Assembly: GCA_016700015.1 (NCBI GenBank)
Contig: CP064995.1
Span: forward strand, 960,001 to 992,000
Length of the DNA stretch: 32,000 nucleotides
Direction: 5' to 3'
Source: Candidatus Saccharimonadota bacterium
GTDB taxonomy: Bacteria > Patescibacteriota > Saccharimonadia > Saccharimonadales > Saccharimonadaceae
Shown here: piece by piece, positions 1 to 32,000 of the stretch
Position numbering within the stretch: the first letter of the stretch is position 1
Layout: every line of letters starts with the position of its first letter
The notes under the pieces: generated by a model
The model's input: only the letters and a program-made list of their open reading frames with translations
The model's database searches: none
What the model was told of the DNA's origin: nothing
Position numbers and translations under genes: made by a program

Positions 1-161
1 GCTACAGGCGCGCCACGAGCTTTGTCGCGCTCATTCATTTCGCGTAAGATGTTGCGCGACTCGATAATCGCTTTGTTGGCGCGCCATTTTTCGATAAGAC
101 TGACAAGGTAAAGGAACGTAATGATAATGGAGATAATTGTCAGTGCAATCAGGTAAGGCAT
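1..161 (-). CDS. hypothetical small membrane protein, N-terminal part only (gene runs off the left edge)
   Basis: ATG at 159-161 (minus) opens a frame with no stop down to position 1: MPYLIALTIISIIITFLYLVSLIEKWRANKAIIESRNILREMNERDKARGAPV. The first ~21 residues form a hydrophobic helix. It is absent from the ORF track because no stop lies in the window. No clear SD. Confidence 0.3.
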   Translation of the reverse strand, partial: MPYLIALTIISIIITFLYLVSLIEKWRANKAIIESRNILREMNERDKARGAPV

Positions 162-275
162 GAGTGGCTCTATCAAAGCTTTGACATCGAACATTGAGCT
201 GAGCGAGCCTGACGAAGAAGAGTCTTTCGAGGCACTATCGAGGAGAGATTGAAGTGTTGCAGCATCCATATACGT

Positions 276-284
276 AGCATACCA
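276..284 (-). promoter_or_regulatory. candidate extended -10 element (TGGTATGCT) just downstream of the prs stop
   Basis: The minus strand reads CGTTTATGGTATGCTACG. It shares the TTATGGTA core seen at other gene starts in this window and could drive the ORF starting at 161. Confidence 0.25.
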
Positions 285-290
285 TAAACG

Positions 291-1274
291 CTATACAAAG
301 TTTGCCGATACCGATTCGTTGTGGTAGATACTGCGGATGGCTTCGCCGACGAGCGGTGCGACGCTAATGACATCGATTTCCTCTGGCGGCATATGAGAGG
401 GCAGTTTGAGCGTGTCGGTAACGGCCACTCGCGCGATTACTCCGCTGCTTTTGGCGTGCAGTAAGCGTTCTGTTGCAGGGTCAGATAGCACACCGTGGGT
501 AGCGACGACAGTGACTTCCTTGGCACCTTGTTTTATGAGCGCCTCGGCGCCTTCGACGATCGTGCCTGCGGTATCAATCATATCGTCAATGACAAAACAG
601 CGCATGCCAGCCACCTGCCCGATAATCGCCATAACCTCTGCTTTATTAGCGCCAGTGCGCATTTTGTCGATGATAGCCCGCGGTTTATTAAAGCGTGCCG
701 CATAGCGACGGTTGAGTTTGGCACGGCCCGAATCGGGTGATACGATTACCACATCGTCCGGGTCACCGCCATCTATTAAACTGCGTAAATAATCCTGGAT
801 GGCGGGGTGAGCGGGGATAGCAGTGTACTCTGTTGTAAAGTCTGCTAGAAAACCAGCCGATTGACCTGCGTGAGGATCGACTTCTAAAATACGGTTCGCA
901 CCAGCCATCGCCAGAAACCGCATGGCGAGCGGACCCATATAGGATTCATGAGAATTATCGGGTCGATCGGCCCTACCATAGCCGCGGTAGGGAACGACAG
1001 CAGTAACATCTCGTGCTGAAGCGCGACGGGCAGCATTGATAATAGCTGCTTGCTCCACCAGATGTTCATTAACAGATGCACCGTGAGACTGAAACACAAA
1101 CACGTCTGCGCCACGTACTGTGGGTACCTCGACTTTAAGTTCGGAATTTGCAAAGCGAGTTAGCCGTACATCGTGGACGTGCAGATGCAGGTAATCACCA
1201 ACCTTTTTAGTGAATTCAGGGCTGTAGCTTCCGCTCAGCAAAACAGGTCGTGTGCGTATCTTACGTTCTTTCAT
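291..1274 (-). CDS. prs: ribose-phosphate diphosphokinase (PRPP synthetase)
   Basis: Prs hallmarks are present: VVPYRGYGRADRP (the PYxxYxRQDR-type region), VIVSPDSGRAKL, and the PRPP loop FVIDDMIDTAGTIVEGAEALIKQGAKEVTVVATHGVLS. I prefer the ATG at 1274 (MKERKIRTRPVLLSG...) over the upstream in-frame start at 1316. Confidence 0.9.
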   Translation of the reverse strand: MKERKIRTRPVLLSGSYSPEFTKKVGDYLHLHVHDVRLTRFANSELKVEVPTVRGADVFVFQSHGASVNEHLVEQAAIINAARRASARDVTAVVPYRGYGRADRPDNSHESYMGPLAMRFLAMAGANRILEVDPHAGQSAGFLADFTTEYTAIPAHPAIQDYLRSLIDGGDPDDVVIVSPDSGRAKLNRRYAARFNKPRAIIDKMRTGANKAEVMAIIGQVAGMRCFVIDDMIDTAGTIVEGAEALIKQGAKEVTVVATHGVLSDPATERLLHAKSSGVIARVAVTDTLKLPSHMPPEEIDVISVAPLVGEAIRSIYHNESVSANFV

Positions 1275-1280
1275 ACCACT

Positions 1281-1324
1281 ACTATAGCAGATAGACTTAT
1301 AGTGTAAAATAGACACTTAGTCAA
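1281..1324 (-). promoter_or_regulatory. candidate prs promoter(s)
   Basis: The minus strand has TTGACT(1319-1324)-17 nt-TATAAG(1296-1301). It also has an extended -10, TGCTATAGT (1281-1289), followed by exactly 6 nt (AGTGGT) and the prs ATG, i.e. leaderless geometry. Confidence 0.4.
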
Positions 1325-1356
1325 ATCAATTTGACGACGATGACTCCTATGGTGTA

Positions 1357-1385
1357 TTGGCAGCCCATACCACTTATGGTATGAT
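1357..1385 (+). promoter_or_regulatory. sigma70-type promoter with extended -10
   Basis: TTGGCA (1357-1362), a 17-nt spacer ending in TGG, then TATGAT (1380-1385). A GGGAG SD lies about 8 nt before the ATG at 1417. Confidence 0.45.
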
Positions 1386-1416
1386 GTACTACAAGTAAGC
1401 ATATAGGGAGATCTAC

Positions 1417-1980
1417 ATGGAGACATTTTCTGGGCGTGGCAGTCGCCAGCCAGTACCACACCGCGAACCAGCTACGCATCATGAACCCGAAATGGCAGTT
1501 CCTGAGCCTGCCGCACCACAGCATTCATACGTACCGCGTAGCCCACGAGTGACTGAAAAGGCCAAGAAGAGCTGGCTCATGAAGGCGGTTATAGTCGTTG
1601 TGCTCTTGGGCGTGCTTGCCGCAGGTGTTTGGGGATACAATACACTCACACAGGGTCAACTGATTGATACTGGAAAGTATCAGGCGGTATTCTTGACGAA
1701 TGGCCAGGTATATTTTGGCAAGCTAAGTCGAGTGAGCGGTGATACCTATAAACTTAACAAAATCTTCTACCTTCAGGAGAATCAGACTGCAAGTGATTCT
1801 AATAACCCACAGAAAACCAGTGCCACAAACACCGACGTACAGCTCATTAAGCTCGGCAATGAAGTACATGGGCCAGATGATCAGATGGTCATCGATAAAT
1901 CCCAAGTTCTGTTTTACGAAAATCTCAACAAAGATGGTAAAGTCAGCAAATCGATTGCTGAATACTACGCCAAGAAGTAG
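1417..1980 (+). CDS. hypothetical single-pass membrane protein (Pro/His-rich cytoplasmic N-terminus, one TM, ~110-aa ectodomain)
   Basis: Has a promoter and SD upstream. TM segment: LMKAVIVVVLLGVLAAGVWGY. Its stop is 2 nt from the next ATG. No family recognised. Confidence 0.6.
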   Translation: METFSGRGSRQPVPHREPATHHEPEMAVPEPAAPQHSYVPRSPRVTEKAKKSWLMKAVIVVVLLGVLAAGVWGYNTLTQGQLIDTGKYQAVFLTNGQVYFGKLSRVSGDTYKLNKIFYLQENQTASDSNNPQKTSATNTDVQLIKLGNEVHGPDDQMVIDKSQVLFYENLNKDGKVSKSIAEYYAKK

Positions 1981-1982
1981 CG

Positions 1983-2507
1983 ATGCTGCGCGAGCTAAAG
2001 GGCGGGCCATCCACCCATAAGGGTCAGAAGCGCTATAAACGCCGCCGGGTGCTCAGTACGGTCATTATCACGCTAGCGACTATTATGGTAGTTGGCGCCA
2101 TACTAATAGCGGTATACCTATGGTACCAAGGCCAGCAGGCGGACGTAAAAGTAACTGACCCTGCACCGAAGGTCACCAATGTTATAAAAGAACCAGTGCC
2201 GATTGCAAAAAATCAAAAGACGGGTGTGTATATTACTGAGCTGACAAGTCCTATTACAGCTGGGTCAAATGCAACGGCCAGTATCCGTACTTTACCGCAA
2301 GCCGCCTGCAGCATTGAAGTGATTTATGACAATCTTAAGAGTACTGATACCGGACTGATGCCAAAGACTGCTGACGAGTATGGGGTGGTTCGCTGGAGTT
2401 GGAAAGTCGAGCAGGGGCAGCCGGTGGGTAAGTGGCCGGTCAACATTACGTGCGCACTCAATGGGTCGTCTGGTTATATGCGTGGCGAACTGGTTATTCA
2501 GCGCTAG
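1983..2507 (+). CDS. hypothetical single-pass membrane protein with a small beta-rich ectodomain
   Basis: Junction TAGCGATG with the upstream ORF. Basic N-terminus (KGQKRYKRRR) followed by the TM VLSTVIITLATIMVVGAILIAVYLWY. No family recognised. Confidence 0.6.
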   Translation: MLRELKGGPSTHKGQKRYKRRRVLSTVIITLATIMVVGAILIAVYLWYQGQQADVKVTDPAPKVTNVIKEPVPIAKNQKTGVYITELTSPITAGSNATASIRTLPQAACSIEVIYDNLKSTDTGLMPKTADEYGVVRWSWKVEQGQPVGKWPVNITCALNGSSGYMRGELVIQR

Positions 2508-2516
2508 TGTCCGGTG

Positions 2517-3194
2517 TTATTGCAAGGCGGCGATATAAGCCACCCACTGGTCATTACTCAGTTTGGTCGAAGATTTAATAAGGAGTAGTGTCTTGTCGAT
2601 AAAAAAGAGCAGTGATTGCGGCCCCTTTGAAGATGTCCCAACATAGACGGTGCGATTGTTGACAGTGATATGTTCGTTGGCGCCATAGTTTTGCGCCAGC
2701 TCTTTTAACTGATCTTCGGGGTCGTCTTTGAATGAGTCAGGCATAGCCTGCTGGCTGACGATGAGTTGAATCGCACCGATTGTATCGGTGTAAGCGTAGA
2801 CTGGGTTGCTAGACGACGGACTGACGCGCGTCCAGCCCCCCAGTTGTTCGATCGTTTTGCCTTTGGGAAGGTAGGTTGTATAGCTGGGTGTTCCCTTTTC
2901 GAGTGGCGAGCCATTGCTTATGCTGTGTGTCTGGTTTGAGTGCGGTGGCGAAGTTGAGGGCAAGGCTGGCCGGTTTAGTTGTGCAATTGCAAACCACGCC
3001 ACAGCTATACAGACAAGTCCGATAACAATGCGGCGATGGTGCCGCACCCAGGCGGCAACCACTCGCAGTCTTGAGATGAGATTGCGTCGTGGCGTTTGGT
3101 ACAGTTGCTTTTTGACCGGCCTATGCGGTTGCGATCCATACGAGGGCATGGATGGTTCTTTGGGGCTGATTCTTCGGGGTGTAAAGTCTATCAT
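2517..3194 (-). CDS. hypothetical single-pass membrane protein, translationally coupled to the 2174-aa giant
   Basis: The ATG at 3194 is preceded by TAAGGAACC, so the giant's stop codon overlaps an AAGGAA SD (6-nt gap). Pro/Arg-rich N-terminus, TM IVIGLVCIAVAWFAIAQL, ~140-aa ectodomain. Confidence 0.6.
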   Translation of the reverse strand: MIDFTPRRISPKEPSMPSYGSQPHRPVKKQLYQTPRRNLISRLRVVAAWVRHHRRIVIGLVCIAVAWFAIAQLNRPALPSTSPPHSNQTHSISNGSPLEKGTPSYTTYLPKGKTIEQLGGWTRVSPSSSNPVYAYTDTIGAIQLIVSQQAMPDSFKDDPEDQLKELAQNYGANEHITVNNRTVYVGTSSKGPQSLLFFIDKTLLLIKSSTKLSNDQWVAYIAALQ

Positions 3195-3200
3195 GGTTCC

Positions 3201-6200
3201 TTAGTTTTTATAATAAGGTGTATCAACGGGCATTTGGAGGCCGCCAGTAAAAGTGCGCCCGTGCATGAGGCGTTTGCTTGGGTCGGCGGTAAACTGGAGT
3301 GTCAAGTCGGTGATGGTCGGGCCGCGGCTGACGTCATCGGGGTAGCCAAAGGCCTGCGAACTGTCAACAGTCACGTTAAAGAAGAAATACCGTCCGCATT
3401 TGATGTCGGTGCCGCTACCATCTTTCACCACGTACGACCCGGGCGTCCCAAGTGTGACGTTACCGAAGTTTGTTTCTTGGCCCCACGTACTCATAGTCGC
3501 GCAGCGGTTAGCGGCAGTAATGTTTTGGTTGGCCATACTGCGGTATTTGAGTTGCCAGCGAGCGCCGATAGAGTTGTCGACACCATTTAACAGCCAGGCA
3601 TTGGGGAAGACATCTGAGTCGGTATCGATCATGATGGAGTACTTTGCGACTTGAGGCTGAGATAGCAGAGCGGTCTGCTGGACAGTGTTGGCTGAAGCGG
3701 GGTAGCTCACGGTTGTGCCGCATCCGCCGCCGAGCACATAGAGTTTGCCGTCGCTATAGGCAGCGGCAGCACCGTAGCGGTTTCCGGTGAAGCGCTGGTT
3801 GGTTGTCGACCACTCGCCGACGCCGGTCGGGTTGTTGCCGCTGGCAATGGTCGTGTTGGCACTAACTGGTGCGAGGAGTGTGCTGGGCGCGCACGTCGTG
3901 GCACTATCGCGTCCGCCGATTAGGTAAATATATCCATTTGCCGCGACGGCATCAGCTTGCGACAATGATTTCGGCAGGCTGGTGGTATAGGTCCAGCTGC
4001 CAGTGATAAGGCCGGCATTTGCCGGGATACTACTTCCGCTGTCGATTTGAGCATATTGGACATCGCTCAAGTAATTGGTGCCATCGAAGCCGCCAAATAC
4101 GTATAAGTTGTTGGCGTAGGCGACCACGGCAGCTCCGCTCCGAGCAACGTTGATACTGGTACTAGCCGTCGACCAGGCGCCGGTGATGTCACCACCATTG
4201 TTGAGTTGGGGACTGACATAGACGGTCGCGGTATCAGTGTAATTGCCATATCCGATCACGACCGTGCCATCTGTGCCATTGGTGCCGGTAGCTGTAGTCG
4301 TGCCGGTACCGCCAACACCGGCGTTTCCTCTCGTTGCATCAGTGCTATTACCTGGAGTTGTGCCACTAGCAACCGTTTGGGTCGTGCCAATACTTGAGCC
4401 ACCACCGCCACCACCGCTACCACGGTTGGTACCAGACGCAGCACTACCACCGCCACCACCACCAAAGGCACCGCCACCACCACCGCCACCACCGACACAT
4501 ATCACCGCGCTACCTCCACTACCGCCCGCGCCAGTGCCGCCGTTGCCGCCACGAGTAGTAACGGCAGTTGGACAGGTTGCCGCTGAGCCGCCCGCATCGC
4601 CACCAAGATTTGCCGCACCTGAATTACCAGCTGTACCTGTTGTACCTGCTGCTCCGCCGGTACCGCCAGTGGTGAAGCCACCACCACCGAAGCCACCACC
4701 GCCAGTGCCACCGCCAGCCGTTCCGTTGCCGGCTGTCGCCGACGCGCCACCACCTGGACCACCATTACCACCCGCTGCTGTGCCAAAGGCGCCACCGCCC
4801 CCACCCCCACCACCTGCTTGCAGTAAATATGTCGTGCTGCGTAGGAGTGCCGAAAAGCCCCCACCCCCACCACCATTACCGGTTGCTTTGCCAGCCGTTC
4901 CGACGTTGACAGTGAGTGTTTCACCAGAAGTGACGGTAATCGTTGATTGGCTAAAGCCACCCCCACCACCATTACCGCCCGCGCCAGTGCTACCACTTCC
5001 GCCACCCCCGCCACCCCCAGCTCCCCATGCCTTCACGGTCAATGAAGAAACACTGGTCGGTACTGTGTAGCTGGCAGTTCCAGCGGTATTATAAATTACT
5101 TGGTTAGCTGTGCCAGTATTACCAGCGACGACATAGAGACGATTATTCCAGACCGCTGCCCCAAATTGTGTGCGCGAGGCGGGTAGACTAATAGTAGTGG
5201 TCGACCAACTAGGTATACTGCCTGTCGATGGAGTGGCGTAGTAGATGGTCGATTGACTGGCACCGTTGGTGTCTTGGCCCCCTACATAGTAAAGTGAACC
5301 ACCGGCAACAAGTAGCTTGCCCCATGCACGTGCACTAGGTAGAGAAGCTGTACTAGTCCAGCTACCAATGTTGCCATAGGCGTCGAGCTGCGCATACGAC
5401 ACATCTGCGGTTGGTGATGTGCAGTCAGACGTACCCGTACACCCCCCAGCGGCGTATAGGTAACCATTTGCAACCACGCTACTCACCCCTAGGCGATTAG
5501 GACTGGTAGCGTAGGTGTTGGCGGCGTTGGTGTAGCCAGCGGGTGTGCCGCTATCGTTGTTGTATATCTGAAAAGTTTGGATGACGTCGGTACGGGTTGT
5601 GCAGCCGCCTGGGCTAGCACCGGCTGTACAGCCGCCGATAACGTAGGCGTAGGAGTTGGAGATTGGTACGGTCAGTCCCCAGCGCTGGTTGATTTCGACG
5701 GCCGAGACAACCCAGCCACTCACGAGCGCGCCGGTACTGACGTCAATTTTGATAAATTCGATATCGGCGAGGACACCGATCACGGCTTCGTACCCGCCGA
5801 CAGCGTAGAGGTAGCCGTTGTAACCGAACGCCGCTGAGCGGCGGCGGCCGACTGCCATTTGGTAGGGTGATTCGGTCCAGCCGCCGGCTCCGGCAGTGAC
5901 GATATTGTTGTTGCTATCGATTTTGGCATAGCGGACGGTTTTGAGGTCGACAAGATTTGGTGAAACGCCGCCAATGAGGTAGATATAATTTGCATAGACA
6001 GTTCCGCTCATAATACCAAGGCCGGCAGCAGTGTCGCCTGGCAAAATGCCAATCTGCTGCTGACCAGTAGTTGTGCAGCTGGCGATTGTACCGGCGGCCT
6101 GGATGTTACATTTATAGACATTTTGGCTGTAGGCAGTACATCCCGCACTCGAACTTGAGCTGCACCCCCCGAGGATATAGAGATTACCGGGATTGTTGGT

Positions 6201-9200
6201 TGCATCGGCTGGATTTGCGCGGGCGAATGAATACAAGTACGAAACGCTATTAACTCCAAGACCTGTCAGTGTTTGGGTTGACCAGGTACCGAGGCTGCCG
6301 TCCGCTTGGTTGATGTCGGCACGTAGCAAGTCATTGGTATTGGCACTGCCGTCGAGTCCGCCGACAATGTAGATGCGTCCATTGAAGACAACAGGACTGC
6401 CAGCGGCAATATTGGTGGGAGTCGTGTTGGTAGTGTCAACGCACCACATGCCACCTTGAATTGTCCGTGGTGCCGGGCACGTGGTGGGTTTGCTCATCGT
6501 GCCGGTAGAGGAAATCGCAGCATAAGCGGTTGTGTTGAGGGTTGTGCTACACGTGTTGTTGGTGCAGCCGCCAATAAGATAAAGATACCCGTTTGAGATA
6601 AACGATACTGTGAGCATATTGCCGATGTAAGTGGTACCCGGTAGATTACACCTGCTTGGTGATCCGCCGCTACACGGCGCTGTACCGTTCGCAACTGACG
6701 CGCCAACTGTGCTCGCATCACCATCTTGATTGATCGTGCCGTATGAAACGGCATTGGTCGGTGTTGTGCAGGCACCGGTCGTAGTATTTTGCGTCGTACA
6801 GCCGCCGACATGGTAAATAATATTACGCCAAGCCAAAAGACTTTGACCCGTGCGCTGGTCGCTGAGGGTACCGATGGCATTCCAGGTATCGATGCTTCCA
6901 TCGGCGTTGATACTTGCAACATCTGAGTCGGACAGGATGCTTGTACAGTATCCGCTGGCGTTGACAGTGCCACAGCCTCCCGAGGTGTACAAGTAGGCTC
7001 CCCAAACTGTGGTGAAAGTACCGCCATTGCTCATTCTGCCGCTACCCATGCTCGTCGTTTGAACCCAACTATTGAGCGTGCCGGTGCTATTGATCTTGTT
7101 GAAATAGACGGTGCTGAGCGGCGCACCGCCGACCGAACTAGCGCCGCCAACGATGTAGAGGCGGTCGTTGTAGACAAAGGAGCCGTGATTGTAAAGGTTG
7201 TAGGGGAGTGTCGCCGAAGTGCTCCACGAGCCAAGTCGGCCAGTCGGCTGGATGTCGGCGATTTCAACCGTATTTACCACGGTGGTGCCGGTGGTGCGGC
7301 CGCCAATGATATACATACGGTTATTGTAGGCGATAGCGGTGAGTCCAGATCGGACGGTACTAAGACCGGTGTCGGTATACCAGTAGCTCCACGTTGTTTT
7401 GTTTGGATCGGTTGCTGGGTCCCAAGTTGGGTTCCAGAGTTGGGGCTCGCCGCTGGCACCAAGTTTTGCAATGTAGATGGTACTTTGTGGAGAGCCGGCG
7501 TTGTTGAAACCGCCGACGACATATAAGAAGCCGTTGTAAGCCACCATGCTGAAATTAGTTCGCGCTTGTGGCAAATTGTAGGCCGCGTCGGTACACCAAC
7601 CGCTACAGCTACCATTACCGGGATTAGGGCTCACGAGGGTGCCATCGGTTGTGCTGAGCTGCATCCAGTTGACAGCGGCCGTTGGCGTCGTGCCGCCCGC
7701 GCCATAGTTAATCACGACGATACCGTTACTACCGCCAGTACCGGTACTACCAGTTGCTCCTGCGTTACCACCCTGACCAGCACCGGCGCGGTCGGCATCG
7801 GCTGAATTGCCCGGTGTCGCACCGCTCCCCGCGTTAAGCGTGAGGCCTGTGCCATAGCTTGAGCCACCACCTCCACCACCGGCACCAGAGCCGCTTGATG
7901 AGCTTGAGCCACCACCTCCACCGAAGTAACCCGCTCCACCACCACCTCCACCAGCACGACTGGTCGCGATAGCTCCACCACCGTTACCACCACTAGCAAG
8001 ACCACCGCTTGCGCCACTTCCGTCGGTTGTGCCGCTGGTGCGGCCATCACCACCAAGACCACCAGTTAGTGAGCTACCTGCCGAACCGGCATTTGTCCCA
8101 CCGGTACCACCTGCGCCGCCAGCTGATTGGGTGCCAGCACCACCGCCACCACCAGCACCAGATGTTGAACCAGCAACACCAGTTGTACCGCCACCAGCCC
8201 CACCAGCCCCACCGGTGTTACCGGCGGAGTTACGGCCACCACCACCACCTCCACCACCGGCAGCGATTGCCAGCGCTGTTGTGCCTCGGTAAATGCTTGA
8301 ATACGCCCCACCTCCACCTCCACCACCGGCAGTGTTGCGAGTACCGGCTGAACCACCACCACCAACATAGACAGTTAAGGTTTCTCCGGGGGTAACACTG
8401 ATCGTGCCAGTTGCTTCACCAGCCCCGCCACCCGTACCACCGGCAGCAGCTGAGCCGCCAGCCCCACCTCCACCACCACCACCCCATAGTTTGACAGTGA
8501 GCGAGGTGACGCCACTTGGCACTGTAAAGCTACTTGCTCCCTGTGTCGTATAGACTTGGCCGTTTTGCGAAATACCACCGGCTGAATAGAGGTAGCCACC
8601 GGCGATAGCGGTACCGCCTGCCCAGTTGGACTGCGATAATTGCGTCGTCGCATTCCAGCTATTGAAGCGGGCGCCAGTAGTCGGACTCTTACGGATCAGC
8701 TTGTCGGCCACGTCAAAGTCGATGTTGGTTTCGTTGTTACCATTCATAAATTGCTGGGCGGTGACAATGTAAATGCTTGGGTCGATGGAAAGCGGGAAAT
8801 TGGCTTTTGCGAGGCCCGTCGCTCGAACGGTCAGCGTGGTTTTGTTGAGTTCAAACTCGGCTTTTACGACCGAAATTTGTCGACCTGATTCGATAACTAT
8901 TGGTTTGGGGATGACAAAGAGCAGCAGGTTTTTTGCGGCATTTGCACGAGCTTTTTCGAGGAGCGACGCATCGGCATCGGTCGCGGCCGTGATATTGTTC
9001 ATAAAAACTTGGTTACCATAGATACCAATACTCCCATCAGCTTCTTTACGAGCTTCGGTACCGCTAGGTAGCGTGAGCTTATACGATAACTGGTAGCTAT
9101 CGCCAGTTGCGTGTGTCAAGACGATATCCTCTTTGACGCCGGTGCCGCTGGCGGTGTAGATCAGCCAACCGCTATGGTCACGGAATGGATACACCACGCG

Positions 9201-9725
9201 ATTTTTACCTTGTTTACCAGCAGCGACGGATGCGTGCGGCGACATCGTAAGATCGACTTTGTAGTTTGGGTCAGTGACCGTCAGGCCCTTGCTGGCGTCA
9301 ACAGGCAGCCGCGCAGCGACAAGCGTCGCACCAGTTTGTTTTGATTGGCTCGTGTTGGCACTGCCATGGGCAAAGGTATAGACTTGTTGCTCGTTGTCGA
9401 ATGTTAAGTCTTTAGCCAATATATCGCTGGGGGTGCCCAGCAACTTGTCAACTGAGCTTACACGATAATCATGAGGGCCAAAGTAACGATAGAGTTGGGA
9501 GCCGATGATCACTGCCGCCGCCAAAACGACTACGGCGATAGCGGCACGCAGGAGGCCGCGGCGAGTCGGCACGGGTATGACGAAATACCGCCTACCCCCT
9601 TGTGTCGATTTAATCCAGCGTCGCTGCAACAAACGAACACGGTCAACAAGCGCCTGCCACCAGTTGCCGCGCGAATATGCTTCATGTTTGGTTCGTATTT
9701 TTCTCTTCATACTCTCTACTGCCAC
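3201..9725 (-). CDS. giant (about 2170 aa) membrane-anchored surface protein: N-terminal anchor, ~18 Kelch-like blades, two glycine-rich (ALK/LTK GRD-like) domains, unique C-terminal domain
   Basis: Uninterrupted 6.5-kb frame. Signal-anchor LLRAAIAVVVLAAAVIIGSQLY. Eighteen Kelch-type xxxxLYxxGG strands (YNGFLYVVGG, YNNRMYIIGG, YNDRLYIVGG, FNGRIYIVGG, YANNLYVFGG and others). Two Gly-rich modules. The track start at 9725 is GTG; the ATG at 9710 (MKRKIRTK...) is an equally plausible start. Confidence 0.9.
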   Translation of the reverse strand: MAVESMKRKIRTKHEAYSRGNWWQALVDRVRLLQRRWIKSTQGGRRYFVIPVPTRRGLLRAAIAVVVLAAAVIIGSQLYRYFGPHDYRVSSVDKLLGTPSDILAKDLTFDNEQQVYTFAHGSANTSQSKQTGATLVAARLPVDASKGLTVTDPNYKVDLTMSPHASVAAGKQGKNRVVYPFRDHSGWLIYTASGTGVKEDIVLTHATGDSYQLSYKLTLPSGTEARKEADGSIGIYGNQVFMNNITAATDADASLLEKARANAAKNLLLFVIPKPIVIESGRQISVVKAEFELNKTTLTVRATGLAKANFPLSIDPSIYIVTAQQFMNGNNETNIDFDVADKLIRKSPTTGARFNSWNATTQLSQSNWAGGTAIAGGYLYSAGGISQNGQVYTTQGASSFTVPSGVTSLTVKLWGGGGGGGAGGSAAAGGTGGGAGEATGTISVTPGETLTVYVGGGGSAGTRNTAGGGGGGGAYSSIYRGTTALAIAAGGGGGGGGRNSAGNTGGAGGAGGGTTGVAGSTSGAGGGGGAGTQSAGGAGGTGGTNAGSAGSSLTGGLGGDGRTSGTTDGSGASGGLASGGNGGGAIATSRAGGGGGGAGYFGGGGGSSSSSGSGAGGGGGGSSYGTGLTLNAGSGATPGNSADADRAGAGQGGNAGATGSTGTGGSNGIVVINYGAGGTTPTAAVNWMQLSTTDGTLVSPNPGNGSCSGWCTDAAYNLPQARTNFSMVAYNGFLYVVGGFNNAGSPQSTIYIAKLGASGEPQLWNPTWDPATDPNKTTWSYWYTDTGLSTVRSGLTAIAYNNRMYIIGGRTTGTTVVNTVEIADIQPTGRLGSWSTSATLPYNLYNHGSFVYNDRLYIVGGASSVGGAPLSTVYFNKINSTGTLNSWVQTTSMGSGRMSNGGTFTTVWGAYLYTSGGCGTVNASGYCTSILSDSDVASINADGSIDTWNAIGTLSDQRTGQSLLAWRNIIYHVGGCTTQNTTTGACTTPTNAVSYGTINQDGDASTVGASVANGTAPCSGGSPSRCNLPGTTYIGNMLTVSFISNGYLYLIGGCTNNTCSTTLNTTAYAAISSTGTMSKPTTCPAPRTIQGGMWCVDTTNTTPTNIAAGSPVVFNGRIYIVGGLDGSANTNDLLRADINQADGSLGTWSTQTLTGLGVNSVSYLYSFARANPADATNNPGNLYILGGCSSSSSAGCTAYSQNVYKCNIQAAGTIASCTTTGQQQIGILPGDTAAGLGIMSGTVYANYIYLIGGVSPNLVDLKTVRYAKIDSNNNIVTAGAGGWTESPYQMAVGRRRSAAFGYNGYLYAVGGYEAVIGVLADIEFIKIDVSTGALVSGWVVSAVEINQRWGLTVPISNSYAYVIGGCTAGASPGGCTTRTDVIQTFQIYNNDSGTPAGYTNAANTYATSPNRLGVSSVVANGYLYAAGGCTGTSDCTSPTADVSYAQLDAYGNIGSWTSTASLPSARAWGKLLVAGGSLYYVGGQDTNGASQSTIYYATPSTGSIPSWSTTTISLPASRTQFGAAVWNNRLYVVAGNTGTANQVIYNTAGTASYTVPTSVSSLTVKAWGAGGGGGGGSGSTGAGGNGGGGGFSQSTITVTSGETLTVNVGTAGKATGNGGGGGGFSALLRSTTYLLQAGGGGGGGGAFGTAAGGNGGPGGGASATAGNGTAGGGTGGGGFGGGGFTTGGTGGAAGTTGTAGNSGAANLGGDAGGSAATCPTAVTTRGGNGGTGAGGSGGSAVICVGGGGGGGGAFGGGGGGSAASGTNRGSGGGGGGSSIGTTQTVASGTTPGNSTDATRGNAGVGGTGTTTATGTNGTDGTVVIGYGNYTDTATVYVSPQLNNGGDITGAWSTASTSINVARSGAAVVAYANNLYVFGGFDGTNYLSDVQYAQIDSGSSIPANAGLITGSWTYTTSLPKSLSQADAVAANGYIYLIGGRDSATTCAPSTLLAPVSANTTIASGNNPTGVGEWSTTNQRFTGNRYGAAAAYSDGKLYVLGGGCGTTVSYPASANTVQQTALLSQPQVAKYSIMIDTDSDVFPNAWLLNGVDNSIGARWQLKYRSMANQNITAANRCATMSTWGQETNFGNVTLGTPGSYVVKDGSGTDIKCGRYFFFNVTVDSSQAFGYPDDVSRGPTITDLTLQFTADPSKRLMHGRTFTGGLQMPVDTPYYKN
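4240..5105 (-). repeat. glycine-rich domain copy 2 (approx. residues 1541-1829 of the giant)
   Basis: YNTAGTASYTVPTSVSSLTVKAWGAGGGGGGGSG...SGETLTVNVGTAGKATGNGGGGGGFSALLR...LLQAGGGGGGGG...GTNGTDGTVVIGYG. Same module order as copy 1. The plus strand is C-rich (CCACCACCGCC runs). Confidence 0.7.
5106..7699 (-). repeat. array of ~14 Kelch-like beta-propeller blades between the two glycine-rich domains
   Basis: There are 14 recurrences of the [YWFSA]xxx[LIM]Y[ILVHTA][IVS][GA]G strand at roughly 50-65-aa spacing, many blades with Cys pairs. This would be enough for two 7-bladed propellers (inference). Confidence 0.6.
7700..8570 (-). repeat. glycine-rich domain copy 1 (approx. residues 388-676 of the giant)
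   Basis: VYTTQGASSFTVPSGVTSLTVKLWGGGGGGGAGG...TPGETLTVYVGGGGSAGTRNTAGGGGGGGAYSSIYRGTTALAIAAGGGGGGGG...GSNGIVVINYG. This is the pattern of bacterial glycine-rich domain proteins related to the ALK/LTK GRD. Confidence 0.7.
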
Positions 9726-9743
9726 TAAGATAGCTTCTCTGTT

Positions 9744-9752
9744 ATTGTACCA
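9744..9752 (-). promoter_or_regulatory. candidate extended -10 (TGGTACAAT) in the 44-nt gap between the two giant genes
   Basis: The minus strand reads GGTTATGGTACAATAAC, the same TTATGGTA core as other starts. It lies 18 nt from GTG 9725 and 33 nt from ATG 9710. Confidence 0.3.
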
Positions 9753-9769
9753 TAACCGAGATGGGGCTA

Positions 9770-12700
9770 CTACTTGTTACTGAAGGCAAAGTTGAGGTTA
9801 CCGACGTAGGCATTGGCGTTTTTGCTGGTAGTCATGTCGATCTTGAAGACGATACTGTTGCCAGGCGCAAAGCCACAGGTCGATGGGTCGGCGGCACCGG
9901 TTGCGTTCCCGATTTGCCACGAAGTCTGTGTGCCGGTCGATACGCTGATGGTTGACCCGCAGGCGGTAAGGCCTGTGCCGCTGTTGCGGTAGATCTGGTA
10001 TTGCACCGTCGCCGAACCACCATTGCTGCCGTTGTCGGTACGGCCCATGAGCGATGTCTGACCTGAGTTGAATTCTTTGAAGGTACTTGGTAACTGGTAA
10101 GTAACGTAGATTGCATAGGTCTGTGCGGTCGCCTGCGGGCTGGTCCATTTGTAGAAGTTGTAGGTCTCGTTGGTACCGCAAATGGTTGGTTGTGCAGGGC
10201 TGCCGCTGCCGTCGTTGATGTTGAGGTAGTCCGAGCAGAGGTCGCTCGTCATGGTGCCGATACCGGTGCCGTGTAGCACTGCGTTGGTATACTCTGGGCT
10301 GATAGTGACAATGTTGTCCGGGCTCGAACCACAAGCACCCCAGCCGTCTGCCTCGTAACACTGCAGCTTGCCGAGCGTTGTGTCGTAGTACATGCTCCCG
10401 AGCAAAGCGTCGTTGTTGCTGGCGATGGGCGCACTGGCGCCTTTGTCGAGTGTGAAGAGTGTGGTTGGGCCACCATTGATACCACCGCCGACCTGAACAT
10501 TTGGTGTCGTGATGCTGGCGAGCGTCATACTGAAAGAGTCAACAGCGAAGGTGCGTACGCCCGAAGCGGCCTCGACGAAGTAGACATAGGGGTTAGTTGC
10601 GGTATTGGCGTCAGTCTGGATGTAACAGGTGACCTTTGTCCAGGCAGTGGTGACGAGCGTCTGTGTATTGTAGTCAACACAATCGACGTAGTCGCCAGCG
10701 GTAGTTGAAGTGCTGCCAAGATAGCTATAGCGGACCTTAAAATCGGTAAATGCGGCGCCAGAGATGAGTTTGCCATAAACGGTGACGCGGTAGAGTGTCG
10801 AGCTCAGTGGGTTCGACGACAGTTTGTTGCGGATGCCGGCGTTGGCAGCACCAGTGGTGACGGCAGCTTGTGCACTGTCGCTAGCGTCGTTGCCATCACT
10901 TGTGATGCGGGAGCTCGTCACGGTACCCTGGCCAGAGTTGGGCCAGTTGGTAGCGTAATTGCCTGAGTCATTCACGCTACCATCGGTCGCAAAGTTATAG
11001 TCAGCGGCAATAGTGACACTGAGATTGTCAACGTAGAAGCTACGTGTCGCACTGGCAGTTTGGCGAATGAGGATCGCGTTGCCGCTGGTGATACCACTAG
11101 CGGGCGTCGTGAAGGTGCAGTTGACCTTGGTCCAGATACTTGTGTTGACAGCTGAGGTGGCACCACAAGCAGTGAGGAGGGTAGTGTTGCCATCAGCCGA
11201 ATATTGCACGTTGAGGTCTGTAAACGTACTTGAACCGCTGGTGAGACGAGTAGTGAAGCTGACGTTGTAGGTAGTGTTGGCTGTCAAGGCGGCGGCGCTA
11301 CCACTGCTATTGATGAGTTGGTTTTTGGCACCACTGTTAGCGGCGGTTGCGGCAATCGATACAGAACCTTGACCAGTGGCGATATAGCTACCGGCGACAT
11401 TTTGGCGGGTGACCGTGGCAGTACCGGTGCTACTCCAAGTGCTGGCCGGGAAGGTTGTGGCACTGGCACCAGCAGTCTCTGCACCGGCATTGCTGGCATA
11501 TTCAGTGACATTGCTGTTGACCTGGAGCAAGCCTGCCGCGCTTTTTGTCTGGACGCTGAGGAGCGTACCATTCACAGGGTTGGTAGAGCTATCACGAATG
11601 GTCAGACCATTGGTCGCACTGGTTTTACTGACGACGAGTTCGGCGCCACCGGCGCTCTGGAGTGTGTTGTCGTAGGCAGCCTGGAGGGTAGTCGAGCTCG
11701 ATGCACCCGCAGCCGTCCAATCAGCGCCATTCCAGATCATCGTTGCGGTTGTATTCTTACGCATTGCAATCTGATTGCCTTGGCCGCCACCATTGACACT
11801 CAGTGTAAAGTCCTTTGTGAGATTTGATGCAGTCACGTAAACGACGCGTCCAGCAGTTGCAATACTTGGATCTGGGAGGGTTGCTGTTTGTCCATCCTGG
11901 GTAAACCCGACGATGACAGAAGCATAGTTGTTGACGGATGTCTGAGCGACAGTACATCCAGATGATGAGGTTGATTCAGTGCCACTTGGGAAACAGTTGG
12001 CATCATTGGCGATCGTCTGGAAGGCTGACGTATTGAGTATAACAAGACCGTTTGATGTGGTACCGGTTCCACCGGCCAGAGTGAGGTTGCCGCCAGTCGT
12101 ACCAGTTGCGCTATTACCACCCTGGATGAGCACTGCACCACCCACTCCAGTTGTACCACTGGTAGCACCCTGGATGGTGAGCTGCTGCCCAGCTTGGCCG
12201 GCAGTGGTTTGTGTAGTTTTTTGGATAGTGGTTGTGGTGGTGGCATTACCAACCATTATCTTGTCCGAAACAAGCTTAATACCATTGGTTGCACCGGCAG
12301 TCAGTGTGACGGTGTTAGCAGCGCTCCCGGCATTTCCTATATTGACATCACCATTGACGGTTGTTTGGAGGTTAACCGCACCTCGCACCCCTGAACCTGT
12401 TGGTGCGCCACCGATAATGTTAACCGCACCACCGGCTTGGTTAGTGCCGTTACCACCACCACCTTGTAACGTTAGGGAGCGTCCCGCTCCTGTGCTCGTG
12501 TTTGTATTGACCCCGATGATCCGATCAGTTCCACCGCCGAAACTGAGGTCATATGATGCGGTTTCGCCGTTTGCTAAGGCTATACCGACACGGTTATTTG
12601 TCGTATCAGCAAGCAGGACACTCGCTTGAGCGGCATTTTGAACACTAAATGCGCTCGTCGAATCGATGCTATTACGAAGGGTCAACCGTCCGGTGTTAGT

Positions 12701-14614
12701 GAGTTGGAGTAAAGAAGTGGTGGCTCCATACGAATCGTAGGTAGATGAGGTTTGCACTGTTGCGTAAAAAGCTGGCAAATCATTTGTAGGTGTTCCTGAT
12801 GCATTACCTGGCCAGCTAGAGGGGAGCGGGCCCCACGTTTGTCCGCTGTTGGTCCATGTAGCAACGTTTGTTCCACCACCAGTTGTCGTCCTAAAACAGT
12901 TTTGGTTAGTGGCGGTACCATTAGTGAAATAAACGATCCAGTAACTTGTACCACTTGTCACTGCTGTTGGGCTGACACTTACAGCGTTCCAACCGTTTAC
13001 AAGTGTTGTTGCACTACTCTGAGTAAGCAGGGTACCGGGTGTACCAGCATTATTAGTGAAAAGACCCATTCGGAACTGGTTGTTGGGTGACGCACTGATC
13101 GGACAAGTCATATAAACGGATAAGCTGATAACATTTCCGTTTACACCAGAACTGTACAGACCGGCTTCGAGTCGGCCGTTGTCGTCGTTGTCAGTTGCTG
13201 TTCCAGTCGTAGTATTACCAAATACACTCGTGCTGCTTGCAGCAAGGCCCGAGTTGATCTTGAAGGTTGAGTTATCACTCGCGTCAGCTCCTAGATACCA
13301 CGATTCGGAAGGCGTCTTAATTTGCAAGGTTGCATCACCTGTTCCTTTTTGCTCGATGAGGGTTTGAGGGTTTGATGTGACGCTATTGTTGACGGCGACT
13401 TGGAGTGTCGTCGTTGGTGCTCCCCCGGTTGCACCGACACCAACTCGGCTATTTGTAGTATCTACAGTGACGACATCCGACGTGCCGGCGGCATTTTGGA
13501 CTTTTAGAGCGGTAGCACTGTCCGTAAGTGGGCGAATAGCCGGTGCGTACACGGCACCACCAAAGTAGCCGTTGCGCCAAGTGTAGGTGCTTGAACCAAT
13601 GTCGATAGTATTCGCATAGGCCGTTCCTGGGGTGAGGCTGGCATTGATAGCGACGCCAGTGAGATTGTCTAGTTGGCGGGTTGCACCAGCCGATCCGCAG
13701 TTGGCGGCGGTTTGAAGACAAATTGTGTCGGTGGCAGCAGTTGAATCTGGCAAGATAATGGTTCGATTGGCAGTCAATACACTAGTTTGAAGCGTTAGGC
13801 TGTAGCCATCGGTTGTGCCATCGCTCAACACAAGCTTACCTTGGGTTACCGTGCCGCTGGTGGCAATGCGGCCGAGGGTGAGCTGGTTGCCGGTATTGTT
13901 GAAAGCAGCATTGATGTTTCCGGCACTGTCTTGCAGTCTGAACATATCGACTGTTTGGGCCGAGGCGCCTTGAACAACCGCGCCCACACTACTAGCACTG
14001 GCGCTCTGCACTGCGATATTAGCAGTCTGTACAGTTGTCGTATTCTGAATAAACCCACTAGCGTCACGACCACCAAGCATGGTGGCGTTCATCGCGTAGG
14101 CAACTGAAGAGAGGCGTTTCATAGGGAGCATTTCGTCATCAGGCGAACAGCTTGTGAAGGGCGTACATGTCGTGTTGGTATTGCCGATATTCATACTCAG
14201 CCACAAGGTGTCGGAGTTCCAGTCCACTTGAGTACCAAACGGATTGATAGACCCCAGCTGCACGGACATATAGCCATTGACAACTAAAACGCCCTGGCTC
14301 GAAGTATTAAGCCAGCTTTCAGTCCATTTCAAAGTACCACCAGGGTTACCGGCAGCAGTGCCGGTGCCGTCTTGATAGATCTTGAACTGGACGTTGTAGT
14401 AGCCGTCGGGCACAACAGCACCCTGGGCGTTCAACAGACGTCCTTGGAAATTCATTTGTTGGTTGGTGGCCGCGTGCGCAGCTGGTGCAGCAAAAATGCC
14501 AACACCAAATACGCCCAGTAGAAGGGCGCCTACAAATAGTATGCGCGTTAGCACACCAGCCAAGCTGATTGTGGTGTTTGTGTTAATGGTGGGTCCGGCT
14601 CCGATATTCGCCAA
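9770..14614 (-). CDS. giant (about 1600 aa) secreted adhesin-like surface protein with two CBM4/9-like modules
   Basis: Uninterrupted 4.8-kb frame. Signal peptide ...LTRILFVGALLLGVFGVGIFAAPAAHA/ATNQQ. Thr/Ser/Gly/Asn-rich beta-type sequence. Two jelly-roll-like modules end in SFYVDNLSVT (approx. 11010-11480) and TFAVDSFSMT (approx. 10520-10990). Ends with a double stop, TAGTAG. The track start at 14614 is TTG; GTG at 14554 (MLTRILFVG...) would give a textbook signal peptide. Confidence 0.85.
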   Translation of the reverse strand: MANIGAGPTINTNTTISLAGVLTRILFVGALLLGVFGVGIFAAPAAHAATNQQMNFQGRLLNAQGAVVPDGYYNVQFKIYQDGTGTAAGNPGGTLKWTESWLNTSSQGVLVVNGYMSVQLGSINPFGTQVDWNSDTLWLSMNIGNTNTTCTPFTSCSPDDEMLPMKRLSSVAYAMNATMLGGRDASGFIQNTTTVQTANIAVQSASASSVGAVVQGASAQTVDMFRLQDSAGNINAAFNNTGNQLTLGRIATSGTVTQGKLVLSDGTTDGYSLTLQTSVLTANRTIILPDSTAATDTICLQTAANCGSAGATRQLDNLTGVAINASLTPGTAYANTIDIGSSTYTWRNGYFGGAVYAPAIRPLTDSATALKVQNAAGTSDVVTVDTTNSRVGVGATGGAPTTTLQVAVNNSVTSNPQTLIEQKGTGDATLQIKTPSESWYLGADASDNSTFKINSGLAASSTSVFGNTTTGTATDNDDNGRLEAGLYSSGVNGNVISLSVYMTCPISASPNNQFRMGLFTNNAGTPGTLLTQSSATTLVNGWNAVSVSPTAVTSGTSYWIVYFTNGTATNQNCFRTTTGGGTNVATWTNSGQTWGPLPSSWPGNASGTPTNDLPAFYATVQTSSTYDSYGATTSLLQLTNTGRLTLRNSIDSTSAFSVQNAAQASVLLADTTNNRVGIALANGETASYDLSFGGGTDRIIGVNTNTSTGAGRSLTLQGGGGNGTNQAGGAVNIIGGAPTGSGVRGAVNLQTTVNGDVNIGNAGSAANTVTLTAGATNGIKLVSDKIMVGNATTTTTIQKTTQTTAGQAGQQLTIQGATSGTTGVGGAVLIQGGNSATGTTGGNLTLAGGTGTTSNGLVILNTSAFQTIANDANCFPSGTESTSSSGCTVAQTSVNNYASVIVGFTQDGQTATLPDPSIATAGRVVYVTASNLTKDFTLSVNGGGQGNQIAMRKNTTATMIWNGADWTAAGASSSTTLQAAYDNTLQSAGGAELVVSKTSATNGLTIRDSSTNPVNGTLLSVQTKSAAGLLQVNSNVTEYASNAGAETAGASATTFPASTWSSTGTATVTRQNVAGSYIATGQGSVSIAATAANSGAKNQLINSSGSAAALTANTTYNVSFTTRLTSGSSTFTDLNVQYSADGNTTLLTACGATSAVNTSIWTKVNCTFTTPASGITSGNAILIRQTASATRSFYVDNLSVTIAADYNFATDGSVNDSGNYATNWPNSGQGTVTSSRITSDGNDASDSAQAAVTTGAANAGIRNKLSSNPLSSTLYRVTVYGKLISGAAFTDFKVRYSYLGSTSTTAGDYVDCVDYNTQTLVTTAWTKVTCYIQTDANTATNPYVYFVEAASGVRTFAVDSFSMTLASITTPNVQVGGGINGGPTTLFTLDKGASAPIASNNDALLGSMYYDTTLGKLQCYEADGWGACGSSPDNIVTISPEYTNAVLHGTGIGTMTSDLCSDYLNINDGSGSPAQPTICGTNETYNFYKWTSPQATAQTYAIYVTYQLPSTFKEFNSGQTSLMGRTDNGSNGGSATVQYQIYRNSGTGLTACGSTISVSTGTQTSWQIGNATGAADPSTCGFAPGNSIVFKIDMTTSKNANAYVGNLNFAFSNK

Positions 14615-14691
14615 TTTCGTGGGAGTGCAATAAAAGCACCCGTGAGACCAAGATGTGGCCAGGGAGAGCAGTTCCTGAGTGTTAGTACGCC

Positions 14692-14716
14692 AAAAACACA
14701 GCGCGTAAGGCTGTGT
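14692..14716 (-). terminator. intrinsic-terminator-like hairpin in the 237-nt gap upstream of the 1614-aa gene
   Basis: The minus strand reads ACACAGC-CTTACGC-GCTGTGT followed by TTTTG: a 7-bp stem, 7-nt loop and short U tract. Confidence 0.4.
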
Positions 14717-14786
14717 GGTGGTGTTTTGTTTTTGTTATGTGCTGTAAAGCCGTTTTTGTTTCTCACACACGTGGTTTTACTCACTT

Positions 14787-14815
14787 AGCATACATGCTTA
14801 TGGTAAATTATGCAA
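14787..14815 (-). promoter_or_regulatory. candidate promoter for the giant-gene pair
   Basis: The minus strand has TTGCAT (14810-14815)-17 nt-TATGCT (14787-14792). It lies upstream of the hairpin at 14692-14716, so the assignment is uncertain. Confidence 0.25.
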
Positions 14816-14851
14816 GTACTTTATATAAAAGCTTGACAGGCCTGTGGAAAA

Positions 14852-15811
14852 CTAGGCTGCCAACAAGAGGCCGCGCTTTTCGAGTAGACGCTTTTCGCGC
14901 CACTCACCAATCCAAAAACTTACTACCACGGCGAAGGTAGCAGCAAATAGCGGCCATAGTACCAGTAGCACATTAGTCGTTTCTTTGGTGGTAGCTGCTA
15001 CTGCGGCGTCAGGGTCGGGCTGGCCATTAACAATACTAGCTACGGTGATGAAGGCAACACGCCCGTCAGCATCGGTTGCCTGGACCGATAGTTGGTAGGT
15101 GCCGGCTTTCTGGTAAGTGTGGGCAGTGCGGAAGCTGGTGTTGTCGGGCCGCGATACTACTTTATTTGTGCTGTCGCCCCACTGAATGTTGATGGCATAT
15201 GGTGCGCGGCCACCGATGATGTCGAGCGGAATTGTCATTTCTTTACCTGGGAAAGTACCACGGAATACCGCATCGGTGTTGAGGAGTAGTTGTGGGCCGC
15301 CGAAATTGAGCTGAGCAAATGGGCTGCCAGTACCTGTGGGCGCGTCGAAATAAACCACCACACTACCCGAGTCCGGGCCGACTTGGTTGAGGGCATCAAA
15401 CACCTTTGCAACTAGTGTATTTTGGCCAATGAGTAGATCGATCTCAAAACTAAACGTTCCGTCGCTGGAGCACACTGCCGAACCGGCAAAGATATCATTT
15501 TTAAATAACTCAACAAGCGTGTCTTTAGGACAGGTTCCCGAAACGACCACAGGGGTTTGGCTAAAACGCTGGCCGCTGGTTGGTGTTTTGATTACTGCGG
15601 CAGTGGTTGGTGGCTTGCCGGGTACGGTGCCATACATACCTATCGATCCAGCGGCCGGACCTGGCCGCTCCCAAGCGGTTGCCGTGTAGGTAGTGAGGCA
15701 TACACCGACCACAAATAGTAATAGTGCCAGCGGTACATATGAGGTATGTTCGTGTGGTCGTACTTTTGCTGTGTGTTTGTGATGCGTCAGCTTCAATAGC
15801 TTCCTAAGCAT
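14852..15811 (-). CDS. membrane protein anchored at both ends with Ig-like and PKD-like ectodomains
   Basis: His-rich N-terminus MLRKLLKLTHHKHTAKVRPHEHTSY followed by the TM VPLALLLFVVGVCLTTY. Ig-like segment PVVVSGTCPKDTLVELFKNDIFAGSAVCSSDGTFSFEIDL. PKD-like segment YAINIQWGDST...HTYQKAGTYQLSVQATDADGR. C-terminal TM VLLVLWPLFAATFAVVVSFWIGEW plus a basic tail. Confidence 0.8.
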   Translation of the reverse strand: MLRKLLKLTHHKHTAKVRPHEHTSYVPLALLLFVVGVCLTTYTATAWERPGPAAGSIGMYGTVPGKPPTTAAVIKTPTSGQRFSQTPVVVSGTCPKDTLVELFKNDIFAGSAVCSSDGTFSFEIDLLIGQNTLVAKVFDALNQVGPDSGSVVVYFDAPTGTGSPFAQLNFGGPQLLLNTDAVFRGTFPGKEMTIPLDIIGGRAPYAINIQWGDSTNKVVSRPDNTSFRTAHTYQKAGTYQLSVQATDADGRVAFITVASIVNGQPDPDAAVAATTKETTNVLLVLWPLFAATFAVVVSFWIGEWREKRLLEKRGLLLAA

Positions 15812-15817
15812 GTGCCT

Positions 15818-15826
15818 AGTATACCA
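15818..15826 (-). promoter_or_regulatory. extended -10 (TGGTATACT) 6 nt upstream of the ATG at 15811, in leaderless geometry
   Basis: The minus strand reads AATTATGGTATACT-AGGCAC-ATG, inside the 28-nt gap after the DUF916-like gene. Confidence 0.45.
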
Positions 15827-15839
15827 TAATTGTTATTGC

Positions 15840-16838
15840 CTAGCGACGGCGGGAGCGGCGAGAGCGGCCAAGCAGGCGTTCGTTGTAGCGCAGGATAGCC
15901 GCACGAATTGCGATGATAGCGACGGTGAGCAGGAACAGTATCAGAAGGATAAGTCGCCAAGGAATAACCCAAAATGAGAGAGTTTGAGTTGTAGTAAGCT
16001 TATCGCCGTAGTTGAGCTTCAGCTCAGCAGTGTATCGTCCGAACAGGAAGCCGGTTCCTAGTGCAGCTTTGTCGAGTGGCTGAGTGAATTTGCGAACACT
16101 CTTGGGCAAAATATTACGCGCTTCGCTATTGACATTGATATTAACGACTGGTTTGCCAAACATATCTTTGACGAGTATGGTGCCGACAGGTTGTTCATAC
16201 ACATTGCCTTCATTATTGACACGCTCAACAAAATTAAACGGTATCTCTTCGAAAAATGTCGATTTTTTATCGTCTTTTTCCATATAAAATTCAGCAATCG
16301 TTAGTTTTTCAGTTGCCGCACCTTTGACGCGAATCAAAATCAGCGCTCCGAGACTCGGTGCGAGCGACACGCTACTGGTGGTGCCTGCTGGTGCACTTGC
16401 AGTGAAACGCACCACACCGTAGTAGCCGCCCGGTGCAGCATTCGCTGGTACTTTTATTTCGAGCGGAAGTTTTTCGAGCTGCTTAGGCTTTAGGGTAAGG
16501 TTTGGAAACTTGCTTACCCACGGTATAAGACTATAGGGGCTGGGCTCAGCATCGTCGGTAATCACTCGTGGATTACCGCTTTCGTCGCCACTTGCAGTAA
16601 AGTCATTAATCTCACTCGTGACGAACAGCGCTGAATTTGACACATCGCGGATTGCAATCTCCGATTTGATGGTTTCGCCCGGATCAACAACAAAGTTGAG
16701 TACGGGTGGTGCGATTTCAAGCGCTAGCCCTTGTTGATTGTTGGCTGGCGGGTCAACTGCACTTACCAGTGCGGTTGTAAAAAGCGTGACCGTGAAGCCT
16801 GCAATCAATGTGGTGATAATGGATAAGCTATATTTCAT
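15840..16838 (-). CDS. DUF916/DUF3324-like cell-surface protein (CscA/DufA-like): signal peptide, two beta-sandwich-like halves, C-terminal TM anchor
   Basis: Signal peptide MKYSLSIITTLIAGFTVTLFTTALVSA. The N-terminal half (LEIAPPVLNFVVDPGETIKSEIAIRDVSNSALFV...LTLKPKQLEKLPLEIKVPANAAPGGYYGVVRFTA) fits the DUF916 pattern as I remember it. The C-terminal half (KLTIAEFY...VNNEGNVYEQPVGTILVKD...ILPKSVRKF...GRYTAELKLNYGD) fits the DUF3324 pattern. TM WRLILLILFLLTVAIIAI plus RSRRSRRR tail. Start is 6 nt after the preceding gene's stop. Confidence 0.55.
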   Translation of the reverse strand: MKYSLSIITTLIAGFTVTLFTTALVSAVDPPANNQQGLALEIAPPVLNFVVDPGETIKSEIAIRDVSNSALFVTSEINDFTASGDESGNPRVITDDAEPSPYSLIPWVSKFPNLTLKPKQLEKLPLEIKVPANAAPGGYYGVVRFTASAPAGTTSSVSLAPSLGALILIRVKGAATEKLTIAEFYMEKDDKKSTFFEEIPFNFVERVNNEGNVYEQPVGTILVKDMFGKPVVNINVNSEARNILPKSVRKFTQPLDKAALGTGFLFGRYTAELKLNYGDKLTTTQTLSFWVIPWRLILLILFLLTVAIIAIRAAILRYNERLLGRSRRSRRR

Positions 16839-16844
16839 GGTGAT

Positions 16845-18002
16845 CTAATAGGTCGGAGTACAAATGTACGTTAAGGTGGTGCTATACGTACCTGCGGTCA
16901 GGTTACCGGCTACATTGGCGATGTATGAGATAGTGTATAACTGACCATTGGTCGGGCCGGTGCCGCCATTGTCACTGCCAGCTATTACATCACCGGTCGA
17001 AAACTTGAAGTTATTCACGACATTGTAGTCAGATGCCGGCTGGCCGCGTAGGTCTGTACCATTTGGCGCGGGGTTGATATCTGCACTCGAGCCTGGAAAA
17101 CTACTAATTCCGGTGGGACCGCCAGTGTTTGTGTTGGCGCGAAGGTTGAGACCGAACTGGTTAGAACCCTTAGACCCAGCCACTGGAGCATCGGCCGCTC
17201 CCGGCGCCATAGCGGTGATTGTACTGGTACCCGATGTAAGGGTTGGTCCATTGACTGTGATAACATATCCTGAAAAGGCATTGGTACTGGCGGCCATTTG
17301 TGACTTTGCGATTGCGGTATCTTGGGGGGAGAAGAGTTGGTTAAATTCGATGACACCAGTTGTAGCGGTTGTGCAGTCAGGTACTGAACCATTCATCGAT
17401 ATTGTGCCGCCGGTACAGAAGATGAGACTTTCGGGCATAACACCACTAAGCTGGATCGCTGTAGCGGTACTGGCTGCAACCGAACCGGTGTCGATGGCCG
17501 TACCGGTGCCGTCCAGGCTACTAAATGTGCTGATGCGGACGAAGAAGGTGTAGTTGGTCGTTGTCGGGTTCTTGATGTTGTTGAGCTGGATGACTAAGGC
17601 ACCGCCTGCTGGGTTGGACGCGGCAGCACGTTTGACGATGACACTATTGACAGTTGATGCATGCACAGACCAGCCCGTGACAGCGGAGCCCGTATCCGTA
17701 ACTCCAGTGACGATGGACGCATCCATACCAGTCGGGGCGGTGCAGGCGACTTTGGAAGCAACAGTACAATATTCAAAGAGCACTGAACCGAGTGCGGTGC
17801 CAAGGGTAGGTATGGTAAACGTCAGCTTGTGGTTGACATTGCCGCCAGGCAAAGAGCCACCGACATTACCAACACCGATCAATGTTAATGATCGAGACGT
17901 AATCTGGTCTGCACTGGCTAGTCCCGACTGCAAAGTGACAGTGACGCCCGCCGCAACCAGCAACACACTTAAAACGTATGCAACTCCCCTCACACTTTTC
18001 AT
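16845..18002 (-). CDS. secreted two-domain surface protein, large paralog A (WxL-like C-terminal domain)
   Basis: The ATG at 18002 gives the signal peptide MKSVRGVAYVLSVLLVAAGVTVTLQSGLASA/DQ. It is clearly paralogous to 18107-19333 (shared blocks FFVRISTxxSLDxTGxAIDxGxVAAST, LSGVMPESLxFCTG, ASTNAxSGYxITVNGPTLTSG, QFGLNL, YSTTLTYICTPT[YF]). The track start at 18038 is a TTG that coincides with a -35-like hexamer. Confidence 0.8.
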   Translation of the reverse strand: MKSVRGVAYVLSVLLVAAGVTVTLQSGLASADQITSRSLTLIGVGNVGGSLPGGNVNHKLTFTIPTLGTALGSVLFEYCTVASKVACTAPTGMDASIVTGVTDTGSAVTGWSVHASTVNSVIVKRAAASNPAGGALVIQLNNIKNPTTTNYTFFVRISTFSSLDGTGTAIDTGSVAASTATAIQLSGVMPESLIFCTGGTISMNGSVPDCTTATTGVIEFNQLFSPQDTAIAKSQMAASTNAFSGYVITVNGPTLTSGTSTITAMAPGAADAPVAGSKGSNQFGLNLRANTNTGGPTGISSFPGSSADINPAPNGTDLRGQPASDYNVVNNFKFSTGDVIAGSDNGGTGPTNGQLYTISYIANVAGNLTAGTYSTTLTYICTPTY

Positions 18003-18008
18003 GTCCGC

Positions 18009-18038
18009 AGTGTACCATAAGCAAGACAGCTTGGTCAA
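18009..18038 (-). promoter_or_regulatory. promoter in leaderless geometry for paralog A
   Basis: The minus strand has TTGACC (18033-18038)-18 nt (ending TGG)-TACACT (18009-14), then 6 nt (GCGGAC), then ATG at 18002. No SD. Confidence 0.45.
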
Positions 18039-18054
18039 ATACTTTCGCTAACAC

Positions 18055-18084
18055 AAGCTACCACCTGTTGATAAGTGGCAGCTT
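18055..18084 (-). terminator. stem-loop 22 nt downstream of the paralog B stop (no U tract)
   Basis: The minus strand reads AAGCTGCCAC-TTATCAACAG-GTGGTAGCTT: a 10-bp stem with one G-U pair and a 10-nt loop. It is followed by GTGTTAGCG, so it is not a canonical intrinsic terminator. Confidence 0.3.
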
Positions 18085-18106
18085 GGAGAAACCGGGAATG
18101 GATATG

Positions 18107-19333
18107 CTAGAAAGTAGGGGTACAGATGTACGTAAGGGTAGTGCTATAGGTACCAGCTGGCTGACTACCTGGCACATTGGCGATGTAACTGACAGTGTAG
18201 ATCTGGGCATCAGAGGCACCGAGGCTGCCATCATCACTTTGCGCCACAGTATTGCCATCAACGAATTTGAACTCGTCCGTCACGCCATAGTCGGTAGTTG
18301 GCTGGCCACGAAGGTTGGTACCGTTTGGTGCTGGGACGACAGCCGAACTGCCAATAGTAAAGGGGGCGGTAACAGTTTCGATGCCGGCTGAGACTGCAGC
18401 ATTATTTGCAACAAGGTTCAGGCCAAACTGTGCAGTACCACGTACGCGAGTGCCGCGTGTTGCCATACCAGCAATCGTGTTGCTACCAGAAGTAAGCGTT
18501 GGTCCATTGACGGTGATAGTATAGCCTGAGCCCGCGTTCGTACTGGCTGCCATCTGTGATAGTGAATACGCGGTGTCGGTTGGCGAGAATAGCTTGTTGA
18601 ACTGAATGATGCCATCGGTCGCTGTTGAGCAGTCTGGCACGCCAGATGGCAGGCCAGTATCGGTGCTAACGGTCGCACCAGTGCAGAAGACGAGCGATTC
18701 GGGCATGACACCGCTTAGTTCGATTGGGTCAGCGGTGCTAGCGGCAACCGTACCACGGTCGATAGCAGCGCCAGTGGTATCAAGACTGTTGTATGTTGAG
18801 ATGCGGACAAAGAATGTACCAAGTACCGAAGGGTTAATCATGTCTTTTATATTGACCGTGACGGCAGTATTCGCGGGCACAGCCGCCTGTGAGCCCGGTG
18901 AACGGGTTAGGTAGTAAACATTAACCGATGCGCCGTTAACCTTTGTAAGGCCAGTAATACCAGAAGTGGTACCGAGTGTCGCTGTTGTTGAATCGAGCCC
19001 CGTTGGTGCAACACAGGTCAATGCGCCGACGTCAGCCGCAGTGGTACAGTATTCAAACTTGATTGAGCCTACCGGCGTGGCAGTCACCGAAGGAAGTGTG
19101 AAGGTAAATACGTGGTTTGCTTTCGAGTTGATATTTGGCACCGCACCACTGGGGCGAGAACCACCATTAAGCCCGCTTGGGTTGGTATCTGCAGCTTGCA
19201 GAGTAAGTGATCTTGTGACGATCTGATCGGCGCTTGCTCGGTTGGCAGGGAACGCGAGCTGCGCCACTACGACTGTGACAAGCAAAAACACGCTAAGCGC
19301 GCGATGTATGGTGGTGGATATAGGTTTTTTCAT
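18107..19333 (-). CDS. secreted two-domain surface protein, large paralog B (WxL-like C-terminal domain)
   Basis: The ATG at 19333 gives MKKPISTTIHRALSVFLLVTVVVAQLAFPANRASA/DQ. See paralog A for the shared blocks. Ends ...AGTYSTTLTYICTPTF. Confidence 0.8.
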   Translation of the reverse strand: MKKPISTTIHRALSVFLLVTVVVAQLAFPANRASADQIVTRSLTLQAADTNPSGLNGGSRPSGAVPNINSKANHVFTFTLPSVTATPVGSIKFEYCTTAADVGALTCVAPTGLDSTTATLGTTSGITGLTKVNGASVNVYYLTRSPGSQAAVPANTAVTVNIKDMINPSVLGTFFVRISTYNSLDTTGAAIDRGTVAASTADPIELSGVMPESLVFCTGATVSTDTGLPSGVPDCSTATDGIIQFNKLFSPTDTAYSLSQMAASTNAGSGYTITVNGPTLTSGSNTIAGMATRGTRVRGTAQFGLNLVANNAAVSAGIETVTAPFTIGSSAVVPAPNGTNLRGQPTTDYGVTDEFKFVDGNTVAQSDDGSLGASDAQIYTVSYIANVPGSQPAGTYSTTLTYICTPTF

Positions 19334-19371
19334 GGTGGATTTTTGTTTTTTTGTTAAGGTTTCTACCAGAG

Positions 19372-19400
19372 ATATTACCATGAGCGTTGTAGTGTGTCAA
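19372..19400 (-). promoter_or_regulatory. near-consensus sigma70 promoter for paralog B
   Basis: The minus strand has TTGACA (19395-19400)-17 nt ending TGG-TAATAT (19372-19377). A leader of about 40 nt follows, A-rich (AACAAAAAAACAAAAATCCACC), before the ATG. Confidence 0.5.
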
Positions 19401-19458
19401 CAATTTTTACCATATTTTTCATATCACTATGCGTGATCAGTCTGCAGCCTGTGGATAA

Positions 19459-20199
19459 CTAATAGGTACCGGTCACGATCAGTGTCTGATAGCTAGTGTA
19501 AGTACCGCCAGGGGTGATGCCCGCGACATTGGCGAGGAAACTGATAGTATAAGTGGTCTTACCAGAGCTCTTTGGCGCACTGGCGATAGTTTCACCAGCT
19601 ACATAGCGAAATTCATTAGGTGTCGTGTAATCAGCATAATTTGGTGAGCTAGGCCCATTGCCAATCTGTCCAAAGCCAAACTGGCCATTGTCGAGATTAG
19701 CGCCAAAGCTTGCTGGCGATGTGTTAGCAACAAGATTGATACCAAACTGCTCAATGCCAGGCTGAGAGATATTGGTAGTTGTCATGGCGTTGATTGATCT
19801 CCCATTATGTGAAGGTGGTGTGCCGGTCAGCTGCACGGCGTAGCCATAGCTTGTGTAGTTGATAACAGTGAACGTGGCAGTTCCAGTTGACGCACTGTTA
19901 GCTGAAAATGTACCAAAGTCGATAAGCGCATTATTGACTGCAACACTCAGCACGGGGTCTGGACTAGTTTTTGATCCGGCATTAACTTGGAAGTTCGACG
20001 ATGCCGAGTTGCCAACTCCTAAATCACCGAACGCGGATTGCCCAATATAGCTTGATGAGCTTGATTGGGTCAGGCTGCCGGCCCCCACCGTCGGTTCATC
20101 GAATTTATAGTTGTTGGACTGCAACGTCTCGGCATGTGCAGGTGGTACGATAAGCGTTAGGCACACTAAGCATGCCAAAACAAATCGCCGCAGTTTCAT
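19459..20199 (-). CDS. secreted single-domain surface protein, small paralog (WxL-like)
   Basis: The ATG at 20199 gives the signal peptide MKLRRFVLACLVCLTLIVPPAHA/ETLQ. An N-terminal SxNY/F-type repeat region (SNNYKF, SSSYIG, SSNFQV) is followed by a domain collinear with the C-terminal domains of paralogs A and B (IDFGTFS, SYGYAVQLTG, QFGINLVANT, YTISFLANVAGITPGGTYTSYQTLIVTGTY). The longer track ORF (to 20340) would overlap the divergent gene and has no signal peptide. Confidence 0.75.
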   Translation of the reverse strand: MKLRRFVLACLVCLTLIVPPAHAETLQSNNYKFDEPTVGAGSLTQSSSSSYIGQSAFGDLGVGNSASSNFQVNAGSKTSPDPVLSVAVNNALIDFGTFSANSASTGTATFTVINYTSYGYAVQLTGTPPSHNGRSINAMTTTNISQPGIEQFGINLVANTSPASFGANLDNGQFGFGQIGNGPSSPNYADYTTPNEFRYVAGETIASAPKSSGKTTYTISFLANVAGITPGGTYTSYQTLIVTGTY

Positions 20200-20217
20200 A
20201 CCTGGGTCCATGCCGTT

Positions 20218-20269
20218 ATTGTGGGTGAACCGTAAGGATTTTGCAAGTTTTCCCCATAAGCGGTATACT
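20218..20269. promoter_or_regulatory. back-to-back divergent promoters sharing one palindromic -35 hexamer
   Basis: TTGCAA (20241-20246) is its own reverse complement. Plus strand: 17-nt spacer, then TATACT (20264-20269), for the gene at 20301. Minus strand: 17-nt spacer, then CACAAT (20218-20223), for the gene at 20199. Confidence 0.35.
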
Positions 20270-20300
20270 ATGAATTGGATACAAAACAAGAGAAACAGAC

Positions 20301-21332
20301 ATGAGCGAAGAGCCAAAACAAGCTGATGGTAGCGCCGCACCAGCGCCAGAACTGCTCACCACCCAAGATACGGGTGATGCTAAGTTTGCGACCCCTGAGC
20401 AGTCGATGGCAGCCCATGTCGACCATGCGCCTGCTACTGCAGTGAAACGCCGTATCGCTTATCGCCCTTCGCACAAAGCCACTTTCATTGGCCTGGCGGT
20501 TGTCGCATTAATTCTAGGGCTCAACGCTGTTATTTTATCAGTTGTTATGAAAAACAACGCCGACGCCCAGGATGCCAAGGTAAAGAACGGTGTGACAATC
20601 AGTGCTAGTACCCTCGATAAATTAGGGGTTAGTCGCAACCCGGTGGGAAATGCCGAAACCGAGCTTGTCGTCGGTCCCAACAGCACCTTTAATGGCAAAG
20701 TAGTGATGGGTGGAGACCTATCAGTCGCGGGAGTATTGCAGCTTAATAATAAGTTTACCGCTAGCGACGCTAGCCTTGCTAAACTGCAAGCAGGCGATGT
20801 GCAGCTGGAAAAGCTCAATGTCAACGGTGATGGCACGGTGTCGACACTGAATCTGCGTAAGGATCTACAGGTAGCTGGTACCACGAGGTTACAGGGGCCG
20901 CTGACGGTGAATCAATTAACGACTATCAACAATAACCTTAATGTGGCTGGTAATCTGGCGATTGGCGGTACGCTATCGGTGCGCAATTTCCAAGTGTCGA
21001 ACCTGACAGTAGCGGGCCATTTGATCAGCTCTGGCGGCAAGCCAGGTGTCAGTGTCGGCGGGGGTGCAGGTAGCAACGGCACTGTATCGCTTGATGGCAA
21101 CGATACGAGTGGTACTGTGGCGGTGAACACGGGTGTCGGTGCTGGTAGCGGCCTACTCGCCACTATTACCTTTGCCGAGCGATTTGCCAGCACGCCGCGT
21201 GTCGTTGTCACGCCAATTGGTCGTGCAGTACCAGGCCTCTACATCAATCGCACGTCGACAGGCTTTACTATTAGTGCTGATGGTGCGCTGGCGCCCGGTG
21301 GCTATGCGTTTGACTATGTTGTTGTACAGTAA
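20301..21332 (+). CDS. membrane-anchored protein with a beta-helix-like repeat stalk and an H-type-lectin-like C-terminal domain
   Basis: Cytoplasmic N-terminus, then TM ATFIGLAVVALILGLNAVILSVVM. Repeats of the type LxVxGxxxLxG (LSVAGVLQLNN, LQVAGTTRLQG, LNVAGNLAIGG, LTVAGHLISSG). The C-terminus, GTVAVNTG...ATITFAERFASTPRVVVTPIG...LYINRTSTGFTISADG...YAFDYVVVQ, resembles the H_lectin pattern (F..F...P.V......v..t..GF.i). Confidence 0.7.
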   Translation: MSEEPKQADGSAAPAPELLTTQDTGDAKFATPEQSMAAHVDHAPATAVKRRIAYRPSHKATFIGLAVVALILGLNAVILSVVMKNNADAQDAKVKNGVTISASTLDKLGVSRNPVGNAETELVVGPNSTFNGKVVMGGDLSVAGVLQLNNKFTASDASLAKLQAGDVQLEKLNVNGDGTVSTLNLRKDLQVAGTTRLQGPLTVNQLTTINNNLNVAGNLAIGGTLSVRNFQVSNLTVAGHLISSGGKPGVSVGGGAGSNGTVSLDGNDTSGTVAVNTGVGAGSGLLATITFAERFASTPRVVVTPIGRAVPGLYINRTSTGFTISADGALAPGGYAFDYVVVQ

Positions 21333-21334
21333 CC

Positions 21335-23886
<2,552 letters not shown>

Positions 23887-23890
<4 letters not shown>

Positions 23891-25389
23891 GATTTTACCT
23901 CAATTTTTTTCTTGTCTCTTTTATCGCTCTGTTCTGGGGCGGCCTCGACTGGTTTTTCTTCCACCGGTGCGAGCATCTCGGCTCGGAATTTTGCCAGTAG
24001 TTCGGCTTCAAGTTTGTCGTAATCTTCTTCGGTGTGCATATCGACCCCGCGGCCTTTCACAGCTTGCTTGAGGCTGGCAACATCGATAGCGGCATCGGTG
24101 TCGTTATTCATAATCGTTTCGAGGAGTAGTTGTTGCTCGGGCAGTGAGAAAAGCTGCTCTGGTGGCTGGCCTAGCGCTTGGTAGAGGTGACGTCCACGGG
24201 CTAGGTCGATTCGTGTCTCTCTACTGAGCTGACTTGAAAAGTGCGAGAATTCTTCGGCCTGATGGTAATGGGCCAGCGCTTTGAAGAGGGCAGTTGAAAG
24301 CTGTTTTTGACGCTTGGTCTGAGCTTGGCCACCGACACGGCTGACTGAAAGTCCGGCATTGACAGCAGGTCGAATACCTTTGCGGAAATAGCCTAGGTCA
24401 AAAATAATCTGACCGTCAGTGATCGACATGATGTTAGTACTGAGGTAGGCAGTGATATCATCGTTTGGGGTCAGGACTACCGGGAGACTGGTGAGGGTCT
24501 TATCATTGGTCAGCAGCTTACCTGCCCGTTCTAAAAGACTAGAGTGTGTGTAGAATATATCGCCCGGGTAGCTGTCACGCCCAGGGTCGACTTCTTGCAG
24601 TAGTGACAGTTGACGATAGGCCTCGGCGTGGCTACTCAGGTCGTCATAGATGATGATGACATCTTGCCCGCCGTACCACAGATGCTCGGCCATACTACAG
24701 GCGGCGTAGGGTGCAATATAACTCTGGGTGAGGCTGTCGAAAATATTGGCAAGCACGACGATCGTGTGCTCCATCGCTCCACTACGTTGCAGCTCGCTAA
24801 GGAGCCGTTCGATGTCGACTTTGCGCTTGCCGACCAGCACATACACAACAATTCGATCAGTGCCTTGCTGGTTGGCGCTGAGTTGGCTTAAGAAAGTGCT
24901 TTTCCCAGACTTACTGTCGCCGAGGATAGCAATACGCTGGCCAAGGACAATTGGGAAGAAACTATCGACAGCACTGACGCCGCTCGCGAGCTGTTCATTG
25001 AGCATTTTGCGGTCCATAATTCCTGGCGCCGGGGTAAAGATACCGCTCGTATTTGCCGTACGCACCATGCCTTTACCATCGAGCGGTTCACCCATCGGAC
25101 TAATTACCCGGCCGACGAGCTCAGGCCCAACGGGCACCTGCAGTTGGTCGAACTGGACGACGGCTAGGGCGCCGAGTGCTACGTTTTCACTGTCGATGTT
25201 GTACAGAATTACGCGATCGCCATAGGCTTCGCGCACCATGCCGCGCTGGCCATCATCAAACAGCACCTGGGAACCGATACGTACGCCCTCGAGACCTTTC
25301 ACTTCGACAATGAAGCGGTTAATAGCCACAACCTCACCAGTTAGATTGCCAGCTTCAACAAGCTGCTGGAAGATTTGGTTATCAAACAC
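23887..25389 (-). CDS. atpA: F1 ATP synthase alpha subunit (divergent P-loop GDSKSGKST)
   Basis: RIAILGDSKSGKSTF (versus the canonical GDRQTGKT), DVIIIYDDLSSHAEAYRQLSLL, PGRDSYPGDIFYTHSSLLERAGK, and ITDGQIIFD. GTG start with a GAGGTG SD 7 nt upstream. Charged C-terminal tail. Confidence 0.9.
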
Positions 25390-25867
25390 GGGTCAGCACC
25401 TCACCAAATCGGTAGCGTTCATTAAGTATCGTTCGACGGAATGACCAGTCAAAAATCCGGCTGCCAAACCGTACAACCATACCGCCGAGTAGGGTAGAAT
25501 TGAAACGAAAACTAATAAGGATGTCAGGCGCGATATTACTGCGCGCCCATGCTACGAGGGCTTTTTTGACTTCATTTGTAGCCGGAGCGGCTAAGGTGAT
25601 TGTCATAACTTTTGCTTGCGCCTTGGTAGTTTCGAGCTGTGCGATTAGCGCTTCTAGGCTGGCGCTTGTCATACCATCAGCACTACGCGCGAGCTTTAGT
25701 ATTTCGATGGCAGCGGGTGAAAGTTCGGGCTGCGGTTGAGTATACTGCGTCTGCACTCTTTCGGCGATGACATATTGGTTAAACCATTTGGCGTAGCCAC
25801 GAATTTCGATAATCAAACTCATGAGGTCTTCTTTAGAGCTAATGGTAGCTGGGAGATTATACACCAT
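25382..25867 (-). CDS. atpH: ATP synthase delta (OSCP) subunit
   Basis: The C-terminus, ...ISFRFNSTLLGGMVVRFGSRIFDWSFRRTI, fits the OSCP pattern (iiGG..v..g....D.S). The ATG at 25867 is preceded by an AAGGAG SD 7 nt upstream (the track start at 25873 is TTG). Overlaps the end of atpF. Confidence 0.75.
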   Translation of the reverse strand: MVYNLPATISSKEDLMSLIIEIRGYAKWFNQYVIAERVQTQYTQPQPELSPAAIEILKLARSADGMTSASLEALIAQLETTKAQAKVMTITLAAPATNEVKKALVAWARSNIAPDILISFRFNSTLLGGMVVRFGSRIFDWSFRRTILNERYRFGEVLTRV

Positions 25868-26762
25868 TTTCAATCTCCTTTTTGAGCTCGTCTTTATGCT
25901 CTTCGAGCTGCGCGGTTAGGTAGGGAAGTTGGGCGCCCAGGTCGACATTGTGGCGCAGGGTTTCGGTCAGGAAAGCCGCCATCATATCACCGAGTTTCGC
26001 ATCGAGTTGGCTAGCGAGGGTATGGCGCCGTGCCTCCATTTCTTGGGTAAGCTTGTCTTCCATAGCGGCAAGGTGCGCAGCATGCTGTTTTTGGCGCTCC
26101 AAAAACTCGGCGTTTAAATCAGCCTGGTGTTGTGCTAGTACGGTTTCGCGCTGCTTGAGCGCGGCCTCAAGCTCTGTCTGGCGCTGAGCCAGCTGGGCTT
26201 CGGTTTCGGCCTGCTTGGCGGCGTAGTCGGCCTGCTTTTTTTGGAATTGTTCTTCAATCTCGCTATTGCGCGCAGCAAGTTTGGCCTGTAGTTCGGCTTC
26301 GTAGGCGCGGAGCTTGCTGTCCATTTCTTCCTGGCGAGCAGCAAATTTCTCGCGCATCTCGGTCTGGTGCTCAGCCAGCAGTGCTTGGGCGTTGGTAATA
26401 CTAGTGGCCGTGCCTTCACGCAGTTCGTCGAGGCCTTCACGGTAAAGACGCAGCTCGTCACTCATGATACCATCGCCCAGTTTGTCGAGCTCACGGCTTA
26501 ATTTTTCAGTTGTTGACTCAAGATTTTTCTGTAGCTCTTCGGCGTTCTTGCGCAGGATCTTCTGGTAATCTTCTTCGGCTTCGTCTAGAATCCGGCGCCG
26601 TGAATCGAGCGGCAGTATGGGCATGGCCTGCGGCGCAGTGGGTGAGGGCGCATCGGACTTAAAGTGCGCCCGTGCATGAGTAAAAGCGATCGTCGCTATA
26701 ACACCTACTACAAATACGTTGATGAGCAGGAAGACGGTTAGCAGTATATCCCCACCAAACAT
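25857..26762 (-). CDS. atpF: ATP synthase b-like peripheral-stalk subunit, unusually long (301 aa)
   Basis: Single N-terminal TM (ILLTVFLLINVFVVGVIATIAFT) followed by ~260 aa of Ala/Glu/Gln/Lys/Arg-rich helix. Sits immediately upstream of atpH. Confidence 0.65.
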   Translation of the reverse strand: MFGGDILLTVFLLINVFVVGVIATIAFTHARAHFKSDAPSPTAPQAMPILPLDSRRRILDEAEEDYQKILRKNAEELQKNLESTTEKLSRELDKLGDGIMSDELRLYREGLDELREGTATSITNAQALLAEHQTEMREKFAARQEEMDSKLRAYEAELQAKLAARNSEIEEQFQKKQADYAAKQAETEAQLAQRQTELEAALKQRETVLAQHQADLNAEFLERQKQHAAHLAAMEDKLTQEMEARRHTLASQLDAKLGDMMAAFLTETLRHNVDLGAQLPYLTAQLEEHKDELKKEIENGV

Positions 26763-26766
26763 CGCG

Positions 26767-27600
26767 CTACAGTCTCGTCAATACAATATAAATTGCTATC
26801 ACCGATACCCCGATTACTGCCATTACGACCACTGACAGCTGAATAAGGTTGCGATATACAGCCGATTGCGCCATTGGGTTACGGCCGATGCTAATGATGC
26901 TACTGCGGATCATACTGTATATGATGCTCGTAACGGTAATAAGCATGATGATAAAAACAGCACTACTAATGATAATGGGCAGGGAATCGACTTTTTTGCC
27001 AGCCACAGTATTCGCCAGGTTTTGCAGTGTGGCCGGGATGATAGTTTTGTCGGGCTGTTTGTAGTGATAGCTCACACTCACCAGCACCGGTACTTGCCCG
27101 ACAGATATTTCTTGCTCGGCACTGTCGACAGTCACTTTTTGCTTCGACACGCCGCTCAGTGTGCCCTGCGCGATGCCGACTACTTTGGCATTGTAGGTGG
27201 CTTTCATGCCGACGCCTTTTACCGCTGACGCCGTAATAGGATCACCCTGTTTAATTTCGCCATTAATATCGCTTGCCAGCACTGGCACAACGCCGCTGGT
27301 TGCTACCTGCACCTGGTTTTTGCTACCAGTGTTGAGGGTAAGCGGTGAGGTTCCGTCGTTTACCACCACTCCGACAATACTTTCGCTGTTGTTTGTGTCG
27401 GATAGCACTACGTGGTCGGTGGTATTTTGAGTGAGGCTAACGATGGAGCCAATCGACGTGGTTTCGTCGGCCGAATAGCCCTGAGAAATTGCAGTAATCG
27501 CTTGAGCAACATAGGGAAGGGACATGACAAAGCCTGCGGCAGCGATTGCAGCCACAGACACACGAAATACACTAGAGGCGCGTAGCCGGTTGGTGGTCAT
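26767..27600 (-). CDS. secreted-domain protein with a C-terminal c-subunit-like two-helix hairpin, first gene of the atp operon
   Basis: The ATG at 27600 gives the signal peptide MTTNRLRASSVFRVSVAAIAAAGFVMSLPYVAQA. A ~170-aa ectodomain follows, then LPIIISSAVFIIMLITVTSIIYSMIRSSIISIGRNPMAQSAVYRNLIQLSVVVMAVIGVSVIAIYIVLTRL. The stop is 4 nt before the atpF ATG. AGAGGGGA SD upstream, and TATACT at 27628-27633 (minus) as a possible -10. Confidence 0.75.
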   Translation of the reverse strand: MTTNRLRASSVFRVSVAAIAAAGFVMSLPYVAQAITAISQGYSADETTSIGSIVSLTQNTTDHVVLSDTNNSESIVGVVVNDGTSPLTLNTGSKNQVQVATSGVVPVLASDINGEIKQGDPITASAVKGVGMKATYNAKVVGIAQGTLSGVSKQKVTVDSAEQEISVGQVPVLVSVSYHYKQPDKTIIPATLQNLANTVAGKKVDSLPIIISSAVFIIMLITVTSIIYSMIRSSIISIGRNPMAQSAVYRNLIQLSVVVMAVIGVSVIAIYIVLTRL

Positions 27601-27665
27601 GTCGTTCTTGTCCCCTCTATGCACACTAGTATAGCGAAAAAGCATGAGTATTACTACTGCTAGCA

Positions 27666-27674
27666 TGCTACAAT
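27666..27674 (+). promoter_or_regulatory. candidate extended -10 (TGCTACAAT) 10 nt upstream of the mini-pilin ATG
   Basis: Plus strand reads CATGCTACAATTTACTCTAGAATG. No SD, so the leader would be very short or absent. Confidence 0.35.
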
Positions 27675-27684
27675 TTACTCTAGA

Positions 27685-27783
27685 ATGAAGCGTCAAGCAG
27701 GATTTACAGTACTGGAGCTGATTGTGGTGGTCGTCGCGATCATCATACTACTGGTCATCGCCTACCTCGCGGCGCGCCAATAG
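27685..27783 (+). CDS. 32-aa peptide consisting only of a type IV prepilin-type leader plus hydrophobic alpha-1N helix
   Basis: I translated this myself; it is below the ORF-track cutoff. MKRQAGFTVLELIVVVVAIIILLVIAYLAARQ*. It matches the prepilin cleavage/methylation motif (K/R)xxG|FT(L/V)(I/L)EL with Glu at +5. TAG at 27781-27783, 8 nt before the next ATG. Confidence 0.5.
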   Translation: MKRQAGFTVLELIVVVVAIIILLVIAYLAARQ

Positions 27784-27791
27784 GAAGGCGA

Positions 27792-28415
27792 ATGCTTTCG
27801 ATTACCAATAGCATACTCACAAAGTATCCGATTATTTCTAACCAGGTAGACAAGCATGAACTGGTAGTATTGCTTGGTGAGCTTGAGCGTCTTTTACAAA
27901 GTGGCACGCAGGGAAACGTTGTGGAGTTCGGTTGTTACGCCGGCACCACGTCACTGTTCATTCGTCGGCTGCTCGACGCCTACAAAAGCACGGCTGAATT
28001 TCATGTCTATGATTCGTTTGCGGGTCTCCCCGAAAAATCAGCTGAGGACAGCAGCGCCGTGGGGGATTGGTTCCGCCCGGGCGAGCTGCTGGCGACAAAG
28101 AAAGACTTCATACTCAATTTTAAAAAGGCAGGTCTTGTGCTGCCGGTTATGCATAAAGGCTGGTTTACAGAGGTGAGTGCTGGCAGCATCCCGCCAAATA
28201 TTATGTTTGCATTTTTAGACGGCGATTACTATCGGTCAGTCAAAGACTCGCTACGGCTGATTACGCCCAATCTTGCTCCGGGTGCTGTGATTGTCGTCGA
28301 TGACTATGCAAATGAAGCCTTGCCCGGTGCAGCCAAAGCAGTGGGTGAGTGGGGCAATACCCATCCACATAGATTGCAAGTTATACGTAGCCTTGCGATA
28401 ATCAGGATGGAATGA
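27792..28415 (+). CDS. class I SAM-dependent methyltransferase, TylF/macrocin-O-methyltransferase-like
   Basis: Motif I VVEFGCYAGTTS, VYDSFAGLPE, FLDGDYYRSVKDSL and VIVVDDY match the TylF-family pattern (E.G...G, DSF.G.P, D.DlYeSt, DDY). Confidence 0.75.
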   Translation: MLSITNSILTKYPIISNQVDKHELVVLLGELERLLQSGTQGNVVEFGCYAGTTSLFIRRLLDAYKSTAEFHVYDSFAGLPEKSAEDSSAVGDWFRPGELLATKKDFILNFKKAGLVLPVMHKGWFTEVSAGSIPPNIMFAFLDGDYYRSVKDSLRLITPNLAPGAVIVVDDYANEALPGAAKAVGEWGNTHPHRLQVIRSLAIIRME

Positions 28416-28813
28416 ATACCATAAACAGCACGCTTCGCTTACGGCAATTCTTGGCAGTTAAAGAAGTCATCATGATGACACTTGTGGTGGCAAACCTTTT
28501 GCTTCTCGCCTATGAGCACTTTTTTGAGCCACCCTACAGCCAGATGGTCGCAATCGAGGCATTCGATGTCGCTACGGCTATCGTTTTCCTGGCAGAATTT
28601 ATTTTTGAATGGCACTGGGCTAAGGATCGTGCCTTGTATCTGCGTCACCACTGGTTTTATTTGCTAGCAGCGGTGCCGGTACCAAGCACGACCTTCGAAC
28701 TACTACGTGGTATTCGCGCTTTGCGCCTGTTAAAATTACTCAAGATTTTTGCGCATATGCGCTACGAGCGGAACACGCGATTGTTTGAAGCAGCCCGTCA
28801 GGCAGGCAAGTAA
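28412..28813 (+). CDS. stand-alone voltage-sensor-domain-like membrane protein (S1-S4, no pore)
   Basis: ATGA overlap with the methyltransferase. Four hydrophobic segments. The S4-like segment LRGIRALRLLKLLKIF has R/K at every third position (five charges). The S2-like segment ...AIVFLAEFIFEW contains FxxE. The protein ends 15 aa after S4. Confidence 0.65.
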   Translation: MNTINSTLRLRQFLAVKEVIMMTLVVANLLLLAYEHFFEPPYSQMVAIEAFDVATAIVFLAEFIFEWHWAKDRALYLRHHWFYLLAAVPVPSTTFELLRGIRALRLLKLLKIFAHMRYERNTRLFEAARQAGK

Positions 28814-29071
28814 ATGCCAGGCTTCAATCACTATGCCAAACTTGCCCGTATGCTTGCTGATCAGCCACCTGGCTGGTATATTCGGCGGATCGATGAGCCG
28901 ACGCAGGCGCAGAATTTTAAAGGTGAAACGGTAGAGTATGACTACTACTACCGGCTCTATTCCCATGATGATCGATCGATAAAATACGGTAAGTTTCAGC
29001 AGCTGGAACGGCTAGCTGGGGTGCTTGGCGTGGATCCACTTGATCTACCAGTACTCGGCGGCGAAGCATGA
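28814..29071 (+). CDS. hypothetical soluble 85-aa protein
   Basis: The ATG directly abuts the preceding TAA (TAAATG). No family recognised. The C-terminal LERLAGVLGVDPLDL is faintly reminiscent of the end of an XRE-type HTH. Confidence 0.45.
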   Translation: MPGFNHYAKLARMLADQPPGWYIRRIDEPTQAQNFKGETVEYDYYYRLYSHDDRSIKYGKFQQLERLAGVLGVDPLDLPVLGGEA

Positions 29072-29153
29072 GATTTGTTCGAGGGCATCTCTCCGCGCTG
29101 CGTGGCGTAAAATTTATTTATCCTGTACAATAAACATAGCAAAGGAAGGACGC

Positions 29154-29681
29154 ATGCCGCTTAATAGATTATCGCTACAACGACAGGCGGAGATAACAGA
29201 TTTAGTCAACGCCCTCACTCTCCATGCTGGGATGGCATACCCAGAAGCACCGCTCAAGAAGCTTATACAAGATACTATTCCTGATGTTCTCATCAGGGAG
29301 GACGACTTCGACGGGAATAGTCATGTTAAAGGTGCAGTTTTTAGGAAAAGCAAAACGTTCCCTCGCTCGATCATCGCTATTCAGTCCAACCAGACAAAGC
29401 GTTCCAAAACTTTTAGTTTGGCGCACGAATTTGGGCATTATGTACTAAAGCACAACCCTTCACGCAACTACTATATTGACGATATGCCATTTGATGGGAC
29501 GAAGCATATGCAAGACGAAGCCGAGGCAAACTTTTTTGCGCAAACGCTACTTATGCCTCGAGATGTATTTATGAAAGTCGACAAACCGTTTGTAAGTGAT
29601 CAGAGTATAGCAGACTTTTTCGGAGTCTCGGAATCGGTAGTTCGGGTGAGGAGAGAGTGGCTGAAAAGGAATGGCTACTAG
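29154..29681 (+). CDS. ImmA/IrrE-family (M78) zinc metallopeptidase
   Basis: HEXXH in SLAHEFGHYVLKH, and a downstream EAEANFFAQTLLMP, typical of the ImmA/IrrE family. The ATG at 29154 is preceded by AAAGGAAGGA. The track start at 29025 is a TTG that overlaps the previous gene. Confidence 0.75.
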   Translation: MPLNRLSLQRQAEITDLVNALTLHAGMAYPEAPLKKLIQDTIPDVLIREDDFDGNSHVKGAVFRKSKTFPRSIIAIQSNQTKRSKTFSLAHEFGHYVLKHNPSRNYYIDDMPFDGTKHMQDEAEANFFAQTLLMPRDVFMKVDKPFVSDQSIADFFGVSESVVRVRREWLKRNGY

Positions 29682-30162
29682 GGCCTCTGGGGCTACCCAT
29701 AAAAAAGCGTCTGAGCGCAAACAAGCTACAGGTCACGTCACGCAACCAGCTGAGGTAAGCTCGCGGGGCATTGAATATTTTAAGTATTTGTCTGATGGTG
29801 GCGGCAGAGAAGCGCAAACTAAGCAGCCTGAGCCCGGTCTTGATAAAAAGGTTGAAGAGATTTTTGACCAAGCAAAAGCGCACCGCAGCAGTCTGCTATG
29901 GTTCTATATTTGGTACACGGTGGTATTTTCCCTAGTCGTTATCGGACTTATTTTTATGCAAGCATACGCGCGCGTAACTATTCCAGGCTTTGAAACGATC
30001 GAGCTCGTACCACAGTGGGCGATGTATTTGCTGGTGGTAGGCATGTTTGGACAGTTCATTAGTTTGCTGATGATTATTACGCGTAAAGTATGGACGTTTG
30101 AGCCTTTCTTTAAGCATCATAATGACTCGCTTCGTACCGATTTCCATGACGAACAGGGCTAA
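29671..30162 (+). CDS. hypothetical 2-TM membrane protein, overlapping the end of the ImmA gene by 11 nt
   Basis: About 80-aa charged N-terminus, then the TMs LLWFYIWYTVVFSLVVIGLIFM and WAMYLLVVGMFGQFISLLMII. No family recognised. Confidence 0.55.
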   Translation: MATRASGATHKKASERKQATGHVTQPAEVSSRGIEYFKYLSDGGGREAQTKQPEPGLDKKVEEIFDQAKAHRSSLLWFYIWYTVVFSLVVIGLIFMQAYARVTIPGFETIELVPQWAMYLLVVGMFGQFISLLMIITRKVWTFEPFFKHHNDSLRTDFHDEQG

Positions 30163-30197
30163 AGGTGATTTGCTAATCAGACATTGCGTTAGTCCTA

Positions 30198-30226
30198 TTG
30201 ACAATTCATAGTACCTTGTATAACAT
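30198..30226 (+). promoter_or_regulatory. candidate promoter for the PadR-PspC pair
   Basis: TTGACA (30198-30203)-17 nt-TAACAT (30221-30226). Alternative -10s are TATGAT (30234-30239) and CATAAT (30241-30246). GGAGAA SD before the ATG at 30267. Confidence 0.3.
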
Positions 30227-30266
30227 AGAACCATATGATACATAATACCCATGGAGAACGCTGCCT

Positions 30267-30599
30267 ATGAAAGATAGCTCGAACTATGCTGAAGGCTTAG
30301 CTACCCAGCTGCGCAAAGGCTTTCTTGCCTACTGTGTGCTGCGGGTCTGTTCGCATCAGGCTAAATATACGAGTGACATCATCAAAGAACTTCACGCTGC
30401 CGAGCTGGTGGTTGTCGAAGGCACGATCTACCCGCTGCTCAGTCGTCTACAAAAAGATGGCTTACTGACACATGAATGGCAGGAGAGCGAGCAGGGGCCG
30501 CCGCGCAAGTACTACCGCATCACTGACTTTGGGCACGAAGTGATGGCATATATGAACAGAGACATTCAGGCACTTAATACGACACTAAAGAAACTATAA
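30267..30599 (+). CDS. PadR-family transcriptional regulator
   Basis: A typical PadR winged helix: LRKGFLAYCVLRV...YTSDIIKEL...VVVEGTIYPLLSRLQKDGLLTHEWQESEQGPPRKYYRITDFG. Confidence 0.85.
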   Translation: MKDSSNYAEGLATQLRKGFLAYCVLRVCSHQAKYTSDIIKELHAAELVVVEGTIYPLLSRLQKDGLLTHEWQESEQGPPRKYYRITDFGHEVMAYMNRDIQALNTTLKKL

Positions 30600-30608
30600 G
30601 GAAACACT

Positions 30609-32000
30609 ATGAAAGAAGTTACCCGCATATCACTCGCTCAACTTCCCTACAACATCGAAGTTGGCGCCAAAAAGGAATTGGAAAAATATTTGCATGCTGT
30701 TGAAACCTCGCTCGGTGCCGACACTGACGCAATGCGCGAGATCGAATCACGCATTGTCGAAATACTGGCCGATCACGGCACCAGTGGTGAGCGTGTCATT
30801 ACACTCGAAAATGTCGACACGGTGAAGAAGCAGCTGGGTGATCCAAAAGAATTCATCAGTGACGAAGTGGTGGGCGAACTAACAAAGCAAACAGCAACCG
30901 GAAAGCGGCTGATGCGCGACACGCACCACGCTCTGCTAGGCGGCGTGTGTGCCGGGCTCGGCGCCTACTTTCGCATTGATACCGTGCTGGTGCGACTCAT
31001 CTTCATCGTGCTTGTTATTGTGACGAGCGGCGCGGCACTACTTGCCTATTTGATTTCCTGGATTGTTATACCGCCGGCTCGCAGCGCTGCCGAGCGACTA
31101 CAAATGGCTGGTAAACCAGTCACGCTCGAAGCGCTTCAAGAAGAAAGCATTGTTGTATCGGCCGACAAAGCCGACAGTCGGATTGTGCTCACTATGCTAC
31201 GCATTATGGCTGGCATCGCAAGTATCGTGCTAGGGCTTTCGGCACTCATGGGCATGATGGTAGGCGGGTGGCGTGTGTGGGGAATGACAGACCGCTTGAG
31301 CGAGTATGGTTATTGGTTACCGCTCGGGGCGTTTGTGATCGCAGGAATACTGTTTGTTGTGTTGTGTGGTATTACTGCCCACGCACTGTTTACCGCGAAA
31401 CTCACGAAGAAAACGATGATCACCGGCTCGGTTATCATCGCACTTGGGCTGGTAGGTGCTGTTATAGGCGGTGGTGGGTTCGCGCTGCTAGCAGATCGAG
31501 ACGGCGCTCGTCTAACGGTAAACTCACACACCAAGCAAGTCGCGGTCAGCGAGGACCTGATGGGCACTACGTCGCTTGTTGTCGATGCGCGCTCAGGTAT
31601 GGAGGTTCAGTACACAGTAACCGCCGAAAAGCCGCACGCCGAGCTTCGTTACAGCACCCTATTCGAAACCACTGAACCATCAGTGAGATTGACGGCAAGT
31701 GGCAGCTCTACCGAAATTATTGTTGAGGGTCAGCAATGCCAGGGTATGGCAATGGGGTGTAGTTTGCCGGCGACACTCGTTGTTTATGGTCCTGCACTAA
31801 GCCAAGTTGAGGTGAAAAATGGCGGTTTGCTATATACAATGCATGAAGCTCAGGCCTCGCTGTCGGTGGTACTACGCCAGACAGCAGCATTCGATCTCGT
31901 CGGCGACAGTCAGCTCGCACGTCTGACTATCGATGCTCAGGAAGGGGCAGTGCTCAATGCTTCCAATGCCAATGTCCGTAGCGTTACGGCAAACCTACTC
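30609..32000 (+). CDS. PspC-domain membrane protein with a long C-terminal beta-rich domain (3' end outside the window)
   Basis: I translated this myself; the frame is open from the ATG at 30609 to position 32000 (464 codons, no stop), so it is absent from the track. N-terminus MKEVTRISLAQLPYNIEVGAKKELEKYL... PspC domain KRLMRDTHHALLGGVCAGLGAYFRIDTVLVRLIFIVLVIVTSGAALLAYLISWIVIP. Further TMs follow, then a Thr/Val/Ser-rich domain. AAGGAAAC SD upstream. Confidence 0.8.
   Translation, partial: MKEVTRISLAQLPYNIEVGAKKELEKYLHAVETSLGADTDAMREIESRIVEILADHGTSGERVITLENVDTVKKQLGDPKEFISDEVVGELTKQTATGKRLMRDTHHALLGGVCAGLGAYFRIDTVLVRLIFIVLVIVTSGAALLAYLISWIVIPPARSAAERLQMAGKPVTLEALQEESIVVSADKADSRIVLTMLRIMAGIASIVLGLSALMGMMVGGWRVWGMTDRLSEYGYWLPLGAFVIAGILFVVLCGITAHALFTAKLTKKTMITGSVIIALGLVGAVIGGGGFALLADRDGARLTVNSHTKQVAVSEDLMGTTSLVVDARSGMEVQYTVTAEKPHAELRYSTLFETTEPSVRLTASGSSTEIIVEGQQCQGMAMGCSLPATLVVYGPALSQVEVKNGGLLYTMHEAQASLSVVLRQTAAFDLVGDSQLARLTIDAQEGAVLNASNANVRSVTANLL

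Follow-up and report, generated by a model that had tools for sequence, protein, structure and literature searches.

The DNA analysed here, a window of 32,000 nt on contig CP064995.1 (assembly GCA_016700015.1), comes from a Candidatus Saccharimonadota bacterium (Saccharimonadia; Saccharibacteria/TM7). We examined the long open reading frame at 3201..9725, the domains of its product and its neighbouring genes. The features of the open reading frame, with the evidence used to delimit each, are as follows.

3201..9725, minus strand: whole open reading frame, 2174 aa counted from a GTG start.
9489..9725, minus strand: basic cytoplasmic N-terminus (aa 1-56) and single transmembrane anchor (aa 57-79), from hydropathy and charge count.
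8631..9470, minus strand: N-terminal ectodomain (aa 86-365), in no Pfam family but conserved among homologues.
8562..8630, minus strand: first strands of Kelch blade 1 (…AGGYLYSAGG), directly ahead of the first glycine-rich domain (GRD1) and in the same position as the strand that hosts the second (GRD2).
7686..8561, minus strand: GRD1 (aa 389-680), inserted in blade 1, from Pfam PF21722, AF2 and Foldseek.
5118..7628, minus strand: Kelch blades 2 to 15 (first half of 15), aa 700-1536, from Pfam, motifs, AF2 and Foldseek.
4230..5108, minus strand: GRD2 (aa 1540-1832), of the 'mid' paralogue class, in the blade 15 loop, from alignment with single-GRD orthologues.
3690..4229, minus strand: second half of blade 15 and blades 16-18 (aa 1833-2012), from alignment, AF2 and motifs.
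3288..3683, minus strand: C-terminal beta-rich domain (aa 2015-2146), in no Pfam family, the best-conserved domain of the family.
3204..3287, minus strand: C-terminal tail (…DPSKRLMHGRTFTGGLQ.P.DTPYY), nearly invariant.

The gene at 3201..9725 is real. Translation probably begins at the ATG at 9710, which would give 2169 aa; this start is favoured by a GAGAG motif just 5' of it and by P0001, a homologue with 98% identity from an independent dataset, which is consistent with starting there. The homologue search yielded 460 proteins in all, of which the best 120 of 460 were listed, and literature searches found no paper describing the protein. The original prediction of one protein with two glycine-rich domains and about 18 Kelch blades was borne out, as the open reading frame, 18 blades and two GRDs of ~300 aa were all found.

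The protein has a sole hydrophobic segment (aa 57-79; Kyte-Doolittle 2.48 at aa 57), which is preceded by 14 K/R against 3 D/E. These charges point to an N-in/C-out, type II topology with the ectodomain outside, and they fit the N-terminal signal-anchor proposed earlier. The protein also contains 26 cysteines in close pairs, with paired cysteines in blade loops. Together, the positive-inside anchor and the closely paired cysteines suggest that the ectodomain is extracellular. Variability within the family is highest in the N-terminus and anchor (entropy 2.87 bits), and the N-terminal ectodomain has an entropy of 1.46 bits in the homologue alignment.

The blade motif [LIVMAY][YF]xx[GA]G occurs in exactly 18 copies, one ahead of GRD1, 14 between the GRDs and three past GRD2, the same counts as the 14 and three blades assigned earlier to the stretches following each GRD. 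Motifs are 52-78 aa apart except at the GRD sites, where the intervals are 355 and 344 aa. Kelch profiles matched above cut-off in each case: PF24681 (5e-38, 131 bits; cut-off 50), Kelch_1 (9e-34, 115 bits; cut-off 20.1) and Kelch_6 (57.4 bits; cut-off 25.3). When the full-length family profile was compared with PDB sequences, only Kelch proteins were retrieved. In an AF2 model of aa 1000-2174 (pTM 0.75) the blades lie mostly at pLDDT 80-98, and those within aa 1010-1290 have block means of about 84-98, mostly above 90. Foldseek matched Kelch domains of six blades (E 1e-11 to 1e-14), including KLHDC10 (TMt 0.65, rmsd 3.9). The original prediction had allowed that these strands might fail to model as propellers; in both AF2 and Foldseek they model as propellers. 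Most simply, the 18 blades would form three propellers of six.

By profile and by fold the blades resemble the propellers of Keap1, KLHL12, KLHDC10 and NanM. Unlike these proteins, the present one carries 18 blades per chain and whole domains within blade loops, and has neither BTB/BACK domains nor an enzyme context. In established Kelch structures such as Keap1, the B-C loop, to which the loop behind the YxxGG strand corresponds, lies on the ligand-binding face.

Measured in 40-aa windows, the Gly content reaches at least 40% across aa 395-653 and 1549-1795. The two GRDs share the order of motifs described earlier, with the preamble, PGETLTV and the G.NG..V(I/V).YG ending all seen in the alignment. 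For the GRDs, the profile search suggested with the original prediction succeeded in one domain only: GRD1 passes Gly_rich_2 (PF21722) with 25.6-28.1 bits over model positions 1-219 of 226, whereas GRD2 reaches 8.9 bits (E 1.8), below the cut-off of 24.3. Orthologous 'mid' GRDs do match PF21722, as do 19 of 20 sampled family GRDs, near the full model length and with a best E of 8e-10. No match to PF12810 was found at E<=10 for the protein or E<=1 for the sampled GRDs, and neither phmmer nor the GRD profile retrieved ALK/LTK chains from the PDB. Run on PDB sequences, an HMM built from the GRDs alone brought up spurious matches to Gly linkers and, at E~1, the cyanophage Pam3 fibre, a marginal match at positions 6-149, and nothing else. 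By sequence, the family to which the GRDs belong is the bacterial/phage Gly_rich_2, and the 'ALK/LTK-type' label applied earlier does not hold at the sequence or profile level. Within the GRD alignment a conserved Gly frame (entropy 0.57 bits) contrasts with the variable non-Gly positions (entropy 1.67 bits). Phase variation via poly-G tracts was considered and ruled out, as most Gly codons are GGT or GGC and no homopolymer exceeds 6 nt.

AF2 modelled GRD1 with a pLDDT of 93.4 and a pTM of 0.90, as a beta-sandwich with long Gly runs that lack DSSP helix or strand at pLDDT of at least 91. Polyglycine-II (PGII) would look like this, and GRD1 may contain a hexagonal lattice of PGII helices as in ALK/LTK. 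Confidence in GRD2 was 80-92 in the N-terminal half, below 50 at aa 1663-1751 and 66-94 at the end, so that of the two Gly-rich parts GRD1 is predicted to be folded and the middle of GRD2 is not confidently modelled.

At the level of fold the earlier ALK/LTK assignment (PDB 7NX1, 7LRZ, 7N00, 7NWZ) stood. All 25 PDB matches of the GRD1 model in Foldseek at E<=0.011 were either GRD/TG domains of ALK/LTK or proteins of phage fibres and tail tips, at modest TM-scores (0.20-0.52) and high rmsd. ALK/LTK chains made up 20 of the 25 (probability 1.0, E 8e-6 to 4e-3, TM 0.20-0.49); human ALK/LTK entries aligned over about 340-380 columns and the invertebrate ALK 7LIR over just ~125. What is shared is a beta-sandwich with long Gly runs without DSSP secondary structure. 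Unlike ALK/LTK, the present protein has no kinase, MAM, LDLa or EGF domain in Pfam, and to our knowledge bacteria have no ALKAL-type ligand.

The best fold matches were the tail tip of mycobacteriophage Bxb1 (9D93, chains Qa/Qb; first among the PDB matches at E 9e-7, TMt 0.52) and the Pam3 fibre (7YPX/7YFW; 7YPX at E 3e-3), with TMt values of 0.52 and 0.46 for these best matches. On the modelled fold, the closest structural relatives of GRD1 are thus phage tail-fibre and tail-tip proteins, which the original prediction overlooked. Among viral structure models (BFVD), 206 matched GRD1 at E<=1e-3, many labelled tail fibre or glycine-rich domain, and these include viral 'glycine-rich domain-containing' proteins. 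The whole protein also matched PHROG phrog_863, of category 'tail', at E 6e-15, with an envelope that starts at aa 199, inside the N-terminal ectodomain. The Bxb1 gp33 'wing brush' and part of gp29 have been described as PPII bundles (PMC13243192). In phage fibres and tail tips the domain lies in the distal part of the attachment organelle, which faces the host. The present protein differs from these in being cellular, membrane-anchored and about ten times larger, and where the phage GRD ends a trimeric fibre, here it is inserted in a propeller.

This nesting within Kelch blades also sets the GRDs apart from other Gly_rich_2 domains. Each interrupts a single blade (1 and 15) in the loop that follows its YxxGG strand: a blade strand precedes the GRD and the remainder of the same blade resumes after it. 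Orthologues lacking GRD2 have a loop of ~15 aa at exactly its site, with blades that align straight through. In other orthologues the second GRD sits in the last blade (18) instead of blade 15. The family thus includes three GRD architectures, together with a different, non-glycine domain in the first slot of some orthologues. Five full-length orthologues carry no GRD at all, so the family does not require this domain.

The gene is mosaic, and comparison with a close relative (L004) delimited one cassette.

4149..5503, minus strand: mosaic cassette (~1.35 kb) of GRD2 and flanking blade segments, with no DNA similarity to L004.

Outside this cassette the relative is about 91-94% identical. The chromosomal position of the gene is kept in 102 Saccharibacteria genomes. 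Its DNA is 93-97% identical between genomes in which the products of the flanking genes are only 45-68% identical. Metagenome assemblies may be chimeric across near-identical shared regions, and the difference between such backgrounds is possibly exaggerated.

The neighbouring genes were identified as follows.

19459..20340, minus strand: PamT (NCBIfam, 267.4 bits).
16845..18038 and 18107..19381, minus strand: two Pam pilins (NCBIfam, 120.8 and 134.2 bits).
15840..16838, minus strand: 332-aa chaperone-like protein with a C-terminal TM helix, from its TM pattern.
14852..15811, minus strand: PamR (NCBIfam, 359.6 bits).
9770..14614, minus strand: giant1, a 1614-aa secreted protein, the upstream neighbour, 44 nt from the gene at 3201..9725.
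2517..3194, minus strand: 225-aa type II membrane protein, 6 nt past the stop codon, in conserved synteny.

PamT, the two pilins, the anchored chaperone-like protein, PamR and the adjoining ATP synthase genes correspond to the Pam pilus operon as published (Troman et al. 2026 preprint, 10.64898/2026.03.03.709456), and the order of the Pam genes, with the gene at 3201..9725 downstream of them, was shared by all related loci examined (L001-L005). Relatives share the C-terminal half of giant1, and the N-terminal half varies. No Pfam or NCBIfam family matched giant1, the 225-aa neighbour, or the N-terminal domain, the C-terminal domain and the alternative first-slot domain of the protein family. 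The genes around the open reading frame are pilus, ATP synthase and housekeeping genes, and it is not part of a virion or prophage. Read from gene order, the gene at 3201..9725 belongs to the Pam pilus operon of CPR bacteria as its conserved distal gene, a connection that had been overlooked. It is probably co-expressed with the pilus genes, to which co-transcription would bind it. A promoter and terminator scan of 1300-20800 found nothing beyond chance (23 promoters against 15.6±3.9 in shuffled sequence; 21 terminators against 20.5). The same preprint reports a 'tail fibre-like protein' consistently co-localised with the pam operon; it leaves that protein undescribed, and the words Kelch, glycine and adhesin are absent from its text.

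We propose, with a probability of roughly 0.55, that the protein is a modular adhesin for host recognition, tail-fibre-like and linked to the Pam pilus; the binding function and the host target are what we infer. The N-terminal transmembrane helix would anchor it on the cell surface, and the ectodomain of ~2,100 aa would form a rigid scaffold of 18 Kelch blades flanked by the N-terminal and the conserved C-terminal domains and the tail. From the loop after the YxxGG strand in blades 1 and 15, the ~300-aa GRDs would be displayed, each with a conserved glycine framework presenting variable non-Gly positions. The propeller array would then hold exchangeable binding modules for host recognition in episymbiosis, and recombination that swaps modules, and the whole gene, between lineages could tune which host surface is bound. 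The ligand- or host-binding role suggested in the original prediction was reasonable as a guess, and it likewise concerns a function deduced rather than observed.

The protein might instead be a structural or assembly part of the Pam pilus (an anchor, a platform, or an usher-like or tip-associated factor), with its C-terminal domain and tail docking pilins, PamR or the membrane chaperone and the GRDs as accessories. The strictly kept gene order with PamT, the two pilins, the gene for the chaperone-like protein and PamR fits such a role, as does the report that no dedicated trans-envelope assembly machinery was found for Pam pili (10.64898/2026.03.03.709456). Conservation fits it too: the C-terminal domain (entropy 0.69 bits) and the tail (0.30 bits) are the most conserved parts, and the tail was modelled as disordered despite its conservation (pLDDT below 50), like a docking peptide. 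As conservation peaks there and not in the GRDs, these two parts may carry the core function, for instance by docking to components of the pilus or the envelope. On the other side, the protein had no match in NCBIfam (E<=1e-3), including none to the Pam pilin C-domain, and the assembly model in that preprint closes without it. Furthermore, a gap of 237 nt separates pamR from giant1, and the size, modular cassettes and inter-lineage exchange of the protein resemble a specificity determinant more than machinery. We consider a pilus component unlikely.

It is improbable that the protein is a carbohydrate-active or sugar-binding Kelch protein of NanM or galactose-oxidase type, acting on glycans of the host or of its own cell wall with the propellers as functional sites. 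JGI labels some homologues 'N-acetylneuraminic acid mutarotase', and the upstream giant of relatives carries NosD/beta-helix or CBM_4_9 signals; the automatic name, however, derives from the Kelch repeats alone. Matches to PF24996 (NANM) in relatives are faint and under threshold, and the array has 18 blades rather than those of one six-bladed enzyme, with no catalytic domain in Pfam or NCBIfam.

Being large, anchored, disulphide-rich, repetitive and variable, the protein would also suit a passive coat of the envelope, like an S-layer, or a role as decoy for phages or predators, and its GRDs, phage-like as they are, could imitate phage fibres or compete with them. Nothing specific speaks for such a role, and the gene has a conserved place in a pilus operon connected with host contact, which favours interaction with the host; we regard a coat or decoy as quite improbable.

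GRD1 and GRD2 are 56% identical over the first 96 aa in BLASTP (E 6e-11) and align over their full length without the composition filter (110 bits). The homology of GRD2 rests on this alignment and on the PF21722 matches of its 'mid' orthologues. On non-Gly columns GRD2 is no nearer to the GRD1 of its own protein (34% identity) than to the GRD1 of other proteins (31%), and no DNA-level repeat was found between the two regions. By these comparisons GRD2 is a member of an old paralogue class. A recent intragenic duplication is ruled out. The tandem duplication of a [GRD + propeller] unit proposed originally, with GRDs as separate beads alternating with propellers, draws on this full-length homology and on the blades that follow each GRD, but it is hardly credible, as each GRD is flanked by parts of one blade, single-GRD orthologues run through the GRD2 site, and the second GRD can lie in another blade.

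A broader form of the adhesin reading is offered tentatively, as a possibility that we would not yet call probable. Here the Kelch array would be a display scaffold with slots (the loops after the YxxGG strand in blades 1, 15 and 18) into and out of which recombination swaps GRDs of two or three classes and one or more unrelated domains. It might be the main host-range determinant of environmental Saccharibacteria, using the same PGII module as actinobacteriophage and cyanophage tail tips, and traded between species like phage receptor-binding proteins. The Salmonella phage S16 adhesin gp38 (PDB 6F45) forms a PGII sandwich in which the glycine-rich motifs are conserved and the loops hypervariable. 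It shares with the GRDs the logic of a conserved Gly frame with variable residues between, a likeness in principle only, and 6F45 was not found among the Foldseek PDB matches of GRD1.

Host recognition by ultrasmall episymbiotic CPR bacteria is still largely unexplained, and the preprint on the Pam pilus does not settle how the host envelope is contacted. As a surface-anchored giant in a pilus operon with the fold of a phage tail-fibre tip, this family offers a concrete candidate, and its cassette-like variation and exchange between lineages are the pattern expected of a specificity determinant. The glycine-rich fold of ALK/LTK also emerges as a very common prokaryotic and viral extracellular module that tolerates nesting within another repeat fold. 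Gly_rich_2 comprised 18,404 representative clusters at E<=1e-3. Kelch blades were present in 13 of the 150 best of these clusters, and the partner modules of GRDs elsewhere (fn3, LamG, Ig and T9SS) were extracellular.

The open reading frame at 3201..9725 (-) is single and uninterrupted, with 2174 codons counted from the GTG (the numbering used here). An ATG at 9710, five codons inside the GTG, has a GAGAG motif ahead of it, and the homologous protein P0001 (98% identical) is consistent with a start at this position; the product, which we call the GRD-Kelch giant, is therefore probably 2169 aa long. Since its only hydrophobic segment (aa 57-79) lies behind a stretch with 14 K/R against 3 D/E, a type II anchor with most of the protein outside is predicted. 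Two glycine-rich segments were found (aa 395-653 and 1549-1795; 40-aa windows, at least 40% Gly), along with 18 occurrences of the blade motif [LIVMAY][YF]xx[GA]G. Neighbouring motifs lie 52-78 aa apart, save for two intervals (355 and 344 aa) that hold the glycine-rich segments, and Kelch matches in Pfam are strong (PF24681, 5e-38; Kelch_1, 9e-34; Kelch_6, 1e-15). The original prediction had described these features accurately from sequence, including 14 blades after the first glycine-rich domain and three after the second; one further motif precedes the first domain.

The cysteines of aa 707-2110 (n=26) fall mostly in close pairs (i to i+4..12), just past the GG in the loops of many blades, which suggests disulphide-stapled extracellular loops. 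Two conserved cysteines, C1718 and C1743, lie in the middle of the second glycine-rich domain.

The two glycine-rich domains (GRDs) each lie within a Kelch blade.

7686-8561 (-): coding DNA of GRD1, aa 389-680, in blade 1
4230-5108 (-): coding DNA of GRD2, aa 1540-1832, in blade 15; 'mid' class

Orthologues with a single GRD align continuously through the GRD2 site, where a loop of ~15 aa (GGAGSGTGCTASNVC) follows '…WNNRLYxV' and is itself followed by 'STIYVSPQL..G.I..W', the remainder of the same Kelch blade. In the GRD-Kelch giant, ~300 aa are inserted at this loop. GRD1 occupies the equivalent site in blade 1 (slot 1), flanked by 'AGGYLYSAGG' and 'AVNWMQLST', and P0009, P0010 and further orthologues, which make up a third class, carry their second GRD in the matching loop of the final blade, past 'DGKAYVMGG'. 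Modelled with AF2, aa 1000-2174 (pLDDT 79.3, pTM 0.75) show confident blades on either side of GRD2, and six-bladed Kelch domains match the model at E 1e-11 to 1e-14, so the Kelch strands do model as propellers. The GRDs are thus nested inside Kelch blades rather than alternating with propellers.

Architecture varied among relatives. Among the 120 homologues listed, 28 have GRD1 plus a blade-15 GRD, 14 have GRD1 plus a last-blade GRD, and the remainder have one GRD. Full-length copies in GTDB species genomes (n=55) comprise 43 with one GRD, five with GRD1 and a blade-15 GRD, two with GRD1 and a last-blade GRD, and five with none. In three of these five GRD-less copies, slot 1 holds an unrelated, conserved, non-glycine domain of ~230 aa ('…PAGDLYIA.M…ASYTW…'; L071 aa ~401-660, L073 aa ~411-676, L077 aa ~422-675) with no match in Pfam.

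A duplicated unit of GRD plus propeller had been proposed. GRD1 and GRD2 are 56% identical by BLASTP across the first 96 residues, and removing the composition filter extends the alignment to their full length (110 bits). Mean identity over non-Gly columns is 47% between GRD1 copies and 54% between 'mid' copies, against 31% between the classes and 34% between GRD1 and 'mid' inside one protein. As identity between the classes is low even within one protein, and no DNA-level repeat was found between GRD1 and GRD2, GRD2 is an old paralogue class occupying a slot rather than a copy made recently within the gene. Together with the short loop that bridges the GRD2 site in orthologues, this argues against the duplicated unit. 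Glycine codons within the GRDs are GGT in 50-61% of cases, with GGC dominant elsewhere in the gene. GGG is rare and the longest homopolymer is 6 nt, which rules out slippage-prone poly-Gly tracts.

The GRDs belong to the bacterial and phage Gly_rich_2 family (PF21722). GRD1 scored 25.6 and 28.1 bits (cut-off 24.3; model positions 1-219/226), whereas GRD2 fell below the cut-off at 8.9 bits. An AF2 model of GRD1 (aa 385-692, 90 family sequences as input) was very confident, with mean pLDDT 93.4, pTM 0.90 and nine beta-strands; its long glycine stretches have pLDDT of at least 91 without DSSP helix or strand. The prediction for GRD2 was mixed (pLDDT 80-92 in the N-terminal half, below 50 at aa 1663-1751, and 66-94 in the C-terminal part). 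Foldseek against the PDB returned 25 matches for GRD1 at E≤0.011, the next ones all having E>0.8. They comprise the tail tip of mycobacteriophage Bxb1 (E 9e-7 and TMt 0.52 for 9d93 chains Qa/Qb), the fibre of cyanophage Pam3 (7ypx and 7yfw) and 20 ALK/LTK GRD/TG chains (E 8e-6 to 4e-3, TM 0.20-0.49). Among predicted viral structures, 206 matched at E≤1e-3 (TM up to 0.65, rmsd ~4-5 Å), including tail fibres, virion proteins and 'glycine-rich domain-containing proteins', and aa 199-575 matched phrog_863 (category 'tail', E 6e-15) in PHROGs. A recent paper reports PPII/PGII bundles in the Pam3 fibre, Bxb1 gp33 ('tail wing brush') and gp29, S16 gp38 and ALK/LTK (PMC13243192). By these models the GRDs are folded domains with an ALK/LTK-like fold, and among solved structures phage fibre and tail-tip proteins come closest to them. 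The ALK/LTK assignment of the original prediction thus held for fold but not for sequence: Pfam searches gave no PF12810 hit, no ALK/LTK chain was recovered among PDB sequences by phmmer or a GRD-only profile, and that profile found only the Pam3 fibre (E~1).

The genes upstream, on the same strand, form the complete distal part of a CPR 'Pam' pilus operon (14852-20340), with NCBIfam equivalog and domain models above cut-offs.

21588..25873 (-): F-type ATP synthase alpha, gamma, beta and delta
19459..20340 (-): PamT, 267.4 bits (cut-off 240)
18107..19381 (-): Pam pilin, 134.2 bits (cut-off 55)
16845..18038 (-): Pam pilin, 120.8 bits (cut-off 55)
14852..15811 (-): PamR, 359.6 bits (cut-off 300)
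9770..14614 (-): giant1, 1614 aa, secreted
2517-3194 (-): 225-aa type II membrane protein, downstream of the GRD-Kelch giant

A chaperone-like 332-aa protein between the pilins and PamR combines a signal peptide with a C-terminal TM helix, the pattern described for the chaperones PamC/PamD of the Pam pilus of Ca. Mycosynbacter amalyticus (10.64898/2026.03.03.709456). The same preprint reports ATP synthase genes adjoining pam, as here, and a consistently co-localised 'tail fibre-like protein' that it names but does not characterise. The order PamT, pilins, ~332-aa protein, PamR, giant1, GRD-Kelch and a ~200-230-aa protein is identical in five related loci (L001-L005). Intergenic gaps are 237 nt (pamR/giant1), 44 nt (giant1/GRD-Kelch) and 6 nt (GRD-Kelch/225-aa gene). 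The 225-aa protein, for which no family assignment was found, is kept in this position in each of the related loci. Used as query against GTDB species genomes, the C-terminal domain matched 102 of them, nearly all labelled Saccharibacteria, Saccharimonadia or Patescibacteria, with a few generic or other labels. Past the ATP synthase genes lie a TylF-type O-methyltransferase (27792-28415 (+)) and an IrrE/Peptidase_M78 gene (29025-29681 (+)), with no apparent link to the giant.

Compared with P0002, from a Ca. Saccharimonas aalborgensis MAG, the giant keeps 94-100% identity in aa 1-1400 and 1900-2174, falling to 52-67% over aa 1400-1900. At the DNA level, 5504-11764 and 3197-4148 are 93% and 91% identical to locus L004, with no alignment across the GRD2 cassette (4149-5503). 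Neighbours outside the shared block have only 45-68% protein identity (PamT 68, pilins 53-59, PamR 66, downstream genes 45-57). Contig L006 is 97.4% identical to 3240-10409; similarity does not extend beyond the gene's 3' end, after which other genes follow. Because this block is 91-97% identical next to divergent or different neighbours, the GRD-Kelch gene and the 3' half of giant1 are carried near-unchanged by genomes otherwise far more divergent, and pieces of the gene have also been replaced. The block suggests either that both giant genes were recently exchanged between lineages or that assemblies are chimeric over a shared region; chimerism could confuse the assignment of flanks to genomes but cannot produce the shared near-identity. 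The C-terminal half of giant1 (aa ~875-1614) is 88% identical to its L004 relative and the N-terminal half has diverged. No family was found for giant1 in Pfam or NCBIfam; its relatives vary in length from 1061 to 1600 aa and show NosD/beta-helix or CBM_4_9 signals. giant1 has the look of a further mosaic surface protein, exchanged along with the GRD-Kelch gene.

Conservation differed by region of the family.

Mean column entropy (bits)
Cytoplasmic segment and TM: 2.87
N-terminal domain: 1.46
GRD1, overall: 1.20
GRD1, Gly columns: 0.57
GRD1, non-Gly columns: 1.67
Kelch blades: ~1.0
C-terminal domain: 0.69
C-terminal tail: 0.30

Within the ectodomain, variability peaks in the non-Gly columns of GRD1, set on a fixed glycine frame, an arrangement that fits a display scaffold. 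We infer that the giant most likely serves in adhesin-like recognition of the host surface, by analogy with phage fibres. A membrane-anchored Kelch array would present exchangeable binding domains in its blade loops; made together with the Pam pilus, it would recognise or hold the host cell surface, its GRDs acting as those at phage fibre tips do. In Keap1 and other known Kelch proteins, the corresponding B-C loops are found on the ligand-binding face. The chief rival reading would give the protein a structural role in the pilus system via the conserved C-terminus; the near-invariant C-terminal domain and tail point to a conserved partner. Readings as an enzyme, a coat protein or a duplicated unit are weaker. 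The tail, 'DPSKRLMHGRTFTGGLQ.P.DTPYY' (aa 2147-2174; 3204-3287 (-)), is the family's most conserved stretch and is modelled as disordered (pLDDT <50) despite its low entropy; it might serve as a docking or sorting peptide.

The Kelch, Gly_rich_2, ALK-like fold and pam operon parts were already known. We found no description in the literature of GRD nesting in Kelch blades, of slot-and-cassette variation or of gene exchange between lineages in this family, nor, there or in the preprint 10.64898/2026.03.03.709456, of the identity of the 'tail fibre-like' gene. The GRD-Kelch giant is real; its function we infer. The GRD profile matched 18,404 representative clusters at E≤1e-3, of which 259 remained at 1e-30, with Kelch blades in only 13 of the best 150 (P0121-P0270). 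GRDs elsewhere are partnered by fn3, LamG, DUF2341, Ig and T9SS, in Omnitrophota, Dojkabacteria, Falkowbacteria and Bacteroidota (including Cyclobacteriaceae). The best non-Kelch examples among them are giant secreted proteins of up to 7,203 aa, some with up to 15 matched stretches.

Follow-up and report, generated by a model that had tools for sequence, protein, structure and literature searches.

We found that a cluster of five minus-strand genes at positions 14852-20199 of the window (the whole 32,000-nucleotide stretch of DNA analysed) very probably represents a Pam pilus operon in compact form, from a bacterium of the Candidatus Saccharibacteria (CPR). CPR bacteria are ultrasmall parasites that live attached to other microbes and account for much of bacterial diversity. 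One of their surface structures, recently described, is the Pam pilus, a thin filament whose cryo-EM structure was obtained from Ca. Mycosynbacter amalyticus (Troman et al., bioRxiv 10.64898/2026.03.03.709456). There, PamA and PamB filaments are joined by donor strands, and the pilus is thought to form by donor-strand exchange (bioRxiv 10.64898/2026.03.03.709456). [quoted passage not shown] Filaments were seen in M. amalyticus; what can be established for the locus of the present Saccharibacterium is family membership, predicted folds and synteny. The cluster is not the Csc/WxL surface complex that an initial annotation had proposed, yet its putative chaperone is distantly related to the Firmicutes WxL-interacting protein (WxLIP).

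The reading as a Pam operon is based on PamT, the Pam pilin C domain of both large pilins and PamR all passing the cutoffs of curated NCBIfam models (NF058579, PamT equivalog; NF058581, Pam pilin C domain; NF058578, PamR equivalog). It is further based on a gene set and neighbourhood that are the same as those in the preprint, on the fold matches of PamT and a 332-aa protein together with synteny in 66-79 of 80 species loci, and on the organism being a Saccharibacterium whose cluster lacks the LPXTG motif. In GenBank, the cluster proteins are deposited as 'hypothetical' or 'PKD domain-containing'. All five secreted-protein genes of the initial annotation were recovered as co-directional minus-strand ORFs. 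No LPXTG motif was found in any of seven cluster proteins (these five plus two giant proteins), no cluster protein scanned had a Pfam sortase match, and the Pfam matches of 12 proteins in and around the cluster included no usher family.

The first gene of the cluster (19459..20199, minus strand) encodes PamT, a small single-domain tip pilin of 246 aa. It matched NF058579 over its full length with 268.2 bits (cutoff 240) and NF058581 with 141.5 bits (cutoff 55). A signal peptide (MKLRRFVLACLVCLTLIVPPAHA) and a low-confidence linker precede the common C-terminal pilin domain, which is modelled by AF2 (pLDDT 72) with seven beta strands over residues 84-245. In a structure search, the best PDB folds were chaperone-usher pilins, namely CfaB, the PapG pilin domain, PapA and Csu, all as weak matches (E-values of 2e-3 to 1e-2, TM-scores of 0.3-0.58).

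The two large paralogs are two-domain Pam pilins. Pilin 1 (18107..19381, minus strand; ORF of 424 aa; deposited as the 408-aa QQS21896.1) combines an N-terminal beta-sandwich domain with the Pam pilin C-terminal domain and scored 134.2 bits against NF058581 (cutoff 55), while pilin 2 (16845..18038, minus strand; ORF of 397 aa) scored 120.8 bits against the same cutoff of 55 and is deposited as a 385-aa protein starting at 18002 (QQS21895.1). Pilin 1 has cysteine pairs at residues 96/107 and 217/235 as well as Cys404, numbered according to a 408-aa form discussed below. The full ORFs share 50% identity (E-value of 2e-115), and PamT aligns to the C-terminal 140 aa of pilin 1 with 33% identity (E-value of 3e-15). 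Three paralogs with a common C-terminal domain had been recognised from the start, and these similarities are far above chance. The motifs reported for that domain are also present, including IDFG, IQFN and IEFN, then GYAVQL, GYTITV and GYVITV, and finally a terminal GTYTSYQTLIVTGTY or GTYSTTLTYICTPT(F/Y). Trp is absent from the pilin C-terminal domains.

Downstream of the pilins, a gene at 15840..16838 (minus strand) encodes the 332-aa protein, a putative membrane-anchored assembly chaperone judging by its position, architecture and fold. As initially described, it has a signal peptide, a GG.YG motif and a C-terminal TM helix (residues 294-328) with a basic tail (RSRRSRRR). The motif is part of an invariant P..PGGYYGV.RF, and two beta-sandwich domains are present both in the architecture and, along with the TM helix, in the AF2 model (pLDDT 78), where a loop at residues ~79-107 is conserved but of low confidence. 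None of the NCBIfam Pam models matched this protein, so its identity as PamC or PamD rests on position, architecture and fold; position and architecture suggest that it is PamC/PamD-like. Its family is very large, with 8875 representatives at 50% identity.

We next consider the relation of this protein to WxLIP, which consists of DUF916, DUF3324 and a TM segment and is found in WxL/Csc clusters of Lactobacillales and Listeria (PMC1534035; PMC10599100; PDB 9i1y, 9i25). Foldseek placed Enterococcus faecium WxLIP at the top of its PDB matches (9i25_C, E-value of 3.5e-11; 9i1y, 4.6e-11), followed by RbmA (4kkp, 5e-10) and then the chaperones CfaA, SafB, Caf1M, DraB and FimC (3e-8 to 4e-7). In hhalign comparisons with verified WxLIP, the family reached Prob 92-94% (E-values of 1e-7 to 5e-7) over ~215 columns spanning both domains, with reversed-sequence controls giving P of about 0.01-0.02. 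Conversely, Pfam DUF916 (PF06030) scored 14.6 bits, under its threshold of 27.3, and DUF3324 (PF11797) had no Pfam match in the protein. Among 40 homologues, 33 had weak matches to Pfam WxLIP_PGBD and one to PapD_N (E-value of 0.033). The proposed DUF916/DUF3324-like assignment is supported by fold and profile comparison but not by Pfam, and we regard the protein as a remote WxLIP homologue that is not a member by Pfam's rule. The Pam preprint (bioRxiv 10.64898/2026.03.03.709456) does not mention WxL, so the link to WxLIP is absent there, and the remote homology between Pam chaperone and WxLIP is a point added by the present analysis.

The last gene of the cluster (14852..15811, minus strand) encodes PamR, the RbmA-like terminator or anchor of 319 aa, which scored 359.6 bits against NF058578 (cutoff 300). 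PamR has two Ig/FnIII-like domains, a C-terminal TM helix and an N-terminal hydrophobic segment, either signal peptide or anchor. Of the doubly anchored Ig/PKD protein that had been described, the C-terminal anchor is retained; the N-terminal segment is possibly cleaved off as a signal peptide, and the Pfam PKD, Ig and Big matches are weak. PamR shares tandem FnIII/Ig domains with Vibrio cholerae RbmA and is named RbmA-like by NCBIfam. However, RbmA is a soluble matrix protein, whereas PamR is TM-anchored.

Two giant genes lie directly downstream of the cluster, as had been noted. The nearer one (9770..14614, minus strand) encodes a secreted fibre-like protein of 1614 aa that had no match in Pfam, NCBIfam or PHROG; in 69 of 80 loci, a homologue is found in the corresponding place. 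Its companion of 2174 aa (3201..9725, minus strand) is less conserved, with homologues in 39 of the 80. This protein contains Kelch beta-propellers (Pfam Kelch families, E-value of 5e-38) and two glycine-rich blocks with a weak Gly_rich_2 match, and is similar to PHROG_863 'tail fiber assembly' (E-value of 5.9e-15). On the opposite side, a divergent gene (20301..21332, plus strand) encodes a 343-aa membrane-anchored protein with beta-helix-like repeats and weak matches to Bactofilin, H_lectin and PHROG_36281; 69 of 80 loci have a homologue there, likewise divergent. It is followed by F-type ATP synthase genes (epsilon, beta, gamma, alpha, delta and b; 21335..26762, minus strand), recognised from ORF translations and syntenic with the operon in 66-67 of 80 loci.

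Gene order was compared across 80 Saccharibacteria species loci. The order atpAGDC, 343-aa gene, PamT, pilins, chaperone, PamR and giant gene is conserved in 66-79 of them. PamT and PamR are each present in 76 loci, and the chaperone family has exactly one copy in 79. One small pilin, two large pilins and one chaperone form the commonest content (61/80), which is also that of the present locus. A co-occurrence check in related genomes had been suggested, and small pilin, large pilins, chaperone and PamR indeed occur together across this set. The architecture initially outlined, with small and large C-domain paralogs, a two-domain protein between signal peptide and TM helix, an anchored Ig protein and giant genes downstream, was likewise borne out.

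The locus resembles that of M. amalyticus in having PamT, two-domain pilins and PamR above curated cutoffs, a TM-anchored two-domain chaperone-like protein, an adjoining ATP synthase and giant fibre-like gene, and a CPR host. M. amalyticus possesses two chaperones (PamC and PamD) and three large pilins (bioRxiv 10.64898/2026.03.03.709456). The present locus is leaner, with one chaperone instead of PamC and PamD, and two ~38-kDa pilins without the 55-kDa PamA-sized subunit. It thus represents a lean form of the operon, with tip pilin, two shaft pilins, one chaperone and anchor, that is the commonest in Saccharibacteria.

In the proposed assembly, all five products would be exported via Sec. The three paralogs would act as pilins, each with the common C-terminal domain, an Ig-like fold that is incomplete and leaves a groove open. 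The 332-aa protein, kept in the membrane by its C-terminal helix, would be the chaperone that lends a strand to this groove (donor-strand complementation), and during polymerisation the chaperone strand would give way to the linker strand of the incoming two-domain pilin (donor-strand exchange). PamT is predicted to have the groove but no donor strand, and would therefore cap the distal tip. The two ~38-kDa pilins would form the shaft, and PamR would insert an N-terminal strand into the last pilin while its C-terminal helix anchors the fibre. The N-terminal donor strand of PamR is described in the preprint, where the chaperone role and assembly order are AlphaFold predictions (bioRxiv 10.64898/2026.03.03.709456). 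For the present organism, we infer the assembly order, chaperone role and function. No usher, sortase or ATPase would take part. By their fold matches, the predicted incomplete Ig-like pilin and the putative two-domain chaperone recall chaperone-usher pili (Pap, Fim, CFA/I, Caf1 and Csu). In contrast to these, the present system has neither usher nor outer membrane, its chaperone is TM-tethered, its pilins have an additional N-terminal domain and sequence similarity is essentially nil. The filament probably establishes initial contact with the bacterial host, a step for which the Pam pilus is a leading candidate in CPR bacteria. A guess at host attachment in an episymbiont, made from the sequence alone, agrees with this.

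Alternatively, the cluster could encode a Csc/WxL-type complex, in which the paralogs are WxL proteins that attach to peptidoglycan without covalent bonds, with a WxLIP organising them into a surface complex instead of a filament. WxL proteins are regarded as peptidoglycan-bound and not filamentous. [quoted passage not shown] Besides the remote homology of the 332-aa family to WxLIP, the C-terminal motif NVpG..GtYttTLTY resembles L.VPG....YtTtLTW (18 columns, P 0.0045). Pam pilins also fill 84 of the top 100 places for the WxL HMM among 1079 locus ORFs, always through the C-terminal strand and without enrichment for a reversed HMM, although this is effectively one observation since the counted sequences are related. 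Against this, Pfam WxL (PF13731) matched none of 44 Pam C-terminal-domain proteins at E<=1, nor any of the three paralogs. Comparisons by hhalign with 20-30 genuine WxL domains gave Prob 2.5-8%, within the range of reversed controls. The best folds of PamT are chaperone-usher pilins, with the WxL chain of 9i25 absent from its best 50 matches, and homologues in M. amalyticus were observed as filaments by cryo-EM (bioRxiv 10.64898/2026.03.03.709456). The C-terminal domains also lack Trp, no LPXTG protein is present and the phyla differ. Csc clusters reportedly include CscD, an LPXTG-anchored partner. Together, these results make a WxL complex very unlikely. Of the initial proposal, the DUF916/DUF3324-like call survives in part, while the identification of the paralogs as WxL proteins does not: the best, if weak, fold matches of PamT are pilins and the TasA fibre, an outcome named beforehand as refuting it.

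The TasA match raises the possibility of a TasA/camelysin-like or sortase-type Gram-positive fibre, formed by chaperone-free strand complementation or by covalent sortase joining. The TasA fibre 8aur_A ranks sixth among the PamT fold matches (E-value of 4e-3), and CPR cells, like Gram-positive bacteria, have no outer membrane usher. Still, chaperone-usher pilins outrank TasA and make up most of the PamT list, curated Pam models match, a dedicated chaperone-like gene is found in nearly all loci, and the cluster has neither LPXTG motif nor sortase, so that we find such a fibre hardly credible. That these are unrelated secreted Ig-fold adhesins or envelope proteins, merely adjacent and without a joint structure, would agree with their deposited annotations and with how common Ig-like folds and weak matches to them are, but it is just as improbable given the conserved order and content across the 80-species set, the tight gaps between pilin 2 and chaperone (6 nt) and between chaperone and PamR (28 nt), the curated equivalog matches and the orthologous proteins found in filaments by cryo-EM (bioRxiv 10.64898/2026.03.03.709456).

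Beyond the identification as a Pam operon, we tentatively suggest, as a possibility we hold to be less than even, that Pam pili and Firmicutes WxL/Csc clusters have branched from one ancient donor-strand system, without an usher, of single-membrane bacteria. Common ancestry of the Pam chaperone and WxLIP is supported by the hhalign probabilities and top folds above. Divergence of the Pam pilin C domain and the WxL domain from one strand-accepting beta-sandwich is not supported beyond the ~20-residue C-terminal motif. If true, donor strands may link WxL proteins into short chains, with the small WxL protein as a cap and the large one as an adhesive subunit, and WxLIP would act not as a host-membrane anchor but as a tethered chaperone. 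The literature searched contained no link between WxL and donor strands other than one general review. Since 2006 it has been unclear how WxL clusters work; the homology offers a concrete mechanistic hypothesis for them and a possible evolutionary origin of Pam pili.

A strong promoter had been proposed for each paralog. Good sites precede both large pilins, but the small PamT gene has no upstream sigma-70-like site scoring at least 9/12, and nine sigma-70-like sites in the scanned region, compared to 6.1 +/- 2.7 in shuffles, indicate no region-wide excess. The pilin 2 ATG (18002) is preceded by a promoter-like TTGACC-18-TACACT with TG (18009..18038, minus strand; consensus match only). A consensus scan placed the other, TTGACA-17-TAATAT with an extended TG, upstream of pilin 1 (19372..19400, minus strand). 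This promoter-like site falls within the 424-aa ORF but before the start annotated in GenBank (M17, 19333), which supports the 408-aa form of pilin 1 and makes M17 its likely true start.

The five co-directional genes at 14852-20199 (minus strand) form a further operon of the Pam pilus, a system already known from NCBIfam models and from a 2026 preprint in which the Pam names originate (10.64898/2026.03.03.709456). They are transcribed in the order small paralog (246 aa, 19459-20199), pilin 1 (424-aa ORF, 18107-19381), pilin 2 (397-aa ORF, 16845-18038), a 332-aa protein (15840-16838) and a 319-aa protein (14852-15811), followed by two giant genes encoding proteins of 1614 and 2174 aa. Pilin 2, the 332-aa gene and the 319-aa gene are separated by just 6 and 28 nt. 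A signal-peptide-like segment is present at the start of all five operon proteins, and a C-terminal TM helix in two of them, those of 332 and 319 aa; an LPXTG motif was found in none of the five. The two large pilins are 50% identical (E 2e-115), and the small paralog is 33% identical to their C-terminal 140 residues (E 3e-15). The initial annotation had described secreted proteins with a shared domain, a set of motifs, and small and large paralogs combined with an anchor protein; the ORFs, the paralogy and the motifs are all present, and the architecture had been read correctly. It had also given each paralog a strong promoter of its own. Two good promoter-like sites do lie immediately 5' of the two large pilin genes, but the nine sites in the scan are no excess over shuffled sequences (6.1 +/- 2.7). 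The best site (TTGACA-17-TAATAT with TG, minus strand, within 19333-19400) falls inside the 424-aa ORF, which favours the GenBank start at M17 (position 19333, 408 aa). The true start of the 397-aa ORF is probably the ATG at 18002, as in GenBank (385 aa).

Pfam returned no match for the three paralogs, WxL included, and weak, sub-threshold PKD/Ig matches for the 319-aa protein. GenBank labels all five products hypothetical or 'PKD domain-containing', and the 332-aa protein is identical to its entry IPM09_05300, on a Candidatus Saccharibacteria contig of 1.01 Mb. Curated assignments were taken from NCBIfam release 20. Its equivalog models place the small paralog as PamT at 268 bits (cutoff 240) and the 319-aa protein as PamR at 360 bits (cutoff 300), and its model of the Pam pilin C-terminal domain recognises the two large proteins at 134 and 121 bits (cutoff 55). 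Each large pilin contains two cysteine pairs and a fifth, unpaired cysteine four residues before the C-terminus, in a conserved TYICTPT(Y/F), which could form an inter-subunit or chaperone-linked disulfide; mature PamT has no cysteine.

The preprint describes the system in Ca. Mycosynbacter amalyticus, a parasitic CPR bacterium, for which two filaments were solved by cryo-EM; their subunits are the two-domain pilins PamA and PamB, joined by donor-strand exchange in which each subunit uses its linker strand to complete the C-terminal domain, a truncated Ig-like fold, of the subunit after it (10.64898/2026.03.03.709456). Based on AlphaFold models, the same source proposes PamT as a tip pilin consisting of the domain only, without a donor strand, PamE as a further pilin, PamC and PamD as PapD/FimC-like chaperones with a C-terminal TM helix, and PamR as an RbmA-like anchor; the operon's neighbours there are ATP synthase genes and a gene resembling those for tail fibres (10.64898/2026.03.03.709456). 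The M. amalyticus accessions are WP_260763277/284 for PamC/PamD and WP_260763280/285/287 for PamB/PamE/PamA. The neighbourhood found in the window is exactly this one. The window differs in having one chaperone rather than two, and two large pilins, neither the size of the 55-kDa PamA, rather than three; it contains no additional pilin or chaperone copies. A role in host attachment by an episymbiont, which the initial annotation had guessed at, agrees with the view taken in the preprint. When the PDB was queried by sequence, using the 424-aa pilin, the 332-aa protein and the profiles of both families, nothing relevant emerged at E<=10, so PamA/PamB and WxLIP, the DUF916/DUF3324 protein of Firmicutes WxL clusters, are unreachable by sequence alone.

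The three paralogs had been taken for WxL proteins. This was rejected in favour of Pam pilins, given the NCBIfam assignments and the best fold matches, which are to donor-strand pilins. Compared by hhalign in full, trimmed, small-only, large-only, greedy and global variants, the Pam C-terminal domains matched WxL at Prob 0.2-8% (P 0.004-0.28), never above controls; the same method joined PamT to the large pilin domains at 100% and small to large WxL domains at 98%. The pilin domains contain no tryptophan. A short likeness is seen in the last strand (NVpG..GtYttTLTY in Pam, L.VPG....YtTtLTW in WxL), through which Pam pilins always entered when a WxL HMM was run over 1079 locus ORFs and placed them at 84 of the top 100. 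The reversed HMM gave no such enrichment, no single Pam pilin score was significant, and the enrichment counts as one observation because the pilins are mutually related. The structural comparison with WxL proposed in the initial annotation led to donor-strand pilins: the single-chain PamT model (pLDDT 72), with a seven-strand domain at residues 84-245, best matched the CfaB trimer, the PapD-bound PapG pilin domain, PapA, FimF/G and Csu, with the TasA fibre also among the matches. Each of these is weak (E 2e-3 to 1e-2), and the best 50 do not include the WxL chain of 9i25. Pilin matches were an outcome that the initial annotation had itself named as one that would refute the WxL reading.

The initial annotation was closer with the 332-aa protein, which it called DUF916/DUF3324-like. 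Although its Pfam match to DUF916 (WxLIP_PGBD) is sub-threshold (E 0.033, 14.6 bits, cutoff 27.3), profile comparison and fold point to a remote WxLIP homologue, not a Pfam member. For the comparison, 67 metagenome loci were retrieved by the published motif NQ(I/V/M)DKxxxYFDLK; a motif scan of viral contigs gave no match. Where complete, the retrieved ORFs all end in a TM helix and basic tail, most are about 340-360 aa long, and their neighbours are WxL proteins. Pfam verified both comparison sets (WxLIP_PGBD and WxLIP_HBD in 14/14, WxL in 20/20). The family of the 332-aa protein, the putative chaperone, aligned with WxLIP over 215 columns (Prob 94.1%, E 1.3e-7) and, in a second run, 217 columns (92.3%, 5.4e-7), spanning both domains and leaving out the TM helix. 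The controls speak for this match: reversed alignments gave P 0.01-0.02, and the chaperone family gave no match to PamR. Weak WxLIP_PGBD matches occur in 33 of 40 chaperone homologues (best 9.9e-5), PapD_N in one. A separate hhalign match of PamR to WxLIP (77%, 72 columns) was discounted as composition-driven, lying in the C-terminal TM region.

The single-chain model of the 332-aa protein, built from the 40 homologues (pLDDT 78), contains two beta-sandwiches and, at residues 294-328, a TM helix. Its best Foldseek match in the PDB was 9i25_C ('WxLIP from Enterococcus faecium locus A bound to long WxL', E 3.5e-11), followed by free WxLIP (9i1y, E 4.6e-11), RbmA, and the chaperone-usher chaperones CfaA, SafB, Caf1M, DraB and FimC (E 3e-8 to 4e-7); as TM-scores are alike (0.3-0.43) and domain angles differ, this ranking rests on the local 3Di+AA score. 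A low-confidence loop (81-95) lies within a stretch dense in invariant residues (D79, F80, E86, G88, P90, P101, Y102, W107). In free WxLIP the hairpin is disordered, and it is predicted to turn into a strand that occupies the gap in the WxL sandwich (PMC10599100); by analogy the conserved, unstructured chaperone loop at 79-107 is a candidate donated strand.

Donated strands join the subunits of M. amalyticus, as shown by cryo-EM (10.64898/2026.03.03.709456). In the scheme that homology, fold and synteny suggest for the window, all five products would be exported by Sec, and the TM-tethered 332-aa chaperone would cap the open groove of each pilin domain until the following two-domain pilin displaced it with its own linker strand. 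PamT would cap the tip and PamR would terminate and anchor the fibre, with assembly proceeding without usher, sortase or ATPase. A common origin of Pam pili and WxL clusters, in a single donor-strand system that single-membrane bacteria operated without an usher, is a more doubtful matter; we regard it as conceivable, though somewhat against the odds. The pilus itself had been described before. A link from its chaperone to WxLIP was not found in the literature searched, where 'WxL' and 'donor strand' occurred together only in one general review, and the preprint mentions neither WxL nor DUF916 (10.64898/2026.03.03.709456).

Scanning one genome per GTDB species yielded 80 loci, with every lineage-named record from Saccharibacteria/Saccharimonadales or wider Patescibacteria and the others labelled uncultured bacterium. 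By tblastn, 66-79 of these loci retain the arrangement atpA-G-D-C, divergent 343-aa gene, PamT, pilins, chaperone, PamR, 1614-aa homologue, with absences mostly at contig ends. By HMM counts, 61 of the 80 have the window's content, in which a small pilin and two large ones accompany a single chaperone; the lean operon of the window is thus the common form.

The chaperone-like family comprises 8875 cluster representatives at 50% identity (E<=1e-3), 1294 of them with E<=1e-30; the best 150 of the 8875 all have E < 1e-53. Some representatives of 630-800 aa have two or three matched stretches (P0319, P0320, P0338) and may be tandem or fused forms. Among plasmids, the only tblastn match to the 332-aa protein was marginal (Deinococcus sp. 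NW-56, NZ_CP026517.1, 313961-314857; 24% identity over 239 aa, E = 1). The Deinococcus protein (298 aa, hypothetical) has a weak WxLIP_PGBD match (E 0.016), and its gene lies among hypothetical genes and adjoins one for a 1013-aa SdrD_B/CarboxypepD_reg protein. The 298-aa protein could represent a further remote branch of the family, outside CPR and Firmicutes. In the metagenome Firmicutes-type loci, one WxLIP gene is often preceded by three to four small WxL genes and a very large one (1100-1640 aa), which exceeds the scheme of one WxLIP with two WxL proteins.

Divergent from PamT, the 343-aa protein (20301-21332, plus strand) has an N-terminal TM segment, beta-helix-like repeats and weak matches to Bactofilin, H_lectin and PHROG_36281. 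It is not named in the accessible text of the preprint (10.64898/2026.03.03.709456), and since a homologue holds this position in 69 of the 80 loci, it may belong to the Pam system. The secreted 1614-aa protein (9770-14614, minus strand) had no match in Pfam, NCBIfam or PHROG; it contains 18 cysteines, many close together in sequence, and a homologue lies directly downstream of PamR in 69 of the 80 loci. It is probably the 'tail fibre-like' neighbour of the preprint. Kelch beta-propeller repeats (E 5e-38) occur in the 2174-aa protein (3201-9725, minus strand), along with two long stretches rich in glycine; these stretches match Pfam Gly_rich_2 and a phage PHROG annotated as 'tail fiber assembly' (E 5.9e-15). 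Only 39 of the 80 loci have a homologue of this protein. A 309-aa protein without a Pfam match (26767-27696, minus strand) is encoded upstream of the ATP synthase genes and comprises a signal peptide, an extracellular part rich in Ser, Thr and Val, and a pair of TM segments at its C-terminal end. The F-type ATP synthase itself (21335-26762, minus strand) has unusual subunits: the putative b subunit (301 aa) has a long Glu/Ala/Gln-rich coiled-coil, and the beta subunit (480 aa) ends in an acidic, proline-rich tail.

Follow-up and report, generated by a model that had tools for sequence, protein, structure and literature searches.

Mechanical, surface-acting F1-like ATPases have so far been regarded as a speciality of mycoplasmas. 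Two types of these "F1-like X0" ATPases have been described: Type 2 is the G1-ATPase (MMOB1610-1670) that belongs to the gliding motor of Mycoplasma mobile, and Type 3 (MMCAP2_0575-0581) is required for the MIB-MIP antibody-cleavage system (PMC3369863, PMC11864180, PMC12994834). In both types the cluster codes for a protein that starts with a signal peptide, continues as an ectodomain and ends in two transmembrane (TM) helices, and that co-purifies with surface effectors as well as the F1-like part; Type 3 was called "specific to mycoplasmas" in a 2026 paper (PMC12994834). In the CPR phyla WWE3 and OP11, ATPase operons contain adjacent "a, b, c" genes that have no homologs among described subunits (Kantor et al. 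2013, PMC3812714). Our search of the literature found no paper on such a system in Saccharibacteria.

Here we analyze a seven-gene operon in a 32,000-nt stretch of Saccharimonadota DNA (the window), in which the atpE slot is taken by an open reading frame of 277 codons, ORF277. We consider it somewhat probable that ORF277 is the dedicated membrane subunit (X0) of a second Saccharimonadia F1-type ATPase, which would be uncoupled from ions, would have a mechanical output at the surface and would coexist with a canonical F1Fo.

The closest known analogue of the operon is the mycoplasma F1-like X0 ATPase. Both clusters contain alpha, beta, gamma and epsilon and no a or c gene, both occur in genome-reduced, host-dependent bacteria, and both are linked to surface proteins and not to bioenergetics; the mycoplasma set is an extra one beside a canonical F1Fo, and ortholog counts in related genomes suggest that the Saccharibacteria set is too. 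The mycoplasma counterparts of ORF277, likened to it by architecture alone, are MMCAP2_0577 and MMOB1650. Unlike the mycoplasma X0 clusters, that of Saccharibacteria has retained the canonical gene order along with delta and a b-like stalk, and it lacks the 12-TM protein and the small cytoplasmic protein found in mycoplasmas; ORF277 differs from the mycoplasma X0 protein in its ectodomain of ~170 aa and in the c-type GRNP loop of its hairpin. The alpha and beta subunits also fit canonical models better than mycoplasma-specific ones (alpha, 410 bits versus 252-312; beta, 449 versus 338-370), and the mycoplasma type-specific cut-offs were missed for MSC_0619 alpha (252 versus 520), MSC_0618 beta (370 versus 570), MMOB1660 (312 versus 600) and MMOB1670 (338 versus 850). 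Because delta, the b-like stalk, the gene order, the GRNP loop and the canonical-leaning alpha and beta scores all set it apart, the Saccharibacteria cluster likely arose independently of the mycoplasma F1-like X0. The WWE3 and OP11 operons resemble the one in the window, as far as their description goes, in having recognizable F1 genes and an unrecognizable TM protein in the c position that is common to lineages. The report on them (PMC3812714) gives no anatomy, no family analysis and no link to a second F1 or to surface proteins.

An F1-type operon without genes for subunits a and c

The open reading frames place ORF277, b-like, delta, alpha, gamma, beta and epsilon in this order on the minus strand, with neighboring genes at most 4 nt apart and overlapping by up to 17 nt, as the original prediction had stated. 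Matches in Pfam and NCBIfam support the identities of alpha, beta, gamma, delta and epsilon, and all five score below the canonical NCBIfam equivalog cut-offs. Alpha (23887..25389, minus strand; 500 aa) matches PF00006 and PF00306 and reaches 410 bits against a cut-off of 554 and, with TIGR00962, 393 against 484; its relatives carry the PGAP name "sodium-transporting two-sector ATPase". Beta (21588..23030, minus strand; 480 aa) matches PF00006, scores 449 bits with TIGR01039 (cut-off 463), and contains both the P-loop GGAGVGKT and a GER motif with the catalytic Glu. From these sequences, the alpha/beta pair looks catalytically intact. Gamma (23030..23890, minus strand; 286 aa) matches PF00231 at E=3.5e-28 and scores 80 bits with TIGR01146 (cut-off 194). 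Delta/OSCP (25382..25873, minus strand; 163 aa) matches PF00213 at E=4.4e-7 and scores 27 bits where 57.5 are required, and epsilon (21335..21595, minus strand; 86 aa), which consists of the N-terminal beta-sandwich only, matches PF02823 at E=7.7e-9 and scores 29 against 67.

The product of the gene between ORF277 and delta (25857..26762, minus strand) is a candidate for the peripheral stalk. A TM helix at its N-terminus leads into a long coiled coil, and the assignment as b-like is based on position and architecture only; Pfam and NCBIfam scans gave no ATP-synt_B match. It is 301 aa long here compared with ~200 aa in relatives, and the gene is kept 3′ of ORF277 in most of the loci that we call class A below, while BLAST misses this gene in a few divergent ones.

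Genes for subunit a (PF00119) and subunit c are missing from the operon and from the rest of the 32,000-nt window. The original prediction had noted the lack of atpB and of a normal atpE within the operon, and the absence extends to the whole window. Neither the operon nor its immediate surroundings in the window contain a gene for a polytopic membrane protein. From this gene content we infer that the ORF277 operon would be unable to pump ions in the known way.

We also considered other ATPase classes. The N-ATPase, an alternate F1Fo (TIGR03305, TIGR03324 and related models), is likewise encoded by a second F-type operon; its genes come in a different order, include AtpQ and AtpR as well as an a and a c of its own with an ion-binding site, and lack delta. 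An N-ATPase identity was rejected on the scores of the window's alpha and beta (352 versus a cut-off of 750 for TIGR03324 and 405 versus 752 for TIGR03305), the presence of delta and the absence of a and c, and a V/A-type identity was rejected on scores and gene order.

Anatomy of ORF277

ORF277 (26767..27600, minus strand) starts with an ATG at 27600 that is preceded by a GAGGGG ribosome-binding site. Its product comprises a signal peptide (aa 1-34, ending at AQA34), a beta-rich ectodomain (aa 35-205) and a two-helix hairpin (aa 206-277), and it matched no Pfam or NCBIfam family. A search of public assemblies for the exact ORF277 of the window gave no record. An AlphaFold2 model of the monomer placed the beta-rich ectodomain at residues 38-180 and helices at 207-240 and 244-276, joined by a turn at N241-P242-M243 within the conserved SIGRNPMAQ. 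The model and the sequence bear out the layout in the original prediction of a signal peptide, a ~170-aa ectodomain and two C-terminal TM helices, for which a monomer structure had been proposed as a check.

The C-terminal hairpin (26770..26985, minus strand) is divided into TM1 at about aa 208-231, a cytoplasmic loop region at 232-254 and TM2 at 255-275. When the hairpin was modeled separately, AlphaFold2 returned a pLDDT of 94.7 with helices at 6-39 and 41-75 in hairpin numbering. The signal peptide and the ectodomain would place the start of TM1 outside the cell, in agreement with the N-out/loop-in topology predicted before. The loop motif G239-R240-N241-P242 is encoded at 26875..26886 (minus strand). 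A basic residue had been expected about 10 positions after the loop Arg and is found there (R250), and M260, 20 residues past the same Arg, occupies the position of the Glu/Asp of c subunits. Neither helix of ORF277 contains an acidic residue. Helix 1 had been described as lacking GxGxGxG, and the TM1 consensus is indeed aliphatic with scattered Ala, Ser and Gly.

A Foldseek search with full-length ORF277 matched only phage proteins, all of them to the ectodomain, whose modeled fold resembles the phage decoration and appendage barrel proteins and appears typical of trimeric phage proteins. A fold of the trimeric type is not easily reconciled with a ring that would have 8-15 copies.

The ORF277 family and its genomic contexts

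The family comprises 1688 close clusters and 5266 representatives at 50% identity, and its named members are almost all Saccharibacteria. Conservation was assessed in 143 diverse motif-bearing representatives at 50% identity. No feature of the family is more strongly conserved than the GRNP at the cytoplasmic tip; it is invariant across alignments A1, A3 and A5 as well as all 143 representatives, with GRQP and ARNP as rare variants. Asp or Glu occurred in none of the 143 at any position from +16 to +29 past the loop Arg and in two at +30. Acidic residues are nearly absent from TM1 as well (5/143 at one position), and the core of both helices contains no acidic or otherwise conserved polar residue. 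TM1 has conserved arginines at its two ends. The original prediction had pointed to a Met in place of the essential carboxylate and to acid-free helices in a single protein; judging from the alignment, the missing carboxylate is a trait of the family and no single-sequence accident.

Two genomic contexts were found. In class A, which accounts for 54 of 81 loci, the ORF277 relative is the first gene of an F1 operon and stands in the atpE slot directly before the b-like gene. The synteny ORF277, b-like, delta, alpha, gamma, beta, epsilon spans 28-72% identity, and the adjacency to atpF (here the b-like gene) in related genomes that had been proposed as a check is present in these 54 loci. No canonical c gene was found within 10 kb in any of the 81 loci. 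A giant surface protein of 1400-3300 aa, with one TM helix and a cytoplasmic N-terminus, is encoded directly after epsilon in ~13 class A operons.

In class B, a monophyletic clade of at least 14 loci, ORF277-like genes are paired directly with giant surface proteins and have no adjacent F1 genes, sometimes with two ORF277-giant modules on one contig. This clade is a single derived one nested inside the class A tree. Since class B has no adjacent F1 genes, the encoding of the family does not depend on F1 genes nearby, and its function perhaps does not depend on F1 either. The original prediction had held that ORF277 homologs commonly found away from atp genes, together with canonical a and c genes elsewhere, would speak against it, and these loci show that such homologs do occur.

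Likeness of the hairpin to subunit c

Subunit c of F-type ATPases is a hairpin of two TM helices whose loop is cytoplasmic and whose two ends face outward. It has a GxGxGxG packing motif in helix 1, a polar R-(Q/N)-P loop and, within the membrane, an Asp or Glu that is essential because it binds H+ or Na+. Its rings contain 8-17 copies, and their R(Q/N)P loops bind gamma and epsilon. ORF277 has the same hairpin topology as subunit c (PF00137; the nearest solved structure is that of Chloroflexus aurantiacus, PDB 9itj) and shares with it a G/A-R-N/Q-P cytoplasmic loop, a basic residue ~10 positions later and a gene location directly before b. [quoted passage not shown]

When the diverse hairpin profile A5 was compared with all PDB sequences, the sole match was the Chloroflexus subunit c (E=0.028). 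Both helices were aligned in register, with GRNP on GRNP and the Glu of subunit c opposite a hydrophobic column. The close-hairpin profile A2 matched nothing in the PDB sequences at E<=10, so that subunit c was recovered only by the more diverse A5. The original prediction had proposed a search against the ATP-synt_C family; PF00137 matched only one of 60 family hairpins (E=0.0096, under the gathering score), and the ORF277 protein of the window had no match to it at E<=1.

With hhalign, the hairpin was aligned to 24 real c subunits with a probability of 87.6% and P=3.5e-6. This signal was gone once GRNP had been masked, and when GRNP was kept and all other columns were shuffled, 5 of 200 trials reached the real score. 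The hhalign probability of 88% was therefore rejected as proof of homology, because the controls show that the signal comes mostly from the four-residue loop motif. In the alignment to subunit c that had originally been made by eye, the register was correct and the statistical support lies mainly in that motif. A Foldseek search with the hairpin model returned nearly only F-type c subunits as top matches, and those that superposed well had TM-scores of 0.75-0.82, rmsd of 1.5-1.8 A and Foldseek E-values of 0.6-3. Any helical hairpin of similar length will match c subunits in the PDB. We conclude that the likeness to subunit c is real but thin, and that homology is plausible though unproven.

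Evidence for a second F1 set

BlastKOALA counts for the complete genomes of Ca. Saccharimonas aalborgensis, GWC2_44_17 and Ca. Mycosynbacter amalyticus list alpha, beta and gamma twice and a, b and c once (PMC12592800 Table S5). Given duplicated F1 genes and single a, b and c genes in related genomes, the best reading of the window's operon is that of a second F1 cluster and not of the sole ATP synthase. It is most likely a second, Fo-less F1-like ATPase, and normal a and c genes probably lie elsewhere in the genome; coexistence with a canonical F1Fo is taken from these published counts in related complete genomes. Our own sequence searches for canonical a or c subunits of Saccharibacteria returned only F1-like orthologues with class A alpha as the query and only Chloroflexota with the Chloroflexus subunit c as the query.

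The original prediction had offered two readings, and each of them stands in part. According to one, the real a and c genes lie elsewhere and the likeness to subunit c is convergent. The ortholog counts in related genomes support the first half of this reading, and mere convergence is not shown, given the synteny in 54 of 81 loci, the GRNP loop and subunit c as the sole PDB match. According to the other, ORF277 is a degenerate, carboxylate-free rotor or anchor subunit that carries an extracellular domain and belongs to an F1 uncoupled from ions. This is the best description of its role in the operon, although its descent from subunit c is the part that is unproven.

Proposed role of ORF277 and alternative explanations

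The ORF277 operon may be a surface-acting motor by analogy with the mycoplasma systems, an idea that we base on the finding that an operon without known ion pumping adjoins genes for giant surface proteins. In the mechanism that we propose, the hairpin would be derived from subunit c or would mimic it, and it would oligomerize in the membrane so that its GRNP loop could dock the foot of gamma and epsilon, in the way known for the R(Q/N)P loops of c-rings. Alpha3beta3 would be held by delta and the b-like protein, and ATP hydrolysis would lead to rotation or a push with no ion movement possible. This motion would be relayed through the membrane to the ectodomain and to neighboring one-TM surface proteins, giants included, and the output would be mechanical work on the surface of the epibiont in the form of attachment, movement or surface-protein remodeling. 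A more specific version, which we regard as unlikely, is that a c-ring-derived rotor has lost ion binding, has gained an ectodomain, is turned by a dedicated F1 and stator, and transmits torque or a power stroke through the membrane so that giant proteins on the surface of an epibiotic CPR bacterium are moved. The F-type rotary motor would then have become a mechanical engine of the surface that serves attachment, motility or host attack, with an origin independent of the mycoplasma gliding and MIB-MIP ATPases.

An explanation that dispenses with the F1 part is that ORF277 family members are general membrane partners of the giants, serving as an anchor, assembly platform or chaperone without F1 contact. 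The place in the operon would then reflect co-regulation or shared use, and the c-like loop would be convergent. The class B pairing with giants in the absence of nearby F1 genes, the collapse of the similarity to subunit c when GRNP is masked, and an ectodomain fold that is used by trimeric phage proteins are all consistent with this explanation. However, the gene leads the F1 operon directly before the b-like gene in two thirds of the loci (54/81), class B is one derived clade within the class A tree, and conservation is highest in a cytoplasmic loop of exactly the type that binds gamma and epsilon in c-rings. The retention of epsilon and gamma also implies a membrane docking partner, for which the operon encodes no other candidate, and we give general partnership a small chance.

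Poorer still are the prospects of the view that the operon encodes the only F-type ATPase of the organism, with a lost and c degenerate, as a tethered uncoupled, regulatory or decaying remnant. The two F1 sets and single a/b/c set in complete genomes of the same family argue against it, as do the seven intact genes whose order is kept across deep divergence and the hairpin and loop, which are very strongly constrained, unlike in decay. We consider it quite doubtful, even though the gene order is the canonical one minus a, no a, b or c is recognizable in several bins from the order CAILAD01 that do have alpha, beta, gamma and epsilon (PMC12592800 Table S5), and a cultured Saccharibacterium can do without its canonical ATP synthase (PMC10633639). 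A ring of ORF277 could also still move ions through a non-carboxylate site, with an unrecognized partner in place of subunit a; the c-like hairpin, the retained peripheral stalk and the conserved arginines at both ends of TM1 would fit such a ring. This is highly improbable when set against helix cores without an acidic or conserved polar residue in 143 members and a window in which no polytopic membrane protein lies in or beside the operon. To our knowledge, no carboxylate-free ring translocates ions in F-, V- or A-type ATPases.

If our proposal of a second, mechanical F1-type ATPase is true, with a wide spread and an origin of its own in Saccharibacteria, bacteria with reduced genomes that live attached to hosts have re-used the rotary ATPase repeatedly. 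Annotations of "F-type ATPase" in CPR genomes would need rereading, where matches to alpha, beta and gamma are now counted as "nearly complete" ATP synthases to infer energy metabolism, and there would be a concrete way to approach what the giant, still enigmatic surface proteins of epibionts do. Because delta, the b-like stalk and the c-like hairpin are kept, the Saccharibacteria cluster would be a natural intermediate for studying how rotor and stator become uncoupled from ion flow. The question is testable, since Ca. Mycosynbacter amalyticus and similar Saccharibacteria that have two F1 sets can be cultivated with their hosts and genetics exists for the phylum.

Genes flanking the operon

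The region 5′ of ORF277 contains only a 32-aa mini-ORF on the plus strand (27685-27783) and a divergent gene for a TylF-like methyltransferase. The mini-ORF, which is pilin-like, was rejected as a general component of the system because it is kept only in nine close loci. A scan for promoters and terminators gave a number of sites that was not above chance expectation. At the other end, a gene on the plus strand (20301..21332) is convergent on epsilon and encodes a 343-aa surface protein with one TM helix and its N-terminus inside the cell, the same topology as that of the giants. A homologue or a protein of the same architecture is found at the equivalent spot in ~10-12 class A loci from two distant clades, and the 343-aa protein is a possible partner of the ATPase.

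An F1 operon headed by a two-helix membrane protein

An ORF reading of the window placed seven closely packed minus-strand ORFs at 21335-27600, and neither subunit a nor a canonical subunit c was found across the whole window, so the original description of a seven-gene operon without a or c was right. The first gene, ORF277 (26767-27600, minus strand), starts with an ATG at 27600 preceded by a GAGGGG ribosome-binding site; its only neighbors on the 5′ side are a 32-aa ORF on the plus strand and, in divergent orientation, a gene for a TylF-type methyltransferase. ORF277 is followed by a b-like protein of 301 aa (25857-26762), in which a single N-terminal TM helix leads into a long coiled coil, and then by genes with Pfam matches to delta/OSCP (25382-25873), alpha (23887-25389), gamma (23030-23890), beta (21588-23030) and epsilon (21335-21595; 86 aa, beta-sandwich only), all on the minus strand. 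Judging from the translations, the alpha/beta enzyme looks catalytically competent, because beta carries a P-loop and the GER Glu and alpha carries the SRVGG arginine. None of the five F1 subunits reached the curated NCBIfam cut-off for its canonical F0F1 equivalog (score vs cut-off: alpha 410 vs 554, beta 449 vs 463, gamma 80 vs 194 and epsilon 29 vs 67, with delta also below), and they were nearer to the canonical F0F1 models than to the N-ATPase or mycoplasma-specific models. The window epsilon has no C-terminal helical domain, the part by which many bacteria inhibit ATP hydrolysis. The b-like protein is ~200 aa in most related operons (e.g. 216 and 200 aa at loci L001 and L025); at 301 aa, the window copy suggests that the presumed peripheral stalk has grown longer in this lineage.

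ORF277 has a signal peptide (residues 1-34, ending in AQA), and the mature protein opens with an SQGY stretch that is invariant across the family. In the AlphaFold2 model, made with a 30-sequence alignment, residues 38-180 form a beta-rich ectodomain; then come a short helix and a pair of long ones (207-240 and 244-276) connected by the turn N241-P242-M243. The predicted fold of the ectodomain (26986-27498, minus strand) resembles phage capsid decoration/cement proteins of the DUF2190 type and the C-terminal barrel of the phi29 gp12 pre-neck appendage protein, with structure matches at E ~1e-4 in the PDB and down to 6e-8 among viral models, some of them at 20-24% identity. On this predicted fold, the ectodomain may be an oligomerising domain of phage origin, or one shared with phages, carried by a bacterial membrane protein.

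The missing carboxylate and the likeness to subunit c

ORF277 has 1688 close clusters, and every named one is from Saccharibacteria and annotated "hypothetical". An exhaustive HMM search returned 5266 representatives (50% identity) at E<=1e-3 and 476 at E<=1e-30, with the best 150 nearly all full length at 250-300 aa. Among representatives 28-42% identical to the window protein only a dozen columns are invariant, and G239-R240-N241-P242 (GRNP), the loop between the two C-terminal helices, supplies the four adjacent ones. Asp or Glu occurs in 0/143 representatives at each position from +16 to +29 relative to the loop Arg and in 2/143 at +30; TM1, bordered by arginines at either side, is nearly free of them (5/143 at one position). 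Because core acidic residues are absent across the 143 representatives, the missing ion-binding carboxylate is a family property and not a peculiarity of the window copy, and the proposed hairpin without this residue holds.

The hairpin had also been proposed to resemble subunit c. Modelled by itself with 60 diverse relatives in the alignment, it was predicted as two helices (pLDDT 94.7), and its top Foldseek matches, at E-values of 0.6-3, were nearly all c subunits of F-type enzymes; those that superposed well gave TM-scores of 0.75-0.82 and rmsd of 1.5-1.8 Å. When a diverse hairpin profile was run against 177,635 distinct PDB sequences (E<=10), the sole match was the Chloroflexus aurantiacus ATP synthase subunit c (E=0.028), in an alignment that covers both helices and sets GRNP on GRNP, with the c Glu facing a hydrophobic column. 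Comparison with 24 real Chloroflexota c subunits by hhalign gave a probability of 87.6% (P=3.5e-6). PF00137, however, had no match in the window protein and matched 1/60 family hairpins (E=0.0096). Masking GRNP abolished the hhalign signal (score 7.8), whereas shuffling all other columns with GRNP fixed gave a mean score of 24.4 and reached the real score of 32-33 in 5/200 cases. The likeness thus rests mainly on the loop motif, and what can be demonstrated is four residues where the structure calls for them and a modest flank signal. ORF277 fails the defining functional features of the subunit c family. Given the loop and flank similarity, the topology common to both and the slot immediately ahead of the b-like gene, the most parsimonious view is that the hairpin descends from subunit c, which we favor by a little and do not regard as proven.

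Two genomic contexts

A scan for the motif [SN][SE]IISIGRN, with one genome per species, found 80 loci, mostly labelled Saccharibacteria or Saccharimonadia and otherwise under generic or different submitter labels; L001 brought the set to 81. In class A (54/81 loci) ORF277 precedes delta, alpha, gamma, beta and epsilon, and a b-like gene was detected between ORF277 and delta in most. At one locus, L061 (4337-10777), the ORF277 homologue is divergent from the b-like-to-epsilon genes instead of co-directional with them. In class B (14 classified loci, up to ~20), a monophyletic clade nested within class A that includes the complete genome CP025011, the usual order is parA-parB-lepB, an ORF277-like gene and a giant protein of 1400-3300 aa with an "M-E-N-Q-N-Q-N-T" type N-terminus, a cytoplasmic tail and one TM helix. 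Two such modules share a contig at L039 (115-6921 and 9980-20815) and at L068 (2610-8001 and 11030-13439), with few genes between, e.g. parA and parB, which suggests that the pair duplicates as a unit. A class B-type giant directly follows epsilon in ~13 class A operons, and at another 10-12 loci a 320-356-aa protein of the giant's topology is convergent on epsilon (window copy, 20301-21332). Because giants or giant-topology proteins adjoin both class A and class B genes, we conclude that the ORF277 family, Fo-less F1 and N-in single-TM surface proteins travel together.

A probable second F1 set and its possible role

Canonical operons occur in the phylum of the window organism: Southlakia epibionticum has AtpZ/I-a-c-b-delta-alpha and onward with a single F1 set (PMC10633639 supplement), and rhodopsin-bearing freshwater Saccharibacteria have complete clusters (PMC9296517). 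BlastKOALA counts (PMC12592800 Table S5) give one each of a, b and c and two each of alpha, beta and gamma in Ca. Saccharimonas aalborgensis, GWC2_44_17 and Ca. Mycosynbacter amalyticus, a duplication on which the authors do not comment, and one of each subunit in TM7x and RAAC3. Among named organisms, Ca. Saccharimonas comes closest to the window, and the same operon occurs in a MAG under the label S. aalborgensis (L009). Because these relatives have two F1 sets and one a/b/c, the window operon is best read as an additional F1 set, with the true Fo encoded at another place, which for the window's own genome we infer. Both original readings therefore stand in part: a and c elsewhere, by the relatives' counts, and an odd protein in the c slot, now a conserved carboxylate-free occupant of a second F1 operon. 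Relatives of the window alpha (23887-25389) bear the PGAP name "sodium-transporting two-sector ATPase", so that metabolic reconstructions based on KO counts will score such a cluster as a partial ATP synthase.

Among known systems, the mycoplasma F1-like X0 ATPases, whose membrane part is not Fo, come nearest. The Type 2 cluster powers M. mobile gliding and Type 3 is needed for MIB-MIP antibody cleavage (PMC3369863, PMC11864180, PMC12994834). In both, one gene product has a signal peptide and an ectodomain ahead of two C-terminal TM helices, and this protein co-purified, after cross-linking, with the F1-like part and surface effectors (PMC12994834). The Saccharibacteria cluster has a common logic with these but retains delta, the b-like stalk and the canonical gene order, lacks the 12-TM protein, and carries a c-type loop in its hairpin. 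We consider it probable that it encodes a second F1-type ATPase with ORF277 as its membrane part. We hold the mechanism with much less confidence: the gamma/epsilon foot of an ATP-hydrolysing F1 would dock on an ORF277 oligomer via the GRNP loop, and hydrolysis would do mechanical, not osmotic, work on surface proteins. The retained peripheral stalk and epsilon speak for a surviving relationship of rotor and stator; caution is advised by an ectodomain fold of the trimer type and by the absence of F1 from class B contexts.

That ORF277 is a surface-protein partner unrelated to F1 is unlikely; the 14 class B loci do place relatives away from atp genes, but 54/81 sit before F1 genes. It is more doubtful still that the window operon is a sole, degenerate ATPase: several CAILAD01 order bins do have alpha, beta, gamma and epsilon and lack a, b and c (PMC12592800 Table S5), but the Ca. 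Saccharimonas counts include one a/b/c. A cryptic ion translocator, for which the c-like hairpin speaks and which the family-wide lack of the carboxylate opposes, is barely credible. An F1-like ATPase with a non-Fo membrane part is a kind already known; its occurrence in CPR bacteria is apparently undescribed; our literature search found no paper tying "F1-like" to Saccharibacteria or Patescibacteria. WWE3 and OP11 ATPase operons have been described with unrecognisable "a, b, c" genes and a common transmembrane "putative c" (Kantor et al. 2013, PMC3812714).

Neighbors of the operon

Two giants lie at 3201-14614 (minus strand). The smaller, of 1614 aa, has a signal peptide; the larger, of 2174 aa, combines Kelch beta-propellers and a glycine-rich domain with a single TM helix and a basic cytoplasmic tail. 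Homologues of these giants adjoin class B ORF277-like genes (e.g. at L029, L055 and L064). The secreted-protein run 3′ of the operon (14852-20340, minus strand; 293, 424, 397, 332 and 319 aa) gave nothing beyond weak DUF2808 and PKD/Ig matches. Its 293- and 424-aa members have a common C-terminal "...GTY.....L......T(Y/F)" ending. In two clades far from each other (L001-L013 and L072-L080) the operon is likewise followed by homologues of the 293-aa protein and of the 424/397-aa pair. Divergent from ORF277, the 32-aa ORF (27685-27783, plus strand; MKRQAGFTVLELIVVVVAIIILLVIAYLAARQ) consists of a prepilin-type N-terminal motif alone; 32-40-aa equivalents occupy the same spot in 9 close loci and are absent from more distant ones, and that of L001 matches PF07963 N_methyl. 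A 133-aa ORF (28412-28813, plus strand) with an S4-like RxxRxxRxxK helix matches only the first half of Ion_trans (profile 5-112 of 241), and by its sequence looks like a stand-alone voltage-sensor domain without a pore.
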